Source of the DNA: a virus
Lineage: Duplodnaviria; Heunggongvirae; Uroviricota; Caudoviricetes
Direction: 5' to 3' (one strand)
Length of the DNA: 64,000 bases
IMG/VR virus record: IMGVR_UViG_3300035660_000003
Location: 22,261 to 86,260 of that record
In this document: one piece after another, positions 1-64,000 of the stretch
Position numbering within the stretch: position 1 is the stretch's first letter
How the letters are laid out: each line of letters begins with the position of its first letter
The notes under the pieces: model-generated
Database searches by the model: none
Told to the model about the DNA's origin: nothing
What the model saw: only the letters and a program-made list of their open reading frames with translations
Translations under genes and position numbers: made by a program

Positions 1-373
1 AAAAATTAGAGAAGAATTGGAAGCATTGGTTGATAAGATAGTTGAAGATGCAATTGCTCTATGTCCAAAAGATACTGGTGCATTAGCAAGTTCAATCCAA
101 AAGGGAGAAGGTGGAACGTTAACGGCTGGTGAACCAAATACAATTATAGATATTATTATTAGTGCTGGAGACCCTTCAATCGTAAATCCAAAAACTGGAA
201 TATCGACAGATGAATATGTTAATTATGTTCATGATGGACATGCGTTTAAAGGTGGAAAAGGAATGTATCTTGGCGTGCCATTTCTAGTTGAAGCCATAAT
301 GTTACATGAAGATGAGATAGAAGAACTTATTGATAGAGCACTTCAAGAATTAATGAGGAGAGGCGGAGATTAA
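1..373 (+). CDS. hypothetical protein, 5'-truncated by window edge
   Basis: ORF 17-373 stays open in frame back to nt 2; first gene of plus-strand block; SD-like GGAGAGGCGGAG before next gene. Confidence 0.6.
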   Translation, partial: KIREELEALVDKIVEDAIALCPKDTGALASSIQKGEGGTLTAGEPNTIIDIIISAGDPSIVNPKTGISTDEYVNYVHDGHAFKGGKGMYLGVPFLVEAIMLHEDEIEELIDRALQELMRRGGD

Positions 374-1285
374 ATGCCAGCGTTGGGTTTAAGAACTATT
401 TGGATTGCTTTGAGAGCAGTAAATTATACAGATTTTGCATTTCAAAAAACCATTATAAATTTGAATAATTTGATGAAGGCAGAAGAAGCCGCAACTAAAG
501 CAACTATTCAACATGCTAAATATGCGGCTATGGCTGGAATGATGTGGATGTCATTAGGTGTTATGTTAGGTCAAGCAGGTATGGAAATGGCTAGAACCAC
601 AACCACATTAAAACCTTTTGTTAATGTTGTAGATAGTTTATTTAAAACTATGGAAAAAAGTGAAGCACTTAGAACATTCGTTTCAATTCTTCTTCTAGCT
701 GTTAGTGCTCTTACAATTTTCGGCGGTGCGGCTATGATGGTTAAAGCTATTCAGGATATTGCTTGGTTGCCAAGTGTTCATAGAATGATAGTGGCACATC
801 AGGCTTTGGCAGGAGCATTAGGAGCATGTGCCGCTGGATTCATGATATTTTTTGTATTAAAAGATGTTCTAGGACCAATTCCAGCGGCTTTATTTGCTGT
901 AGCTGCGGCAATGGCTATCCTTGTCGTCCAAATGTGGATGGCGGCTGGTGCTATGTCAGTATTAACATGGGGTTTAGCGGCAGTAGCAGGCGGAGCGGCT
1001 TTAGCAGGAGCAATAGCTGTTGCGGCTGGTGCAGGTAAATATCAAATGGGAACTAGAAGTGCTGGAGCAACTGGTTTGGCATTCGTCCATAAACATGAAG
1101 TGATTTATAATCCAACAACCAATAGACCGACTCAAGTAGGAAATGACTTGAATAGAGGAGCGGGCGAAACTAATTTCTATGAAATGCCAGTCACAATTGA
1201 AACGGTTAATACTAAGGCAGATATTGAAGATTTGGATAAGAAAATGAGTGAAGCATGGCGTAGAAGAATGCGACGGAGACGGTGA
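374..1285 (+). CDS. Gly/Ala-rich multi-pass hydrophobic protein (virion-associated or membrane protein)
   Basis: 303 aa, long hydrophobic A/G/M-rich segments; ATG follows stop of upstream gene. Confidence 0.7.
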   Translation: MPALGLRTIWIALRAVNYTDFAFQKTIINLNNLMKAEEAATKATIQHAKYAAMAGMMWMSLGVMLGQAGMEMARTTTTLKPFVNVVDSLFKTMEKSEALRTFVSILLLAVSALTIFGGAAMMVKAIQDIAWLPSVHRMIVAHQALAGALGACAAGFMIFFVLKDVLGPIPAALFAVAAAMAILVVQMWMAAGAMSVLTWGLAAVAGGAALAGAIAVAAGAGKYQMGTRSAGATGLAFVHKHEVIYNPTTNRPTQVGNDLNRGAGETNFYEMPVTIETVNTKADIEDLDKKMSEAWRRRMRRRR

Positions 1286-1290
1286 TTTAA

Positions 1291-4200
1291 ATGACTGTCA
1301 ACAGAGTTTGGACTATTGAAATTGACGGAGATTCTAAAAAATACAAAACGATTAATTTTGACCGAGTGCTTGAAATAGATGCTCCGCCAACTTTTAATGC
1401 TAAGGTTGCATATGATGAAACAATAAACTTTTGGGACCCAGTTGAAATTAAACGTGATGGAACGATTGAATTTAAAGGATATGTGGAAGGTATCGAGATT
1501 GATTGGGGAAGTCAAGACCGATATTTAAATATTTCTGGTCGTGATGTTTCAGTTATTCTTTGGAAAAAATATGGAGAAGGATTCACCGAAATGGATGAAA
1601 CATTGGGTGGATTCTTTGGAAAAGTTAGTGCCGTTGAACTTTTACAATTCTTAATTAGATGTCCTCAGTCAGACCCAGTTTCAACCTATCCAAATAATAA
1701 GGCTGGATGGGGTATTGATATTTCAAGAATTACCAATGTATCAGCATATAGAACATCGATAGGAGCACCAGAATGGACAATTTTAAGAAAGAAAGGTTTG
1801 GGATGGAGAAATAGTGGAACTCCATTTGGTGAAGACATAAATTTAGTCAGTTCCAATGTAACAGAGGAATGGCAAGAGATTGGCGATACTGGAATAGATT
1901 GTTTAACTGGAATAAATGACGGCAAATACATTACGTCTGGAACTGCTGATGCAATTAGTGAATGGGAGATGGAAAATCTTCCCGCAGAGGCAACAAGCAT
2001 TTCTAATCCGAGATTACAACTTTATTGGGCAACTGATTGGACATATTGGTGGTGGATTCAAGCCGAGTTTGATTGTTATATTTGGATTCAATCACTTAAT
2101 ACTTGGCAATGGTTATTCCATCAAACTGGAAGAGACCTCGGATGGACATATCTGGAATACGATTTATCATCTGTCATTACCACAATAGCAGACCTTAATG
2201 CGGCTAAAATAAAATTTATAAATCGCTCTACAACTCTAAAATCAAAAATAGACTATTGTGCAATAGCTGTAACATATGTGACTTCTGGCACACAAAACAC
2301 CGATGATTATTTTGAAATTGATTTTACGGAACTTGAAAATATTTGTGGAATTTATTTTGAGAGTAGAAATGACGATGAGAGTTTTCCGATAAACTATAAA
2401 ATTGTAACAGTCGGTTCTGACCTAGAAGACTTCATCGAATACACGGAAGTTGACCCTAACACTCACATCAGTAAAACCGCCAATCATATAGATTTTGACG
2501 CTTATAATGATGAAGATGCATATTTATATTATGATTTTGGAGCAAATCATTTTGGAGATTTTAAACAAGAAATTACTTTTAAATGTGTAACCGACCCAGT
2601 TCCAGAGCCACACGTGGGTTATCCAGAAATGTTTGGAGTAATATTGGGATTTTGGGCATTAACTAATGATTTAGATGACCTACTTGCATTAGAATTTGGA
2701 ATTACTTCACCTGCTCCAGTAACTTTTCCACATCTTTCATTGAGTGTATGGAGAGACCCATCTGATATAATAAATGGTGGAGCACCAACCTTCAGATTAC
2801 ATGAAACATATGGTGATGCGAGTGCTCAATCAGATTATAGTCCTGAATTCGATGAAGGAAAAACTTACAAATTTGAAATAATTAGAGTGGGAACGTCTAT
2901 AACTGTTTCGATTAGTGAAGACGGCATTTATTTTGATACATTATCATTGACAATGGGTCAAGATAATGATTTTCGATATTTAATGGCATGTGTTACAGCT
3001 AATACGGGAGAAATAACACATTGCGATGTTGATATAGATAATTTAATTTTTACAACAGAAACCACAATTGTAAGTGAAGTAACTAATAACACTTTTAGAG
3101 ATATTATTCATAGTTGGCAACCACAAACATTGGATAATTTAAAGATTAAAATTACTTCGGCAGATGCCACTCATGGTTGGGCTATCTCGCAAATTTATGT
3201 TTATTATGCTCCAGTCTTGAAATATCGAGTTTATCTGGATGGATTGACTGCACCAGCATTGCCACCGCCATATTTAGGTGGTCCATATATAAAATCAATT
3301 TGGTCTGTAGCAACAACTAAAAGAGCAAGAGCAAGCAATGTAACTACTATTACTACGGCATCCGTTCATGGATTACTTGTTGGAGATGGTGTGAAAATAG
3401 TTGGTTTGGGCGGGACTGGTTATAATGGAACTTGGACTGTGGCATCAGTTCCGACTATTACGACATTCACTTATGCCAATACTGGCAGTGATGAAGCAGA
3501 AACATCCGATACTGGTGGAACGGTTACTGATTATTATGCAACGTCAATAGGACCATTAAACATTGCAATGGAAAGACTGATTGACAGCATTAACTCAATT
3601 GTATCTAAATGTCACAATACTCATAACCCATATAAATGGTGGATGGCATACGATACTGACAACACATTTCGCTTTAAAGCTCGTAGAGGAAGCGATAAGT
3701 CAGGAACTATTTCGTTTGTGAAGGGAACTAATCTTGGTGGAGTGACCAGAACCAAACATGTAGAATCAACGGTTCAGAGAATTAAAATTATAGGCAGAGG
3801 AGAAGGACAACGCCAAGAGAAAGTTTCATCGGATTGGCAAGAAGACGAAGATGCGATGGATGAAATTAGGGGATTTTATGAAGATGTAGAAACTCAGAAA
3901 GTTCAAGCGAATAAAGATTTGACGGATTTGATGGCGTTAATTAAACTGAAAGAAAGTGCTTCCATTGAAGACCAATCAACGATAAATGTGAATAAAGATA
4001 CATGTGACTCTATGGCTTATGATGTTGGTGATGATGTTACAATTACTGATTCGTTGACTGGATTAAGTGGTGCTAAAACAATATATAATATTACGAAAGA
4101 CATAGATGAAAACGGTGAACAAATAACATTAGTTGTTGGAAAGGCTTGGAAAACTCAAGAAGATGAATGGGCTGATATATATAGACGGTTGAAAGAATTA

Positions 4201-4989
4201 GGAATTGTCGGAACGGTTGCAAATGATTGGAGTGGTGAAGGAACTAACGAGAGTAAAGTTGATGCAACGAAGGTTAGCGATACTTGGGAACAATCAGCAA
4301 GTCATGAGGATGTTGAGATTGGCGGTGATAAAACTGACCCGCAATGGTATAAAAATCCAGACCCCGCCAATAATATTGAAATCACAGGTGATAAGATGGG
4401 TCTTTACGGTCCTGATTCGGGTAGCGGAGTTCAATCATATGAAATTGAAATGAGATGGGATAAGAAAGTTTCAACGGCATTTCCCGATGGACTTACTGTA
4501 GAATTTAATATATCATTGACTAGAGAACCAAAACTCATCTGCGAAGGATATTGTTATCAGGTAGAAAGTGGAGATACAAAATATTGGAAAGAAGGAGATT
4601 ATGTAGTTTTCGGTCTCTATAATCTTCAAACTGACATTGGATTCTTATTTAAAATAGTTAAGGGGGCGAGTGCCTTCACAGTTTATGCAAGATATAAGAG
4701 ACAAGGCATATGGATAGATAGTCCAATTAGAACTATAACTTCAAACAGAAAATACCGTTTCGAAATGTATTATAACAAAACGTCACAGGCATTCTACTGG
4801 AATGTTTATGATATAGAAAATGAACAAGAATCCGACCCAGTTAGTTATGTAATCATCAAGCCAGATAATGTCACAGTATTAAAACCACTATATGCAAAAA
4901 TAGTAGCAGACCACAATGATACCACAACATTATGGGCTAGGTTCTACATATTCAGACTTAAAACAGAATGGTCGAGGTATGAATATTAA
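1291..4989 (+). CDS. large 1232-aa structural/surface-like protein
   Basis: uninterrupted 3.7-kb ORF; GGTGAT SD 8 nt upstream of ATG; Thr/Ser/Gly/Asn-rich beta-like composition. Confidence 0.8.
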   Translation: MTVNRVWTIEIDGDSKKYKTINFDRVLEIDAPPTFNAKVAYDETINFWDPVEIKRDGTIEFKGYVEGIEIDWGSQDRYLNISGRDVSVILWKKYGEGFTEMDETLGGFFGKVSAVELLQFLIRCPQSDPVSTYPNNKAGWGIDISRITNVSAYRTSIGAPEWTILRKKGLGWRNSGTPFGEDINLVSSNVTEEWQEIGDTGIDCLTGINDGKYITSGTADAISEWEMENLPAEATSISNPRLQLYWATDWTYWWWIQAEFDCYIWIQSLNTWQWLFHQTGRDLGWTYLEYDLSSVITTIADLNAAKIKFINRSTTLKSKIDYCAIAVTYVTSGTQNTDDYFEIDFTELENICGIYFESRNDDESFPINYKIVTVGSDLEDFIEYTEVDPNTHISKTANHIDFDAYNDEDAYLYYDFGANHFGDFKQEITFKCVTDPVPEPHVGYPEMFGVILGFWALTNDLDDLLALEFGITSPAPVTFPHLSLSVWRDPSDIINGGAPTFRLHETYGDASAQSDYSPEFDEGKTYKFEIIRVGTSITVSISEDGIYFDTLSLTMGQDNDFRYLMACVTANTGEITHCDVDIDNLIFTTETTIVSEVTNNTFRDIIHSWQPQTLDNLKIKITSADATHGWAISQIYVYYAPVLKYRVYLDGLTAPALPPPYLGGPYIKSIWSVATTKRARASNVTTITTASVHGLLVGDGVKIVGLGGTGYNGTWTVASVPTITTFTYANTGSDEAETSDTGGTVTDYYATSIGPLNIAMERLIDSINSIVSKCHNTHNPYKWWMAYDTDNTFRFKARRGSDKSGTISFVKGTNLGGVTRTKHVESTVQRIKIIGRGEGQRQEKVSSDWQEDEDAMDEIRGFYEDVETQKVQANKDLTDLMALIKLKESASIEDQSTINVNKDTCDSMAYDVGDDVTITDSLTGLSGAKTIYNITKDIDENGEQITLVVGKAWKTQEDEWADIYRRLKELGIVGTVANDWSGEGTNESKVDATKVSDTWEQSASHEDVEIGGDKTDPQWYKNPDPANNIEITGDKMGLYGPDSGSGVQSYEIEMRWDKKVSTAFPDGLTVEFNISLTREPKLICEGYCYQVESGDTKYWKEGDYVVFGLYNLQTDIGFLFKIVKGASAFTVYARYKRQGIWIDSPIRTITSNRKYRFEMYYNKTSQAFYWNVYDIENEQESDPVSYVIIKPDNVTVLKPLYAKIVADHNDTTTLWARFYIFRLKTEWSRYEY

Positions 4990-6344
4990 TGACTGACTGG
5001 TTGACTGGTTTCCAGTATAGGAAATCACATTTAATTCTGGGAGCTTACAAAGGATTTGCAGATTTTCCGATATGTATTAAAATTTATTATGGAACTGGAA
5101 CTGATGGAACAGAGAAGGTTGACCATTTAACAGACTATTGGGGAGATTATGATACTTGGGCTGGTAAAGTCTATTGTTCTTCTCATTGTAAAACAGACTT
5201 TAGTGACCTTCGATTCACGGATAATGATGGCACTACCAAACTCAATTATTGGATACAAGAGAAAGTGGATGGAGACTATGCTATAGTATGGATTAAGGTA
5301 ACTGACGACCTTTCAACGGATACTACAATCTTTGTTTACTATGGAAATGAATCTGCTTCATCTGAAAGTGATGGCGATGGAGTCTTTCTTTTATTCGATG
5401 ACTTTGATGATGGAATATTTGATACAGATAAATGGATTGTTAGTGGAAGTTATACTGAATCTGGGGGACTTCTCACCCTCAACTCAGGTGCATATATCCA
5501 AAGTAAATCGACATGGTTCAAAGAAGTTATAGTCTTTATGAAAGCCAAATTCTCACAAGCAAATGGATTTATTGGTCTCTGTAAAACAACTGGTGGAACT
5601 GATGATGCGGCATTCTTTAGAGGGGAAAGTTCAACAATCAAGTCCAGAGTTCAACGAGATAGTGGTTATGAGACTGGAACTGTTGGAGCATATCAAGGTA
5701 ACTTCTGGAAGTTTGCACTCAAATGGTTAAGTGAATATCCAGAAACTCATAACTCGTATAATTCAGTTCAATTCTTTGTGGATAGTGTTGGAAAACGATG
5801 GCACATAAATAATAGTCCAAACGAACTTATTCCAGTAACTAATAATGCCATAGGACTGGATTCACTTATCTTTGATTGGATAGTAGTTAGGAAGGTAGCA
5901 CCTGCTGGAGAAGAACCAGTTCATTCTTCTTGGGGAGCAGAAGAAGAGAAGCATACAACGATAACGATTGGAACTTTAGAGTGTAATGTGATTTCATGGT
6001 CAGAAGGACAAAGTTGCGACCCTGCAATAAGACAAATTCCATTAAACTCTGACGGTGAATTTGTTGATACTGGAACGTTTGTAATAGACAACAGACAACT
6101 CACGATTACTATTCGTCTTACAGATGCTCAGAAAGATACTTTGAATAATATGTTTAATGCGAATGCTACTGTAACTATTATAGCAAAGACTGAATCTGAG
6201 CAAAATTATCCTCGTTGGAAATATACTGTTTGGCTTTCAAGAATTTTAAAGGAATATAGATATAGTAAAGAAGGTTCAGATGAAAGAGAATGGGAAGTTG
6301 AACTTGAATTTTACTGTTCAAGTTTTAGTTATGAGGTGGCGTAA
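4989..6344 (+). CDS. 451-aa structural-like protein
   Basis: ATGA stop/start overlap with upstream gene; same composition as neighbours. Confidence 0.75.
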   Translation: MTDWLTGFQYRKSHLILGAYKGFADFPICIKIYYGTGTDGTEKVDHLTDYWGDYDTWAGKVYCSSHCKTDFSDLRFTDNDGTTKLNYWIQEKVDGDYAIVWIKVTDDLSTDTTIFVYYGNESASSESDGDGVFLLFDDFDDGIFDTDKWIVSGSYTESGGLLTLNSGAYIQSKSTWFKEVIVFMKAKFSQANGFIGLCKTTGGTDDAAFFRGESSTIKSRVQRDSGYETGTVGAYQGNFWKFALKWLSEYPETHNSYNSVQFFVDSVGKRWHINNSPNELIPVTNNAIGLDSLIFDWIVVRKVAPAGEEPVHSSWGAEEEKHTTITIGTLECNVISWSEGQSCDPAIRQIPLNSDGEFVDTGTFVIDNRQLTITIRLTDAQKDTLNNMFNANATVTIIAKTESEQNYPRWKYTVWLSRILKEYRYSKEGSDEREWEVELEFYCSSFSYEVA

Positions 6345-6692
6345 ATGGCACAAATAACATTAAACTCGGTTGATTACGACTTCATACTTAGAACGGATAT
6401 TACTAAACGAAGTCAAGTCATGTTACCAAAATATATAAACCAACCCGCCGAGATTGATATTAATGTTTGGAGTAGAAGGGCTGGAATCGTCACTTATGAA
6501 ATGAGAGTTACCGATGCTCAGAAATGGACTTTAGACCAATTATTACTAGGACACATTGTTGTAAATCTGACAGATGCTACATATGAATGGAATGATAATG
6601 TATGGTTAAGTAGCATTGATGCAGAATATGCAAGAGACGAGAACGATATATATCGTTGGAGATTAATAATCGAATTAATTATTATTTTGTAA
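6345..6692 (+). CDS. 115-aa hypothetical protein
   Basis: GAGGTG SD upstream; immediately follows previous stop. Confidence 0.65.
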   Translation: MAQITLNSVDYDFILRTDITKRSQVMLPKYINQPAEIDINVWSRRAGIVTYEMRVTDAQKWTLDQLLLGHIVVNLTDATYEWNDNVWLSSIDAEYARDENDIYRWRLIIELIIIL

Positions 6693-6762
6693 TAATTTAA
6701 AGTAATTATCCATAAAAGGACAGCTATTTATCTAATTTAACAAAAATTGTTTTATAGTATAG

Positions 6763-6785
6763 AAAAGTTTAAATAGTTTAAATAC
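6763..6785 (+). promoter_or_regulatory. tandem TATA boxes (GTTTAAATAG / GTTTAAATAC), archaeal-type promoter
   Basis: 15-35 nt upstream of ATG 6799; matches window consensus. Confidence 0.5.
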
Positions 6786-6798
6786 ATTAATTATTCAT

Positions 6799-7230
6799 GT
6801 GATAATAATGAAGCACGATGAAATACTTGAAGAAGTATTAGCAGAATTCAAAAGTAGAGGATATAAAGTAATTCATCTTAATCGTAAACCCATTCCAGAT
6901 GCCATCGCCATTAAAAATAATAAAACCGCCATGATTGAAGTTACTGGTTCTGATTTAAAGACAAAAATTTATTCTAAAAAATTAAAATACAAACAATATG
7001 GATTTGAAACAGATGATTTGGTTTTGATTGGAAAGGGTGTGCCAAACCAATATAAAATTCCTGCCGAAGCATATTATTATGCCTTGGAACTTCGCAAAAA
7101 GGGATGGACGTATTCAACTATTTCCGAAGAACTTGAAAAGAGATTTAAATGTAAGATTTCTACTGCTTCCATATGTCTTTGGGTCAAAGGAACTAATAAA
7201 CCATTATCAATTCGTAATATTGAAGGGTAA
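6799..7230 (+). CDS. 143-aa protein, weak PD-(D/E)xK / Hjc-like nuclease signature
   Basis: motif PDAIAIK...IEVTG; tandem TATA-like boxes 15-35 nt upstream. Confidence 0.5.
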   Translation: MIIMKHDEILEEVLAEFKSRGYKVIHLNRKPIPDAIAIKNNKTAMIEVTGSDLKTKIYSKKLKYKQYGFETDDLVLIGKGVPNQYKIPAEAYYYALELRKKGWTYSTISEELEKRFKCKISTASICLWVKGTNKPLSIRNIEG

Positions 7231-7374
7231 TTATGTATAAACTGGTATAAATCATTAAAAAATTTAAAAATCTTGTATTAATCCCATTCTTTCCATATAA
7301 TAAAGGCATATCGCCGTTAGCGAACAGATATACAGGGCTTGTATATGATTGTCAATAAACTAGATTCGAAACAA

Positions 7375-7790
7375 TGATAAATGGTCAAGCGGGGCGAATT
7401 GCTTCGCCTGTGTGAAGTTTACCCATCTAGTTTCACCTAGCCCTCAAGTCCCATGCTAAGTTACTTACATGGGTCTTTCACTTAGCTCCCATCTTGAGGG
7501 TTTACCGCCTGATAGTGCCATTGACTGGCAGGGTGGACTTCCCTTTTACCTTCCCGTTTTAAGTCCAAGACGGCGACCAGTCGATGACTAATATTTTACC
7601 AACGTCCTTAACCGAGTCAATGCGTCCATTGCACGGGGAACGCTGGCGAATACGACAGCAAACAAGGATAACCTCTGCTATCTCAAGCATCCAACGGGTA
7701 ATGACTTCGCCGTTTCATATCTTCGCCCTAAACCAAACGGCTTAGGAGTTCACCTTCGAGATGTCCCGTTTGCAAACTAAATAAATAGGG
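7375..7790. ncRNA. GC-rich ORF-free island, candidate structured RNA (identity unknown)
   Basis: ~50% GC against ~33% background; nested helices e.g. CCCTCAAG..CCCATG..CATGGG..CTTGAGGG; sits between convergent gene blocks. Confidence 0.3.
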
Positions 7791-7819
7791 AAAGTTATAT
7801 TTAAGCGTTTCGGTTCAAT

Positions 7820-8269
7820 TTAACTTATTGTTTCTTTAGTCCACAAGTCAACTTGTTCTGATGCTTGGTCATTTCTTTTTTCATAGTCTTCTTTTGAAAT
7901 CCTTGTCCTAGAATCTTCGTCATCAAGCCATCTTCGTGACAATTCAACTGGCGGTTCATATTCTCGATTGCCTAAAATGACCTCTGCACGTCTATTTAAT
8001 TCATAAATGCCTTCTATACATTTTTTGCACAATCGAACAGATACCCAATATATAAACTTATCATACCATGTTCCATCAAGGAATATACCGACATCCCATT
8101 GTTTTTCTATCATTTCTTGACATTTGTTGCACGGGATAAACCATGTTTTTATTATTCTAAGATAGAATTGCCAAGTAAATTCTTGCTTGATTTTAAAGTA
8201 TTGTTGTTCCTCTAGTCCCTTCTTTTCATTATAGACCATAAAACATTCAAACTTAAATCTTTCTTTCAT
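7820..8269 (-). CDS. hypothetical Cys-containing protein
   Basis: 149 aa, CNKC...CKKC; promoter-like element 8316-8335 upstream. Confidence 0.6.
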   Translation of the reverse strand: MKERFKFECFMVYNEKKGLEEQQYFKIKQEFTWQFYLRIIKTWFIPCNKCQEMIEKQWDVGIFLDGTWYDKFIYWVSVRLCKKCIEGIYELNRRAEVILGNREYEPPVELSRRWLDDEDSRTRISKEDYEKRNDQASEQVDLWTKETIS

Positions 8270-8315
8270 TCAATCACCTCTTCATTCTTTCGTTCATACT
8301 GGATATGCTCAGAGG

Positions 8316-8335
8316 CATATATAAGGCTTACGGTC
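8316..8335 (-). promoter_or_regulatory. BRE/TATA promoter (catatataaggcttacggtc)
   Basis: near-identical to 60177 element; ~55 nt upstream of gene start 8269. Confidence 0.5.
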
Positions 8336-8392
8336 TCACAATCGAGTCATATCAGTTCACAAACGTGAACCATGCCCAAAAACACGAAAGAT

Positions 8393-8408
8393 TAATCAAT
8401 TGATTAAG
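8393..8408. repeat. 16-bp palindrome TTAATCAATTGATTAA
   Basis: exact match. Confidence 0.95.
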
Positions 8409-9327
8409 TTCTTCATACTTAGCACAGGACTTAGTATGGAGTCATACTCAAGCATATTGACCATGTTTCTAGGCATATCTGGTATGCTCGGATATGCTTG
8501 GATTATGTCTGGATATATCTAGTCATCGGCGAATTCGAAGAAGCCCCCGAAATGGCATACTCGATATGCCTGCGTGCATATGAAGTATGCTTCAATATAT
8601 CTGCAAGCATATCAATTCCGAACACGAATTAAACTGAGCAGATTTACCAATGAATGAAACTCCACGAAGGAACAAGTGAAACCTTTCACCAAAAACCGCA
8701 CCGAAATGTGCCCGCATTCAACCAACGAGTTCCAACCCAGACTAATTTTTCGAGCATATGCCCATTCAAATGACCAGTCAACGAGTCACCATCCCAGACA
8801 AGCCCGTGTCTAACCTGTCACTTTACAAACCATCGCAAATTCATTAACTAGACTAATTCATTAAGCTAGACTAGGATTCCCAAACCACAAATCATATGGT
8901 TAAAGGGGCAAATTAGGGCTATTTTTAGGCTTAGAATTGAGAATGGCGGGGGAGTTCGGGTTGGTTGGTTGAATTGTGCTTGTATTCAAGCTCAATACTA
9001 TTATAACCCCTACCCTTAACCTTAATCACGAATCCGCACCTATTCCGCACCTATTTATCATTAACATCCATATATAACAAGTTAAACAAGCTAACATGCC
9101 AGTTTTTAGGGTTAATTAGCTCTATAAGGTGTAGTTTGTGCCTTATTGGTTCGTGGTTAATGGTGTTGGTTGATTCGTTCGTTGCCTCAATTGAAAATAG
9201 GCAAATTATGAGGTTGTTTTCGGATTTCCGCACCGAAATAGGTTCGCTTTTCTAATCGCTTGATTTTGGTGGCTTAGAATTATAAGTTGAATTTTTGGTT
9301 GGTTTCAAGTCATGGTTCACGGTTTGA

Positions 9328-9343
9328 TTAATCAATTGATTAA
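9328..9343. repeat. 16-bp palindrome TTAATCAATTGATTAA
   Basis: exact match. Confidence 0.95.
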
Positions 9344-9399
9344 GTTTTTTGAGAAACCTAAAAATCGGCGGATTTAAGAAATGGTTCAAAAATTGGGAT

Positions 9400-9413
9400 A
9401 AGTTTTAAATATT
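9400..9413 (+). promoter_or_regulatory. TATA box aagttttaaatatt
   Basis: upstream of HNH gene 9444. Confidence 0.45.
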
Positions 9414-9443
9414 AGAACCGCATATTAGGTATTTGGTGTAATC

Positions 9444-9941
9444 ATGCCATTTAAAGATAAGAAATACGAAAAGAGCTATAAACACGGTTACTATTTGAAA
9501 AATAAGGCTAAAATCTTGCCTAACGTAAAAGATTATTACCGTAAAAATAAAACTCAAATTCTCATAAAAACAAAACAATATCGGTTAAAAAGTATGGATA
9601 AAATTAAGGCTTATTCTCAGAAAATCAAACTTAAAGCCTTACAAATTGTAAGCTATTCAGAAAAACCATTATGCGTTAATTGTGGTTGTGCAGATTTAAG
9701 AATCTTAGAAATTAATCACGTAAACCTTAACGGTTCTAAGGAATTAAAAACCTCTAAAAATGGCTTTAAATATAAAGGTAGGTCTTCCAGAAGCCTCTTT
9801 TTTGAAATAATCAATAAAAATCGCCCCGTTTCCGATTTAGAGGTCACTTGTAAGGTTTGCAACACAAAACATTATGTTGAAAAGAAATTTGGATTAAAAT
9901 TTAAGGTTGAATTTTTGCCAGAAAAAGAAAAAGGGGTTTAG
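9444..9941 (+). CDS. HNH (His-Me finger) endonuclease-like, K/Y-rich N-terminal repeats
   Basis: CVNCGC...EINHVN...CKVCNTKH; TATA-like box 9400-9413. Confidence 0.6.
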   Translation: MPFKDKKYEKSYKHGYYLKNKAKILPNVKDYYRKNKTQILIKTKQYRLKSMDKIKAYSQKIKLKALQIVSYSEKPLCVNCGCADLRILEINHVNLNGSKELKTSKNGFKYKGRSSRSLFFEIINKNRPVSDLEVTCKVCNTKHYVEKKFGLKFKVEFLPEKEKGV

Positions 9942-10234
9942 ATTAGGAACGATTCATTATTCACGGCAACCATTTGACTCGTTTGCTTCGTTGCGGTCTT
10001 AATTTGCTTTAGAATCGGGATTAAAAGCGGTTTCATGCGTTTAAGCGTCGAATTGACATAAATTAGGTATATATCGGTTTTTTCAACCCAAATCGTGTCG
10101 CTTTCTTTCCAATAACCCCGATTATGGTTTATTTCGGTAAGTCCGCCGCAGAGGTCAATTAAGGCTTTTTTTGCCGAATCGAGCATTTTTAAATCCTCTT
10201 TTTCCGAATGCGTCACGAATATTTCAATTCTCAT
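9938..10234 (-). CDS. hypothetical protein
   Basis: 98-aa ORF, terminal gene of MoxR/vWA operon direction. Confidence 0.5.
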   Translation of the reverse strand: MRIEIFVTHSEKEDLKMLDSAKKALIDLCGGLTEINHNRGYWKESDTIWVEKTDIYLIYVNSTLKRMKPLLIPILKQIKTATKQTSQMVAVNNESFLI

Positions 10235-10261
10235 TCAAATCACCTCTTTTCGAGTTTCTTT

Positions 10262-11932
10262 TTACTTTTGAAGGCTTAAATAAACCTCTAAGAATTTTTC
10301 GGGCAGCTCGTGGACCGATTTTATATTGGTTCGCTTAATTATCCCTTTTACATTAGCAGCGAAAGTTTTTACGTTTGCACAATTGCAAAAGCCTATAAAA
10401 ATCATGTCGATTTGTGCCTTACTGTATAATTTGATTAAATCCAATGCTTTATCCTCATCACCAAACTCAAAATCGCTTGCGATTATGAGGATTTTATGCC
10501 TATCGGGGTTCGCTTTATTGAACATTTTAAGAAACGATGCTAAATTAACACTTATTTCCGTTCCGCTTGCTGAAACTCCGATATTTCCGATTCTAGCCCT
10601 CGTATTAGCGAACGTTTCGAAAAAGCCCTTAATTTTCTGGCTATTTTCGCCAAATACCGCAATTGCAAACCCTAAATCATCTACGTAGTTACCGAACACC
10701 TCATTTAATATTGTTGTTATGTCTAACGCTTGCGTTCTATCTACTGAACCGCTAAAGTCAAATAGAAAACCTAAACAAACTTGCTCTTTTTCGAATCTTA
10801 CGGAGTTGTTCAAATAGACGTTTTTAACTTCACTTCTAAAGCTATTTGCGTATGCTCTAGCGGTTAAAGGTGACATGAATTTGCCCCGTTTTTGGAAAAT
10901 CTCCCTCTTAAAGCGTGGCTTTAGGTGAATCTTCAGTTTATTGAGCAATTTGGTTATTTCAGCCTTATTCTTATCCACTAATCGGGAATATTCCGCAAAA
11001 TCGGGTTCTGGTGTCGGAATCTCCTCGCCCGTGCCTTCGCCAGCCGAACCGCCTTTCAAAAGGTCTTCGATTAGCTCTTGTGCCTTATCCTTAGCCTCTT
11101 TTAACTCTTCCTCTTTGATTTGTGCCATTAAAGCGTTTTTAAGTGCGTCGGAAAGCTGTCCTTTGAAATCCCCCCCTCTGCGTGACGGAATCAGCATTTT
11201 AAGGCTAAATTCATTAGATTTATCGCAGAATGGTTCGATTAAATAATATATGTCTTCTACTGCTTTTAATATGTCTATTTTTAGACGCATATACTTCGTA
11301 TTTTCCAATATTTCTAAAGCCTTATTTGTAGCCTCTTTTGCCAAATCAGACATTTTTTGGGTTATCTCCGTGACATCCGCCTCATATAAGCCTTTATCGC
11401 ACAAAACACCCATGATTAGAGGTGCTTCGCCAAATTTAAGCTCAATGGGTTGTCGTTTGTTCTTTAAAGACGTTTCAATAGTGTCTTTTAGGATAAGATT
11501 CGCTAATTGTAGCCTTTTTCCTAAATCAAGCCTAAATCTAATTTCCCCAAAATAGTTTATTCGCTTATCTTCTACAAGATTTATAATGTGTTTAGCCAAT
11601 TCAACCGAACCCTTTTTATTTTGAATTCGTGTTGCAAAATTGTTTAAACTATGCCAAATTGGTTTTGTTAAAGTGTCGTGTAAAGATTCGTGCAATAAGT
11701 CACCATCTAGAACTTTTTTAGCTAATCGTTCGGTTTTTAGAACGAATTCTGGATAAGGGGCAAGAGATAAGGTTATATCGTCGGTTTCGGGGTTAAAAAA
11801 GCTCGTTTGGGCGTTTGCGTCATATTTCACACCTATTTTGTCATCTTTAGTTATGGTTAAAGCTAAATTCCGCAAATTGTCTAATTGTTCACTAAAGTTT
11901 GCATTTTTACCATTTTTTTGTTTATTTTTCAT
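10262..11932 (-). CDS. von Willebrand factor A (vWA) domain protein
   Basis: C-terminal MIDAS motif FDFSGSV (DxSxS); 556 aa; partner of MoxR ATPase upstream. Confidence 0.75.
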   Translation of the reverse strand: MKNKQKNGKNANFSEQLDNLRNLALTITKDDKIGVKYDANAQTSFFNPETDDITLSLAPYPEFVLKTERLAKKVLDGDLLHESLHDTLTKPIWHSLNNFATRIQNKKGSVELAKHIINLVEDKRINYFGEIRFRLDLGKRLQLANLILKDTIETSLKNKRQPIELKFGEAPLIMGVLCDKGLYEADVTEITQKMSDLAKEATNKALEILENTKYMRLKIDILKAVEDIYYLIEPFCDKSNEFSLKMLIPSRRGGDFKGQLSDALKNALMAQIKEEELKEAKDKAQELIEDLLKGGSAGEGTGEEIPTPEPDFAEYSRLVDKNKAEITKLLNKLKIHLKPRFKREIFQKRGKFMSPLTARAYANSFRSEVKNVYLNNSVRFEKEQVCLGFLFDFSGSVDRTQALDITTILNEVFGNYVDDLGFAIAVFGENSQKIKGFFETFANTRARIGNIGVSASGTEISVNLASFLKMFNKANPDRHKILIIASDFEFGDEDKALDLIKLYSKAQIDMIFIGFCNCANVKTFAANVKGIIKRTNIKSVHELPEKFLEVYLSLQK

Positions 11933-11980
11933 TTTTCAAACCTCTTTATTGTTTTTTTTACACAAGAAAATAGGGAAGAT

Positions 11981-12622
11981 TTAAGCCTCTTTTTCGGTTT
12001 CGGGCTTAATTGCGGTTTCTGCCAGTGAAATACGTTCGCCTAGAACCCCAACGGTATCCACAAGCTCATGATAGCGTTTATTTCCCTTTAGCTCCTCTTT
12101 TAAGCCATTGATTATCGAATAAGCCTCTTTGCAACGCCACATCGTTCCTCTGGGCATTTTTTTGCTCTTAATTGCCAAATCACAGTATTTTGTATGTTCC
12201 ATCGCAAAATTCAACAGAAATTCAGCCTTCTTTTCCTCGTAGCTCTCGAATCCTTCGGTTGTTGTCAAAATAGGGATTATTCTAAGCCTTTTATCTACGT
12301 CTTTAAAGCCTTTATTTCGCATAGATTCTTTTAATTCCGATAAGGCATTAACCGCAATTTCTAAGTTTGCTTTTTCAATTATCCATGAAGATTCTAAGTG
12401 TTTAGTGGCTTGCAATTTGAATTTTAAGATAAATTGTAGCTTGTTTCGGAACACTCTAGCCAAAGCGTTCATTTTTTGAGCTTGTTTTTTCTCTTCGGGT
12501 GTGGAATTGCGTCGGATTTTCAATTCGCTGTTTAAATCATACTCAATCGTGTAAATCTCTTCAGAATGCAGCCCCATCGCCTCAAGAGCCTTAATATCTA
12601 ACACAATTTCGTTTTTATCCAT
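11981..12622 (-). CDS. hypothetical protein (MoxR/vWA operon)
   Basis: 213-aa ORF between MoxR and vWA genes. Confidence 0.65.
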   Translation of the reverse strand: MDKNEIVLDIKALEAMGLHSEEIYTIEYDLNSELKIRRNSTPEEKKQAQKMNALARVFRNKLQFILKFKLQATKHLESSWIIEKANLEIAVNALSELKESMRNKGFKDVDKRLRIIPILTTTEGFESYEEKKAEFLLNFAMEHTKYCDLAIKSKKMPRGTMWRCKEAYSIINGLKEELKGNKRYHELVDTVGVLGERISLAETAIKPETEKEA

Positions 12623-12643
12623 ATTTTTCCACCTCTTTTTTAT

Positions 12644-12919
12644 TTAATTTCTAACTCCTATTTTATCCCTAAAAAATTGGGTTCTTATCACACTAACAGC
12701 AATAGCGTTTTTATTGTTTCGTGTTTGCGGAATTTTTGAATAGAGTTTTGCATGTTGAATCTTAAACGCTTTTTCTAAATTCTTATTGTTTATTTCTACG
12801 TTTAAGGGGAATAGCAATTTAGCGTTTTTGCATAAGGTTTCGAACGTGTTTGTTTTATAGTTTACAAATTCAACGTTTACGTAAACCACATTTAATCGTT
12901 TTTCGCTAAGATTCTGCAT
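12644..12919 (-). CDS. hypothetical small protein
   Basis: 91-aa ORF in operon. Confidence 0.5.
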   Translation of the reverse strand: MQNLSEKRLNVVYVNVEFVNYKTNTFETLCKNAKLLFPLNVEINNKNLEKAFKIQHAKLYSKIPQTRNNKNAIAVSVIRTQFFRDKIGVRN

Positions 12920-12940
12920 TTAAATTCCCCATTTTAGGCT

Positions 12941-13828
12941 TTAATTCGTATCTGCGTCTTTTTCTGCGTCTTTTTTGGCTTTTTCGACATCTATTTCGCC
13001 TTTTTCTTCGAACAGCCTCGTAAATAGCTCTCTTTCGTCTTCTGGGTAAAGCGATGAAGCTATTTCGATTAAATCGGCTTCGGAAAGGCTTCTTTTGTCA
13101 AATAATTTCGCATAATTCAATAGATTCCCCGTTGTTAAAGGTGTTCGCAATTTGCCCCGTTTGTATAAATCTCTTGTTTTCCGAGCTATTTCGACAAACT
13201 TAACCGCAAAATCGTAATCTCCACCGTTTGCGTCACGAATCAAGTCTATTTCGTCTTTTCTGTCGATATAATCGATTATTAAGCCTTCGAATCTTCGAAT
13301 TGTAGCTATATTTTCTAAAAATGTGCCACTATAACCGCTTTTTTCTGATGGATTATAACTTATTATTACGTAGTGGTTTTCTGAACGCTTAAACTCTAAC
13401 TCTAGCTCTGGTATCCATACAGATTCACGAAAATCTGTTAAAGATTCGCTTAGGCTTAAAATCGAAGGTTCTGCATAGTTAAAACCATCTAAATATAGTA
13501 TGCCTTTAACTGCACGTAGCCACTTTAAAATTATGCCTTCACGTGTTTTTGTCGAACCTTCGATTAAAACATCACTAGCGAGTAAATCCCACTTCGTTAT
13601 GTCACGTGTTAAGACAATTTCGAAAAGTGGCATATCGTAAATTTCGCTTAGTTTATGTACTAATGTCGTTTTTCCAGTACCCGTTTCGCCAACAAGCCTT
13701 AAATTGCCCACTATTTCCAAAATAGCCTTCGCTTTGGGGATATATTCGTGCGAATCGACAAAATTTATGCCTTTTATCGATTTTCCACCTATTTTTGAAA
13801 CGATTTTATTTTCCACCATATTTTCCAC
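12941..13828 (-). CDS. MoxR-type AAA+ ATPase
   Basis: Walker A GETGTGKTTL, Walker B ILYLDGFNYAEP, 295 aa. Confidence 0.8.
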   Translation of the reverse strand: MENMVENKIVSKIGGKSIKGINFVDSHEYIPKAKAILEIVGNLRLVGETGTGKTTLVHKLSEIYDMPLFEIVLTRDITKWDLLASDVLIEGSTKTREGIILKWLRAVKGILYLDGFNYAEPSILSLSESLTDFRESVWIPELELEFKRSENHYVIISYNPSEKSGYSGTFLENIATIRRFEGLIIDYIDRKDEIDLIRDANGGDYDFAVKFVEIARKTRDLYKRGKLRTPLTTGNLLNYAKLFDKRSLSEADLIEIASSLYPEDERELFTRLFEEKGEIDVEKAKKDAEKDADTN

Positions 13829-14041
13829 CTCTTTTTTATTTAATTTCTAACTCCTATTTTTTCCCTAAAAAATTGGGTTTCAAATTAAGGGTTTCAGCTA
13901 TTTCTATTTCCGTGAATCCGTCTTTTCGCATTAAAACCCTTATGTAGAATTGTGCCAAATTTTCTTTCGTTTTGTTCACTTTTCAACACATCTTTTTTAT
14001 TCGATTCAATTTCTATAAAAAACTATTGAAATTGATTAAGT

Positions 14042-14386
14042 TTATTTGGGTTTATATTCAGAATAGCAATTTGGATTATTTGCAAACAGCAATAATGATT
14101 TTTTTGGTTTTTGATTCGGAATTTTTTTGATTTGCCTTAGAACATAACCGATAAAGCTATTGCACTCTAAACAGTAAATTTCTGCACATTCTAAATTTTC
14201 GCTTATTGCCTTAAATGCGTCTTGTGTTTTACCTTTTAGGTGTTTACATTCTAATGGTGTATTTTTATAATCAATTTTCAAATATTGCGTGTGTTCATGG
14301 ATTAAGTCTTTTTTGCTGAAACCGTTCATGTAGTTATCGTTAAAAATCCTTTTTGCTATTTCTCTTATTTCTTTATTTGTTTTCAT
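14042..14386 (-). CDS. hypothetical protein
   Basis: 114-aa ORF, Cys pairs. Confidence 0.55.
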   Translation of the reverse strand: MKTNKEIREIAKRIFNDNYMNGFSKKDLIHEHTQYLKIDYKNTPLECKHLKGKTQDAFKAISENLECAEIYCLECNSFIGYVLRQIKKIPNQKPKKSLLLFANNPNCYSEYKPK

Positions 14387-14564
14387 TTTTCAAACACTCC
14401 TTTTTTTAAACCTCTTTTAACGAAATCGCCTCAAATCTGTTTGATTTAGAGGTTTCGATTCGTTTTTGAACTCTGTTTCCAAATCCCTCAATTTCTTAAC
14501 TTGTTTGTCAAAATAGGCACAAATTAAAACGAATTCCTTAAAATCACTAAGTTTTGTTTGCATT

Positions 14565-14801
14565 TTAAAAATCCTCTATGCCTTCATAAATTGACTTTTT
14601 ACTCTTTAAAAATTGGCTTATTTCAGAAATAGGCTTATTTTCAACCGTTTTAACTGAAATAACGTTAATTTCATCTAATTTGTTTTGGTAAAACTCAATT
14701 TCTCTTTTACTATCTACAATTACAATATGAGTTTTACCGTTTAGCAAAAATCTTATTTCTCTTTTCTGAAATGCCACAATTTTATTTTTTCTAGTTTGCA
14801 T
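14565..14801 (-). CDS. hypothetical small protein
   Basis: 78-aa ORF. Confidence 0.4.
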   Translation of the reverse strand: MQTRKNKIVAFQKREIRFLLNGKTHIVIVDSKREIEFYQNKLDEINVISVKTVENKPISEISQFLKSKKSIYEGIEDF

Positions 14802-15468
14802 TTTTCAAACCTCTTTAAGCGAATCCTCAATAGTACGGTTCTAAAAAACCATTCTAATCTATGTATAGATGTATGGAAAAACCAAAAATTGCGATTTTTC
14901 GCTAAGTTTTCCGAAATTTCCATTAAAATCTCCATAAAATCTTATTCGTTTTTATGTTCTACAAATCCACAATTTGTCTAAAAATCGAAGTGTATGCCAC
15001 GAAAAATCCGAAAATAAGCCTAAATTAAGCCTCTTCGACGTATTTCTCAATTTCTGGCACGGCATACAGGTCCAAATCTCCTCAAATCTTAAAGATTTAG
15101 CGATTTTCCCATTGTTCGACTTGCTTTATAAGGCTCGAATAGTCAAAAAGTCTTATGGAGTGATTTTTTTAATTTCATGGATTTTCACGTATTTATATAG
15201 TCATGGTTTCATGTATATATAAGCAATTCGTTCATTTTTACATGGTTTAAAAACCCCAAACTCATGGAAATTGCACTCCATAAGGTTTCATGGGAAAATA
15301 CAGATTATTTAAGCGTTTCGGTTTTTGCTTATAAATAGTGTAGGTTTTGGCTACACATTGAGGTTTACAAACGTAAAACCTTTCAGAGAACCCTCAAATT
15401 AGGCTTTAAATCTAAAAAGAACCACAATTTGATAATTCTAAAATCAAAACAAGCTCAAATTAAAAAGA

Positions 15469-15484
15469 TTAATCAATTGATTAA
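15469..15484. repeat. 16-bp palindrome TTAATCAATTGATTAA
   Basis: exact; AAAGA..TATG flanks. Confidence 0.95.
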
Positions 15485-15645
15485 TATGTCTTTAAATGAA
15501 CACATTAAAAAAGTTTAGAGTAAGAGTTTAAAATTTTGTAGTGATATGCACGGTTAAGCATAACGCATGATTATATAAAATATGTCTAAATTTGGATACG
15601 TTCAAAAATCGGATATTGACAACAACGGACATATAGGGAAAAAAC

Positions 15646-15661
15646 TTAATCAATTGATTAA
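15646..15661. repeat. 16-bp palindrome TTAATCAATTGATTAA
   Basis: exact match. Confidence 0.95.
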
Positions 15662-16042
15662 ACGACTTGTAGATATGTTGAACAAATAGCCACAAACCGA
15701 AAAGGCAGAATCAGGCTTGTTTCCGCATAAGGACAGTCGAAACGAATCGTTTTTGAAAATCAATCATTGTGATTGTCAGAGAATTTTCGAATCCATAATT
15801 GTCTAATTGATTCTGTGCCGAACGGTTAAATTTAAGTTGTTCTAGTCTTGAGGGGTTTCGTTTGGGGTTATTTTCTTTATGGTTAATGTTGAAAAGTCAC
15901 GGTGTCCTTACTAGATTTAGAAGGTTCGATAAGTCGTTTTTGAAAATCATTTCTCGTTTAAGTCGTTCGGATAAAAACGTTCACCTTTTAGCGTTGTTTG
16001 GCAAAATAAAGCCTAAAATGAAGAAATAAACTTAGTGGAAAA

Positions 16043-16058
16043 TTAATCAATTGATTAA
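16043..16058. repeat. 16-bp palindrome TTAATCAATTGATTAA
   Basis: exact match. Confidence 0.95.
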
Positions 16059-16217
16059 ATTTTTATTGGTGTTTGCAAACCGTCACAAACAATAGGGGGG
16101 GATTCACGAAACACCATAAAAACTATGTCAATTTTTCGAAACGTGAACGTGCAAAAATTTAGGCAATTTGCACGTATAAAGAACATTAACGTTATTAAAA
16201 TCACAAACAATATTCGT

Positions 16218-16233
16218 TTAATCAATTGATTAA
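16218..16233. repeat. 16-bp palindrome TTAATCAATTGATTAA
   Basis: exact match. Confidence 0.95.
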
Positions 16234-16359
16234 ACGGGGAAAAACCCCGATTTGAGGCGGAAAAAATGGCTAGAGCTTGATTTGGGTTCGTTTTTCGGTT
16301 TTATTGGATTTTTGGGTTTAAATACGGTTTCCAACACTTCAGCAAGTCGCTTTAAAAGA

Positions 16360-16375
16360 TTAATCAATTGATTAA
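16360..16375. repeat. 16-bp palindrome TTAATCAATTGATTAA
   Basis: exact match. Confidence 0.95.
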
Positions 16376-16695
16376 GGTTAATATTTATAAGTGTCGTTGT
16401 GTAGAACATATATAGCGTAGAACAAAAATACACAAGTCGTGAATAAAGCCATGAAAGAACCGCAAATTGAAAATCCACCTCAAAATAAGCCTCAAATCCT
16501 GAACACTCCTCGATTTGCGGTTCTCCACCTCTTTTTCTGAGTTGCATGGAAAGTTAAACTAAGGGTGAACATAAGCCGCACATAGAGCCTATTTTTTAGC
16601 TTTTATTTTTTGTCAATTCTTTTAGAGAAAACTTAGAGAGATTTTTGAACCGAAATGTCGAATGATTTACGAGCCTCTCCAGAAACTTTGAAAAA

Positions 16696-16711
16696 TTAAT
16701 CAATTGATTAA
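16696..16711. repeat. 16-bp palindrome TTAATCAATTGATTAA
   Basis: exact match. Confidence 0.95.
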
Positions 16712-16954
16712 TCCGAATCCAAAAAATTTTTAGGCTTTGAGAAAACTTAATAAATTTTAGGCACTATTAAAAAGGCGAAATTCTAAGAGGGGCGGGGGGT
16801 TAAATGGATTCCTTTTGTTTGCGTTTATCAAATTAGAATCACCTTTACTTTTTCTCCGATTCGTGACTAATATCGTGTAATTCCAACTGCATTAATCCTC
16901 TTTTCCATAAGACTTATAGGCACGCCTTCCTAATATATTTTGTGGTAAAATTGA

Positions 16955-17344
16955 ATGAGAAATTTAGCTAAGAAAAAATTGCGTGACAAAAAATGGCATC
17001 AAAAAAATAGAGAATATTTAAAACTTTATTTAAGAAAATATCGAAAAGAGCATCCTAATTTATATTGGAAATATATAGAATCAGAAAGAAAAACTTATGA
17101 ACGTGTGAGAAAAAAGATAAATGATTTACTCGGTTCAAAATGCAAAATTTGTGGTTCAACTTGTAATTTAGTTTGTCACGAAATACACGGTAAGCGTCAT
17201 TCCACTAATGCAAATTACATTTTAATCCACATTGAAGATTTCGTTCGATTATGTTCACAATGTCACAGAATGGTTCACTATTTAGCAAAAAACAAAAATG
17301 TTAATCTCGAAATTTTAATCCGTTTCAAATCAATAATACTTTAA
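16955..17344 (+). CDS. HNH endonuclease-like, K/Y-rich N-terminal repeats
   Basis: CKICGS...CHEIHGKRH...LCSQCHRMVH. Confidence 0.7.
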   Translation: MRNLAKKKLRDKKWHQKNREYLKLYLRKYRKEHPNLYWKYIESERKTYERVRKKINDLLGSKCKICGSTCNLVCHEIHGKRHSTNANYILIHIEDFVRLCSQCHRMVHYLAKNKNVNLEILIRFKSIIL

Positions 17345-17720
17345 CTTTTTTAGAGTTTCTTTTAAAGTTGAAAGGGTTCAATTCTAATGACATATCCGTT
17401 ATTTCAATGTAATTTATTTCCTGCTTATCAGTTAAAATCGTTGTGCAGCCACCATAACACGTTCCGTTCGCTACGATTTCGTTAAACCCTTCGAAAATTT
17501 CATAATCCCATTGATAAGAGCCATTTTCTGCGTCAATATCTTGATTTCCACCGCACGGAAAGACTATTTTCAATTTCTTGTTCCAAAAACCCTCTCTTCT
17601 CAAAATACATTCAATATTCTGGCTTATTACTATGTCAGCATCCTTAAAAACGCCATCCTTAAAATTTATTGAGTCGAATATATCTTCTAAGCAAAATTCT
17701 AGCGTTTTTGGATTTGCCAT
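17325..17720 (-). CDS. KVKV-tail family protein (C-term KVKVLLI)
   Basis: 131 aa; conserved C-terminal heptapeptide; palindrome 50 nt upstream. Confidence 0.65.
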   Translation of the reverse strand: MANPKTLEFCLEDIFDSINFKDGVFKDADIVISQNIECILRREGFWNKKLKIVFPCGGNQDIDAENGSYQWDYEIFEGFNEIVANGTCYGGCTTILTDKQEINYIEITDMSLELNPFNFKRNSKKVKVLLI

Positions 17721-17769
17721 GTTTAATCAAATATTTAATAGTTATTCACTCTAATAAGGATTTCGATGT

Positions 17770-17785
17770 TTAATCAGTTGATTAA
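17770..17785. repeat. palindrome variant TTAATCAGTTGATTAA
   Basis: central AGTT; then TCTTTT. Confidence 0.9.
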
Positions 17786-17846
17786 TCTTTTCGTTTTTCG
17801 GCACGACCATTCCCATCTGCTATTCATCTGGCTATCCTCAGAAAAC

Positions 17847-18050
17847 TTAAACTAAAACAACTTTTACTTTATCAAGTCTAACAATTTTATAAGAATAACC
17901 GCATTTTCTATTATTTGGAATTTGTTTTCTAAATTCCGCAAAACAATTTTTACACAAAAAACGATTCGAATTTTTAAGTTTGTGAAATTCATAAATTCTA
18001 ATACTAGCTTCGACTTTTTCGCCTATTCTATCACATCTTTCACAATTCAA
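17847..18050 (-). CDS. KVKV-tail family small Zn-ribbon protein (KVKVVLV)
   Basis: 2x CxxC; terminal gene of array. Confidence 0.65.
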   Translation of the reverse strand: MNCERCDRIGEKVEASIRIYEFHKLKNSNRFLCKNCFAEFRKQIPNNRKCGYSYKIVRLDKVKVVLV

Positions 18051-18262
18051 ACAAGCATCACCTTAATCTTAGTTTTATGTGATATTAATTTATTGAAACA
18101 CGATTCGCACAACCAATAATAATTATCGTTAAATTTATATCGCAATTCTGGCTTTAAATGATAAATTTTTTTAGAACATCCTATATGGGGTGCGAAATTT
18201 GAACAGAGAAAACGACCATAAAGAACTGTGTAGTCTTGTGGTTTCGGAATTTTTTCGCTCAT
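18047..18262 (-). CDS. KVKV-tail family small Zn-ribbon protein (KIKVMLV)
   Basis: CxxC pairs; stop overlaps next start. Confidence 0.65.
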   Translation of the reverse strand: MSEKIPKPQDYTVLYGRFLCSNFAPHIGCSKKIYHLKPELRYKFNDNYYWLCESCFNKLISHKTKIKVMLV

Positions 18263-18495
18263 ATTAGAACCACTTTTACTTTTTGCGTTTGCCTAAATTG
18301 AGGACATAATCGCAAATCCGATTTTCCTTTATTTCTCGGTTTCATGCCATACATCGCAACTTTATCCTTTTTAATGCACTCCGCACAATAACAACATTCA
18401 TGGATACGACCAAAATCTCCATGACACTCATTATGGCAATTAAACGGTTTATTACATGTTGAATTCGCACAGATTTTATGGTATTCATGTCTCAA
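18259..18495 (-). CDS. KVKV-tail family small Cys/His-rich protein (KVKVVLI)
   Basis: ATGA overlap both ends. Confidence 0.65.
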   Translation of the reverse strand: MRHEYHKICANSTCNKPFNCHNECHGDFGRIHECCYCAECIKKDKVAMYGMKPRNKGKSDLRLCPQFRQTQKVKVVLI

Positions 18496-18680
18496 ACTAA
18501 TAACACCTCAACTTTTTTTGGTTTAAATTGCCAACATTTTATTCCTAAGTCATACTTTAATATATCCTTTTCGTTTTTGATTAAACCATTAAAAAGAGAA
18601 CCCCAATTCTTTTTGGGGATTTTGCAATTGAATTTCATGCGATTTGCACAATAATAACAACCTCTTTTCGGTTCTGGCAT
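18492..18680 (-). CDS. KVKV-tail family small protein (KVEVLLV)
   Basis: first gene of array; TATA-like box upstream. Confidence 0.6.
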   Translation of the reverse strand: MPEPKRGCYYCANRMKFNCKIPKKNWGSLFNGLIKNEKDILKYDLGIKCWQFKPKKVEVLLV

Positions 18681-18774
18681 TTTTGTTCAATAATTAATAT
18701 AGAGATTCAAATTAATAAGGGTTGTGATGGGCGTATCAGAGGAACTCAGAGGAACTGTCAGAACTGCGAAATGA

Positions 18775-18790
18775 TTAATCAATTGATTAA
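18775..18790. repeat. 16-bp palindrome TTAATCAATTGATTAA
   Basis: exact; between two small-gene arrays. Confidence 0.95.
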
Positions 18791-19007
18791 GTTTCTCGGA
18801 AAAAATGGGCAATCCCAACCACTTGTACCAAAATTCACTAAACTAAATAATCAAGTTTCGGTTTTGGTTTTAAACCTAACTCTTTTATGGCTTGTGTTAG
18901 GTCCAACCACATTTCCACTTGTATTTGTCTCGCAACATTTCGTTCGGGATAAATAATCGGAATTGCTTTTATGAAAATTATTTTTTCTCTAAGTTTCTGT
19001 TTTTCGC

Positions 19008-19214
19008 TCAAATTAATTCCACTCTTACTTTTGATTTATCTTTTACTTTTGAAAGTTTCGTATTTTTTAAAATTTCCGCTAATTCGTCATAATGCGTCAT
19101 GCACAAGTCGAATTCTACACTAGATTCGTAATCGCCATAAAAAATCTTAATTGTAATATCAGTAATTTCTACACATCTTTTTCCGTTTTCGGTTACACAA
19201 CACCTTTCCCTCAT
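19008..19214 (-). CDS. KVKV-tail family small protein (KVRVELI)
   Basis: CxxC; array member. Confidence 0.6.
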   Translation of the reverse strand: MRERCCVTENGKRCVEITDITIKIFYGDYESSVEFDLCMTHYDELAEILKNTKLSKVKDKSKVRVELI

Positions 19215-19477
19215 ATTAACATCACTTTTACCTTTGCATTCATAAAATTTAAAAATGCTGAAAGTATTCGCTCACAATATGGTTTAGTTTTTGGAACACT
19301 TTTTCTCTTACTAACTTGTTCTTTCCAAATTTCGCCCCATTTATCATAACAAGATAGGCACAATTCTATTTTTTCTCTAGTTTCTGGTTTTTTCCATGTT
19401 CCAAAATAAACCGTTTTCACGGATTTATGGTTTCTGCATCTATCACACACCTTTAAATTTATTTTGTTAGGGTTCAT
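19211..19477 (-). CDS. KVKV-tail family Zn-ribbon protein (KVKVMLI)
   Basis: 2x CxxC; ATGA overlaps. Confidence 0.65.
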   Translation of the reverse strand: MNPNKINLKVCDRCRNHKSVKTVYFGTWKKPETREKIELCLSCYDKWGEIWKEQVSKRKSVPKTKPYCERILSAFLNFMNAKVKVMLI

Positions 19478-19737
19478 ATTAATTTCACCTTTATTGTTTG
19501 AGAATCAAGTTTAAATTCCTCACAAATATAACCTTTTTGCACAGCATAACCTTCACAAGTAGAACGGTAAATGCAATTTTCGCACGTATAAATTTCGCTT
19601 AAATATGCCAATTCTCTAATTCTATTTTCCTTACATCCTTCGCAAATTCTATCATTTCTATACTCAGTTTCAAATTCTTTTCCGCATATTATACATTTAA
19701 AGCAATGTTTCGGGAAAAATCCTCTATTCAAACTCAT
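19474..19737 (-). CDS. KVKV-tail family Cys-rich protein (IKVKLI)
   Basis: multiple CxxC; overlaps. Confidence 0.65.
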   Translation of the reverse strand: MSLNRGFFPKHCFKCIICGKEFETEYRNDRICEGCKENRIRELAYLSEIYTCENCIYRSTCEGYAVQKGYICEEFKLDSQTIKVKLI

Positions 19738-19964
19738 ATCAAAATCACCCTTATCTTTTCCGTTTTTCCAAAAACAATTTCGCCTAACTTAATCCATTCT
19801 TTAGCATAAATCGTATGCAATGGATTTTCAACGATATGCACTTCGGCTTTACCTAAAGCAATTAATTCTTTCACAATTTTTCTTATACGTTTTTTATTCA
19901 TTTTAAAAAGCAAATCTATGAATTTACCACGATAATTGTTATCGGTAATCACAATTGCTTTCAA
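19734..19964 (-). CDS. KVKV-tail family protein without Cys (KIRVILI)
   Basis: 76 aa; shares only the tail. Confidence 0.6.
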   Translation of the reverse strand: MKAIVITDNNYRGKFIDLLFKMNKKRIRKIVKELIALGKAEVHIVENPLHTIYAKEWIKLGEIVFGKTEKIRVILI

Positions 19965-20131
19965 ATTAACAACACCTTAATCTTTTCTGTCTGCTTTAAC
20001 GGTAAATAAACTAATCCACAACGACAACAAACCCATACATTAGATTCGTTGTCGTAATTAAATCCGTGAACTCTTACTTTTCTATAAACAAAATCTTCAT
20101 AACCGCACTGACCACACGCTTTAGGTTTTGG
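19961..20131 (-). CDS. KVKV-tail family Zn-ribbon protein (KIKVLLI), start moved to MYNPK
   Basis: longer ORF to 20287 reads through promoter and palindrome; TATA 20167-20188. Confidence 0.55.
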   Translation of the reverse strand, partial: PKPKACGQCGYEDFVYRKVRVHGFNYDNESNVWVCCRCGLVYLPLKQTEKIKVLLI

Positions 20132-20237
20132 ATTATACATATTTCTCAAAATAATATATGTCCTTCCTATCTTATAAACCTTATCGCCATGTGTAATGGG
20201 GACTGAAGGGACCAAGGGAGAATTCCCCCTCAAAAAC

Positions 20238-20253
20238 TTAATCAATTGATTAA
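20238..20253. repeat. 16-bp palindrome TTAATCAATTGATTAA
   Basis: exact match. Confidence 0.95.
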
Positions 20254-20312
20254 TTGCGGAAACCCTAAAATGAGTTCGGTTTGCCAAAAGAACCTCAAAT
20301 CAAAGAGCCAAC

Positions 20313-20328
20313 TTAATCAATTGATTAA
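20313..20328. repeat. 16-bp palindrome TTAATCAATTGATTAA
   Basis: exact; then TCTTTT. Confidence 0.95.
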
Positions 20329-20404
20329 TCTTTTCAGCCCCCACTTCTTCCGACCAATCTGGTTGCCACGCCCGTGTCCAGACCAGCGAGCCACTCCAAA
20401 ATAA

Positions 20405-20420
20405 TTAATCAACTGATTAA
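20405..20420. repeat. palindrome variant TTAATCAACTGATTAA
   Basis: central AACT. Confidence 0.9.
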
Positions 20421-20425
20421 GCCAT

Positions 20426-20438
20426 AAGTTTTAAATAG
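20426..20438 (+). promoter_or_regulatory. TATA box aagttttaaatag, leaderless start
   Basis: ~25 nt before ATG 20459. Confidence 0.5.
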
Positions 20439-20458
20439 TTAAGTCACGTAAGCCATTT

Positions 20459-20944
20459 GTGAACCCAAAAATGCCACGACCGTATATTGGTTTAAGATAT
20501 TTAAAAAGAAAAGCATTCCAAAACAATTTAAGATATTGTGTAAGATGTAACAAGCCCTTTCTAAGAGAAACGGGAGAGTTCACTTGTTCTAAAAAATGTT
20601 CAATAGAATTACATAAACAAATTTGCCATAAAAGAAACGTTTTAGGGAAATATCATTACGATATATTTAGAAAACAATTCCATAATGAAAAAGTGAAAAT
20701 GAGAAAAGAAATAGGCGATAAATGTATTATTTGCGGTTCTAAAATGAATTTAGTTTTTCACGAAATTCACGGTAAAAAACACAGTTGTAATTTCACCTAT
20801 TCTAACAAAATTGAGAACAAAAAGGATTTGAATTTTGTTTGTTTATGCAATAATCATCATACTGCTTTACATTTTCTTAGTAAAACCGAAAAAACAAATT
20901 GGAAAAAATTTTTGGAATTGTTGGATTTACTGAAATTAAAATAG
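20459..20944 (+). CDS. HNH endonuclease-like with K-rich N-terminus
   Basis: CIICGS...FHEIHGKKH...LCNNHHTALH; leaderless after TATA 20426-20438. Confidence 0.7.
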   Translation: MNPKMPRPYIGLRYLKRKAFQNNLRYCVRCNKPFLRETGEFTCSKKCSIELHKQICHKRNVLGKYHYDIFRKQFHNEKVKMRKEIGDKCIICGSKMNLVFHEIHGKKHSCNFTYSNKIENKKDLNFVCLCNNHHTALHFLSKTEKTNWKKFLELLDLLKLK

Positions 20945-21802
20945 TTTTATTGCGTGACCTTTATTACCTTTAACTCCATCAATATAGGGATATGGTTTGC
21001 CATTTTGCTGAAAGAGCGGAAAAGTAATTACCCAAAAACTCTTTTCGTTCTTATCGAAAAACACGAATTCACCTCTATGCAAACCTACTACTGCATTAGC
21101 GAGATTTTTTCCACCCATTCTTTTTAGCTTATTTAAATCGTTGTCACCCGAAGTTGCACCTAACAAAAAGTAGCGTGACCTTTCAATTGCTTTAGGTGAT
21201 ATATCACTAAGTCTTTGACCAATAAAAAGAAATACCATTTTAAAATTCATTGCCTCAGAAATCACCTTTAACCAAAAACGCCCTTCATTTCCCGTAAGAG
21301 CATAACTTCCTAAAACATTCTGAGCCTCTTCTATCACGTAAACATCATAATATGGCACTTTTCCGTTAAACTTTTCCTTCATTTCCCTTTTCCGAATAAA
21401 ATCATTAAGAACAATTTGACCAATGGCATTTCTAGTGTCTAGAGAATCTGTGAAAGGAACATCCACTATCAAATCTAAAACCGTAGGCAAAATGCGATAA
21501 TCCTCTAAATTGAGGTATTGAATCGCATCATAATTGTAATGCCATTGTAAAACCGTGTCGAAAATTTCAGTTTTCATGGCTAAGTTTTTATGTTGATTCG
21601 TGTTCATTAACTCCCTCATTATACACATTGCAGTATTAGTTTTTCCCGTTTGTTTAACTCCGACTATTATTAATTGACCACTTTCTAAAAGTTTTCGCAC
21701 AATATCAATTAGTAAATCTTCATATTTCACGTTTTGAGTGGCTAACTCTAACACGTTAGGCATTTTCTGTTCTGGTTCTTTATTTGGTTCGCTCATAAAC
21801 AA
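20936..21802 (-). CDS. P-loop NTPase (FtsK/HerA-like?)
   Basis: Walker A GVKQTGKTNT, Walker B DVYVIEEAQN. Confidence 0.6.
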   Translation of the reverse strand: MFMSEPNKEPEQKMPNVLELATQNVKYEDLLIDIVRKLLESGQLIIVGVKQTGKTNTAMCIMRELMNTNQHKNLAMKTEIFDTVLQWHYNYDAIQYLNLEDYRILPTVLDLIVDVPFTDSLDTRNAIGQIVLNDFIRKREMKEKFNGKVPYYDVYVIEEAQNVLGSYALTGNEGRFWLKVISEAMNFKMVFLFIGQRLSDISPKAIERSRYFLLGATSGDNDLNKLKRMGGKNLANAVVGLHRGEFVFFDKNEKSFWVITFPLFQQNGKPYPYIDGVKGNKGHAIKLF

Positions 21803-22038
21803 GTCACTCCGATTAAGACAAATAAGGCAAACTCGATTATGCCTAAGCCAATTAGAAAGTTTCTCAAATCATTTCCACTCATAAATTGAACCACTCTACG
21901 ACCAAAATTATCACGTTTCCACAATTCGTGTTTACGTTCTGGTTTGCGTTCTCGACACGTTTTACACAGCAAACCTTCACCTATGAACATTGAACCACAA
22001 CTAAAGCATGGGTGTGGAATATCGGTTTTCTCGCTCAA
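21793..22038 (-). CDS. small CxxC + C-terminal TM protein
   Basis: 81 aa, overlaps ATPase start. Confidence 0.5.
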   Translation of the reverse strand: MSEKTDIPHPCFSCGSMFIGEGLLCKTCRERKPERKHELWKRDNFGRRVVQFMSGNDLRNFLIGLGIIEFALFVLIGVTCL

Positions 22039-22177
22039 TCTAGTTTCACTCTTTGTTAATACTGATATGCACTCCGTTCCTTATAAAGTTTTGCCAAACC
22101 GAAGCATAATTTTCCATAAAAAAATTGCAATTGCTTTGACCAGAACTACTGCACGGAGAGCCAAATTTTTGAAATAA

Positions 22178-22193
22178 TTAATCAATTGATTAA
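22178..22193. repeat. 16-bp palindrome TTAATCAATTGATTAA
   Basis: exact match. Confidence 0.95.
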
Positions 22194-22359
22194 TCTTTCC
22201 GATTTTTTGCCCAAGCTCAAAATTCAGGAGTTTATTACGAACCGTTTGCCAAAAGAACCTTAAATTAAGTTAATTCAAAATCTTGGAAGCGTCGCCGAGT
22301 CATCCAACCGTTACTCGGACACCAAGTTTCTCTCCGTTTTGAGAACCCTTTTTTAAAAC

Positions 22360-22375
22360 TTAATCAACTGATTAA
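22360..22375. repeat. palindrome variant TTAATCAACTGATTAA
   Basis: central AACT. Confidence 0.9.
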
Positions 22376-22444
22376 ACATTTCCCAACCCCCGTCTTCGCT
22401 TTGACACAACGCCCGTCTTCGTTTTGAAACTCCCCACTTAAAAC

Positions 22445-22460
22445 TTAATCAGTTGATTAA
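22445..22460. repeat. palindrome variant TTAATCAGTTGATTAA
   Basis: central AGTT. Confidence 0.9.
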
Positions 22461-22536
22461 ACGAACCATTATAAAAATTTCGCATTACCTTAGAAAACTT
22501 TAACAAAAACGCTAAGATTCTAAGAAAAAAATAAAA

Positions 22537-22905
22537 TCATAGTTTAATTAATGCGTTTATTTGAGAATCAGATAAAGTTAATAATCCGTGTTTTGTTCTA
22601 TGACATATTCTACATAAACAAACAAAATCTTCAACGTGTTTAAGAATATAACTAGAATTCGTTGGATGTTTTGTGAGTTTAATATTGTGATATTGAACGT
22701 CTTTTTTAGAACCGCACACCTTACAAGAATCCCCTAACAATTCAATGACTTTTTGTTTTGTTTTATAGCGTTTGTTTGCCTCTCTGATAAGATTTTTCGT
22801 TCTATATTTCCAATAACTTTTATGAGCCATTAATCTACATTTTTTTCTGTTTCTGGCATAATATTTTTGCTGAGACTTTCGCCTTTTATCTGAGGTTTTA
22901 AACAT
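22537..22905 (-). CDS. HNH endonuclease-like, K/Y-rich N-terminus
   Basis: CKVCGS...YHNIKLTKH...LCRICHRTKH. Confidence 0.7.
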   Translation of the reverse strand: MFKTSDKRRKSQQKYYARNRKKCRLMAHKSYWKYRTKNLIREANKRYKTKQKVIELLGDSCKVCGSKKDVQYHNIKLTKHPTNSSYILKHVEDFVCLCRICHRTKHGLLTLSDSQINALIKL

Positions 22906-23285
22906 TTTTACCCGTAAAAGAAAAAAGACTTTAAGTATATAAGTTTTATGGTTAATGATATTTGAGTAGGTTTATAACAGCATCAATTACCATTATCCAC
23001 AGCAAAATCATAACAATAGTCACGAGCATTGAAACAGCATTCACGCAAACTTGCGAATATAAATCCTCGAACATGCTTTTACCTTACGTAATCCTTAGTT
23101 TTTTTAGTGCGGTCAATTTTATAGGTTTCAATGGCTTTTAGCATTTCCTCACGACTTATCGGTTTTCCATGTTTTTGGGTTTCGCAACCCTCACAATCTT
23201 CCTCACATTCTGCCATTTTAATTCCTTAATTAACAATAGGTTAATCTCTCTTATAAACCTTCTCTATATAATCTATCTATCTAAA

Positions 23286-23301
23286 TTAATCAATTGATTA
23301 A
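23286..23301. repeat. 16-bp palindrome TTAATCAATTGATTAA
   Basis: exact match. Confidence 0.95.
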
Positions 23302-23538
23302 TCTTTTAGTTTCGGACAACCAGCCTACTTCATAGTTCAAATCGCCTCGAAAAACACCGAAAACCCGAAAACAAGCCCAAATCTCTGTCACCTAAGCCCA
23401 CCGCCCAACCTGTGCCTTAAAAATGCCCGAATTTCCCCGAATAGGCTTAATTTAGCCTCTTTTTTCAAAATAAGGAAAAATGAGTCAATTCTTTTTGTCG
23501 CACGAAGGGTGTCAGCCTAGCCGCTCCCATGAAAATGA

Positions 23539-23554
23539 TTAATCAATTGATTAA
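23539..23554. repeat. 16-bp palindrome TTAATCAATTGATTAA
   Basis: exact match. Confidence 0.95.
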
Positions 23555-23584
23555 ACGCCAGACTGCGGGAAATCAAGATTTTAC

Positions 23585-23600
23585 TTAATCAATTGATTAA
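23585..23600. repeat. 16-bp palindrome TTAATCAATTGATTAA
   Basis: exact match. Confidence 0.95.
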
Positions 23601-23760
23601 ACTGCCGAAACCATTAGTGCAACCAAAAATGTAATAATAGATGGCACTATGCCACATAGCCGCACATAGAGCCAAAAAATTCAGAAAGAATAATTTAGAA
23701 AATAAAAAAGGAGTTTATTTGTCGGCTTTTATTTAGAATTATTTGCTTTCTTTCAAATGT

Positions 23761-23815
23761 TGTATTTAAAAAGGCTAAAGTAAACCTGCTAAGATTGAAA
23801 GGCTAAAGTAAACCT
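23761..23815. repeat. tandem direct repeat, 2 x ~27 bp (aaggctaaagtaaacctgctaagattg)
   Basis: two adjacent exact copies. Confidence 0.8.
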
Positions 23816-23848
23816 GCTAAGATTGATTAGACCAATTGAAATTATAGC

Positions 23849-23902
23849 CTATTTAAAAAGTCGGAATTTCAAAGGGGTGGGGGGTATTTAAAAACTGGAG
23901 GA
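23849..23902 (-). promoter_or_regulatory. two tandem consensus promoters flanking a G-run
   Basis: ctatttaaaaagtcgg and gtatttaaaaactggagg. Confidence 0.4.
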
Positions 23903-24169
23903 GTCTTTGAATTCGTATTTGTATTGTGGTTCGTTGATTCGTTTACAAATCGCTATATGGTCTAAATAATATTTCGGCAAAATGTGGCATCCACAATACG
24001 GACATTCGATTCGACTTTCCTTCTGAAATGCTAAGAATTCGTCTGCCATCTCTTGCGGTTTTAGATAAGGTTTTTTGTTGTCTAAACGCCATTGACGAAA
24101 TTCGTTTTCATCAACAGTAACGCCTTTTTCCCGAAGAATTTTCAAAGCCCGTCTTTCATCTTGGTTCAA
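23888..24169 (-). CDS. small Zn-finger protein
   Basis: CPYCGC...HIAIC. Confidence 0.55.
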   Translation of the reverse strand: MNQDERRALKILREKGVTVDENEFRQWRLDNKKPYLKPQEMADEFLAFQKESRIECPYCGCHILPKYYLDHIAICKRINEPQYKYEFKDSSSF

Positions 24170-24182
24170 TATTCATCTTCCT

Positions 24183-24746
24183 CTAACTCTTATGACATTC
24201 AATGATTAATTTTTGTAGTTTCTCATATTTTAAAACTCGGTGTAATGTTCTATGGCAAAGGGAACACAATGGAATAAAATCTTCAACATGATTAAGAATA
24301 TACCAATATGATGTTGTATGTATCTTACCATGAATTTCGTGATATTCTACATTATCCATTCTTCCGCAAGTTTTACATCTATCTCCAATTAATTGAATAA
24401 TTTTAGCCTTTTTAATAGAACTCAATTCTTTATGTCGTAAAAGTCTTTCTTTTCTGTGTTGTTGATAATATTTCTTTCTTCTCCCCCTAATTTGTTCTTT
24501 ATGAATTTGGTAATATCTTTTATCGTATTTTTTTATTTGTTCTGGATGTTCTTGGCAGTATTTTCTACCATATTCTTTTCTCTGTTTTTTATGTAATTGA
24601 TAATATTCTTTTCCGTGTTTTTGAATCTGCTCTTTATGTAAAGAACGGTATTTTCTACTATATCCTCTACATTGTTCTTTATGCATTTCACGGTATTTCT
24701 TATTAAATTCTTTCATATATTTTTTTCTATCAGTCGTCATTTTCAC
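24183..24746 (-). CDS. HNH endonuclease-like with six ~11-aa KxYxxxHKEQ repeats
   Basis: CKTCGR...YHEIHGKIH...LCSLCHRTLH. Confidence 0.7.
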   Translation of the reverse strand: MKMTTDRKKYMKEFNKKYREMHKEQCRGYSRKYRSLHKEQIQKHGKEYYQLHKKQRKEYGRKYCQEHPEQIKKYDKRYYQIHKEQIRGRRKKYYQQHRKERLLRHKELSSIKKAKIIQLIGDRCKTCGRMDNVEYHEIHGKIHTTSYWYILNHVEDFIPLCSLCHRTLHRVLKYEKLQKLIIECHKS

Positions 24747-24896
24747 CTTTTCCTTTGTTAAATCTTAAACATTCTTCTTTATTGCAAATGTTACCTGTTT
24801 CTGAACAATAGCAAACTTTATCTTCGCCTTTAACGTGAAACTTACACGTTCGTTCATATTGTGTGAAACTAATTGGTTTCGGTTTCTTTTCTGGCA

Positions 24897-25094
24897 TTAT
24901 TTCACCTCTACCGTATTAAAGGGAGTTGTTAAAAGAGCCATTGGTTTTCCGATTTCGCCCTTCCATCCACAATTTTTGCATTCCGCACCGAAATCGGTTC
25001 GTATTTCGCCTTTTTTGACATCTCTAACCTTAATTTTTTTGGCGAGTTTCACAGTATAAGCAAGATTTGGATTCCCACATTTAGGACACTTCAT
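24897..25094 (-). CDS. small Zn-ribbon protein
   Basis: CPKCGN...CKNCGW. Confidence 0.55.
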   Translation of the reverse strand: MKCPKCGNPNLAYTVKLAKKIKVRDVKKGEIRTDFGAECKNCGWKGEIGKPMALLTTPFNTVEVK

Positions 25095-25309
25095 GCTTCA
25101 TCTTCCTCGAATCGCTTTAGAATGTTGCCCTTTTCGTCAATTAATCCCATTTTAATGAGGTTTGAGGCTGTTCGCCCGTAAACGCCCTGTAAATGCCAAC
25201 ACAAGCCATCTTTAATTAATTCGGCGAAAAAGTCAAGCACCTCATTTCCATCCATCTCGCCCGATTCAAACCTTATGAATTTATCGACTCTATCGGTTCT
25301 TTCTGACAC
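25091..25309 (-). CDS. hypothetical small protein
   Basis: 72 aa, ATGA overlap. Confidence 0.5.
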   Translation of the reverse strand: MSERTDRVDKFIRFESGEMDGNEVLDFFAELIKDGLCWHLQGVYGRTASNLIKMGLIDEKGNILKRFEEDEA

Positions 25310-25320
25310 CGTTCATTTCC

Positions 25321-25632
25321 TCAATCATTTGAATTTAACGTTCCGTGAGGGCATTCGTAAGTTTTGTATTTCTCTCTAGTTTCTACAACGTCTTCTTTGA
25401 TTCTAAACCATATATATTGTAACCATTCTGTGAACCATGCCCTAATTCTCCAATAGATTTCTCTAAGTTTCGAAATTCGTGTGTTTAGATAGTTTTCGTA
25501 ACTCTTACAATCACAAGCATATGCACATCTCTTGCAAAAGTCAGTCTTAACAGTTTCTCCAATCGGACATTCAATTCGTTCTCTGAGTCTGATAAATTTC
25601 GACATTTTTCTTACCTTACTAGATAACAACAA
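25321..25632 (-). CDS. hypothetical Cys-rich protein
   Basis: 103 aa; promoter 25636-25652. Confidence 0.55.
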   Translation of the reverse strand: MLLSSKVRKMSKFIRLRERIECPIGETVKTDFCKRCAYACDCKSYENYLNTRISKLREIYWRIRAWFTEWLQYIWFRIKEDVVETREKYKTYECPHGTLNSND

Positions 25633-25635
25633 CTT

Positions 25636-25652
25636 CGCCTCTTATAAGGGTT
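25636..25652 (-). promoter_or_regulatory. BRE/TATA promoter (cgcctcttataagggtt)
   Basis: same 17-mer as 32461; upstream of 25632 start. Confidence 0.5.
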
Positions 25653-26637
25653 TCTGATTTTTAGGTTCACTTGTTTCTTTCGGTATTAGTTTCACAAAAC
25701 CATCTTTGGTTATTTCGTATCCGAGATAATGTGCATTGAATCTACAAAGTCTGCACTTTAGGATTCGGAAGAAATTCAGTATTGCACCTTGTTTTGCAGA
25801 AGGAACGTCCATCTTGATTGTGCCATCCCATGAAGAGATTTTCTTGTAATCCAGAACGAAAACCGCATCGACAATATGCGAAATCGAAATTCCGCCAGCC
25901 ATTGCAAGAGTATCGCTTTCCTCTATGGCTCTTTGGTTTACTAGAATTGAAGTTATTCCGTGAATCTGGTTGTATCGCATTAATTCAAGAACACGATATT
26001 TGATTTGACCTCGCACATCTTCTAAGAGCGTCATTGAATCAACAAGTAACAAGTCTATTCCTTCGCCTTCAGCTAGACTTCTGTATGTTGAAACGAAGGC
26101 ATTCCACTCTCTCAATTCTGCAAACATCACGGTATCGATTACTGAGAGATTTTTGCTGATGTTTTCCCAATTTAGACCTAGAATCTTTGCTCTTTCTCGG
26201 AATCTTGATTCTAAATCGAATCGTGGCGTTTCTGTTTTCCACGCCTCTTCACTTGTCACAAAGCAAACTTTCTTCCCACTATCAGCTACTCGGAGAGCAA
26301 TTTCTTCTATCAAGAGGCTTTTTCCCGAATTTGGCAAACCTGTTAAAATGCTATTTGAGCCGAAAGGAATTCCTTCTATTGGCTTATCGTTCGAATCGAG
26401 AAACATCATATCGAGAAAACTGAAAGTTTTGAACGGTGATAATTCTTTCTTGTTTTCTTCGCCCACAGTTGGCTTAACAACTTTCTGGCTTTTTGCTTGC
26501 TCCATTTTTTGAGCGAACGGAGCATTAACACTAGCCCATTCATTTTGTGTAGCATTAGCCAAAACAAGTTTAACTGCCTCAGCTATTGCTTTAGCGGTTT
26601 CTTGAACGCTTTTTTCCTTATCTTTTTCTTCGGACAT
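25642..26637 (-). CDS. RecA-superfamily ATPase (KaiC/RadA-like)
   Basis: Walker A GLPNSGKSLL, Walker B IDLLLVDSMT. Confidence 0.7.
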   Translation of the reverse strand: MSEEKDKEKSVQETAKAIAEAVKLVLANATQNEWASVNAPFAQKMEQAKSQKVVKPTVGEENKKELSPFKTFSFLDMMFLDSNDKPIEGIPFGSNSILTGLPNSGKSLLIEEIALRVADSGKKVCFVTSEEAWKTETPRFDLESRFRERAKILGLNWENISKNLSVIDTVMFAELREWNAFVSTYRSLAEGEGIDLLLVDSMTLLEDVRGQIKYRVLELMRYNQIHGITSILVNQRAIEESDTLAMAGGISISHIVDAVFVLDYKKISSWDGTIKMDVPSAKQGAILNFFRILKCRLCRFNAHYLGYEITKDGFVKLIPKETSEPKNQKPL

Positions 26638-26817
26638 TTAATCACCTAATTTCGTGTTGGCAAAGAATATGAATGCTCCATAGAGAATTGCGGGTGTATT
26701 CTGTGCAAACAAACCTGCCAAAGCGGTTACTAATCCGAATATCTTTCCGAGCATTTTGAGTGTTTTAACCGTTTTATTTTCGGACATTTTTTATCCCTTT
26801 ACAATTACTAATAACTT

Positions 26818-26837
26818 CGTCTTATATAAACCTTTGC
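26818..26837 (-). promoter_or_regulatory. BRE/TATA promoter
   Basis: cgtcttatataaacctttgc. Confidence 0.45.
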
Positions 26838-26838
26838 A

Positions 26839-27126
26839 CTATATGAGCATCACCTTAATATTGTAATGGGGAATTTTTTCCTTCATAAACACATCAAAGA
26901 ATAAATCAAACCACGCTTTTTCCCATTCTTTTTTTCCGTAACTCTCAAATTTTTTACCCTCTAAATTACTCCATGCTTGATAACATTTACAACAAAGAAA
27001 AATATCAATTTCTACTCGTTTATCATCAAATTGATTTTTCCGTGCGAAAAATGACATTTGTTCATCATTAGTTTTTCCACATCTATAACAAATTTCATTT
27101 TTATATAAAGGTTTTATAAGTTTCAT
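26839..27126 (-). CDS. KVKV-tail family Zn-ribbon protein (NIKVMLI)
   Basis: CxxC pairs. Confidence 0.6.
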   Translation of the reverse strand: MKLIKPLYKNEICYRCGKTNDEQMSFFARKNQFDDKRVEIDIFLCCKCYQAWSNLEGKKFESYGKKEWEKAWFDLFFDVFMKEKIPHYNIKVMLI

Positions 27127-27428
27127 ATGAGTATCACTTTCACTTTTGGGGGTTTTACACCCATAAATTCAGCAAAAACTTCGTGCCAAATTTCATCCTC
27201 AAGCGAGAAATATGGTTTTTTATGTGATTGTCCTTGTCTGGATTGACATCTAACTACCACTTTAGAATACCATTTATCCCATTCAGAATGACATTCTTCA
27301 CAAAGCAAATATTTACTCATATCATAATTATGAGTTCCCTCTCCAATTCCACATCTGTCACATTTCTTTAATTTTTGCTTTTTCATTCTTTCGCAATCTC
27401 CATCACGAAAGAAGTGTGTTCTCGGCAT
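27123..27428 (-). CDS. KVKV-tail family Zn-ribbon protein (KVKVILI)
   Basis: CxxC pairs; ATGA overlap. Confidence 0.65.
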   Translation of the reverse strand: MPRTHFFRDGDCERMKKQKLKKCDRCGIGEGTHNYDMSKYLLCEECHSEWDKWYSKVVVRCQSRQGQSHKKPYFSLEDEIWHEVFAEFMGVKPPKVKVILI

Positions 27429-28048
27429 TTTACTTTAAGCCAGCAAATACTTCTAGTATCTGGCTCATAAACGCTGTTGATTTGTTTGAGAACTACGCCC
27501 TCAAATCCGTTTTCTTTCGCCCATTCATACATTTTTCGGTTTTCAGTTGTTTGAGGGATTATCCTAATATTTGTAAAACCGTAAAGTTGGTTCTGTAAAT
27601 TGACAAAGTTTTCCAGAATTTTGCGTCTTTTCCAATACGGCACTTTCGTTAAATCCACGCCATCTAACATCATTATATCCCAAACGTAAAGACCTACGGG
27701 ATAAATATCTTTGTATTTATCAATTTTTTCTTTGGCGGAAATTTGGCATCTAAACTGTGAACCAGCAAAAACCATGTGACCGTTTTTGTCAATGTAAACG
27801 ACTTCGCCATCCAAACGATAATCATGTTTCATTGTTCTAAGCGGTTCTACGATTTCTGGCAAAGTTTCGTTATAGGCAAGCCCTCTACGACTATAAATCC
27901 GAAAATCCTCGCCCATCTTTTCGATTATTACTCTTGTGCCATCAACTTTTAATTCAGCCACATAATCTTTTCTGTCTAAGTCGTTCTGTGAACCCGTTTC
28001 GCACAATTCTGGCTCAAACCACTCTTCTAGTTTAATTTTCAATCCCAT
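27383..28048 (-). CDS. minimal ATP-dependent DNA ligase-like nucleotidyltransferase (NTase domain only)
   Basis: motif I KVDGTR, III LDGEVV, IV DIMMLDG, V EGVVLK, WLKVK; 221 aa, no OB domain. Confidence 0.65.
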   Translation of the reverse strand: MGLKIKLEEWFEPELCETGSQNDLDRKDYVAELKVDGTRVIIEKMGEDFRIYSRRGLAYNETLPEIVEPLRTMKHDYRLDGEVVYIDKNGHMVFAGSQFRCQISAKEKIDKYKDIYPVGLYVWDIMMLDGVDLTKVPYWKRRKILENFVNLQNQLYGFTNIRIIPQTTENRKMYEWAKENGFEGVVLKQINSVYEPDTRSICWLKVKCREHTSFVMEIAKE

Positions 28049-28093
28049 CTTCTTACCTAAGATATGTAAGGGTTATCCTTCTTAAAAACGTTT

Positions 28094-28471
28094 CTATTGT
28101 TTTAAAATATTTTGTTTTAAAGGTTGAACCAAATCATTCCATTTCGATTCGTTTATTTTTATTAAGAACAAATAATGATGAATGGTTCTATGACATTTAT
28201 GGCATAATGGAACGAAATCTTGATAATGTTTTAGAATATAATAGGGATGCGTGTCATGGGGTTTGCCGTGAATTTCGTGGTAAATTATTTTCTGTGGATT
28301 AGAATTACACAAAATGCATATTTTACCAATCAGAGCAAAAAGTTCCTTCCTAATTCGTTCATCACGCTTTTTTTGATATTCTATCATGGATACTGAACGG
28401 GATTTCCATTTATCGGGGTTTCGTTTATAATAATCTTTCATGTATTTTCGTTGATATTCTTTTCTGTCCAT
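28094..28471 (-). CDS. HNH endonuclease-like, K/Y-rich N-terminus
   Basis: CILCNS...YHEIHGKPH...LCHKCHRTIH. Confidence 0.7.
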   Translation of the reverse strand: MDRKEYQRKYMKDYYKRNPDKWKSRSVSMIEYQKKRDERIRKELFALIGKICILCNSNPQKIIYHEIHGKPHDTHPYYILKHYQDFVPLCHKCHRTIHHYLFLIKINESKWNDLVQPLKQNILKQ

Positions 28472-28503
28472 TTTTAAGTCTCTTTAACAAAATAAAGCCC
28501 AAT

Positions 28504-28523
28504 CCGCTATTTAAATTTTATGC
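28504..28523 (-). promoter_or_regulatory. BRE/TATA promoter for HNH gene
   Basis: ccgctatttaaattttatgc ~40 nt upstream of 28471. Confidence 0.5.
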
Positions 28524-28587
28524 TTATTGGTTGGATAATCCAACCAGTCAAGTCCATCGGCGAATCCATCGTCCAGAAGTGAAAAGA

Positions 28588-28603
28588 TTAATCAATTGAT
28601 TAA
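28588..28603. repeat. 16-bp palindrome TTAATCAATTGATTAA
   Basis: exact; 115 nt upstream of HNH gene. Confidence 0.95.
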
Positions 28604-28736
28604 TTCGTCCCCATTTTGGAACAATTGAATTTTTGAAAAATTCTGCGGGACCGATTATAACCTCTCTAAAAAGTTGGGATTGTAAAAGGGCGGGGGGCGT
28701 TCGCTAGAGTTTATAAATGTTCGCTCTTAACGAAAC

Positions 28737-29006
28737 TTAGATAAGAATAACTTTAACTATTTCCTTTTCTTCTTTCCATTTTAGATAAGTCTCAAACAAC
28801 TTATATGGATTGATTGACCTACACCATTTAGAATGATATTCAAACCACTTTTTGCAACAAATAGAACAAAGAAGATTTTCAATGTGTCTTTTATCAAATT
28901 TAGGATTAGTGCGAAATTCCTTTCCACATTTCAAGCATTTTACTTTCTTCTTTAAATGCGTCAAACCAGAATCACCTTGATTTTCTGTTTGAAACGGATT
29001 TTGCAT
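28737..29006 (-). CDS. KVKV-tail family Zn-ribbon protein (IVKVILI)
   Basis: CxxC pairs. Confidence 0.6.
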   Translation of the reverse strand: MQNPFQTENQGDSGLTHLKKKVKCLKCGKEFRTNPKFDKRHIENLLCSICCKKWFEYHSKWCRSINPYKLFETYLKWKEEKEIVKVILI

Positions 29007-29085
29007 CCATCTTTATGAGGGCAATGTTCACAATATTGAAACTCATTGCAATCTTTGACCTCATGTGTTATAATATTTACAAGTC

Positions 29086-29307
29086 TCAAATTAATATCAC
29101 TTTTATTTTCTCTTTCTGTTTTTTATGAACCTCAATCTCAGAACGGTTTTTAGTTTTAGCCTTTCGAAGTAATCTGTTTGCTTCCACTCTCCACCTTTCG
29201 TATAATAGATTAAAGGATATTTCTTGTTCTTTAATGAACTTTTCTGCCTCATTGGTTGCACTTTCGACAAATAACTTATCAATTAGCCATCTTATAGGAT
29301 TTTTCAT
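29086..29307 (-). CDS. KVKV-tail family protein (KIKVILI)
   Basis: 73 aa. Confidence 0.6.
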   Translation of the reverse strand: MKNPIRWLIDKLFVESATNEAEKFIKEQEISFNLLYERWRVEANRLLRKAKTKNRSEIEVHKKQKEKIKVILI

Positions 29308-29516
29308 ATTAATATCACTTTAATTTTGGATGGTTTCGTTCTGACAAATTTCAAAAATAGTTTAGTCCATTCCGCTCCGTTTGAACCTTTCGGATAAGTG
29401 GCGTGATAAATTTTCACCCATAATCTTACACATTTTATGCAAAGTTTAACATAGTTTGTTCCATCCATTAAATCAAAACCCGTAAATTCTTCCTTTGAAT
29501 CGCATCTGTCACACAT
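29304..29516 (-). CDS. KVKV-tail family Zn-ribbon protein (KIKVILI)
   Basis: first gene; TATA 29543-29556 then palindrome. Confidence 0.65.
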   Translation of the reverse strand: MCDRCDSKEEFTGFDLMDGTNYVKLCIKCVRLWVKIYHATYPKGSNGAEWTKLFLKFVRTKPSKIKVILI

Positions 29517-29542
29517 TTTAATTCATTATTATAGATAGTTTT

Positions 29543-29556
29543 GGCTCTTATAAACG
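29543..29556 (-). promoter_or_regulatory. TATA box of array C
   Basis: ggctcttataaacg; palindrome 8 bp upstream. Confidence 0.5.
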
Positions 29557-29562
29557 TATCGT

Positions 29563-29578
29563 TTAATCAATTGATTAA
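29563..29578. repeat. 16-bp palindrome TTAATCAATTGATTAA
   Basis: exact; 8 bp from TATA box of array C. Confidence 0.95.
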
Positions 29579-29818
29579 GTTTTCCAATTTAATTTTCCAT
29601 AATCGAGAATAAAACTTTTCGCCTTTCTTTCGGCAAAATCACGGAACTTTTAATGAAAACTTACCGAGTTCGAACAACTTTATTTGGCATTATGAAAAAA
29701 CTTAATGAGTATGGGAAAAGCACGGATAATTCATTAATATTTTTCCCTTAATGCCAAATAATTTCGTTCGCTAATCTTCGAATGACACACCAATGATGCC
29801 CAAATTCATAAGATAAGA

Positions 29819-29834
29819 TTAATCAGTTGATTAA
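29819..29834. repeat. palindrome variant TTAATCAGTTGATTAA
   Basis: central AGTT. Confidence 0.9.
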
Positions 29835-29880
29835 TCTTTCCAGACAACGTAACGCTTGGCAGATTCGATTGGTCGCAAAA

Positions 29881-30138
29881 TTAATATAATGGAACTTTAA
29901 CTTTTAAATCGACTGGGATAATCCAAAATAATTCATAGGGAATCGTAAGAAATTTAAGTTTTGCGATTAAAATCCCCCCATGGGTCCTACATAGGAAACT
30001 TTCGTGCCCTTTAAAAACTATTTTAAATTTTACTTTTTCTGGAAAAAGAAATTTGTGCTTTAAACATTCCTCACATTTTGGAAATTTCAAATTAGTTTCA
30101 CCTTTATTTTGGGTTTTCTTCCAGAAAGTTTTTTCCAT
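29881..30138 (-). CDS. KVKV-tail family protein (KVKVPLY)
   Basis: CxxC; array D. Confidence 0.55.
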   Translation of the reverse strand: MEKTFWKKTQNKGETNLKFPKCEECLKHKFLFPEKVKFKIVFKGHESFLCRTHGGILIAKLKFLTIPYELFWIIPVDLKVKVPLY

Positions 30139-30452
30139 AGGTCTAAATATGGAGTATCATAAATTAGGTTGTCGATTTGCTCGGCGATTTCTGGATGGTA
30201 GGGGACTTCCTCTATCCATCCTCTATGTAACGACACTTCTTTCGTGAGGTTATTATAGAAAGATGATTTGCCATGAAATAAAATTTTACAAACCTTAATT
30301 ATATATCCGAAAACGCCACCTGTTGGATAATAATCTTTGACTGTTCCAACAACTACGAAATCAATTTTTGTGCCACCAATTTTTTCCGTAGTCACTCCTA
30401 TGACTGTTTCGCCACGTTTATATTTCGGTTTGTCTGGTTCAAGAAAAGCCAT
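30087..30452 (-). CDS. KVKV-tail family protein without Zn ribbon (KIKVKLI)
   Basis: 121 aa. Confidence 0.55.
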   Translation of the reverse strand: MAFLEPDKPKYKRGETVIGVTTEKIGGTKIDFVVVGTVKDYYPTGGVFGYIIKVCKILFHGKSSFYNNLTKEVSLHRGWIEEVPYHPEIAEQIDNLIYDTPYLDLWKKLSGRKPKIKVKLI

Positions 30453-30730
30453 TAGACCAACATCACCTTCACTTTCTCATCATGTTTAAAGAAAATATCG
30501 AAGAAAACATGAACCCAAAATTCACCATAAGTCTGAAAGGTTGGATATTTATAATTTTTGAGTTGTTTATTTTTCAATTCTTCAAAAATCGTATAGCAAT
30601 TTTGACAGCACCAAAAATCTCTTTTATATCGATTAATTGAATTATCTTTACCAAGCATTAATTGAGAATAACTTCCTAGCGAACCACCACATTTACAGCA
30701 TTTATCGGAGTTCATATGAGAAAATTTCAA
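30452..30730 (-). CDS. KVKV-tail family Zn-ribbon protein (KVKVMLV)
   Basis: CxxC pairs. Confidence 0.65.
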   Translation of the reverse strand: MKFSHMNSDKCCKCGGSLGSYSQLMLGKDNSINRYKRDFWCCQNCYTIFEELKNKQLKNYKYPTFQTYGEFWVHVFFDIFFKHDEKVKVMLV

Positions 30731-30987
30731 ACTAACATCACCTTAACTTTTGGTTTTCGTGAATGCCAAAGTTCACGGATTTCAAGCCATAACTTATTAG
30801 CAAATTTCTCAAGACAAATATCGTGGTAACTGGGATAACCACGTCTTCTCAATTCATCATCCAAAAATTTGCTCCATTTCATTGCACAATCGCTACAAAT
30901 TAATAAAATGTGTTTATCTCCCAAAGTTTTTCCCTGTTCAAGAAGTCCAATCGATTCTTTTCCACAATGTTCACATTCATATTTCAT
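30727..30987 (-). CDS. KVKV-tail family Zn-ribbon protein (KVKVMLV)
   Basis: CxxC pairs; overlaps. Confidence 0.65.
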   Translation of the reverse strand: MKYECEHCGKESIGLLEQGKTLGDKHILLICSDCAMKWSKFLDDELRRRGYPSYHDICLEKFANKLWLEIRELWHSRKPKVKVMLV

Positions 30988-31316
30988 ATTAGAATCACCT
31001 TTACCTTTACCGAATTCAAAAAGGTTAGAAATTCATCTTCGAACTTTTCTTCATAACCCCTATAATATTTCCCCCTATGATTTTGATTATCTACTCTTTC
31101 ACGCCAAATTTTAGCCCATTTCTTGTGACAATCTTCACAAAGCTGATAACTTCGGTGTTCAAGAGTCGCAGTTATAGATGTTGAGGCTTTATTTTTTTGA
31201 CACCGTTCACATTTGCCCCATCCAACTTTTATTTTAACTAAGTTTGTTTGTTGAGTCAATATAAAGCCACTCTCACTTTTTCTTTTTGCGGTGTCACGTC
31301 GAAATGACTTACCCAA
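30984..31316 (-). CDS. KVKV-tail family Zn-ribbon protein (KVKVILI)
   Basis: CxxC pairs. Confidence 0.65.
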   Translation of the reverse strand: MGKSFRRDTAKRKSESGFILTQQTNLVKIKVGWGKCERCQKNKASTSITATLEHRSYQLCEDCHKKWAKIWRERVDNQNHRGKYYRGYEEKFEDEFLTFLNSVKVKVILI

Positions 31317-31465
31317 AAATTGTATATGAGATACCTAACCATGACATCTCCACTTTCATATTTTATTACGATTATCTCGAATGTTGAATTTTTGGGAATC
31401 CACGACGGAATTACTTTAGGTTTTAATTTGACGAGCATTCCCAATTTTAGATTTTCTATCTCCAT
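31256..31465 (-). CDS. KVKV-tail family protein (KVRVALY)
   Basis: 69 aa. Confidence 0.5.
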   Translation of the reverse strand: MEIENLKLGMLVKLKPKVIPSWIPKNSTFEIIVIKYESGDVMVRYLIYNFWVSHFDVTPQKEKVRVALY

Positions 31466-31553
31466 TAGTTATCAAATAGAATATAACAACCGTATCTTAT
31501 AAACTTTTCCAAAATAAAAAAGGGGGTTGATGGCGTGATGGTTGGTTGGTAGT

Positions 31554-32441
31554 TTATGGCGTTATGATTTCAAAGAACGGTATTGGCACATCGCTACCGT
31601 AGAAGTATGGCAATGCTCCATCCCATTTTAACAGATAGAGATAATAGAGATAGTTCGGGTTCACGCTTAGATATTCATTTATCATGCGGATTGCTTCTGC
31701 GTCTGCTTGAGCCCTCGTTAAGGTTGAGTTTGCATATGCTTCGGCTTGTATCTTCATGATTGTTGCTTCGGCTTGCTTAATCATTATTTGTTGTTCTTGC
31801 TGATAGCGGATTACTTCTAGTTTATTCTTTTCAGCTAGAGCATTCTGTTCATTTGTTACTTTATTTTCAATTGCTTGATTAAATGCTGGCGAGAATTCAA
31901 AGTTTTCTAGCTGAACATCAAGAACTGTTATATGATATGGAGTAAGTTTTTCTCTCAAAGTTTCCAGAAACAGAAGTTTAACAGCCTCACGCCTCTGAAG
32001 TAATTCCTCAGCTTTGAAGCTAGAAGTTGCACCCTTTAAACTCTGTTGCATGTTGTTTATGATAACTCGACTTTCCCAATCGGTTCTCAATGTTCGGTAA
32101 ATTTCTTCCACGTAGCCCGAATCTATATAATAGTTTATTGAGATTGTCGTCAGCACCTCTTGCATATCATTTGTTCCACACGACAGATTTCCTAAAGTGA
32201 CTTTGTGAATCTGCACATCCATGAGAACTATGTCCTGACCAAGCCACATATTTACCCAATGAAGTCCTTCGGTTGCAGTTCCCGTGATTTGACCGAATTG
32301 TGTCGTGACACCAATATAACCACTCGGCACAGTTCGTAATCCTAAAAGCATCGTCGCAACTAAGACCACTATAACTGCCATGATTGCAACTAATTTCCAA
32401 ATGCTCCAATTGCCGTCTTTATTCTTTAATGGATTTCTCAT
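31554..32441 (-). CDS. SPFH/band-7 (prohibitin/stomatin-like) protein
   Basis: N-terminal TM, band-7 core, AEA-rich coiled coil; promoter plus palindrome directly upstream. Confidence 0.75.
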   Translation of the reverse strand: MRNPLKNKDGNWSIWKLVAIMAVIVVLVATMLLGLRTVPSGYIGVTTQFGQITGTATEGLHWVNMWLGQDIVLMDVQIHKVTLGNLSCGTNDMQEVLTTISINYYIDSGYVEEIYRTLRTDWESRVIINNMQQSLKGATSSFKAEELLQRREAVKLLFLETLREKLTPYHITVLDVQLENFEFSPAFNQAIENKVTNEQNALAEKNKLEVIRYQQEQQIMIKQAEATIMKIQAEAYANSTLTRAQADAEAIRMINEYLSVNPNYLYYLYLLKWDGALPYFYGSDVPIPFFEIITP

Positions 32442-32460
32442 TTTTTACGACCTTAAAGAG

Positions 32461-32480
32461 TAATACACATCGCCTCTTAT
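32461..32480 (-). promoter_or_regulatory. BRE/TATA promoter of SPFH gene
   Basis: cgcctcttataagggttgac; palindrome 8 bp upstream. Confidence 0.5.
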
Positions 32481-32481
32481 A

Positions 32482-32497
32482 AGGGTTGACATTAATC
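32482..32497. repeat. 16-bp palindrome TTAATCAATTGATTAA
   Basis: exact; 8 bp from SPFH TATA box. Confidence 0.95.
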
Positions 32498-32586
32498 AAT
32501 TGATTAATTATTTTAGTTTTGGAGCGGGTCATCGGAAGAAGTGGGGAAGAAGCGATGGTTCAGAGTGCACTACAAATTTAGAAAGA

Positions 32587-32602
32587 TTAATCAACTGATT
32601 AA
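32587..32602. repeat. palindrome variant TTAATCAACTGATTAA
   Basis: central AACT. Confidence 0.9.
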
Positions 32603-32652
32603 TTTTCTCGAATCAGAAGGAGAACATTGGGCAGGCGAGACGTTGCCTTCGG

Positions 32653-32865
32653 TCAATATAAAATGACCTTGACTTTTTCTTTCCGTTTTTTCTCTTTCGC
32701 CAATAAATGAATAATGACAGTTTTTTGATAAGGATTAAGTTTCATACCATTTGCGTGTTCTAGTAAGTGTTCATAAAATTCCATTTGGATGACAATTTCA
32801 TTCGTATGATGAAGAGTTGCACCTTTAAATTCGACCATGCAAAAAGGTTTTGGTTTTTCCGTCAA
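32653..32865 (-). CDS. KVKV-tail family protein (KVKVILY), array-terminal
   Basis: tail kept although no downstream gene and SD degenerated to AAGGTCAT. Confidence 0.6.
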   Translation of the reverse strand: MTEKPKPFCMVEFKGATLHHTNEIVIQMEFYEHLLEHANGMKLNPYQKTVIIHLLAKEKKRKEKVKVILY

Positions 32866-33080
32866 TATAATAGCACCTTTACTTTGATTTTTGATTTCTT
32901 CTTTGAGAATGATTGAGGAAAGAAACTTTGATAAATTTTATCTGGAATGAGGTAACATCCCTTAAATTTTGCATCCTTCATACCCTTTACAACATCCTCT
33001 AAAGTGATTTTGGATTTACTCATATCAGTATCACTTTCACTTTCTCGCCCTTTAGCCATAGATTGAAAATCTTTAACCAA
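32862..33080 (-). CDS. KVKV-tail family protein (KIKVKVLLY)
   Basis: 72 aa. Confidence 0.55.
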   Translation of the reverse strand: MVKDFQSMAKGRESESDTDMSKSKITLEDVVKGMKDAKFKGCYLIPDKIYQSFFPQSFSKKKSKIKVKVLLY

Positions 33081-33268
33081 ACTTTTCCTTGCTCATCATA
33101 AGAAGGAATACTATTACTCTTCGGTTTTAAATGTTTATGCAAAAACGCAACCCAATCTGCTCTACATTTTGGACAGACTCTCAAAAGTGGTTCGTTATCC
33201 GACGAGAATGCTCCACCTAAACCGATTAGGGAAGTTACCCAATTTCCACATCTTTGGCATTTTCTCAT
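33020..33268 (-). CDS. KVKV-tail family Zn-ribbon protein (KVKVILI)
   Basis: CxxC pairs. Confidence 0.6.
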   Translation of the reverse strand: MRKCQRCGNWVTSLIGLGGAFSSDNEPLLRVCPKCRADWVAFLHKHLKPKSNSIPSYDEQGKVWLKIFNLWLKGEKVKVILI

Positions 33269-33504
33269 ATAAGCATCACCTTAACCTTTCTCTCCCGTAA
33301 AATCGTCCCAACTCCGCATACATAAGTTAGATTAGGTCTATGTTTGTCACAATAGCAAGACTTTCTACCCTGCCTCTGGCAACTGCCTCGATGCGAACAC
33401 ATGAATATCAAACCACATTTTTGACAAACTGAAGGTTCATCTGGATAGATATTCTTCGTCGGAATATGAACATTCAATGAAGAGTCTTTATATATTGGTG
33501 TCAT
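33265..33504 (-). CDS. KVKV-tail family Cys-rich protein (KVKVMLI)
   Basis: Cys-rich. Confidence 0.6.
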   Translation of the reverse strand: MTPIYKDSSLNVHIPTKNIYPDEPSVCQKCGLIFMCSHRGSCQRQGRKSCYCDKHRPNLTYVCGVGTILRERKVKVMLI

Positions 33505-33800
33505 ACAAGTAACACCTTCACTTTCGGTTTAGGAAATAACTTTGACCTAAATGCACCGAATTGTTGACTCGAAATATTAACTTTTATATCCACTATTAGC
33601 CTACAATTGCGACATTGAACCACTTTGTTATGGGGATTCCATATAATTGCTCCGACATAGTGGCAATTTGGACAAATTAATTCCTCAAATTTGAGTTCCA
33701 TGCAATACGGACAATGAAATGTCTTATAATAACGTCCATCTTCAGCCATATCTATCGTTTCATGCATGTTCGGGCGACCACAACATTGACATTTTTTCAT
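33501..33800 (-). CDS. KVKV-tail family Zn-ribbon protein (KVKVLLV)
   Basis: multiple CxxC. Confidence 0.65.
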   Translation of the reverse strand: MKKCQCCGRPNMHETIDMAEDGRYYKTFHCPYCMELKFEELICPNCHYVGAIIWNPHNKVVQCRNCRLIVDIKVNISSQQFGAFRSKLFPKPKVKVLLV

Positions 33801-34021
33801 AGTAGCATCACTCTCACCTTCGCTTCACGATATTCACATCCATAGTTTTGACCGCTAGGAGCAAAGTTTTTCGTGCATTCTCTACAATAACAATAACGTT
33901 CATGTGAATAATTCTCTCTATGCAAGCGGCAGGGAGAATGAGAATTATTCTTACATTCAAACATCTTTCCGCATTGTGAACATTTTACTTTTACCCATTC
34001 AATCTGCTTTGCATTCTTCAT
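33797..34021 (-). CDS. KVKV-tail family Cys-rich protein (KVRVMLL), start moved to MKNAKQ
   Basis: TATA 34061-34077 overlaps longer ORF start. Confidence 0.55.
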   Translation of the reverse strand: MKNAKQIEWVKVKCSQCGKMFECKNNSHSPCRLHRENYSHERYCYCRECTKNFAPSGQNYGCEYREAKVRVMLL

Positions 34022-34060
34022 AGTTTTTCTTATCCCTTTAAAGTAATTAAAGTTATTACC

Positions 34061-34077
34061 CACTTATAAACTTTGTG
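34061..34077 (-). promoter_or_regulatory. TATA box of array E
   Basis: cacttataaactttgtg. Confidence 0.45.
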
Positions 34078-34096
34078 AATTATTTTTGGCTCGTGT

Positions 34097-34112
34097 TTAA
34101 TCAACTGATTAA
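34097..34112. repeat. palindrome variant TTAATCAACTGATTAA
   Basis: upstream of array E promoter. Confidence 0.9.
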
Positions 34113-34116
34113 TCTT

Positions 34117-34539
34117 TTACTTCGAGAATCGCTGGTCCGCAATTTTCCAGTCCAATGTCCATCGATTATTCACAAGAATGGGCATATGAACCTTATCCAA
34201 TTTTCGATACGCCTTCAAGCCAATCTGACTACGCAAAGCCTGATGCAACACTTCGTGTTCCAAAATCAAACAAGTTAATTCCTCAATGTAATCATCATCA
34301 GAAAAATATTCTTTAAATAAAAAAAGTTTAATCAATACTCTATAACAGAATCCGCCAGCCGATGCTCCCGAACAATGCATATCTCGTTCAGTTTTCGTTA
34401 TTATCTTTACATATCGCCCGATAGAATTCTCTCTTTTAATCCAAGTCAAAATTCTTAACCACATATCATTTAAACTGACATAATAAAATGAACCTACCCA
34501 CTTTGAATATTTCCAAATAGTTTGAAATATCTTTCGCAC
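34117..34539 (-). CDS. small HExxH zinc-metallopeptidase-like protein
   Basis: LILEHEVLHQAL. Confidence 0.45.
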   Translation of the reverse strand: MRKIFQTIWKYSKWVGSFYYVSLNDMWLRILTWIKRENSIGRYVKIITKTERDMHCSGASAGGFCYRVLIKLFLFKEYFSDDDYIEELTCLILEHEVLHQALRSQIGLKAYRKLDKVHMPILVNNRWTLDWKIADQRFSK

Positions 34540-34602
34540 TTTGAATCACTATTAAAATTAGAAGTGGGTTAGACTATTTAAAACTTATGGAAGAATTGAG
34601 GA

Positions 34603-34672
34603 ATAAAAGAGCGAAGGGGCGGGGAGTTACACCCCGCCGTTATACAGGGCGACGACGGACTTGGCTTGCCGA
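34603..34672 (-). ncRNA. promoter-proximal 7-bp GC hairpin plus U-tract (leader, terminator or small RNA)
   Basis: GGCGGGG-agttaca-CCCCGCC at 34618-34638, then CUCUUUUAUU, downstream of promoter 34697-34715. Confidence 0.3.
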
Positions 34673-34696
34673 GAGATATTAACTAGCACATAGAGG

Positions 34697-34715
34697 TATT
34701 TAAGGTTTGCGGTTG
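34697..34715 (-). promoter_or_regulatory. consensus BRE/TATA promoter
   Basis: tatttaaggtttgcggttg. Confidence 0.55.
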
Positions 34716-35261
34716 TTATCCCATTTCAACCTTGTTATCTTCAGAGCAGACGGTAGAACAGAATCGTCCTCTGCCAATGAATGGTTTGCCACAATGTTGA
34801 CATATCTTTTTATGATGGCTTAGAAGTTTTTGGTCTCTTAGCATTTTCAATGTGTTGATGAACATGCTGGACATTTTTGTTGTATAACCACCACGTAAAT
34901 GAATTGTGAATACGTCTTGATTTTCATCGTATTCTACAGCATCCTTTTTTCCTTCTGGGGCTTGACATACAAGAAGCACATACTTTAAACTTTCATTGAT
35001 TTCCATTGGACTATTCGTGTTATCTGGCGAATCAAGACTTTCCCAATAATCCCATTTCTTGAAGACGGCTATGACTTGTTCTTTGTTATTTATTGTTGCT
35101 TTTACTATTAATAGTGCATCAGTTCCAGCAAAACCAAATCCATGCGATGTTTCCATTGCCTTTATTGGCATTGGCTGTTCACCTTTATTGATTATAATCA
35201 GACTTTCATACCCTCTAAAGAAACGTTCTTTCCCATCAACTACTACAACAGCATTTTTCAT
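34716..35261 (-). CDS. hypothetical protein with C-terminal CxxC pair
   Basis: start moved to MKNAVV with GGTGGTGAT SD; promoter 35321-35337. Confidence 0.6.
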   Translation of the reverse strand: MKNAVVVVDGKERFFRGYESLIIINKGEQPMPIKAMETSHGFGFAGTDALLIVKATINNKEQVIAVFKKWDYWESLDSPDNTNSPMEINESLKYVLLVCQAPEGKKDAVEYDENQDVFTIHLRGGYTTKMSSMFINTLKMLRDQKLLSHHKKICQHCGKPFIGRGRFCSTVCSEDNKVEMG

Positions 35262-35320
35262 ATTTCTATCACCACCTTTACTTTTCAACTACTACGACAT
35301 GAGTATAGAAATAGAACAAC

Positions 35321-35337
35321 TATTTAAATGTTGCGGT
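35321..35337 (-). promoter_or_regulatory. consensus BRE/TATA promoter
   Basis: tatttaaatgttgcggt. Confidence 0.55.
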
Positions 35338-35691
35338 AAAATCGTGCGATGGGCGATGTATCGTCGCCCAAACGCAGTTGCAACGCCAGATGCCAACTCA
35401 CACCATATGGTCTTACTCTGGTTGGCGAAACGTCTTTCGCCTACTTGTGAGCAGTAAATAATAATAACAAACAATTATTTAAACTTTGTGGTTCTTAAAT
35501 TGTGTGTTTACCTAACACTCACTCAGTATAACTCCTAATAGTAATGATATGTGCAATACGATTTCTTGCAAAACGCCAATCAAACCAGATTAAATTATCA
35601 ATGAACCAAAGAGAATAACGAAGCCAAAGTGGAAGAAATTTGCTTTGAAAAAACTTTGCAAGAATCTTATCCGCAACGAAGCACATTCTCA

Positions 35692-36168
35692 TTATTCTCT
35701 CGCTCTTGTGCCTTTATATTTGCCTCTACCAATATATTTTCCTTTATAGTGTCTGCCAGTTTTCTTTTCCCGAATTGTTTCCTCTTCCAAATCCTCTAAT
35801 AATTTTTCCTCTCCCGAATCCTCAACTTCAATTTCATCTTTGTTTTTCGATGTTCTTGAGACATAGTTAGATTGGCATTCTACTCGATATGGACAATCCT
35901 CAAAAAAGTATGATGCATAATCACTTGAACTCTTCCTGTGCAAATGTTTAGATTTGCAACATAATAATCCGAAACATCTCGGTTTAAAGTTTTTGGGATT
36001 CATGGGGCATTTTTCGTGTCCACACCAATTTATTTTATCCATGCCATGATTTTGATAGCAATGTGGATTGCATATTGGACAGGCTAATTCGCTACCAAAA
36101 TATGCTAAATGGCAATGCAGACTCATACAAGAACCACCTTCACTTTTTTCTTTTTTAATTTTTCCCAT
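35692..36168 (-). CDS. Cys/His-rich protein
   Basis: 158 aa, many Cys. Confidence 0.55.
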   Translation of the reverse strand: MGKIKKEKSEGGSCMSLHCHLAYFGSELACPICNPHCYQNHGMDKINWCGHEKCPMNPKNFKPRCFGLLCCKSKHLHRKSSSDYASYFFEDCPYRVECQSNYVSRTSKNKDEIEVEDSGEEKLLEDLEEETIREKKTGRHYKGKYIGRGKYKGTRARE

Positions 36169-36262
36169 TGTCTCTTGAGTAACAACAAGTCATTCATAGT
36201 AACTGAATTATTTTTCTTCACAACTTCTATCATTAACCATTGCCAGAAATTATTCCAATTTT

Positions 36263-36670
36263 TCAAATCAGAATCACCTTTACCTTTTCTTTTCCCTGAC
36301 TTTTAATCTGTTCTTTTATTTCTTCAAGAAATCCATCTGTCCAATCAAAAACTGAAATTGGTTCATCCTTTGGCTCTGGAAGAGTTTCCATCCATGCATG
36401 AACACCTTTCAGCGTTAAAGGAACTCCCAACTCTCCCAAAATTTCTTTTTGTGTCTTAAAAAATACTTTCCAGAATTCCTTACCGACTAACGACGGGTCT
36501 TGTGCATAACCATTTGAAGCGAAGGCAAATCCACATTTGGGACAGGCATCATAATGTAAATATCCACTACTGCCGTATCTTAACATCATACGATGATAGT
36601 TACATACGGGACAGATTCCGCCATAGGTTTCAGTTATCATCAAATTCCTCATCGAAATGTTCATCCGCAT
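36263..36670 (-). CDS. KVKV-tail family Zn-ribbon protein (KVKVILI)
   Basis: 135 aa, CxxC pairs. Confidence 0.6.
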   Translation of the reverse strand: MRMNISMRNLMITETYGGICPVCNYHRMMLRYGSSGYLHYDACPKCGFAFASNGYAQDPSLVGKEFWKVFFKTQKEILGELGVPLTLKGVHAWMETLPEPKDEPISVFDWTDGFLEEIKEQIKSQGKEKVKVILI

Positions 36671-37002
36671 TATAAATTAAATGATTAGCAAATCTCCATA
36701 TTGTTAAAATTCCTAATGGGGTATGAAACATAATATGCCAAAATATTCCCTTAATAATTCCCTCATCATAAATTGAACTAACTAAACAATCTTTACAGAA
36801 GAATCCACATGGACAAAGACTGAATCTCATAATAATTCCGCTTCTTTACATCTCTTCCACATTTCTTCGCCATACCTAGCGATAAAATCACGGTCTTTTT
36901 GAGACAATGATTGAAGCCATCTCCGTTTCTCCTTCAGACGTTCCTCTTCTTGTCTTTCCTCTTCGAGTAATTCTAAATCTTCTTGAGTTAAATCTGGTTC
37001 GT

Positions 37003-37260
37003 TCATTTAAACCAAAACTCCTCTTCCTCGCTCCAAGCATCCTCTTCGCCTTCCTCGCCACCATAACCATAATCTTTCTCATCATCTTGATAGTTAGGGT
37101 CTTCATCACTTCCAAATTCTTGTTCATCTGGAATTTCGTGAATCCGTTCTTCGTCCCATTTAAAATTACAATCGAGACAACGAAACAGAAGTTTGCCGTC
37201 TGGAATCTGGATTACGTTTTTAGAACCACAAGACGGGCAAATTATGGGGTCTTCACTCAT
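37003..37260 (-). CDS. Zn-ribbon protein with acidic tail
   Basis: CPSCGS...CLDCNF. Confidence 0.55.
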   Translation of the reverse strand: MSEDPIICPSCGSKNVIQIPDGKLLFRCLDCNFKWDEERIHEIPDEQEFGSDEDPNYQDDEKDYGYGGEEGEEDAWSEEEEFWFK

Positions 37261-37261
37261 T

Positions 37262-37630
37262 CTACTTTACCTCTTTAATAACCTTGCTGGCTAAGAACTT
37301 TTCATAGGCTTTAGTGTAGTATTTATATCCACAGTTTAAGCAGGTATAACTTTCAAACTCTGGTCTGGAAAAATTTTTAGATTCCATATCCCATTTAGCC
37401 AACCCCTCATCAATACTACCTGTATAAACAGTAAGACATGTTCTGTCATGGGCTGGACAACCACATCTAGGACACGGTTCAGGTTCATTCTTATCTGCCT
37501 TTGCTATACAGTTCTCGCATCTATAAAATTTCATGCCGTTCTCCATTAATCTTTCTTCTAAAGTATCTTCACCGCAATTATAGCAATGTAATCCAGTTCT
37601 AGTTGTCATACTTCTAGGTTCAAATTCCAT
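37262..37630 (-). CDS. multi-Zn-ribbon protein
   Basis: four CxxC pairs. Confidence 0.6.
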   Translation of the reverse strand: MEFEPRSMTTRTGLHCYNCGEDTLEERLMENGMKFYRCENCIAKADKNEPEPCPRCGCPAHDRTCLTVYTGSIDEGLAKWDMESKNFSRPEFESYTCLNCGYKYYTKAYEKFLASKVIKEVK

Positions 37631-37632
37631 TT

Positions 37633-37971
37633 TTAATTCCCATTTCCATTAATTTCATTCATCATCCAATGAACCCAACATTTCGAACAGTCTTTGGATA
37701 TATCGGCTAGACATTTATTACAGAATTTCCGTGCAAGTTCCTTGATTTTTTCTTTTCGTTCTCGATGCGTCAAAGGATAATAAGTGGTAATGTGATAAAC
37801 AACCAACCGTTCCCAAATTACAACTGGTTTCTTTTCAGCTAATCGTTTCTGATAATCTGTGCCATATAATTCGTCAATCCAACCAATAAAATTCCAACAC
37901 CATTCGCAACATGCAGCCCACTCTGGTTTAGAATTTAATTGGCAAATTGGACAGATTTTATCATCGGTCAC
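37633..37971 (-). CDS. Cys-rich hypothetical protein
   Basis: 112 aa. Confidence 0.55.
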   Translation of the reverse strand: MTDDKICPICQLNSKPEWAACCEWCWNFIGWIDELYGTDYQKRLAEKKPVVIWERLVVYHITTYYPLTHRERKEKIKELARKFCNKCLADISKDCSKCWVHWMMNEINGNGN

Positions 37972-37993
37972 TTTGTTTCACTAATTAGAATCT

Positions 37994-38524
37994 TTAAGAC
38001 ATCGCTCTATTTAAACTTTTCTCTAATTCTCGAATGCGATTCTGCAATTCATGAATATAATTATGACTTAATTCACTATGTTCATTATTTGGGAAAGCCA
38101 TTAAATTTTCTGGTCTATTATCATCTGTAATTCCATTCAGATGATGAATAACACATCCTTTTGGAAGTATTTTTTTATGATGTTCTTCCCAAATTAAAAT
38201 GTGCTCATAAACATAAGGATGCCCTTTACTGGTTCTTGAATGATTTGGATTATAAATCATGATATAACCATGATGTTTAATTCTTCCACCTTTCCAACTT
38301 GAATGTTTTTCTCCACAGTAATAAATACGTTTTGATAAATGTGCGGCTTCACTTCTAGTTCTACATTTAATTTCCAATTTTTGAAAAAGATATTTAGTTC
38401 CCGTATGGGATAAATTCAATAACAAGGCAATGTCTCGCAATGATTTACTTTTATATAATAGTTCTAACTTACTTTTATCATATTCTTTTGGGTTAATTGG
38501 TTTACCTCTTGGCATCTTAATCAC
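37994..38524 (-). CDS. HTH + HNH endonuclease (second HNH type)
   Basis: IHHLNGITDDNRPENL...N..H; N-terminal HTH. Confidence 0.65.
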   Translation of the reverse strand: MIKMPRGKPINPKEYDKSKLELLYKSKSLRDIALLLNLSHTGTKYLFQKLEIKCRTRSEAAHLSKRIYYCGEKHSSWKGGRIKHHGYIMIYNPNHSRTSKGHPYVYEHILIWEEHHKKILPKGCVIHHLNGITDDNRPENLMAFPNNEHSELSHNYIHELQNRIRELEKSLNRAMS

Positions 38525-38580
38525 CAGTTGATAATGGCATTCTTAATATTTAAACTTTTCGGTAAAATTCATCACTTTCT

Positions 38581-38620
38581 GTATATAAATACGGCGAGCT
38601 ATTTAAGGTTTTCGTTTGCT
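38581..38620 (-). promoter_or_regulatory. two tandem TATA elements
   Basis: gtatataaatacggcg and ctatttaaggttttcgtttgc upstream of HTH-HNH gene. Confidence 0.45.
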
Positions 38621-39234
38621 CGTTCATATTTGAATAGCCATGCTTCATAATCTCGCATTGTTTTTCGCATCGCCTTAGTTTCAGATGTAGTCTGGCTTGC
38701 AAGTACAACTTCAATAAGTGGTAAATCTCCCATAAAAATTGCCCCGTCATTATTTTCCACGTATCTATGATTTCTTGTAAAGCGAATTCCATTAATCTTT
38801 TTCATAAATCGTGGAATTGGAAAAGGTATGCCAAAGTCGGGTTTCTCTTTAAAAATTTTCTCAGCAGTCATTCTAATTCTATATCCGATTTGATTTTCGT
38901 CTATCTTTGGATTCCATTTTGCAATGGTTTCATCTGAATCAATAAAAAGAAAGTAATCGCCATCTGGCACGGCACTAATGAGTTGGTTTCGGGCATCTAC
39001 TTGATGAACTTGTTCTGTGGCGAGCATTAATTTGATTTTGGACTTCGCATTAATGCTCCACGAAATTATTTTCTCAATAGTATCATCAATGGAATGAAGA
39101 CTATAGCCATTTACGCCAATCCATCTCCCATCCAAAATTACGATTTCATCAACCTTTCCATCTAAACTTTTCAGACAATCAATTATGGATTCTACTGCAT
39201 TAAAAGTAAGAATTAAGGCGTGGATTCGTGGCAA
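38599..39234 (-). CDS. family 2 glycosyltransferase (GT-A fold)
   Basis: ILTFN...DEIVILDG, DxD-like FIDSDE. Confidence 0.7.
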   Translation of the reverse strand: MPRIHALILTFNAVESIIDCLKSLDGKVDEIVILDGRWIGVNGYSLHSIDDTIEKIISWSINAKSKIKLMLATEQVHQVDARNQLISAVPDGDYFLFIDSDETIAKWNPKIDENQIGYRIRMTAEKIFKEKPDFGIPFPIPRFMKKINGIRFTRNHRYVENNDGAIFMGDLPLIEVVLASQTTSETKAMRKTMRDYEAWLFKYERANENLK

Positions 39235-39246
39235 TTAATTTTCGCC

Positions 39247-39456
39247 TTATTTCTTCAGATAGAAAGTCCAAGCCATTGTTGTCAACGGGAATGTGAATTT
39301 AAGACTATCTATGCCATTGTTCATCATTTGAGTGTTGCCTGTATATGCACCCACAGCCGATAGAACAACTGTCAAGATTGTTATCCCTGAAGATATTAAA
39401 GCCAAGATGAACGGCTTGTCTTTTTCTGAAACTACTTTTTCTGTCATTATTTTCAC
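39247..39456 (-). CDS. small TM protein
   Basis: 69 aa hydrophobic; promoter 39480-39498. Confidence 0.5.
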   Translation of the reverse strand: MKIMTEKVVSEKDKPFILALISSGITILTVVLSAVGAYTGNTQMMNNGIDSLKFTFPLTTMAWTFYLKK

Positions 39457-39479
39457 CTATGAAAAGGTGGGAGAAGAAG

Positions 39480-39498
39480 TATTTAAACCTTGCGGTTC
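39480..39498 (-). promoter_or_regulatory. consensus BRE/TATA promoter
   Basis: tatttaaaccttgcggttc. Confidence 0.55.
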
Positions 39499-40247
39499 AG
39501 ATAAAAAAATCTGCCCTTTCTGTGCAAAAGCCACGCAAAAAAGTTTCCTATCTTAACTAAACCATTTCCTATTTTACATGGGGATGGAGACGGATTAGGT
39601 TGGGGCGGAATTTCTCCGTTTGGAATTATTTGATACATGCTGAAATCTATTTCACTATCACCATATTTAATCCAAGCATAACCAGATTCCCCCCAATCAA
39701 TTCCCCAACTATTAGCTATAAGCCATGCTCCAAGTTCATCATCATAGTCAATAATGGATATACAATGTCCGCCTAAAATTGGGTCGGCGAGTCCTAGACT
39801 ATGATAAACGCCAGACTTATAATTTACGAATGATTGATGAACCATCATTGTACCCACCAAAGGCATAATTTTAAGTATAGATTTCATTTCGTCAACATTA
39901 GTTATTTCTTTCCAAGATTTAAGTTTCTTACCGTTTACCCACCAATTTTCACATCGCCCTTCACCACAACTATGGTCTATTCCATCATACGGACAACATT
40001 CTTCAATGCAAGTTCCAGTATCTCTAGCAAAATTCAAAACAGTATTCATATCATTGCCAGATGAACATGTTCCACCAGCACAAAAGAAGAAATCACGTTC
40101 GCTTAAATCAATTAAACTATCTGGATTATTTTCAATAATCCGTATGCAACCTTCCCAAGTTTTAATAGTTCCAAAGCCCGTGCAAGAACCACAACTACCT
40201 TGGTCACGAATAAGACCCATCCATTTTTTGCGGTCATGACTCGCCAT
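39483..40247 (-). CDS. papain-like cysteine protease (C1 family)
   Basis: QGSCGSC catalytic Cys; GGHCISIIDY...NSWG..WGE.GY His/Asn region. Confidence 0.7.
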   Translation of the reverse strand: MASHDRKKWMGLIRDQGSCGSCTGFGTIKTWEGCIRIIENNPDSLIDLSERDFFFCAGGTCSSGNDMNTVLNFARDTGTCIEECCPYDGIDHSCGEGRCENWWVNGKKLKSWKEITNVDEMKSILKIMPLVGTMMVHQSFVNYKSGVYHSLGLADPILGGHCISIIDYDDELGAWLIANSWGIDWGESGYAWIKYGDSEIDFSMYQIIPNGEIPPQPNPSPSPCKIGNGLVKIGNFFAWLLHRKGRFFYLNRKV

Positions 40248-40566
40248 TTTTCTTTACGCCGCTAGCTATTCTTTTTTGTTCTTTTGGTTTTAAATGACTT
40301 GGTGCAGTATCTCCCAATTCATAATCATCAGATGAGAGTTCAACAACATCTACTGGAACACCCTCAATCATATCTGGTAATCGTTCTTCTTTTTTTAATT
40401 CGCCAAGTTTCTTCTTTTTAGATACGTAAGCAACTATAGCACGTCTTCCAGTCTTGATACCGTTTGTTATTTCATCACCAATATTTGCATTTAGAGCAAC
40501 CTTTCTGATGCGTTCAAAGTGCTTATCTAATATTTTATGCAGATGTTCGTCCATATCATTCACCAT
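40234..40566 (-). CDS. hypothetical protein
   Basis: 110-aa ORF, overlaps neighbours. Confidence 0.5.
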   Translation of the reverse strand: MVNDMDEHLHKILDKHFERIRKVALNANIGDEITNGIKTGRRAIVAYVSKKKKLGELKKEERLPDMIEGVPVDVVELSSDDYELGDTAPSHLKPKEQKRIASGVKKNGES

Positions 40567-40976
40567 TGTCCACGATTTTCTCTTATGAATTTTTTCAATG
40601 TTTGAACTTTCTTTCTGAGATTATAAACTCCGAGCACCGTAGGAAACCAACTTAAAATGTTCATCATCATTAATGCGTCATACCAGAATCCAACCGTAAA
40701 CTTGTCTGGTGGAAATATTTCAGCATTAATTGTAAACCAGTTACTAGATGCCCATGAATTAAACCCACAATTGATTAAACATTGATAAAATTCTATATTG
40801 TTTTGTGCTGAACCCCACATTTTATTAATAAACATAATATCAAGTTGCCATACTGAAAAAGCCATCATCATCAATCCTATGCCTATCAAAACTAACGGCA
40901 TCTCTTCTTTAATTATATTTTTTAATCTGTTCCATAAGTTCTCAAGCATAATCTCACGAGAGTTAATAGAAAACAA
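40560..40976 (-). CDS. membrane protein
   Basis: 138 aa, TM segments; promoter 40981-40999. Confidence 0.55.
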   Translation of the reverse strand: MFSINSREIMLENLWNRLKNIIKEEMPLVLIGIGLMMMAFSVWQLDIMFINKMWGSAQNNIEFYQCLINCGFNSWASSNWFTINAEIFPPDKFTVGFWYDALMMMNILSWFPTVLGVYNLRKKVQTLKKFIRENRGQW

Positions 40977-40980
40977 ACAA

Positions 40981-40999
40981 CTATTTAAACTTTATGATT
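40981..40999 (-). promoter_or_regulatory. TATA element
   Basis: ctatttaaactttatgatt. Confidence 0.4.
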
Positions 41000-41441
41000 T
41001 ATCGTAACACCATTCATAATGTTCTATTATTTGAGGGCGTTTCTTCTTAATGTCTGCATAAACCACATCAATATAAGATTTATTTTTGTTACTTAACCAT
41101 AATGCTACAACACATGGCGAACGGTCTATTCCACCTGTGCAATGAACTAATATTCGTTTATATTTTTTGGTCAACAATTTCAACATGTAAGTGGCTGTTT
41201 TTACTTGAATTTTTACATTACTTTGGTCTCCCGTTTCAGACCAATATAAATCGTTGATTGGTGCTCTGAAGAAATAAATGCCAAGATTTTTACAAACCCG
41301 TTCTTCAAATGAACTATCATCTTCTAATTCTCCCCCTCTGAGAGATAAAATACAATCTATCTTTTCTCGTTTTAAAAGTCTATTATTAATAGCGTCAGAA
41401 TATTCACCTATTGCCACATTACCAGTTATCCAAGTAATCAT
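40992..41441 (-). CDS. dual-specificity/tyrosine protein phosphatase (CX5R)
   Basis: VHCTGGIDRS. Confidence 0.75.
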   Translation of the reverse strand: MITWITGNVAIGEYSDAINNRLLKREKIDCILSLRGGELEDDSSFEERVCKNLGIYFFRAPINDLYWSETGDQSNVKIQVKTATYMLKLLTKKYKRILVHCTGGIDRSPCVVALWLSNKNKSYIDVVYADIKKKRPQIIEHYEWCYDKS

Positions 41442-41453
41442 CTTTTTCGTCTC

Positions 41454-41723
41454 CTAATTTCCTAGTCGAACCTTCAGTTTTATGGTTTTCAGAAAGTTTA
41501 TAATTTCGGTTTGACAGGATTCGCTGAAAATTCTTTTCTCGGAGAAGAAACAATATTGTCGCCATTGTGGAAACCATTTTATTTGACCGAGAACTGTTCC
41601 ACGACGTTTGTTTCGTATCGTCCATACCAGAGTTTTTGGTTTTATTTCTGTAACTTCGGCTTCCACATATTTCCCTAAATCAGTCTTGTAACCTTTTATA
41701 CTCATACTGTATATTCTCTCCAT
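41454..41723 (-). CDS. hypothetical protein
   Basis: 89-aa ORF. Confidence 0.45.
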   Translation of the reverse strand: MERIYSMSIKGYKTDLGKYVEAEVTEIKPKTLVWTIRNKRRGTVLGQIKWFPQWRQYCFFSEKRIFSESCQTEIINFLKTIKLKVRLGN

Positions 41724-41838
41724 CCCTTACTTATTGGCACACTCAGAATCTTTTCGAGTGCCTCTGCCATATTAGCTTTGTCTTCCCGCAATAGTAATAT
41801 TAGGTATTCATTGACTATATACCAATTGTATTTCTCGT

Positions 41839-42150
41839 TCATACCAATTTCACCTTAACGTTTGGAAGTCGTAATTTTTCTGATTTATGAATGTAAATAA
41901 TGTCTCCGATTTTGACCGCTCCACCCCAATCACCCCAAAGTTCACCCCTCTCAACATCTAATCCAACACCAATTAAATCCAGAAGGATTTCATCTATTAG
42001 GATTTCTATATCCTCTTTATCATAATGAAGAATCACTCTTAATCCCAACCTTGAATCATTTGGTTTAATGGCGATTCCTTTTGGCTTCGGAAGTTTCTTG
42101 AGATAATCATACCATGAACCCATCTTTACCACAACAAAGTTAATATGCAA
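41839..42150 (-). CDS. KVKV-tail-like protein (NVKVKLV)
   Basis: 103 aa; promoter 42153-42169. Confidence 0.55.
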   Translation of the reverse strand: MHINFVVVKMGSWYDYLKKLPKPKGIAIKPNDSRLGLRVILHYDKEDIEILIDEILLDLIGVGLDVERGELWGDWGGAVKIGDIIYIHKSEKLRLPNVKVKLV

Positions 42151-42152
42151 AG

Positions 42153-42169
42153 TATCTTATAAACCTTTC
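42153..42169 (-). promoter_or_regulatory. TATA element
   Basis: tatcttataaacctttc. Confidence 0.45.
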
Positions 42170-42259
42170 TTCTTTAGATATTCTAACATTTCCTTCCTTT
42201 CCTCTGCATTCCATTTATCAGCAATGTGCAACCAATATATTTTATGTGGTTTACACTTC

Positions 42260-42484
42260 TTACACATCTTTATCCCTTCTTTCGTTGATATGCCACGTTG
42301 AACAGTCAAGTAATTTTTTGCCATCAGGACTATAAACTTCAATGTCAGCCGCAAAGTGACTGTGCCAGTTTCCTTCTTCATCTTGATGCCAACCACGACC
42401 ACAAACCGAGCAAGTGTGAGTCCAATCAAAACGTGGTTCTTTTAAGGGAATTAATTCCCCTCTTCTACAATGTGGACACTTCAT
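42260..42484 (-). CDS. Zn-ribbon protein
   Basis: CPHC...CSVC. Confidence 0.55.
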   Translation of the reverse strand: MKCPHCRRGELIPLKEPRFDWTHTCSVCGRGWHQDEEGNWHSHFAADIEVYSPDGKKLLDCSTWHINERRDKDV

Positions 42485-42653
42485 TTCTTTTTCCTCTTAG
42501 ATTTCTTTATTGCAATCATTCCTAGAATAATCTTTAGCCAAACGCCTAGAAAGACGGTTAATATGACTCCCCAAATGCCAAATCGCCAAACTAAAAATGC
42601 GACTAAAATAATTGCTAAGAACAAACCCAAAATTTGATTGGTTCGTTCCCCCA

Positions 42654-42881
42654 TTAATCTTCATCCTCGTCTTTAAAATTTTTCGGCATTTTCTTAGTTG
42701 ACTTCCATGCACGCTTTTCATAAGCAGGACGGGGTTTAAAATCTCTGGATTTAGGTATCGGATAATGTCTTTGTTTGAGTTCCCGATATGGGTCTATATC
42801 GGTTGACCTCACTGGTTTGCGAGATTCTTCTTTCTGACCTCTAATCTTTCTTATCAGTTGTCTTATCAGTTTCAATATCAT
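42654..42881 (-). CDS. basic hypothetical protein
   Basis: ATGA overlap with a 57-aa TM ORF at 42481-42654 that is absent from the ORF track. Confidence 0.5.
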   Translation of the reverse strand: MILKLIRQLIRKIRGQKEESRKPVRSTDIDPYRELKQRHYPIPKSRDFKPRPAYEKRAWKSTKKMPKNFKDEDED

Positions 42882-43416
42882 TTTTCTTTTCCTTCTTTAA
42901 TAGTTCTTCAGTCGTTTGTTTGAATAATCTCGCCTTAACTTCGGCTTCACGTTCTTCCTTCATTCTTTTTTCTTCTTTGGCTCGATATTCCTCTTGAACT
43001 TTTCTCTGGATTTCATATTTTATGATGTCTCTTTCGGGATATTTATCTGCTGGAATTTCAGCAACGTGACCGCCTCGTTGCTTATTTTTTTGCATGTTCT
43101 CCATGATACTAGCCATGTTCTGGCATCGCTGACAGAACCGCTTCTCTGGCACATCAACTTTATCTATATCTGCATTTTCTTCTTTCCATTTGTTAATTGT
43201 TTCGAATTTACTCGATGAACCCCTAATTTGAGTAATTACTTTTGGGTCGCCTTTATTCCAAGTTGTTTTGCATTTCGGGCAGAAGTAACCATTTCCAACT
43301 GGTTTCAACGTGCCTTTGCAGTCACCACATTGGTGCTCTTTCAAAACATAGACACGTTTAAGAGATGTCCAATATTCCTGTCGGCAGTTATCGCATTTAC
43401 GTTTAATTTTTGCCAT
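42841..43416 (-). CDS. Zn-ribbon protein with K/E-rich C-terminal region
   Basis: 191 aa, CxxC pairs. Confidence 0.6.
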   Translation of the reverse strand: MAKIKRKCDNCRQEYWTSLKRVYVLKEHQCGDCKGTLKPVGNGYFCPKCKTTWNKGDPKVITQIRGSSSKFETINKWKEENADIDKVDVPEKRFCQRCQNMASIMENMQKNKQRGGHVAEIPADKYPERDIIKYEIQRKVQEEYRAKEEKRMKEEREAEVKARLFKQTTEELLKKEKKNDIETDKTTDKKD

Positions 43417-43418
43417 CT

Positions 43419-43697
43419 TTACACCACAATAATTATTTTCTTTTTATATTTGTGTTTCCAATACAATTGGCATGTATAGAAAAATAGACTTGTTATACAC
43501 AACCATGGAGCGATAAGTGCCCCGACAGAATAGTTTCCGATTGCAAAGAAGATTGTGCCTATGAAAAGTCCAAAGAGGTAATTACTTGACAAACCAACTA
43601 GATTCTTGCGGTTTCGAAACGCTGTTATTACTTGCGGAAAATTGGCTACGAAAAAGATTACGTTTCCGATGTCTATCAAGATTGTAAATGGTATCAT
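43419..43697 (-). CDS. membrane protein
   Basis: 92 aa hydrophobic; promoter 43730-43753. Confidence 0.55.
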   Translation of the reverse strand: MIPFTILIDIGNVIFFVANFPQVITAFRNRKNLVGLSSNYLFGLFIGTIFFAIGNYSVGALIAPWLCITSLFFYTCQLYWKHKYKKKIIIVV

Positions 43698-43729
43698 ATT
43701 TGTATCACTACATTTATAGTTTCTAAAGG

Positions 43730-43753
43730 CTCTTAATAAACTTTGCGGTTTAT
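43730..43753 (-). promoter_or_regulatory. BRE/TATA promoter
   Basis: cttaataaactttgcggtttatac. Confidence 0.5.
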
Positions 43754-44421
43754 ACTATTTTATTGCCGTCCCATTCGTCACGCCATTCACGGAGAAAGTG
43801 TTGCATATTTGGTTTTATGAACATGAGAACCCCATGAACATACGATATGGTTTTGGCTTCCCGTTTTAATGTAGTCATTAAGTTGATTTTATCTTGAGGA
43901 TTCCAGAATGGTTTTTCAGATTGTCCTAAAGTTCGAAGTAAAAGATTCTCCGCCAGCAATCTAGGCATACAAATTTCGCCGTTTTGAATAAATGTGTCCA
44001 TCATAGCGGTAATCATTTCTTCTTTTTCTTGTATTGAAAGAAGACTGCCCATTATTCCTTTGCCTTTCATCGAAAGAACGTCAGACTTGGGAGTTTCCAA
44101 TATTAATTTGACACGTTCTTTATATTTCTTCCACCACATCCTAACAAAAGTAACTATTGCTGTAACCATATCATCAATCGAACCTTCAACTATAATCTCC
44201 TTGATACTATCCTTCAATACTCCAGAAACTATATCATTTTCGTCAGGTTTATCAGAAGCAATTTGTAAAGTATTACATGTGAGCCATCTATAATATTCTA
44301 TGTAATCCTTATAACACAATTGGAGAAGCATTTCATCAGAACCGCCGAGATTCAGACTTGGTTCTATTTTTGTTAATTCGTCGGCGATTATCATCGTTGC
44401 AAAATCTCTGGCATTAGACAT
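43750..44421 (-). CDS. hypothetical protein
   Basis: 223-aa ORF. Confidence 0.6.
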   Translation of the reverse strand: MSNARDFATMIIADELTKIEPSLNLGGSDEMLLQLCYKDYIEYYRWLTCNTLQIASDKPDENDIVSGVLKDSIKEIIVEGSIDDMVTAIVTFVRMWWKKYKERVKLILETPKSDVLSMKGKGIMGSLLSIQEKEEMITAMMDTFIQNGEICMPRLLAENLLLRTLGQSEKPFWNPQDKINLMTTLKREAKTISYVHGVLMFIKPNMQHFLREWRDEWDGNKIV

Positions 44422-44817
44422 TTACACTTTCCACCCTCGACATGGTTGCATTTCGTGAACATCCGCATAAGCCTTTCTTATTCGTTCCTGTCGTTCATGT
44501 TCCATTTGATTTGCGTGAGCCAATTCTGTTTTTCCTTTATCGGTTAGTCTCCAATGCTCAGTTGGAAATTCAAGATTAGGATTCGGCTTTTCGATTAAAC
44601 CTAAATCATAGAGTTTCCAGCAAGTTCGAGCATTTAGAGATTTTGTTTCTCCGCCACATCCAAGTTCTCCTTTTTGCATCCACCATTGACGTTCGCCACT
44701 AAAAGAACTGCTTGTCCGTCCTAATTCCCATCCTTCATTCATTAATCTTAAAACTTCCAATTGAGTTTTACTGAGTTTCATATTTATCCGCCGCCTCAAT
44801 TCTTGTGATATGACCAA
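44422..44817 (-). CDS. hypothetical protein
   Basis: 131-aa ORF. Confidence 0.55.
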   Translation of the reverse strand: MVISQELRRRINMKLSKTQLEVLRLMNEGWELGRTSSSFSGERQWWMQKGELGCGGETKSLNARTCWKLYDLGLIEKPNPNLEFPTEHWRLTDKGKTELAHANQMEHERQERIRKAYADVHEMQPCRGWKV

Positions 44818-45010
44818 ATTTTAGTTTGGCTTTCGTCCATATCTCCGCTAGGTCAAACCCTTCCTCAATATAGGAGTGATGTTCGCCCGTAACGTCTGAG
44901 CAAAAAAGGAAATATCCAAGTTTATCCGACAATGGACATCTTCCAGCCTGCTTATCCATTGGATTATGATGTGGATTCCGAGCAAGTTTAACGGTTACTA
45001 TGGCTTTCAT
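44768..45010 (-). CDS. hypothetical protein
   Basis: 80-aa ORF; promoter 45035-45057. Confidence 0.45.
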   Translation of the reverse strand: MKAIVTVKLARNPHHNPMDKQAGRCPLSDKLGYFLFCSDVTGEHHSYIEEGFDLAEIWTKAKLKFGHITRIEAADKYETQ

Positions 45011-45034
45011 TTCATCTCACTAAAAATAGTAGTA

Positions 45035-45057
45035 TCGCCGTCTTATATAAAGTTTTG
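45035..45057 (-). promoter_or_regulatory. BRE/TATA promoter
   Basis: cgccgtcttatataaagttttgc. Confidence 0.45.
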
Positions 45058-45064
45058 CTTTTGT

Positions 45065-45080
45065 TTAATCAACTGATTAA
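45065..45080. repeat. palindrome variant TTAATCAACTGATTAA
   Basis: downstream of LAGLIDADG gene. Confidence 0.9.
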
Positions 45081-45183
45081 TCTTTCGATTTTTAATGAAT
45101 TTGTCCCCCCAAGCACCCCCCTACCTATTTGGTGGTGTGAAATGCGTCCTATATAAAGTTTGGGGTTTTCGAACTGGTCGCCG

Positions 45184-45639
45184 TTAATTCTCATGAAGTT
45201 TATGATGAACTGAACCAATGCTGATATTTAGCAGTATTGCTATTTCTCTTATTGAAAAATGTTTATGATAATTCTTTACTATTTTCGCTGGAATCTGCTT
45301 CAAATCGGCATTTTTATATTGAAACTCTTCAATAATCTTTAATCCCTTCTCGCATTCTGCCTTTTTGATAATTAAATATGGGATGATTCTTTTTAGAAAA
45401 TCTTTAGCTTCTTGTCTATGACCAATTCTAAAACAATAACATCTTGACCAATTAATTCTATTTTTCGGAAGACTTCGTTCTTTTACTTTTCCGTAACCCA
45501 AAGTTCTTTGAATAATCTCTAATACTTCTTTGTTAGTATTGGTAATCGTGATACAGATTTTAGGATATTTCTTCAATACAATATATGGATTTCCCTCACC
45601 GTCAAATAGTCCTGCAATATATTCGATAGATACGTTCAT
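45184..45639 (-). CDS. LAGLIDADG homing endonuclease (single-motif, homodimer type)
   Basis: IAGLFDGEGN; C-terminal HTH; bracketed by palindromes 45065 and 45746. Confidence 0.75.
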   Translation of the reverse strand: MNVSIEYIAGLFDGEGNPYIVLKKYPKICITITNTNKEVLEIIQRTLGYGKVKERSLPKNRINWSRCYCFRIGHRQEAKDFLKRIIPYLIIKKAECEKGLKIIEEFQYKNADLKQIPAKIVKNYHKHFSIREIAILLNISIGSVHHKLHEN

Positions 45640-45745
45640 TAAATTATCCCTATATTAATATATAATGAACAACGAGTATATAAACTTTATGGGAGAAGTA
45701 AATTTCCTAAACATTCAGTCGTTCAGTTTTCCGAACGGAAGTGAT

Positions 45746-45761
45746 TAATCAATTGATTAAT
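45746..45761. repeat. 16-bp palindrome TTAATCAATTGATTAA
   Basis: exact; upstream of LAGLIDADG gene. Confidence 0.95.
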
Positions 45762-46033
45762 CTTTTTGATTTTGCTAGACTGACCATCATAGTCTGGGCA
45801 CATAAAAAAACCACTAACCATAAATACTCCATCTTCCCGCATCGTATCGCAGGGGCAGGGATTAACTCGGACTACCTGTTTCTTCTCGGTTAAACTTTAA
45901 CTCATTAACTCATATTTATAATATCACTCAAGTCCATACCGAGTAGTTTGGACGTTTATATACTCATATATTATATACTACACATTACCGACGACTTAGA
46001 CTTGCCGTCGGCATCATAGAATGAGTTAAACAA

Positions 46034-46050
46034 GTATTTAAAGTTTTTGG
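46034..46050 (-). promoter_or_regulatory. consensus TATA element upstream of ~240-nt ORF-poor stretch ending at a palindrome
   Basis: gtatttaaagtttttgg. Confidence 0.4.
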
Positions 46051-46108
46051 TTTCGGTTGAACGCAGTTTTTTGAACATCGTTTATTCTAATGCTTAAACA
46101 CAAAAAAA

Positions 46109-46124
46109 TTCATCAGTTGATTAA
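46109..46124. repeat. degenerate copy TTCATCAGTTGATTAA
   Basis: one mismatch in left arm. Confidence 0.7.
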
Positions 46125-46336
46125 TCTCTTTTATTTTTCTCTTTATCTTCAATCTCTTTTATTTGTCGTTCTAAGTCTTCTTCCATACGTTGTTGAACTT
46201 TAGATTTCTTACGTTTTATTGGATATGGATATTCAGGAAAATGTTCTTCTCTCCATATTTTGCCACGTTGTCCTTTCGGTTTTTTAGAGTGAACCCTAAC
46301 AACTATCCTTACTATTTTATGCTTTGTAGATGGCAA
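46121..46336 (-). CDS. basic K/E-rich small protein
   Basis: 71-aa ORF. Confidence 0.45.
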   Translation of the reverse strand: MPSTKHKIVRIVVRVHSKKPKGQRGKIWREEHFPEYPYPIKRKKSKVQQRMEEDLERQIKEIEDKEKNKRD

Positions 46337-46348
46337 ACTTTATCACAT

Positions 46349-46680
46349 TTAAAGAGACTTCTTGTGGACTTGTATGATAAATTTTATATTTAGTTCTGAT
46401 TCTGGTTCGCCGATATAGTAGCCTTGGTCTGCTGTGGCTATTCCAGAAGCGTCAGTTACTTGTCTCGTTCCAAGCGTTGAAACTTGAAGCGAATCTTCAA
46501 CTAAGAAATCAACTGATGCACCAACAAGTGGAGTTCCCGCTTCTTTCTCTACTGTAACTTTTGTATTACCTCGTCCCCAACCTCAACGGATGCTGGAATA
46601 TCAGAAACCGTTATTATCGGGTCAAAAAGTTTGCCTACCGTTCTAGTTTCGATTTCAGTTTTTCTTTTTGTTGCTGGCAT
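46349..46680 (-). pseudogene. two-frame ORF (43 aa + ~70 aa), possible frameshifted gene
   Basis: ATG at 46680 after promoter 46714-46731; frame changes by -1 near GGGGACGAGG; second part has no start codon. Confidence 0.3.
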
Positions 46681-46713
46681 ATATTATTCCTCTATAACAA
46701 TCTACTAGAAACA

Positions 46714-46731
46714 AATATTTAAATGTTATGG
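46714..46731 (-). promoter_or_regulatory. TATA element
   Basis: aatatttaaatgttatgg, 35 nt before ATG 46680. Confidence 0.45.
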
Positions 46732-46794
46732 TAGATATGTTCTACACAAATACACTTGCGTTTAATCCCAACATTAAACATTCATAAAAAAAGA

Positions 46795-46810
46795 TTCATC
46801 AGTTGATTAA
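46795..46810. repeat. degenerate copy TTCATCAGTTGATTAA
   Basis: one mismatch in left arm. Confidence 0.7.
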
Positions 46811-47358
46811 ACGTTTTTTTCCCAAAATAAATCTTGAATGCCATCTTTTTTCCATTTTAAATATGCTCTAAAAATTTCATTGATTGTTATTGGAAATCCA
46901 CGCCAAACGTCAACTCCAACATTACAAATATCCCATGCAAGTTTTTCAAAATGCATAGTTCGAAATTTCCAATGTTGATGAATATGCCCCACTAAACAGA
47001 GATAGTAACCATAACAACTTTCTTCTGGTTTATGAATCAAGAGAAGTTCTTTTCCACCTAAGTGAATTCTTATATCCCCAATGCAGGTCTTTATGCCATT
47101 ATTAGAGTCGTGATTTCCCCTCAGGAAAATAATATTTCCATTCAATTGTTGTCTATAATATTCCGCATCTTTCTGTTTCACTTGTTTAAAACAAAAGTCT
47201 CCTAAGTGAAAAACAATATCCTCTGGTTTAATTCTTGAATTCCAATTCTGTATCAAGAAATAGTCGTGTTCGCCAATACTCTTGAATGGTCGATTACAAT
47301 ATTTTATAATATTCTCATGCGAAAAGTGTGTGTCAGCCGTAAACCAATATTGAGTCAT
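46807..47358 (-). CDS. calcineurin-like metallophosphoesterase
   Basis: ADTHF, HLGDF, GNHDS, GHIH. Confidence 0.75.
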   Translation of the reverse strand: MTQYWFTADTHFSHENIIKYCNRPFKSIGEHDYFLIQNWNSRIKPEDIVFHLGDFCFKQVKQKDAEYYRQQLNGNIIFLRGNHDSNNGIKTCIGDIRIHLGGKELLLIHKPEESCYGYYLCLVGHIHQHWKFRTMHFEKLAWDICNVGVDVWRGFPITINEIFRAYLKWKKDGIQDLFWEKNV

Positions 47359-48154
47359 TAGTTTTCCCTCTAAATTTTATTGCGAAAATATGCTTCGGCT
47401 CTTTCTTGACCCAACGACGGTCCCACCATCTTTTTCCACGTCTCGTAGTCCCGAAGCCTTTTGTCATTCCTATATATTTCCAATTGTCAGCATAATAAAT
47501 ACTACCCATGCGGGGGGGTTCAACAAAAGTGATTAATCCCCGAAGTTTGCCACCATATTTCTCTTCATAGTCTCTTTGGATTGCGATTCGAAATGATTTC
47601 AATGTCATAGTCGCTAAATTCTTGTCTGGCACAACAATTCGAAAGACCTCATTATTCATGATTTCAAGAAGTTTATCCGACCTATTTTCCTTGTTTATAT
47701 TAAAGTAATTATCAATTGGTTTTACGGAATATGGTGCAGAGTTTCCGCCGATGATTCCTACGATTTTGCCCTTCCAGATGACTATATAATTGATTGACCG
47801 TCCGACTATGCCTTTGCTGTTTGGATAATGAGTGAGATAAAGCGTGGCGAAGATTTTGTTGCCTTTTGGCACTTGAAGGAGACAGGGATATTTATAGGAT
47901 TGCGGAATCATATAGGTTTGAGCTAGGGCTGATTTTAACTCGTCCTCGGTTTTGAATGCAACCATGCCTGAGTTTCCTATTCCACTTTGCTCGGCGATTT
48001 CATCTGGATTCTTGCCTAACCGTTTAATGAAGCATTCCTTGCAGTAGTATTTTCCCCAGACACCATACTTGCCTTTCGCACCGCATTCACAAGTTTTAGT
48101 TCGTCTGGCAATAGAGCCGAAATGTTTTCCCTTCTGAGCATATTCATCAGTCAT
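47333..48154 (-). CDS. hypothetical protein with N-terminal CxxC
   Basis: 273-aa ORF. Confidence 0.6.
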   Translation of the reverse strand: MTDEYAQKGKHFGSIARRTKTCECGAKGKYGVWGKYYCKECFIKRLGKNPDEIAEQSGIGNSGMVAFKTEDELKSALAQTYMIPQSYKYPCLLQVPKGNKIFATLYLTHYPNSKGIVGRSINYIVIWKGKIVGIIGGNSAPYSVKPIDNYFNINKENRSDKLLEIMNNEVFRIVVPDKNLATMTLKSFRIAIQRDYEEKYGGKLRGLITFVEPPRMGSIYYADNWKYIGMTKGFGTTRRGKRWWDRRWVKKEPKHIFAIKFRGKTNDSILVYG

Positions 48155-48417
48155 ATGAGTATCACCTTTACTTTCTTTTGTTTCAAAAACTTTTCAAACA
48201 CGGGAGTTTCGCTATAAATTCCCTTCAGACTTCCCCTTGGAAATCGTTTCGCCTTCAATTCAATCCATTCATCAAAACATTTTTTGCATAAAGCAATTGC
48301 AGTAAGTTTATTTCGCATTATTAGAACTCTATATTTTCCATGATTTTCGTTACATCTCTCACATAAACTTTTAGGCACTTTATATGTATAAACTGCTGAC
48401 TTTAACATCGGTTTCAT
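48151..48417 (-). CDS. KVKV-tail family Zn-ribbon protein (KVKVILI)
   Basis: junction AAGAAAGTAAAGGTGATACTCATATGA. Confidence 0.65.
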   Translation of the reverse strand: MKPMLKSAVYTYKVPKSLCERCNENHGKYRVLIMRNKLTAIALCKKCFDEWIELKAKRFPRGSLKGIYSETPVFEKFLKQKKVKVILI

Positions 48418-56461: not shown

Positions 56462-56488
56462 GTATTACAATTCACAATGAAACCTCGT

Positions 56489-56504
56489 TTAATCAGTTGA
56501 TTAA
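56489..56504. repeat. palindrome variant TTAATCAGTTGATTAA
   Basis: central AGTT; paired with 56446. Confidence 0.9.
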
Positions 56505-56543
56505 TCTTTTTGGTTTAGGACTCTGGAGATTTCTTACAGACAT

Positions 56544-56891
56544 TCAATTTCTACACAGCACCCAATCTAGCCAATCATTTATGTTTTCCTTTAAATTCTT
56601 AATAAATGTCCTTTTCCCTTCTACACTCCTCATATTATCATAACGAATTGAATGCCACACCCCATCATGAATACTATTTAATATATCACAGAATAATCTT
56701 ATTCCCGCCCTAGTATAGAAAATATCCATATCTAAGATATAATGGACAACCTCATGGAATAAAGTTTTAAATCCCAATCTCTTTAACCAGATAACTTTAT
56801 TATAATATAATCCCTGAAGTGTATTACTATAAACATAATCTGAACCAGATAACTTCTGGTATTCTTCATAGTTGGTTGTTACTTTTACCAC
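56544..56891 (-). CDS. small HExxH metallopeptidase-like protein
   Basis: LFHEVVHYIL. Confidence 0.45.
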   Translation of the reverse strand: MVKVTTNYEEYQKLSGSDYVYSNTLQGLYYNKVIWLKRLGFKTLFHEVVHYILDMDIFYTRAGIRLFCDILNSIHDGVWHSIRYDNMRSVEGKRTFIKNLKENINDWLDWVLCRN

Positions 56892-57202
56892 GACGGTTCA
56901 CTTTTCGTCTTTTGTGGAATTAAGCATCTATTGTTATCAAGTCCGAACGAACTAATAAAATGAGCAATTCTGGCGGATTTGTAGTTTTTAAAAGTGATTT
57001 GCCTTCTCCAATTAACACCCCAACGATTCAAAATTCTTATGATTGTCAATTCAGTTAGTTCGTGCATCCAAAATCCACAGTTTTCCATATAATAATTCGC
57101 AACAAAAACTTTATTTTGTAAAAATGAAATTCCAGAGTCTAATGGCTTTTTTGTCCTTTCATATTTGAAAAATCTGGCATCATAATTATGTCTTATTCGC
57201 AT
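56885..57202 (-). CDS. hypothetical protein
   Basis: 105-aa ORF. Confidence 0.5.
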   Translation of the reverse strand: MRIRHNYDARFFKYERTKKPLDSGISFLQNKVFVANYYMENCGFWMHELTELTIIRILNRWGVNWRRQITFKNYKSARIAHFISSFGLDNNRCLIPQKTKSEPSW

Positions 57203-58079
57203 GTTTTTTCACCATCCTCTCTAAGTAATCCTGATAGTATTGATATAATTTTTTCTTGGGATTGGCAAATAGATGTTGTTTACATGCTTCACTAACATAT
57301 TGAGCGATTTTTGGCATGTCATCTTTTGACTGACCAGTTAATCCCGAATCGGCTTCAACCTTCGATATTGCCCCATAAACTTCATTGTCTGGCATAGGTG
57401 GATAAATTGCTTCGCCTCTAGCAATTTTTCTTTTCTCTGGTTCTGGAACGTCGAGTTTAACTTTTGCTTGAATGAGACCGCCATTAAACTCATCCCATTC
57501 AGCAAATCTTTCTGGCACTTTATAAGCCTTAATCACCATTCCCTCAATTTTCACAGCATCACAGTGTTCTAAGACGTGATTCTTGAATTTGAGCAGGTCT
57601 TTCATGCTTCGATGACGAGTTTCAGCGAACAGTTTCACGCAGGGGATGTTGTGGTGGTATGCGTGCTGGTGGACGTTCACATAGGGCAAAAATTTCGCCG
57701 AATTTTTATCATAGATGTCGAACACATACAGAATATTTCGCTCATAATTTTCAATTCCCGTCACAGACCTTCCTTTTCGACAGGCTTCAACATAAATTAT
57801 AAATTGCGGATTTTCCTTTAATAATTCAATAATTTTAGGATAATCTTCGCATTTTTTAACTAGAGTTTGTAAATCAATTGAAGCGGTTTCAAGATTTCTA
57901 CTGGATATTCTGATTTTTGATTTTTTATCAAGCCAGAGGGCTATACAAGAACCGTCACGTTTATATGTCCAAAAAAGTTTTTGTCCAAGTAGAATTCTGG
58001 GTGAGGGCTTCATCGAAATTAAAAGTGGTATGTGTGGGTATCGTTTAAAACCAATTTTTGCTTCAGATTTTCTTACCAT
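57186..58079 (-). CDS. ATP-dependent RNA ligase-like nucleotidyltransferase (Rnl-type)
   Basis: motif I YKRDGSCIALW, III FIIYVEAC, IV YVFDIYD, V IEGMVIKAYK. Confidence 0.55.
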   Translation of the reverse strand: MVRKSEAKIGFKRYPHIPLLISMKPSPRILLGQKLFWTYKRDGSCIALWLDKKSKIRISSRNLETASIDLQTLVKKCEDYPKIIELLKENPQFIIYVEACRKGRSVTGIENYERNILYVFDIYDKNSAKFLPYVNVHQHAYHHNIPCVKLFAETRHRSMKDLLKFKNHVLEHCDAVKIEGMVIKAYKVPERFAEWDEFNGGLIQAKVKLDVPEPEKRKIARGEAIYPPMPDNEVYGAISKVEADSGLTGQSKDDMPKIAQYVSEACKQHLFANPKKKLYQYYQDYLERMVKKHANKT

Positions 58080-58695
58080 CTCTGTCCCTCTTCAATAACC
58101 AAAACGCAAAATCAACGACTGAATATACATTTATATCTGTTGGTAAACTTCTATATTCCCAGCCCCATGGTTTAATTTCATATTCTCCTACAATGCGTTT
58201 AGCTAAAACTATAATTCGATTGAACTTTGCATCCATTGCCATAATTATTTTAATGAGTGGCAATTGAACACGTAAGCCATCAATGGTATGTCTCGAAAAA
58301 TGAACGTGTAATCCAGCAGTTCCATAATCGCCGTCAAGTCCAGTTGCATGAGACTTTGCAACGCCAGCATAAATATTCGCAGTTAAATCTGGGAGATTAC
58401 TATATTGATATTTTTGTCTAAGATACTCGACCCATTCTTGGTCAAGTTTCGCCCTATGTAAACATTCCAACTCTAATTTGTATTCATCGGCTTTTGCTTG
58501 ATTAATTCTATATAATTCCGCCAAATCTTGCATTAATGATTCTAATGTGGTCTGCGGAGTAGTTCTTAATTCAACCAAAAAACCAAATTCGTCATATGGA
58601 AACCCATAAAGCATTGGTTCTACAAATCTTCCAGTTACTTTATCTCTTAGAAAATATTCACGTTCAATACCTATTTTATCGATTACTTTATTCAT
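58063..58695 (-). CDS. hypothetical protein (RNA-ligase neighbour)
   Basis: 210-aa ORF, overlaps ligase start. Confidence 0.55.
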   Translation of the reverse strand: MNKVIDKIGIEREYFLRDKVTGRFVEPMLYGFPYDEFGFLVELRTTPQTTLESLMQDLAELYRINQAKADEYKLELECLHRAKLDQEWVEYLRQKYQYSNLPDLTANIYAGVAKSHATGLDGDYGTAGLHVHFSRHTIDGLRVQLPLIKIIMAMDAKFNRIIVLAKRIVGEYEIKPWGWEYRSLPTDINVYSVVDFAFWLLKRDRDGKKI

Positions 58696-59047
58696 AGTAT
58701 TCCTTGAACTCCTTCAACATTTCTTGTTGCCAATGATTTTTGAGTCTTTCAACGCCCAATTTTATGACTTCGTTCACGTCAACATCATAAAATATACATA
58801 GGAGAAACATTTGACAGAACGCATCTGAAATGTGAATCTTGGCTTCGGCGAAATAACCCAACTTATCCGTTTGGTCTGAAGTTCGCACATATTTAATCAT
58901 TGCATTGATAAAATCTCTATTACCGAATTGAGCATAAGCAATCAGACTTTGCCACACCTTCTCGAAAAACTTGGCTCTTTTATCTGGCGGCGGCATTAAT
59001 GCTCTAGCTACTTTCTGTATTTCTTCTTCAGGAATCTCAATGTTCAT
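58688..59047 (-). CDS. hypothetical protein
   Basis: 119 aa; promoter 59083-59106. Confidence 0.55.
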   Translation of the reverse strand: MNIEIPEEEIQKVARALMPPPDKRAKFFEKVWQSLIAYAQFGNRDFINAMIKYVRTSDQTDKLGYFAEAKIHISDAFCQMFLLCIFYDVDVNEVIKLGVERLKNHWQQEMLKEFKEYYE

Positions 59048-59082
59048 TAATTTAACACCTAAGAAAAATATATCGGTAAGAC

Positions 59083-59106
59083 TATTTAAAGATTGCGGTT
59101 TACCGA
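59083..59106 (-). promoter_or_regulatory. consensus BRE/TATA promoter
   Basis: ctatttaaagattgcggtttaccg. Confidence 0.55.
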
Positions 59107-59268
59107 ATGGTGACTATGAGTGGTAAAAATTGAACTGTGATTCTTCCAGTTCCTTTACAAAGAATACATAATTTAAGATTTTCATCTATACATTCACCTT
59201 TGCATAGAGGACATATTTGATATTCGAAATTGAAATCCATCATATTCTCCGTGGAAAGAAAGGGGGAT

Positions 59269-60141
59269 TTACTTGTTTTCTTCTCCTCGCTTTACCAATT
59301 TTCCGCCTTTTGGAATTTCTACTGGCATGATGAGTTTCTTCTCTTCCTCTAACATCTTTGCTTTTCTCATTTCTGCACATTTTGTGCTTGTGTATGCAGA
59401 GTCGTATATGAATTGTAGAAATTCGTCATCTAGGAATACATAGATATTTGTTATTGGTATCATGAATCCCATCCAAGTTATTATGTCCACGCCGAAACCC
59501 AGTTGTATTGCAGTTATTCTTGCTGTAATACCTATGTATTCATAAGTATCTGCCAAGAAGACTGCTCCGCCTGAGTTTCCGAATATTGAATTTGCCGTGC
59601 TCATCCAGTATTCTTTGTTCTCAATCATATCATGTTTTGCAACTAAATTTCCAAGAGTGAATATTGGTTCATGCCCAAGTGAGCATCCACATGTGACTAA
59701 TGGTCTGCCCAGTTTTATTTCATCTTCCTCAGCTTTCGGATAAAGTTTTGCAACATGTTTGAATTCATCTTCACATCTGACCTTTAGAACGGCAACATCA
59801 AAATTCTTATCCCATGCCACAATTTCAGCCTGTAAAGTAGTGCTTCCAACGCAACGACTGAGTTTCTCATACTTGAAGATTTCAACCTGAACCAGTTGCC
59901 TATCTTCAACGGTTAAGTTTCTCTGAGCTATACTCGACCATTGTGTGACAAATTGTATGGCATCCTCAACAACGTGCCAACATGTTATAACATAGCTTTC
60001 AAAAATTTCTGGATTTTCTGGAGTTGGTTTAGAATAGACAATGAGACCACTGCCGCCAGCTTTCTCGGTCCTTACCCTGACGACGGGATACATGACCTTG
60101 CGATGGATTTCCTCAATTTTTGTTTGAGTCAAGTCAACCAT
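59269..60141 (-). CDS. S1/HtrA-like trypsin-fold serine protease
   Basis: His box ITCWHVV, Ser box GNSGGAVF; promoter 60177-60197. Confidence 0.65.
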   Translation of the reverse strand: MVDLTQTKIEEIHRKVMYPVVRVRTEKAGGSGLIVYSKPTPENPEIFESYVITCWHVVEDAIQFVTQWSSIAQRNLTVEDRQLVQVEIFKYEKLSRCVGSTTLQAEIVAWDKNFDVAVLKVRCEDEFKHVAKLYPKAEEDEIKLGRPLVTCGCSLGHEPIFTLGNLVAKHDMIENKEYWMSTANSIFGNSGGAVFLADTYEYIGITARITAIQLGFGVDIITWMGFMIPITNIYVFLDDEFLQFIYDSAYTSTKCAEMRKAKMLEEEKKLIMPVEIPKGGKLVKRGEENK

Positions 60142-60176
60142 TCAATTCACCTTTAATTAGAATTAAGCCCTTCAAG

Positions 60177-60197
60177 TATTTAAGGTTTACGGTCACT
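60177..60197 (-). promoter_or_regulatory. consensus BRE/TATA promoter of protease gene
   Basis: gtatttaaggtttacggtcac. Confidence 0.55.
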
Positions 60198-60678
60198 TAT
60201 GAAAGCCGTAAATGAAGGCTATAATTTTACCGACCTTACTATTGTTATTTACATAGGAATCACAAGTGAAAAGTGGTAATTCATCTTTGCTACCCATGTC
60301 AATCAATTTGATTTCACACCTTTCGCATTCTCCATCTTGCTTACCTTCATTCCATATACAAGTTTTATTTTCGCATAGAACATTCGTTTCGAAATCCGAA
60401 TCATCATTGTCATCATCATCATCGGGGTTTTCGGGTTTATCTGGTTCTTCATCATCATCGTCTTTCTTATATTCATCTGGCACTTCATCTGGATATTTGT
60501 CATCATAAGTATCAATCATTATTGCAAAATGATAAACACAAAGATTTCTCTTGACCAACTCATAGCCGTAAGCCGTTTCCTTTCTTTCGAGAATTGTAAT
60601 AATTATTGGACGGTTCTTACCACACTCATCACAGATGGGTGTTCCTACAACATATGGTTTTGGTTTATCATCTGGCAC
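60193..60678 (-). CDS. acidic (poly-D/E) Cys-containing protein
   Basis: 161 aa with DDDDEEPDKPENPDDDDDNDD. Confidence 0.55.
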   Translation of the reverse strand: MPDDKPKPYVVGTPICDECGKNRPIIITILERKETAYGYELVKRNLCVYHFAIMIDTYDDKYPDEVPDEYKKDDDDEEPDKPENPDDDDDNDDSDFETNVLCENKTCIWNEGKQDGECERCEIKLIDMGSKDELPLFTCDSYVNNNSKVGKIIAFIYGFHK

Positions 60679-60705
60679 AATTATCCCTAATTGTATTAGG
60701 CGATT

Positions 60706-60725
60706 GTTTTATTTAAGTCTTTCGG
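60706..60725 (-). promoter_or_regulatory. TATA element
   Basis: gttttatttaagtctttcgg. Confidence 0.4.
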
Positions 60726-61180
60726 CTTTTTAAAGGTTTGGCAGGATTTCCGACCCAAGTTTCATTCGCAGGCACATTTTTGGTAACTACTGCACCACAA
60801 CCAATCATGGCATTTTCGCCTATTGTTACACCACATCTTATCGTAGCATTAGCTCCTATGCTTGCCCCTCTTTTAACCATAGTTGGAACAACATTCCATT
60901 TGTCAATGGCGATTGGATATTTGTCATTAGTAAAAACTACGTGAGGTCCAACGAAAACCTCATCTTCGATTGTAATTCCACTAGGTATGAACACGCCACA
61001 CTCAATTTTACACCTTGAACCTATTTTAACTCCTTTACCAATTTCGGTAAACGAACCTATTATGCAATTCTCACCGATTTCACATTCATAAAGATTACAA
61101 TAATGCCAAACCTTAGTATTCTTGCCAACCTTGACGTTTTTAGCGATGATTCCTTCGCCTTTCATCCATATGAGTCTCAT
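60713..61180 (-). CDS. hexapeptide-repeat (LbH) acetyltransferase
   Basis: [LIV]G..xxI hexapeptide repeats. Confidence 0.8.
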   Translation of the reverse strand: MRLIWMKGEGIIAKNVKVGKNTKVWHYCNLYECEIGENCIIGSFTEIGKGVKIGSRCKIECGVFIPSGITIEDEVFVGPHVVFTNDKYPIAIDKWNVVPTMVKRGASIGANATIRCGVTIGENAMIGCGAVVTKNVPANETWVGNPAKPLKSRKT

Positions 61181-62058
61181 TGGAATGCCTTCTTATATGA
61201 TTTCTTCAATGCTTCTTTCAAACTTGTTTTGGGTTGCCAATCAAGTATTTGTTTCGCCTTTTCAATTGATATATCTTCTTTCATTACATCGCCCTCTCTT
61301 GCTGGAATATATTTTACTCGCATGTTCTTAGCAGTTCCATTAACAATCTCGGCACACATCTCCGCCATTTCATAGATTGTATAAGATTTTCTTCCTACAA
61401 GATTGAAAATTTGGTTTTCGGCTTTAAGGGCTTTATAACAACCTTCTACTAAGTCTTCAACATAAATCCAGTTCCGACATTGACTGCCGTTTCCAGTTAT
61501 AGTGAATGGCTCATTATTGTGAGCCTGATTAAGAAATACCCACGTTGCAAGAGCAGAACGCATCTCTGGACCTACTGTCGTTCCAAATCTTAGAATCACC
61601 CATCGTGAAAGCAATTTTATAATTTCTTCGCCAGCAAGTTTTGTAACGCCATATAAATCCATTGGATGCGTCGGTCCATCTTCAGTTGATGGATGTTGAG
61701 GAGTATCGCCATATACACAGGCTGTTGATGCAAATATCATTTTAATGTTATATCGCCTACACGCTTCAGCAACATTAAACGTGCCATAAAGATTCACGGA
61801 GAATGCCTTATCTTTATATGCTCTGCAATCATCCACGTTAGCCATAGCCGCAAGATGATAACAAACATCCATTCCTTCCCAAAATTTTGCTTCTTTAAGT
61901 TTTGGATTAGTAATATCTGCTTCAATATAATCAATATCGATTTTTGGCGGACAGGTATCTAAACTTGTTACCTTATGACCAGCCGATAATAGTCGTCTAG
62001 CCAATGATGTTCCGATGAATCCTGAACCACCCGTAATCAGAATATTTAGTTTCAACAA
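61177..62058 (-). CDS. NAD-dependent sugar epimerase/dehydratase (SDR)
   Basis: ILITGGSGFIG Rossmann motif, 293 aa. Confidence 0.85.
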   Translation of the reverse strand: MLKLNILITGGSGFIGTSLARRLLSAGHKVTSLDTCPPKIDIDYIEADITNPKLKEAKFWEGMDVCYHLAAMANVDDCRAYKDKAFSVNLYGTFNVAEACRRYNIKMIFASTACVYGDTPQHPSTEDGPTHPMDLYGVTKLAGEEIIKLLSRWVILRFGTTVGPEMRSALATWVFLNQAHNNEPFTITGNGSQCRNWIYVEDLVEGCYKALKAENQIFNLVGRKSYTIYEMAEMCAEIVNGTAKNMRVKYIPAREGDVMKEDISIEKAKQILDWQPKTSLKEALKKSYKKAFQ

Positions 62059-62065
62059 TTTTTAT

Positions 62066-62914
62066 TCACCAAGAGACATACATCCCATCCTTGTTGTAAT
62101 ATTTGAATCTCATTCCATATCTTCTCAATTCGTTTTTGAATTTTTCAGTTAATTCGTTTACTCCCCCATCAATTCGTTTATCACCCAAATCGAACAATGT
62201 GCCGTCCACAAATACTTTATCTTTTACTTGAATTATCTTTTTTCGCTTCTCTTCTCTATCTAAAATGTCATTTTTGAAATGGTTAATAAACTGTTGAATT
62301 AATTCTTGGAATTCCAAATCAGAATACTTCCTTGGATAAACATTTTCTTTAATTACTTTTGCTGGCATTCCAACAGCTAAACATCCAGACGGCAAACTTT
62401 TGGTTACTACTGCTCCAGCACCAACAACAACATTGTCCTCTATTACAACATTTGGCATTATAATAGCTTTTGGACACCAAACATTATTTCCAATAGTTAC
62501 TGAACCAAACTCTATTGGAAATCCATCAAACCAATTCAAATAAGCACCGTGAGTATAAATCTTGGTTTCTTGTCCAAGACCAACTTCATTGCCAATTTTG
62601 ACTGAACGTGCTGTATTTATGAAACCGAAATCGCCAAGATGAACGAAATCTCCAATTTCCAGACTACTCAATTTTTCAAAACTTGACCCGCCACCAATCA
62701 TACAGTAACGTCCACTCCAAAACTCTTTTCCAATCTTTATACATCTTCCTTCCATAATAAAGTTGTCTCCTATAATACTTCTATCTCCTATTTCCAGAGA
62801 TTCTGAAACGTTGAAAACCACGTTTTCACCAATCATCACGTTGTCTCCCAATGTTATCTTGCCGTTATCTAGTATTTTCAGATTTCCTATTTTACATTCT
62901 TTTCCAATAATCAT
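62066..62914 (-). CDS. hexapeptide-repeat acetyltransferase
   Basis: LbH repeats, 282 aa. Confidence 0.75.
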   Translation of the reverse strand: MIIGKECKIGNLKILDNGKITLGDNVMIGENVVFNVSESLEIGDRSIIGDNFIMEGRCIKIGKEFWSGRYCMIGGGSSFEKLSSLEIGDFVHLGDFGFINTARSVKIGNEVGLGQETKIYTHGAYLNWFDGFPIEFGSVTIGNNVWCPKAIIMPNVVIEDNVVVGAGAVVTKSLPSGCLAVGMPAKVIKENVYPRKYSDLEFQELIQQFINHFKNDILDREEKRKKIIQVKDKVFVDGTLFDLGDKRIDGGVNELTEKFKNELRRYGMRFKYYNKDGMYVSW

Positions 62915-62915
62915 T

Positions 62916-63533
62916 TTACAATCGTCCCCACATTAACTCAAATGCCTCAGCCCACATTGTTTTTGCTTGCGTTCCCCGCATAACCATTTGTGCCTTTAAC
63001 CTTTCTACGGAAAAGAAATATGGTCTCCCAATCTTTTGTGACTTGTAAAGGTCTATAACTTTCAACTTTGTTGTCATATCCTCTTTTTGTAGAATTACAA
63101 AAAAGTTCGGATGAAACTCTGATGAAACGCTTCTGATAACTTCGCAACCTAAGATTGTGGACGTGTCCCTAAAAATTGTCATAACACATTCGGCAACGAT
63201 TTTATGGTCTTGATGAAAATCGTGAATTGACGGACATAGAACTAGATTTGGATTTAATCTTTCTCTAATCTGATAGAGAATGTCTCTTATTTGTTGTTTA
63301 TGATTCTCCAGATAATCATCACTAGGCATTAATCCCTCAAAACACAGCGTTATTCCAAGATGTTCACATACTACATGGTGGTCTTCAAGATGTCCAACGT
63401 TTTTTGGGTCTGAAGTGCATGGACAAAAATACATTGAGTAAACTTCATGACCTTCACGTTTCAGTCTTGCAATTGTTCCGCCACATGAAACCTCACAGTC
63501 GTCCGTATGGGCATCAACAATTAGAACACGCAT
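62916..63533 (-). CDS. PIG-L/LmbE-family N-acetylglucosaminyl deacetylase-like
   Basis: LIVDAHTDDCEVSCGGT. Confidence 0.7.
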   Translation of the reverse strand: MRVLIVDAHTDDCEVSCGGTIARLKREGHEVYSMYFCPCTSDPKNVGHLEDHHVVCEHLGITLCFEGLMPSDDYLENHKQQIRDILYQIRERLNPNLVLCPSIHDFHQDHKIVAECVMTIFRDTSTILGCEVIRSVSSEFHPNFFVILQKEDMTTKLKVIDLYKSQKIGRPYFFSVERLKAQMVMRGTQAKTMWAEAFELMWGRL

Positions 63534-63652
63534 TTATCATCATTCCTCTTCATAATCAAACCGCCATTTATTCCTATTACTTGACCAGTTATATATCCAG
63601 CTAGGTAATAAAGTTTTCGGTTTTGGTTTTTTATATAAGTAATAACTTGCTC

Positions 63653-64000
63653 TCATTTTTGCTTTACCTTCTTTATGATTTTAGCTGGAATTCCAACAGC
63701 TATACTATATGGCGGAATACTTTTTTGAACTAAACTGAATGCTCCTATTATGGAATGATGACCTATTTTGATTGATTTATTATTGTTTGGAATTATTTTT
63801 GCAGATGAACCGATGAAAACGTGGTCGCCAATCGTAATGGGAGCAACGATTTTGTCTCCAATTTCCACACATCTAAGATGGGTGCTATGGTCTAAAATCA
63901 TAACCATATCAGAAATATCGCACCATTTTCCAATTTTTATTGGAGCATTCTGTCCTTGAATTTCAACCCAACTTCCTACCCATGTTTCTTCACCTATAGT
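63653..64000 (-). CDS. hexapeptide-repeat acetyltransferase, N-terminus beyond window
   Basis: frame stays open past ORF 63653-63907 to the window end. Confidence 0.7.
   Translation of the reverse strand, partial: TIGEETWVGSWVEIQGQNAPIKIGKWCDISDMVMILDHSTHLRCVEIGDKIVAPITIGDHVFIGSSAKIIPNNNKSIKIGHHSIIGAFSLVQKSIPPYSIAVGIPAKIIKKVKQK

What the first reader, a model, noticed from the sequence alone, without database searches (positions are those of the whole stretch)
27383..28048. 221-aa ligase-like nucleotidyltransferase domain only, no OB fold
Motifs I (KVDGTR), III (LDGEVV), IV (DIMMLDG) and V (EGVVLK) are all present, plus WLKVK. The ORF ends 660 nt after its start and is overlapped by the next small gene, so no OB domain can be appended. 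An NTase-only ligase or capping-like enzyme of this size is unusual.
Basis: partly seen in the sequence, partly recalled or inferred. Interest (0 to 1): 0.55.

Follow-up and report, generated by a model that had tools for sequence, protein, structure and literature searches.

The report
DNA ligase lacking its OB domain
This gene encodes only the catalytic half of a DNA ligase; it is a conserved, selected protein family in archaeal virus-like elements, which is below the two-domain minimum thought necessary for DNA joining.

Summary
Window 27383..28048 (minus strand) encodes a 221-aa protein that is the nucleotidyltransferase (NTase) domain of an ATP-dependent DNA ligase and nothing else (Pfam PF01068, E 1.5e-39; AlphaFold pLDDT 91.9; best structural matches are archaeal DNA ligases). 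[quoted passage not shown] The OB domain and motif VI are absent.

It is not a frameshift or fragment:
- At least 17 metagenomic homologues (42-89% identity) are all 219-233 aa and form one clade.
- dN/dS is 0.10-0.19.
- Some alleles carry a LAGLIDADG intein, and the extein is again about 225 aa.
- An OB profile that detects 61 of 62 control ligase loci finds nothing in the window or in 19 family loci.

The family differs from its two-domain relatives in three ways: a 12-residue N-terminal K-x-K-L-x-x-aromatic-aromatic extension, a C-terminal R209/H211 pair just after motif V, and relaxed constraint at several otherwise invariant positions. It is consistently linked to a KaiC/RadA-paralogue-like ATPase.

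My best reading is a working adenylyltransferase and DNA-joining subunit that relies on a partner in trans. That part is inferred, not shown. I rate it a new variant of a known kind, of moderate to high interest.

The parts
27383..28048 (-). 221-aa ORF: stand-alone nucleotidyltransferase (adenylation) domain of an ATP-dependent DNA ligase; no OB domain and no motif VI
   Evidence: ORF. Pfam PF01068 E 1.5e-39. AF2 pLDDT 91.9. Foldseek top hits are Thermococcus/Pyrococcus DNA ligase NTase domains, E 1e-18. The family is 219-233 aa.
28013..28048 (-). Family-specific N-terminal extension MGLKIKLEEWFE, containing the K-x-K-L-x-x-[FWY]-[FWY] motif. The motif resembles a PIP box, or it may be a structural strand.
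   Evidence: The motif is present in 13/17 family members, in 1/258 other homologues, and in 0.6% of shuffles. 95/113 OB-containing relatives have 3 or fewer residues before the equivalent of P13. The PIP definition is from PMC6881253.
27932..27949 (-). Motif I, KVDGTR (K34 is the predicted AMP-accepting lysine)
   Evidence: K34 and D36 are invariant in 17/17 family members; R39 is kept in only 9/17.
27797..27814 (-). Motif III, LDGEVV (E82)
   Evidence: E82 is kept in 16/17 members and D80 in only 9/17, against 110/113 in relatives.
27758..27763 (-). G96|S97: the position where homologues carry a 355-356-aa LAGLIDADG intein
   Evidence: P0007, L014, L016, L017, L018 and L081 carry the insert. 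The L016 extein is 100% identical to the intein-free allele L007. Pfam LAGLIDADG_3 and Intein_splicing match the insert.
27659..27682 (-).
   Evidence: The aromatic residue at 123 and D124 are invariant in the family.
27485..27502 (-).
   Evidence: E183 and G184 are invariant. K188 is kept in 10/17 family members against 113/113 relatives.
27428..27442 (-). Motif V, WLKVK (K205, K207)
   Evidence: Both lysines are invariant in the family and in the relatives.
27413..27427 (-). Family-specific segment CREHT immediately after motif V. R209 and H211 extend the K205-x-K207 pattern to K-x-K-x-R-x-H. The 2-domain relatives have N-W-[RK] here.
   Evidence: R209 is R in 16/17 family members and 0/113 relatives. 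H211 is H in 17/17 against 14/113.
27123..27386 (-). Downstream 87-aa zinc-ribbon gene whose ATG overlaps the ligase stop (ATGA). It occupies the DNA where an OB domain would have to be. It is not conserved next to the ligase in other loci.
   Evidence: No Pfam family. L001 has a different small gene at this position.
25642..26637 (-). 331-aa KaiC/RadA-paralogue-like RecA-fold ATPase, the one conserved neighbour of the OB-less ligase
   Evidence: Pfam PF06745 1e-18. NCBIfam thermo_KaiC_2 5e-31. The profile hits PH0284, FlaH, SSO2452, RecA and KaiC in the PDB. It lies beside the ligase in 14/19 family loci and 0/62 control loci, with gene order varying.

Best explanation
The gene encodes a functional, OB-less descendant of the minimal (about 290-aa, NTase plus OB) ATP-dependent DNA ligases of archaea and their viruses.

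Shown:
- It is a complete, well-folded adenylation domain with the lysine nucleophile and the AMP-binding and metal-binding residues intact.
- It belongs to a monophyletic family that lost the OB domain once and has kept the truncated form under purifying selection.
- It sits on archaeal virus-like or plasmid-like elements.

Inferred mechanism:
1. K34 is adenylylated by ATP.
2. The pyrophosphate-orienting role of the missing motif VI is taken over, at least partly, by the family-specific R209/H211 that directly follow the motif V lysines, and/or by a partner protein.
3. The DNA-clamping role of the OB domain is supplied in trans. The most likely provider is the co-inherited KaiC/RadA-paralogue-like ATPase. 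Host PCNA, bound through the PIP-like N-terminal peptide, is an alternative.
4. The enzyme then transfers AMP to a 5'-phosphate and seals nicks during replication, recombination or repair of the element.
For: Domain identity and fold:
- Pfam, PHROG and PDB hits.
- AF2 pLDDT 91.9, with only residues 212-221 uncertain.
- Foldseek aligns 217 of 221 residues to archaeal ligase NTase domains.

Not an artefact:
- 17 homologues of 219-233 aa at 42-89% identity.
- One clade in an NJ tree, with 2-domain ligases of 292-300 aa as the sister group.
- dN/dS 0.10-0.19 in six pairs whose dS is not saturated.
- The intein-bearing and intein-free alleles share the same extein. Inteins typically sit in conserved sites of important enzymes (general knowledge).

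Catalytic residues are kept in 16-17 of 17 members: K34, D36, R54, E82, F94, D124, E183, G184, K205 and K207. The motif I Asp is needed for the steps after adenylylation in other ligases (PMC1807946), so its invariance argues for more than self-adenylylation.

The OB domain is truly absent. The 81-sequence OB HMM gives no hit in six frames of the window or in 86 kb of family loci, but hits 61 of 62 control loci. Pfam scans of about 70 window ORFs found no OB, SSB or PCNA.

The partner: the KaiC-like ATPase is adjacent in 14/19 family loci despite 43-60% divergence and inverted gene order. It is absent from all 62 loci of 2-domain relatives.

Family-specific gains: R209 and H211 and the N-terminal extension.

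Precedents from the literature:
- TbREL1 receives its OB fold in trans from KREPA2 (PMC4366279).
- PCNA rescues a ligase that cannot bind DNA (PMC5407892).
- An isolated NTase domain suffices for phosphodiester formation at a pre-adenylylated nick, and T4 Rnl2 self-adenylylates without its C-terminal domain (PMC1807946).
- In the Mtu-LigD-ATP-metal structure, motif VI makes no direct contact with ATP (PMC7470946).
Against: - No biochemical data exist for any member.
- For ATP-dependent DNA ligases the OB domain is reported to be required for step 1 adenylylation (PMC1807946, PMC4609770), and NTase plus OB is regarded as the minimal scaffold (PMC7470946).
- Several positions that are invariant in 113 two-domain relatives are relaxed in the family: motif I Arg 9/17, motif III Asp 9/17, motif IV Lys 10/17, R62 0/17 and W203 8/17. 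This could mean a changed activity rather than classic nick sealing. The window protein itself keeps R39, D80 and K188.
- Linkage to the ATPase could be inherited synteny rather than a physical partnership.
- The N-terminal peptide has pLDDT about 84 and aligns structurally to full-length ligases. It may therefore be a packed structural strand, not a free PIP box.
Confidence: 0.5

Rival explanations
1. Split ligase. The OB domain with motif VI is encoded as a separate polypeptide elsewhere in the element or by the host, and it assembles with this NTase subunit. Trypanosome REL1 works this way, receiving its OB fold from KREPA2.
For: The REL1/KREPA2 precedent (PMC4366279). Only 64 kb of the window and 10-kb flanks of a related 96-kb contig could be examined. 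Purifying selection on the catalytic residues fits a catalytic subunit that needs a helper.
Against: No ligase-type OB domain was found in any frame of the window or in 86 kb of 19 family loci, using a profile that detects 61 of 62 control loci. No small gene is conserved next to the ligase across loci. No Pfam OB or SSB family was found among about 70 ORFs. A highly divergent OB fold would escape these sequence searches.
Confidence: 0.15
2. Neofunctionalised NTase. The protein is no longer a classic DNA nick-sealing ligase. It may perform a partial or different nucleotidyl-transfer reaction: sealing or resolving pre-adenylylated ends, RNA or DNA-RNA joining, use of a different nucleotide, or AMP transfer to another acceptor. 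It might work with the KaiC-like ATPase.
For: Constraint is relaxed in the family at residues that contact the ribose (motif I Arg) and adenine N1 (motif IV Lys), and at the motif III Asp. R62 and W203, both invariant in relatives, are lost (residue roles from PMC6698739). Isolated NTase domains retain step 3 activity (PMC1807946). There is a secondary Pfam RNA_ligase hit of 3.6e-10.
Against: The window protein itself has all canonical residues. The metal-binding motif I Asp and both motif V lysines are invariant. The family nests inside DNA ligases, not RNA ligases. The element already has a separate RNA-ligase-like gene at 57186..58079. PADLOC gave no hit.
Confidence: 0.2
3. Non-functional remnant or artefact: a truncated pseudogene, a sequencing frameshift, or a gene fragment.
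For: Many other short hits in the protein databases do look like fragments that stop inside the OB domain. One family member (L003) has E82G and a G37D change.
Against: Length is conserved at 219-233 aa in 17 members from independent samples. dN/dS is 0.10-0.19. The catalytic residues are invariant, the intein exteins have the same length, and the fold is predicted with confidence. The downstream DNA encodes an unrelated zinc-ribbon gene coupled by ATGA.
Confidence: 0.03
4. mRNA capping-type guanylyltransferase domain.
For: A weak Pfam mRNA_cap_enzyme hit (E 1.9e-4, residues 21-91).
Against: The hit is below Pfam's gathering score (21.7 against 29.6 bits) and covers only the motif I region. 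The DNA ligase model scores 136 bits. All structural neighbours are DNA ligases. Capping enzymes also need the OB domain (PMC1807946).
Confidence: 0.02

Closest known systems
Minimal two-domain ATP-dependent DNA ligases: the uncultured archaeal and viral relatives of about 290 aa (e.g. P0011, P0018, and clusters named Bathyarchaeia or Micrarchaeaceae ligase), plus the characterised Chlorella virus ligase, Lig E and Lig C
   Same: [quoted passage not shown] Identity is 30-41% over residues 13-210 and the fold is the same.
   Different: These ligases all carry a C-terminal OB domain with motif VI (PF04679), which is absent here. The family adds a 12-aa N-terminal extension. It replaces the N-W-[RK] linker with [CAIV]-R-[ED]-H-[TS]. 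It has also lost constraint at R62 and W203, and partly at R39, D80 and K188.
Archaeal replicative DNA ligases (Thermococcus, Pyrococcus, Archaeoglobus, Sulfolobus; PDB 9dfa, 2cfm, 3rr5, 4eq5, 3gde, 2hiv)
   Same: These are the best sequence and structure matches for the adenylation domain: E about 1e-21, and TM 0.77 normalised to the query.
   Different: They are three-domain enzymes of about 560 aa (DBD, NTase, OB, plus a C-terminal helix). The window protein corresponds only to their residues about 245-435.
Trypanosome RNA-editing ligases REL1/REL2 with KREPA2/KREPA1
   Same: A ligase that has the catalytic domain but no OB fold and depends on a partner protein (PMC4366279).
   Different: REL1 is an Rnl2-type RNA ligase with its own C-terminal domain, and its partner supplies an identifiable OB fold. 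Here the enzyme is DNA-ligase-type, has no C-terminal domain, and no OB partner was found. The conserved neighbour is a RecA-fold ATPase.
Isolated NTase domains made in the laboratory: T4 Rnl2(1-249) and DraRnl N-delta-126
   Same: A single adenylyltransferase domain of similar size. These constructs show which reactions such a domain can do alone: step 3 sealing, and for Rnl2 also self-adenylylation (PMC1807946).
   Different: Those are engineered truncations of RNA ligases with impaired overall ligation. This is a natural family derived from DNA ligases and maintained by selection.
Ligases assisted by a sliding clamp: human LIG1 with its N-terminal PIP, T4 ligase with its clamp, and Entamoeba LigI lacking its DBD, which PCNA rescues
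   Same: An N-terminal peptide K-x-K-L-x-x-[FWY]-[FWY]-x-P that resembles Qxx[LIVM]xx[FY][FY] (PMC6881253). There is also the concept that a ring can make up for a missing DNA-binding module (PMC5407892).
   Different: The binding is untested. Position 1 is K rather than Q. The peptide is modelled with fairly high confidence as part of the domain. No PCNA gene is present in the window.

Membership tests
ATP-dependent DNA ligase (covalent nucleotidyltransferase superfamily) | Adenylation (NTase) domain matching PF01068 and adopting the ligase NTase fold | tested here: met
   PF01068 E 1.5e-39 over model positions 17-204 of 204. AF2 pLDDT 91.9. Foldseek E 1e-18 to archaeal DNA ligases.
ATP-dependent DNA ligase (covalent nucleotidyltransferase superfamily) | Motif I KxDGxR with the lysine nucleophile | tested here: met
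   K34-V-D-G-T-R39. K34 and D36 are invariant in the family.
ATP-dependent DNA ligase (covalent nucleotidyltransferase superfamily) | Motifs III, IIIa, IV and V | tested here: met
   LDGEVV, WDIMMLDG, EGVVLK and WLKVK are all present. E82, D124, E183, G184, K205 and K207 are conserved.
ATP-dependent DNA ligase (covalent nucleotidyltransferase superfamily) | C-terminal OB-fold domain carrying motif VI (RxDK); NTase plus OB is the accepted minimal scaffold | tested here: not met
   The protein ends 14 residues after motif V. The OB HMM finds nothing in six frames of the window or in the family loci, while the positive control detects 61 of 62 loci. NCBIfam full-length ligase models all score below their cut-offs.
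ATP-dependent DNA ligase (covalent nucleotidyltransferase superfamily) | ATP-dependent self-adenylylation and sealing of 3'-OH/5'-PO4 nicks | not testable with these tools
   This needs a biochemical assay.
RNA ligase (Rnl2/Rnl3-type, PF09414) | Best profile match to RNA ligase models, and a family-specific C-terminal (or N-terminal) accessory domain | tested here: not met
   PF09414 scores 3.6e-10, 96 bits weaker than the DNA ligase model. PHROG RNA ligase scores 0.013. No accessory domain is present. All near relatives are DNA ligases.
mRNA capping enzyme (GTase) | PF01331 above threshold, plus the OB domain | tested here: not met
   21.7 bits against a cut-off of 29.6, and only residues 21-91 match. 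No OB domain.
OB-in-trans ligase systems (REL1/KREPA2 type) | A separately encoded OB-fold partner associated with the ligase | tested here: inconclusive
   No ligase-type OB domain in 150 kb of window plus family loci and no conserved small neighbour. Complete genomes were not available, and a divergent OB fold would be missed.
PCNA-interacting proteins (PIP box) | Qxx[LIVM]xx[FY][FY] in a flexible terminus that binds PCNA | tested here: inconclusive
   K-x-K-L-x-x-[FWY]-[FWY] lies at residues 4-11 in 13/17 members. Position 1 is tolerant (PMC6881253). However, pLDDT is about 84, so the peptide may be packed against the domain. Binding is not testable here.
Intein-containing host protein (for the homologues P0007, L014, L016-L018, L081) | An insert that starts with Cys, ends in Asn followed by a Ser/Cys/Thr nucleophile, contains a homing endonuclease, and leaves an in-frame extein | tested here: met
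   The insert is C...GN|S, 355-356 aa. Pfam LAGLIDADG_3 and Intein_splicing match it. The L016 extein is 100% identical to the intein-free allele L007. The window copy has no intein.

The most novel reading that the evidence does not exclude
The 221-aa protein may be a genuinely autonomous single-domain DNA ligase, the smallest known. In this reading a K205-x-K207-x-R209-x-H211 basic ladder replaces motif VI for ATP/PPi positioning. A ring protein (the co-inherited KaiC-like ATPase hexamer, or PCNA bound through the N-terminal PIP-like peptide) replaces the OB domain for encircling DNA. That would redefine the minimal ligase scaffold and reveal a new ligase-ATPase repair or recombination module in archaeal mobile elements.
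Probability: 0.2. Interest if true: 0.8.

Novelty: new variant of a known kind. Interest (0 to 1): 0.6.

Why it matters
Textbook and review accounts treat NTase plus OB as the irreducible core of every DNA ligase. The OB domain is held to be needed both for enzyme adenylylation (motif VI) and for gripping the nick. A natural, selected family that has dispensed with the OB domain makes two questions directly testable: which of these roles are truly indispensable, and how they can be replaced, whether by a short basic tail, a clamp, or an ATPase partner.

If the protein is active, a 25-kDa ligase core would also interest enzyme engineers. The tight linkage with a KaiC/RadA-paralogue ATPase would point to an undescribed DNA-joining module in archaeal viruses or plasmids.

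If it turns out to be a step-restricted or repurposed NTase, it would be a new branch of the covalent nucleotidyltransferase superfamily.

Tried and rejected
- **Frameshift or truncated gene: rejected.** Six-frame OB HMM search, conserved length and dN/dS.
- **OB domain encoded nearby: not found.** Checked the window and 19 family loci with a positive control, and ran Pfam on about 70 ORFs.
- **Conserved small partner gene: none.** The zinc-ribbon genes downstream differ between loci.
- **Other short (185-246 aa) database hits as independent NTase-only lineages: rejected.** Most end inside the OB domain and look like fragments.
- **Known defence system: no PADLOC hit for the ligase**.
- **Relatives in isolated phages or BFVD:** only 2-domain ligases at under 30% identity, apart from one 224-aa uncultured-phage entry that was not followed up. 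IMG/VR has no family member.
- **Net charge or pI as a sign of compensatory DNA binding: not discriminating.** The family core has a median charge of +3 against 0 in relatives, and the window protein is -2.
- **Borg-like element: not supported.** Few tandem repeats.
- **Unavailable resources.** The afdb50 fold library was not available. The key Sriskanda and Shuman papers (PMC147904, PMC100343, PMC3436572) are not held, so their content is cited only through secondary papers. One literature search was wasted on word-start matching.
- **Model coordinates are not exposed.** The spatial position of R209/H211 and of the N-terminal peptide could not be measured.
Full report
**1. The observation**

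The window carries an ORF at 27383..28048 on the minus strand, with an ATG start, 221 codons and a TGA stop. Its translation contains KVDGTR (residues 34-39), LDGEVV (79-84), WDIMMLDG (123-130), EGVVLK (183-188) and WLKVK (203-207). I verified the coordinates by translation.

Profile searches leave no doubt about the domain:
- Pfam DNA_ligase_A_M, E 1.5e-39, covering model positions 17-204 of 204.
- RNA_ligase is much weaker (3.6e-10), and mRNA_cap_enzyme is below its threshold.
- PHROG 114 (ATP-dependent DNA ligase), 6.7e-30.
- The best solved structures are the adenylation domains of Thermococcus, Pyrococcus and Archaeoglobus ligases, at about 1e-21.

An AlphaFold2 model built on a 119-sequence alignment has mean pLDDT 91.9, and only residues 212-221 are uncertain. 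Foldseek aligns 217 of the 221 residues to archaeal DNA ligase NTase domains, with E 1e-18 and TM about 0.78 normalised to the query.

The protein therefore has the complete NTase motif set and lacks only motif VI, which lies in the OB domain.

**2. Is the truncation real?**

Four lines of evidence say yes.

First, the DNA after the stop codon is occupied by another gene. The ligase TGA overlaps an ATG (ATGA, preceded by GGAG) that opens an 87-aa CxxC...CxxC protein.

Second, I built an HMM from the OB tails of 81 two-domain relatives. It finds nothing (best E 2.5) in any of the six frames of the window and nothing in 86 kb of 19 related loci. The same HMM detects the OB domain in 61 of 62 loci that encode more distant two-domain ligases.

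Third, homologues have the same size:
- The word-indexed search gave five clusters of 220-223 aa at 51-99% identity.
- The exhaustive representative search added members of 226-228 aa and one of 578 aa.
- A metagenome scan gave 18 loci whose stop-to-stop frames all close within 8-25 residues of motif V.
- A curated set of 17 full-length members spans 219-233 aa and is monophyletic in an NJ tree, with 2-domain ligases of 292-300 aa as sister.

Fourth, selection is purifying. dN/dS is 0.10-0.19 in the six pairs whose synonymous divergence is not saturated.

Other short proteins in the hit list (185-246 aa) mostly stop inside an OB domain. They look like fragments rather than additional OB-less lineages.

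**3. Inteins**

P0007 (578 aa) and the loci L014, L016, L017, L018 and L081 carry a 355-356-aa insertion between the equivalents of G96 and S97. The insertion begins with Cys, ends in Gly-Asn followed by Ser, and contains LAGLIDADG motifs.

Removing it from L016 yields a 228-aa extein that is 100% identical to the intein-free allele in L007. The exteins are therefore also OB-less. It is general knowledge that inteins persist at conserved sites of important enzymes, so the presence of a homing intein is indirect support that the protein matters to its element.

**4. How the family differs from its two-domain relatives** (17 family members against 113 relatives)

Retained in 16-17 of 17 members: K34 and D36 (motif I), R54, E82 (motif III), F94, Q98, R100, D124 (IIIa), R141, E183 and G184 (IV), Y194, and K205 and K207 (V). 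R199 is retained in 15 of 17.

Relaxed or lost:

| Position | Family | Relatives |
|---|---|---|
| R39 (motif I Arg) | 9/17 | 97/100 |
| R62 | 0/17 | 113/113 |
| D80 (motif III Asp) | 9/17 | 110/113 |
| K188 (motif IV Lys) | 10/17 | 113/113 |
| W203 | 8/17 | 113/113 |

Gained:
- The linker N208-W209-[RK] of the relatives is replaced by [CAIV]-R209-[ED]-H211-[TS]. R209 is R in 16/17 family members and 0/113 relatives. H211 is H in 17/17 against 14/113.
- There is a 12-residue N-terminal extension, whereas 95/113 relatives have 3 or fewer residues before the equivalent of P13.
- The extension carries K-x-K-L-x-x-[FWY]-[FWY], usually followed by x-P. The strict pattern occurs in 13/17 members, in 1/258 other homologues, and in 0.6% of shuffled N-termini.

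The window protein itself keeps the canonical R39, D80 and K188.

According to PMC6698739, the motif I Arg and motif III acidic residue contact the ribose hydroxyls, the motif IV Lys contacts adenine N1, and the motif V Lys contacts the alpha-phosphate. According to PMC1807946, the motif I Asp is needed for steps after adenylylation. Its invariance here argues that the family does more than bind or self-attach AMP.

**5. Genomic context**

The window is AT-rich (30-39% GC), and from about 7.8 kb onward almost all genes lie on the minus strand.

Recognisable genes:
- a KaiC-like ATPase
- a MoxR-type AAA protein plus a VWA protein
- a Topo VI-A/Spo11-like Toprim protein
- an archaeal/eukaryotic-type ribosomal protein uL16 homologue
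- an RNA-ligase-like protein
- two DruA-like proteins
- SPFH, papain-like and trypsin-like proteins, and sugar-modifying enzymes
- a 1232-aa protein with weak virion and tail PHROG hits

No PCNA, SSB/OB, polymerase or clear capsid gene was detected.

Archaeal affiliation rests on four points: the best ligase matches are archaeal; named relatives come from Bathyarchaeia and Micrarchaeaceae; the window encodes uL16, Topo VI-A and KaiC-type genes; and one family locus lies in an "uncultured archaeon" MAG. I could not settle whether the element is a virus or a plasmid. IMG/VR holds no family member.

The only neighbour conserved with the ligase is the KaiC-like ATPase (25642..26637):
- It lies next to the ligase or within a few small genes of it in the window, in the P0003 contigs, and in 14 of 19 family loci.
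- The gene order is ligase then ATPase in some loci and ATPase then ligase in others.
- It is absent from all 62 loci of two-domain relatives.
- A profile of the ATPase matches PH0284, FlaH, the Sulfolobus RadA paralogue SSO2452, RecA and KaiC.

**6. Mechanism**

Shown: the protein is an intact, selected adenylation domain without an OB domain.

Inferred: it still performs nucleotidyl transfer on polynucleotide ends. The literature says three things. For ATP-dependent DNA ligases the OB domain is needed for step 1 (PMC1807946, PMC4609770). NTase plus OB is the minimal scaffold (PMC7470946). An isolated adenylyltransferase domain suffices for phosphodiester formation at a pre-adenylylated nick, and T4 Rnl2 can self-adenylylate without its C-terminal domain (PMC1807946). 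In addition, in the Mtu-LigD-ATP-metal complex motif VI does not touch ATP (PMC7470946).

I therefore propose two substitutions:
- The family-specific R209/H211, spaced i+2 and i+4 after the two motif V lysines, help position the ATP phosphates in place of motif VI.
- DNA engagement is supplied in trans, most plausibly by the co-inherited RecA-fold ATPase. PCNA, bound through the PIP-like N-terminus, is the alternative.

Precedents are REL1 with KREPA2 (PMC4366279) and PCNA rescue of a ligase lacking its DNA-binding domain (PMC5407892).

Caveats:
- The N-terminal peptide is modelled with pLDDT about 84 and aligns structurally with the DBD-NTase linker of large ligases. It may simply be a structural strand.
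- The relaxed positions in part of the family allow a changed activity.

I put about 0.5 on a functional DNA-joining or adenylyltransferase subunit with a trans partner, 0.15 on a split ligase with an undetected OB protein, 0.2 on a repurposed NTase, and under 0.05 on an artefact or remnant.

**7. Comparison with known systems, and novelty**

The protein works like, and descends from, minimal ATP-dependent DNA ligases. It fails one defining feature of that family, the OB domain with motif VI. I therefore file it as a new variant rather than a member in good standing.

Neither the literature searches nor the fold and sequence searches against the PDB, BFVD and isolated phages turned up a described natural OB-less DNA-ligase-type family. 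A 224-aa BFVD entry from an uncultured phage was seen but not examined.

Interest is moderate to high. A specialist would be surprised by a conserved single-domain DNA-ligase homologue, and it makes the necessity of the OB domain directly testable. However, activity is unproven.

**8. Things noticed in passing**

These are listed separately. The most striking is that 32 small genes end in the same K-[VI]-K-V-x-L-[IV] peptide. The cause is that the Shine-Dalgarno sequence, spacer and start codon of the next gene (AAGGTGAT, then 5 nt, then xTGA) are read in the upstream frame. Related lineages use a different tail, E-[KR]-[IV]-[IV]-F-T or E-K-V-L-L-T.

Noticed in passing
window 17325..20287, 27123..27428, 28961..31316, 32653..34063, 36263..36670, 48151..50726 (minus strand): 32 small genes, many of them CxxC zinc-ribbon proteins, end in the same peptide K-[VI]-K-V-[IMLV]-L-[IV]. 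The DNA consensus is AAAGTnAAGGTGATnnTAAT(A/T)TGA: a Shine-Dalgarno-like AGGTGAT, a 5-nt spacer, and a start codon overlapping the stop (29 of 32). The translational-coupling signal of the next gene therefore dictates the C-terminus of each protein. Related loci use other tails (E-[KR]-[IV]-[IV]-F-T in L014/L016, E-K-V-L-L-T in L011).
   Followed up: partly
window 51444..52073 (-): A 209-aa homologue of archaeal/eukaryotic ribosomal protein uL16 (L10e) is encoded on the element (NCBIfam PRK04199 1e-36, above its cut-off; Pfam Ribosomal_L16 8.6e-20).
   Followed up: partly
window 57186..58079 (-): A second ligase-superfamily gene: a 297-aa RNA-ligase-like protein (Pfam PF09414 3.7e-11; PHROG 548). 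Its relation to the OB-less DNA ligase homologue is unknown.
   Followed up: no
homologues P0007, L014:2516-4270, L016:1267-3021, L017, L018, L081; intein-free allele L007:434-1120: A LAGLIDADG intein of 355-356 aa is inserted at F-x-G|S-Q of the ligase in some alleles. L007 is the intein-free allele, with an extein 100% identical to that of L016. This is a presence/absence polymorphism typical of active homing.
   Followed up: yes
window 47333..48154 (-) and 49392..50060 (-): Two paralogous proteins match Druantia DruA / DUF4338 (Pfam 4e-15 and 3.5e-22; PADLOC DruA 1e-7). They sit on a mobile element rather than in a host defence island.
   Followed up: no
window 52592..54208 (-): A 538-aa protein with a Topo VI subunit A / Spo11 Toprim domain (Pfam 8.3e-9; NCBIfam 1.2e-7, far below the cut-off). 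No Topo VI-B partner was seen among the ORFs scanned.
   Followed up: no
window 1..9941 versus 9938..64000: Strand switch. Genes at 17..7230 are on the plus strand and nearly everything from about 7.8 kb onward is on the minus strand. Cumulative GC skew peaks at 6-8 kb. This may be a replication origin or terminus, or a divergent transcription point. The intervening 7.3-9.4 kb has only tiny ORFs.
   Followed up: no
window 24183..24746 (-), 28094..28471 (-), 20459..20944 (+), 9444..9941 (+), 54448..54954 (-): A paralogous set of proteins with basic, repeat-rich N-termini (KxYxxKxxEQ...; a 45-bp tandem repeat at 24493..24641) and C-terminal 'HEIHGK...CxxCH' HNH-like motifs. Pfam did not match the two that were scanned individually (24183..24746 and 28094..28471). 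One lies immediately upstream of the ligase.
   Followed up: no
window 45184..45639 (-) and 37994..38524 (-): Probable free-standing homing endonucleases: a LAGLIDADG-type protein (motif YIAGLFDGEGN) and an HNH_3-type protein. The assignment to these two ORFs is by eye, from the pooled Pfam result.
   Followed up: no
window 20936..21802 (-); L003, L012, L014, L016: A 288-aa P-loop protein (weak nSTAND3 and PADLOC mad8 hits) is conserved a few kb from the ligase-ATPase pair in several related loci, preceded by a small membrane-like protein (21793..22038).
   Followed up: no
BFVD entry A0A6J7XMV1 (uncultured Caudovirales phage, 224 aa): A short 'DNA ligase' of 224 aa appears among the structural matches (TM 0.58/0.57). 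It could be another OB-less ligase or a fragment.
   Followed up: no
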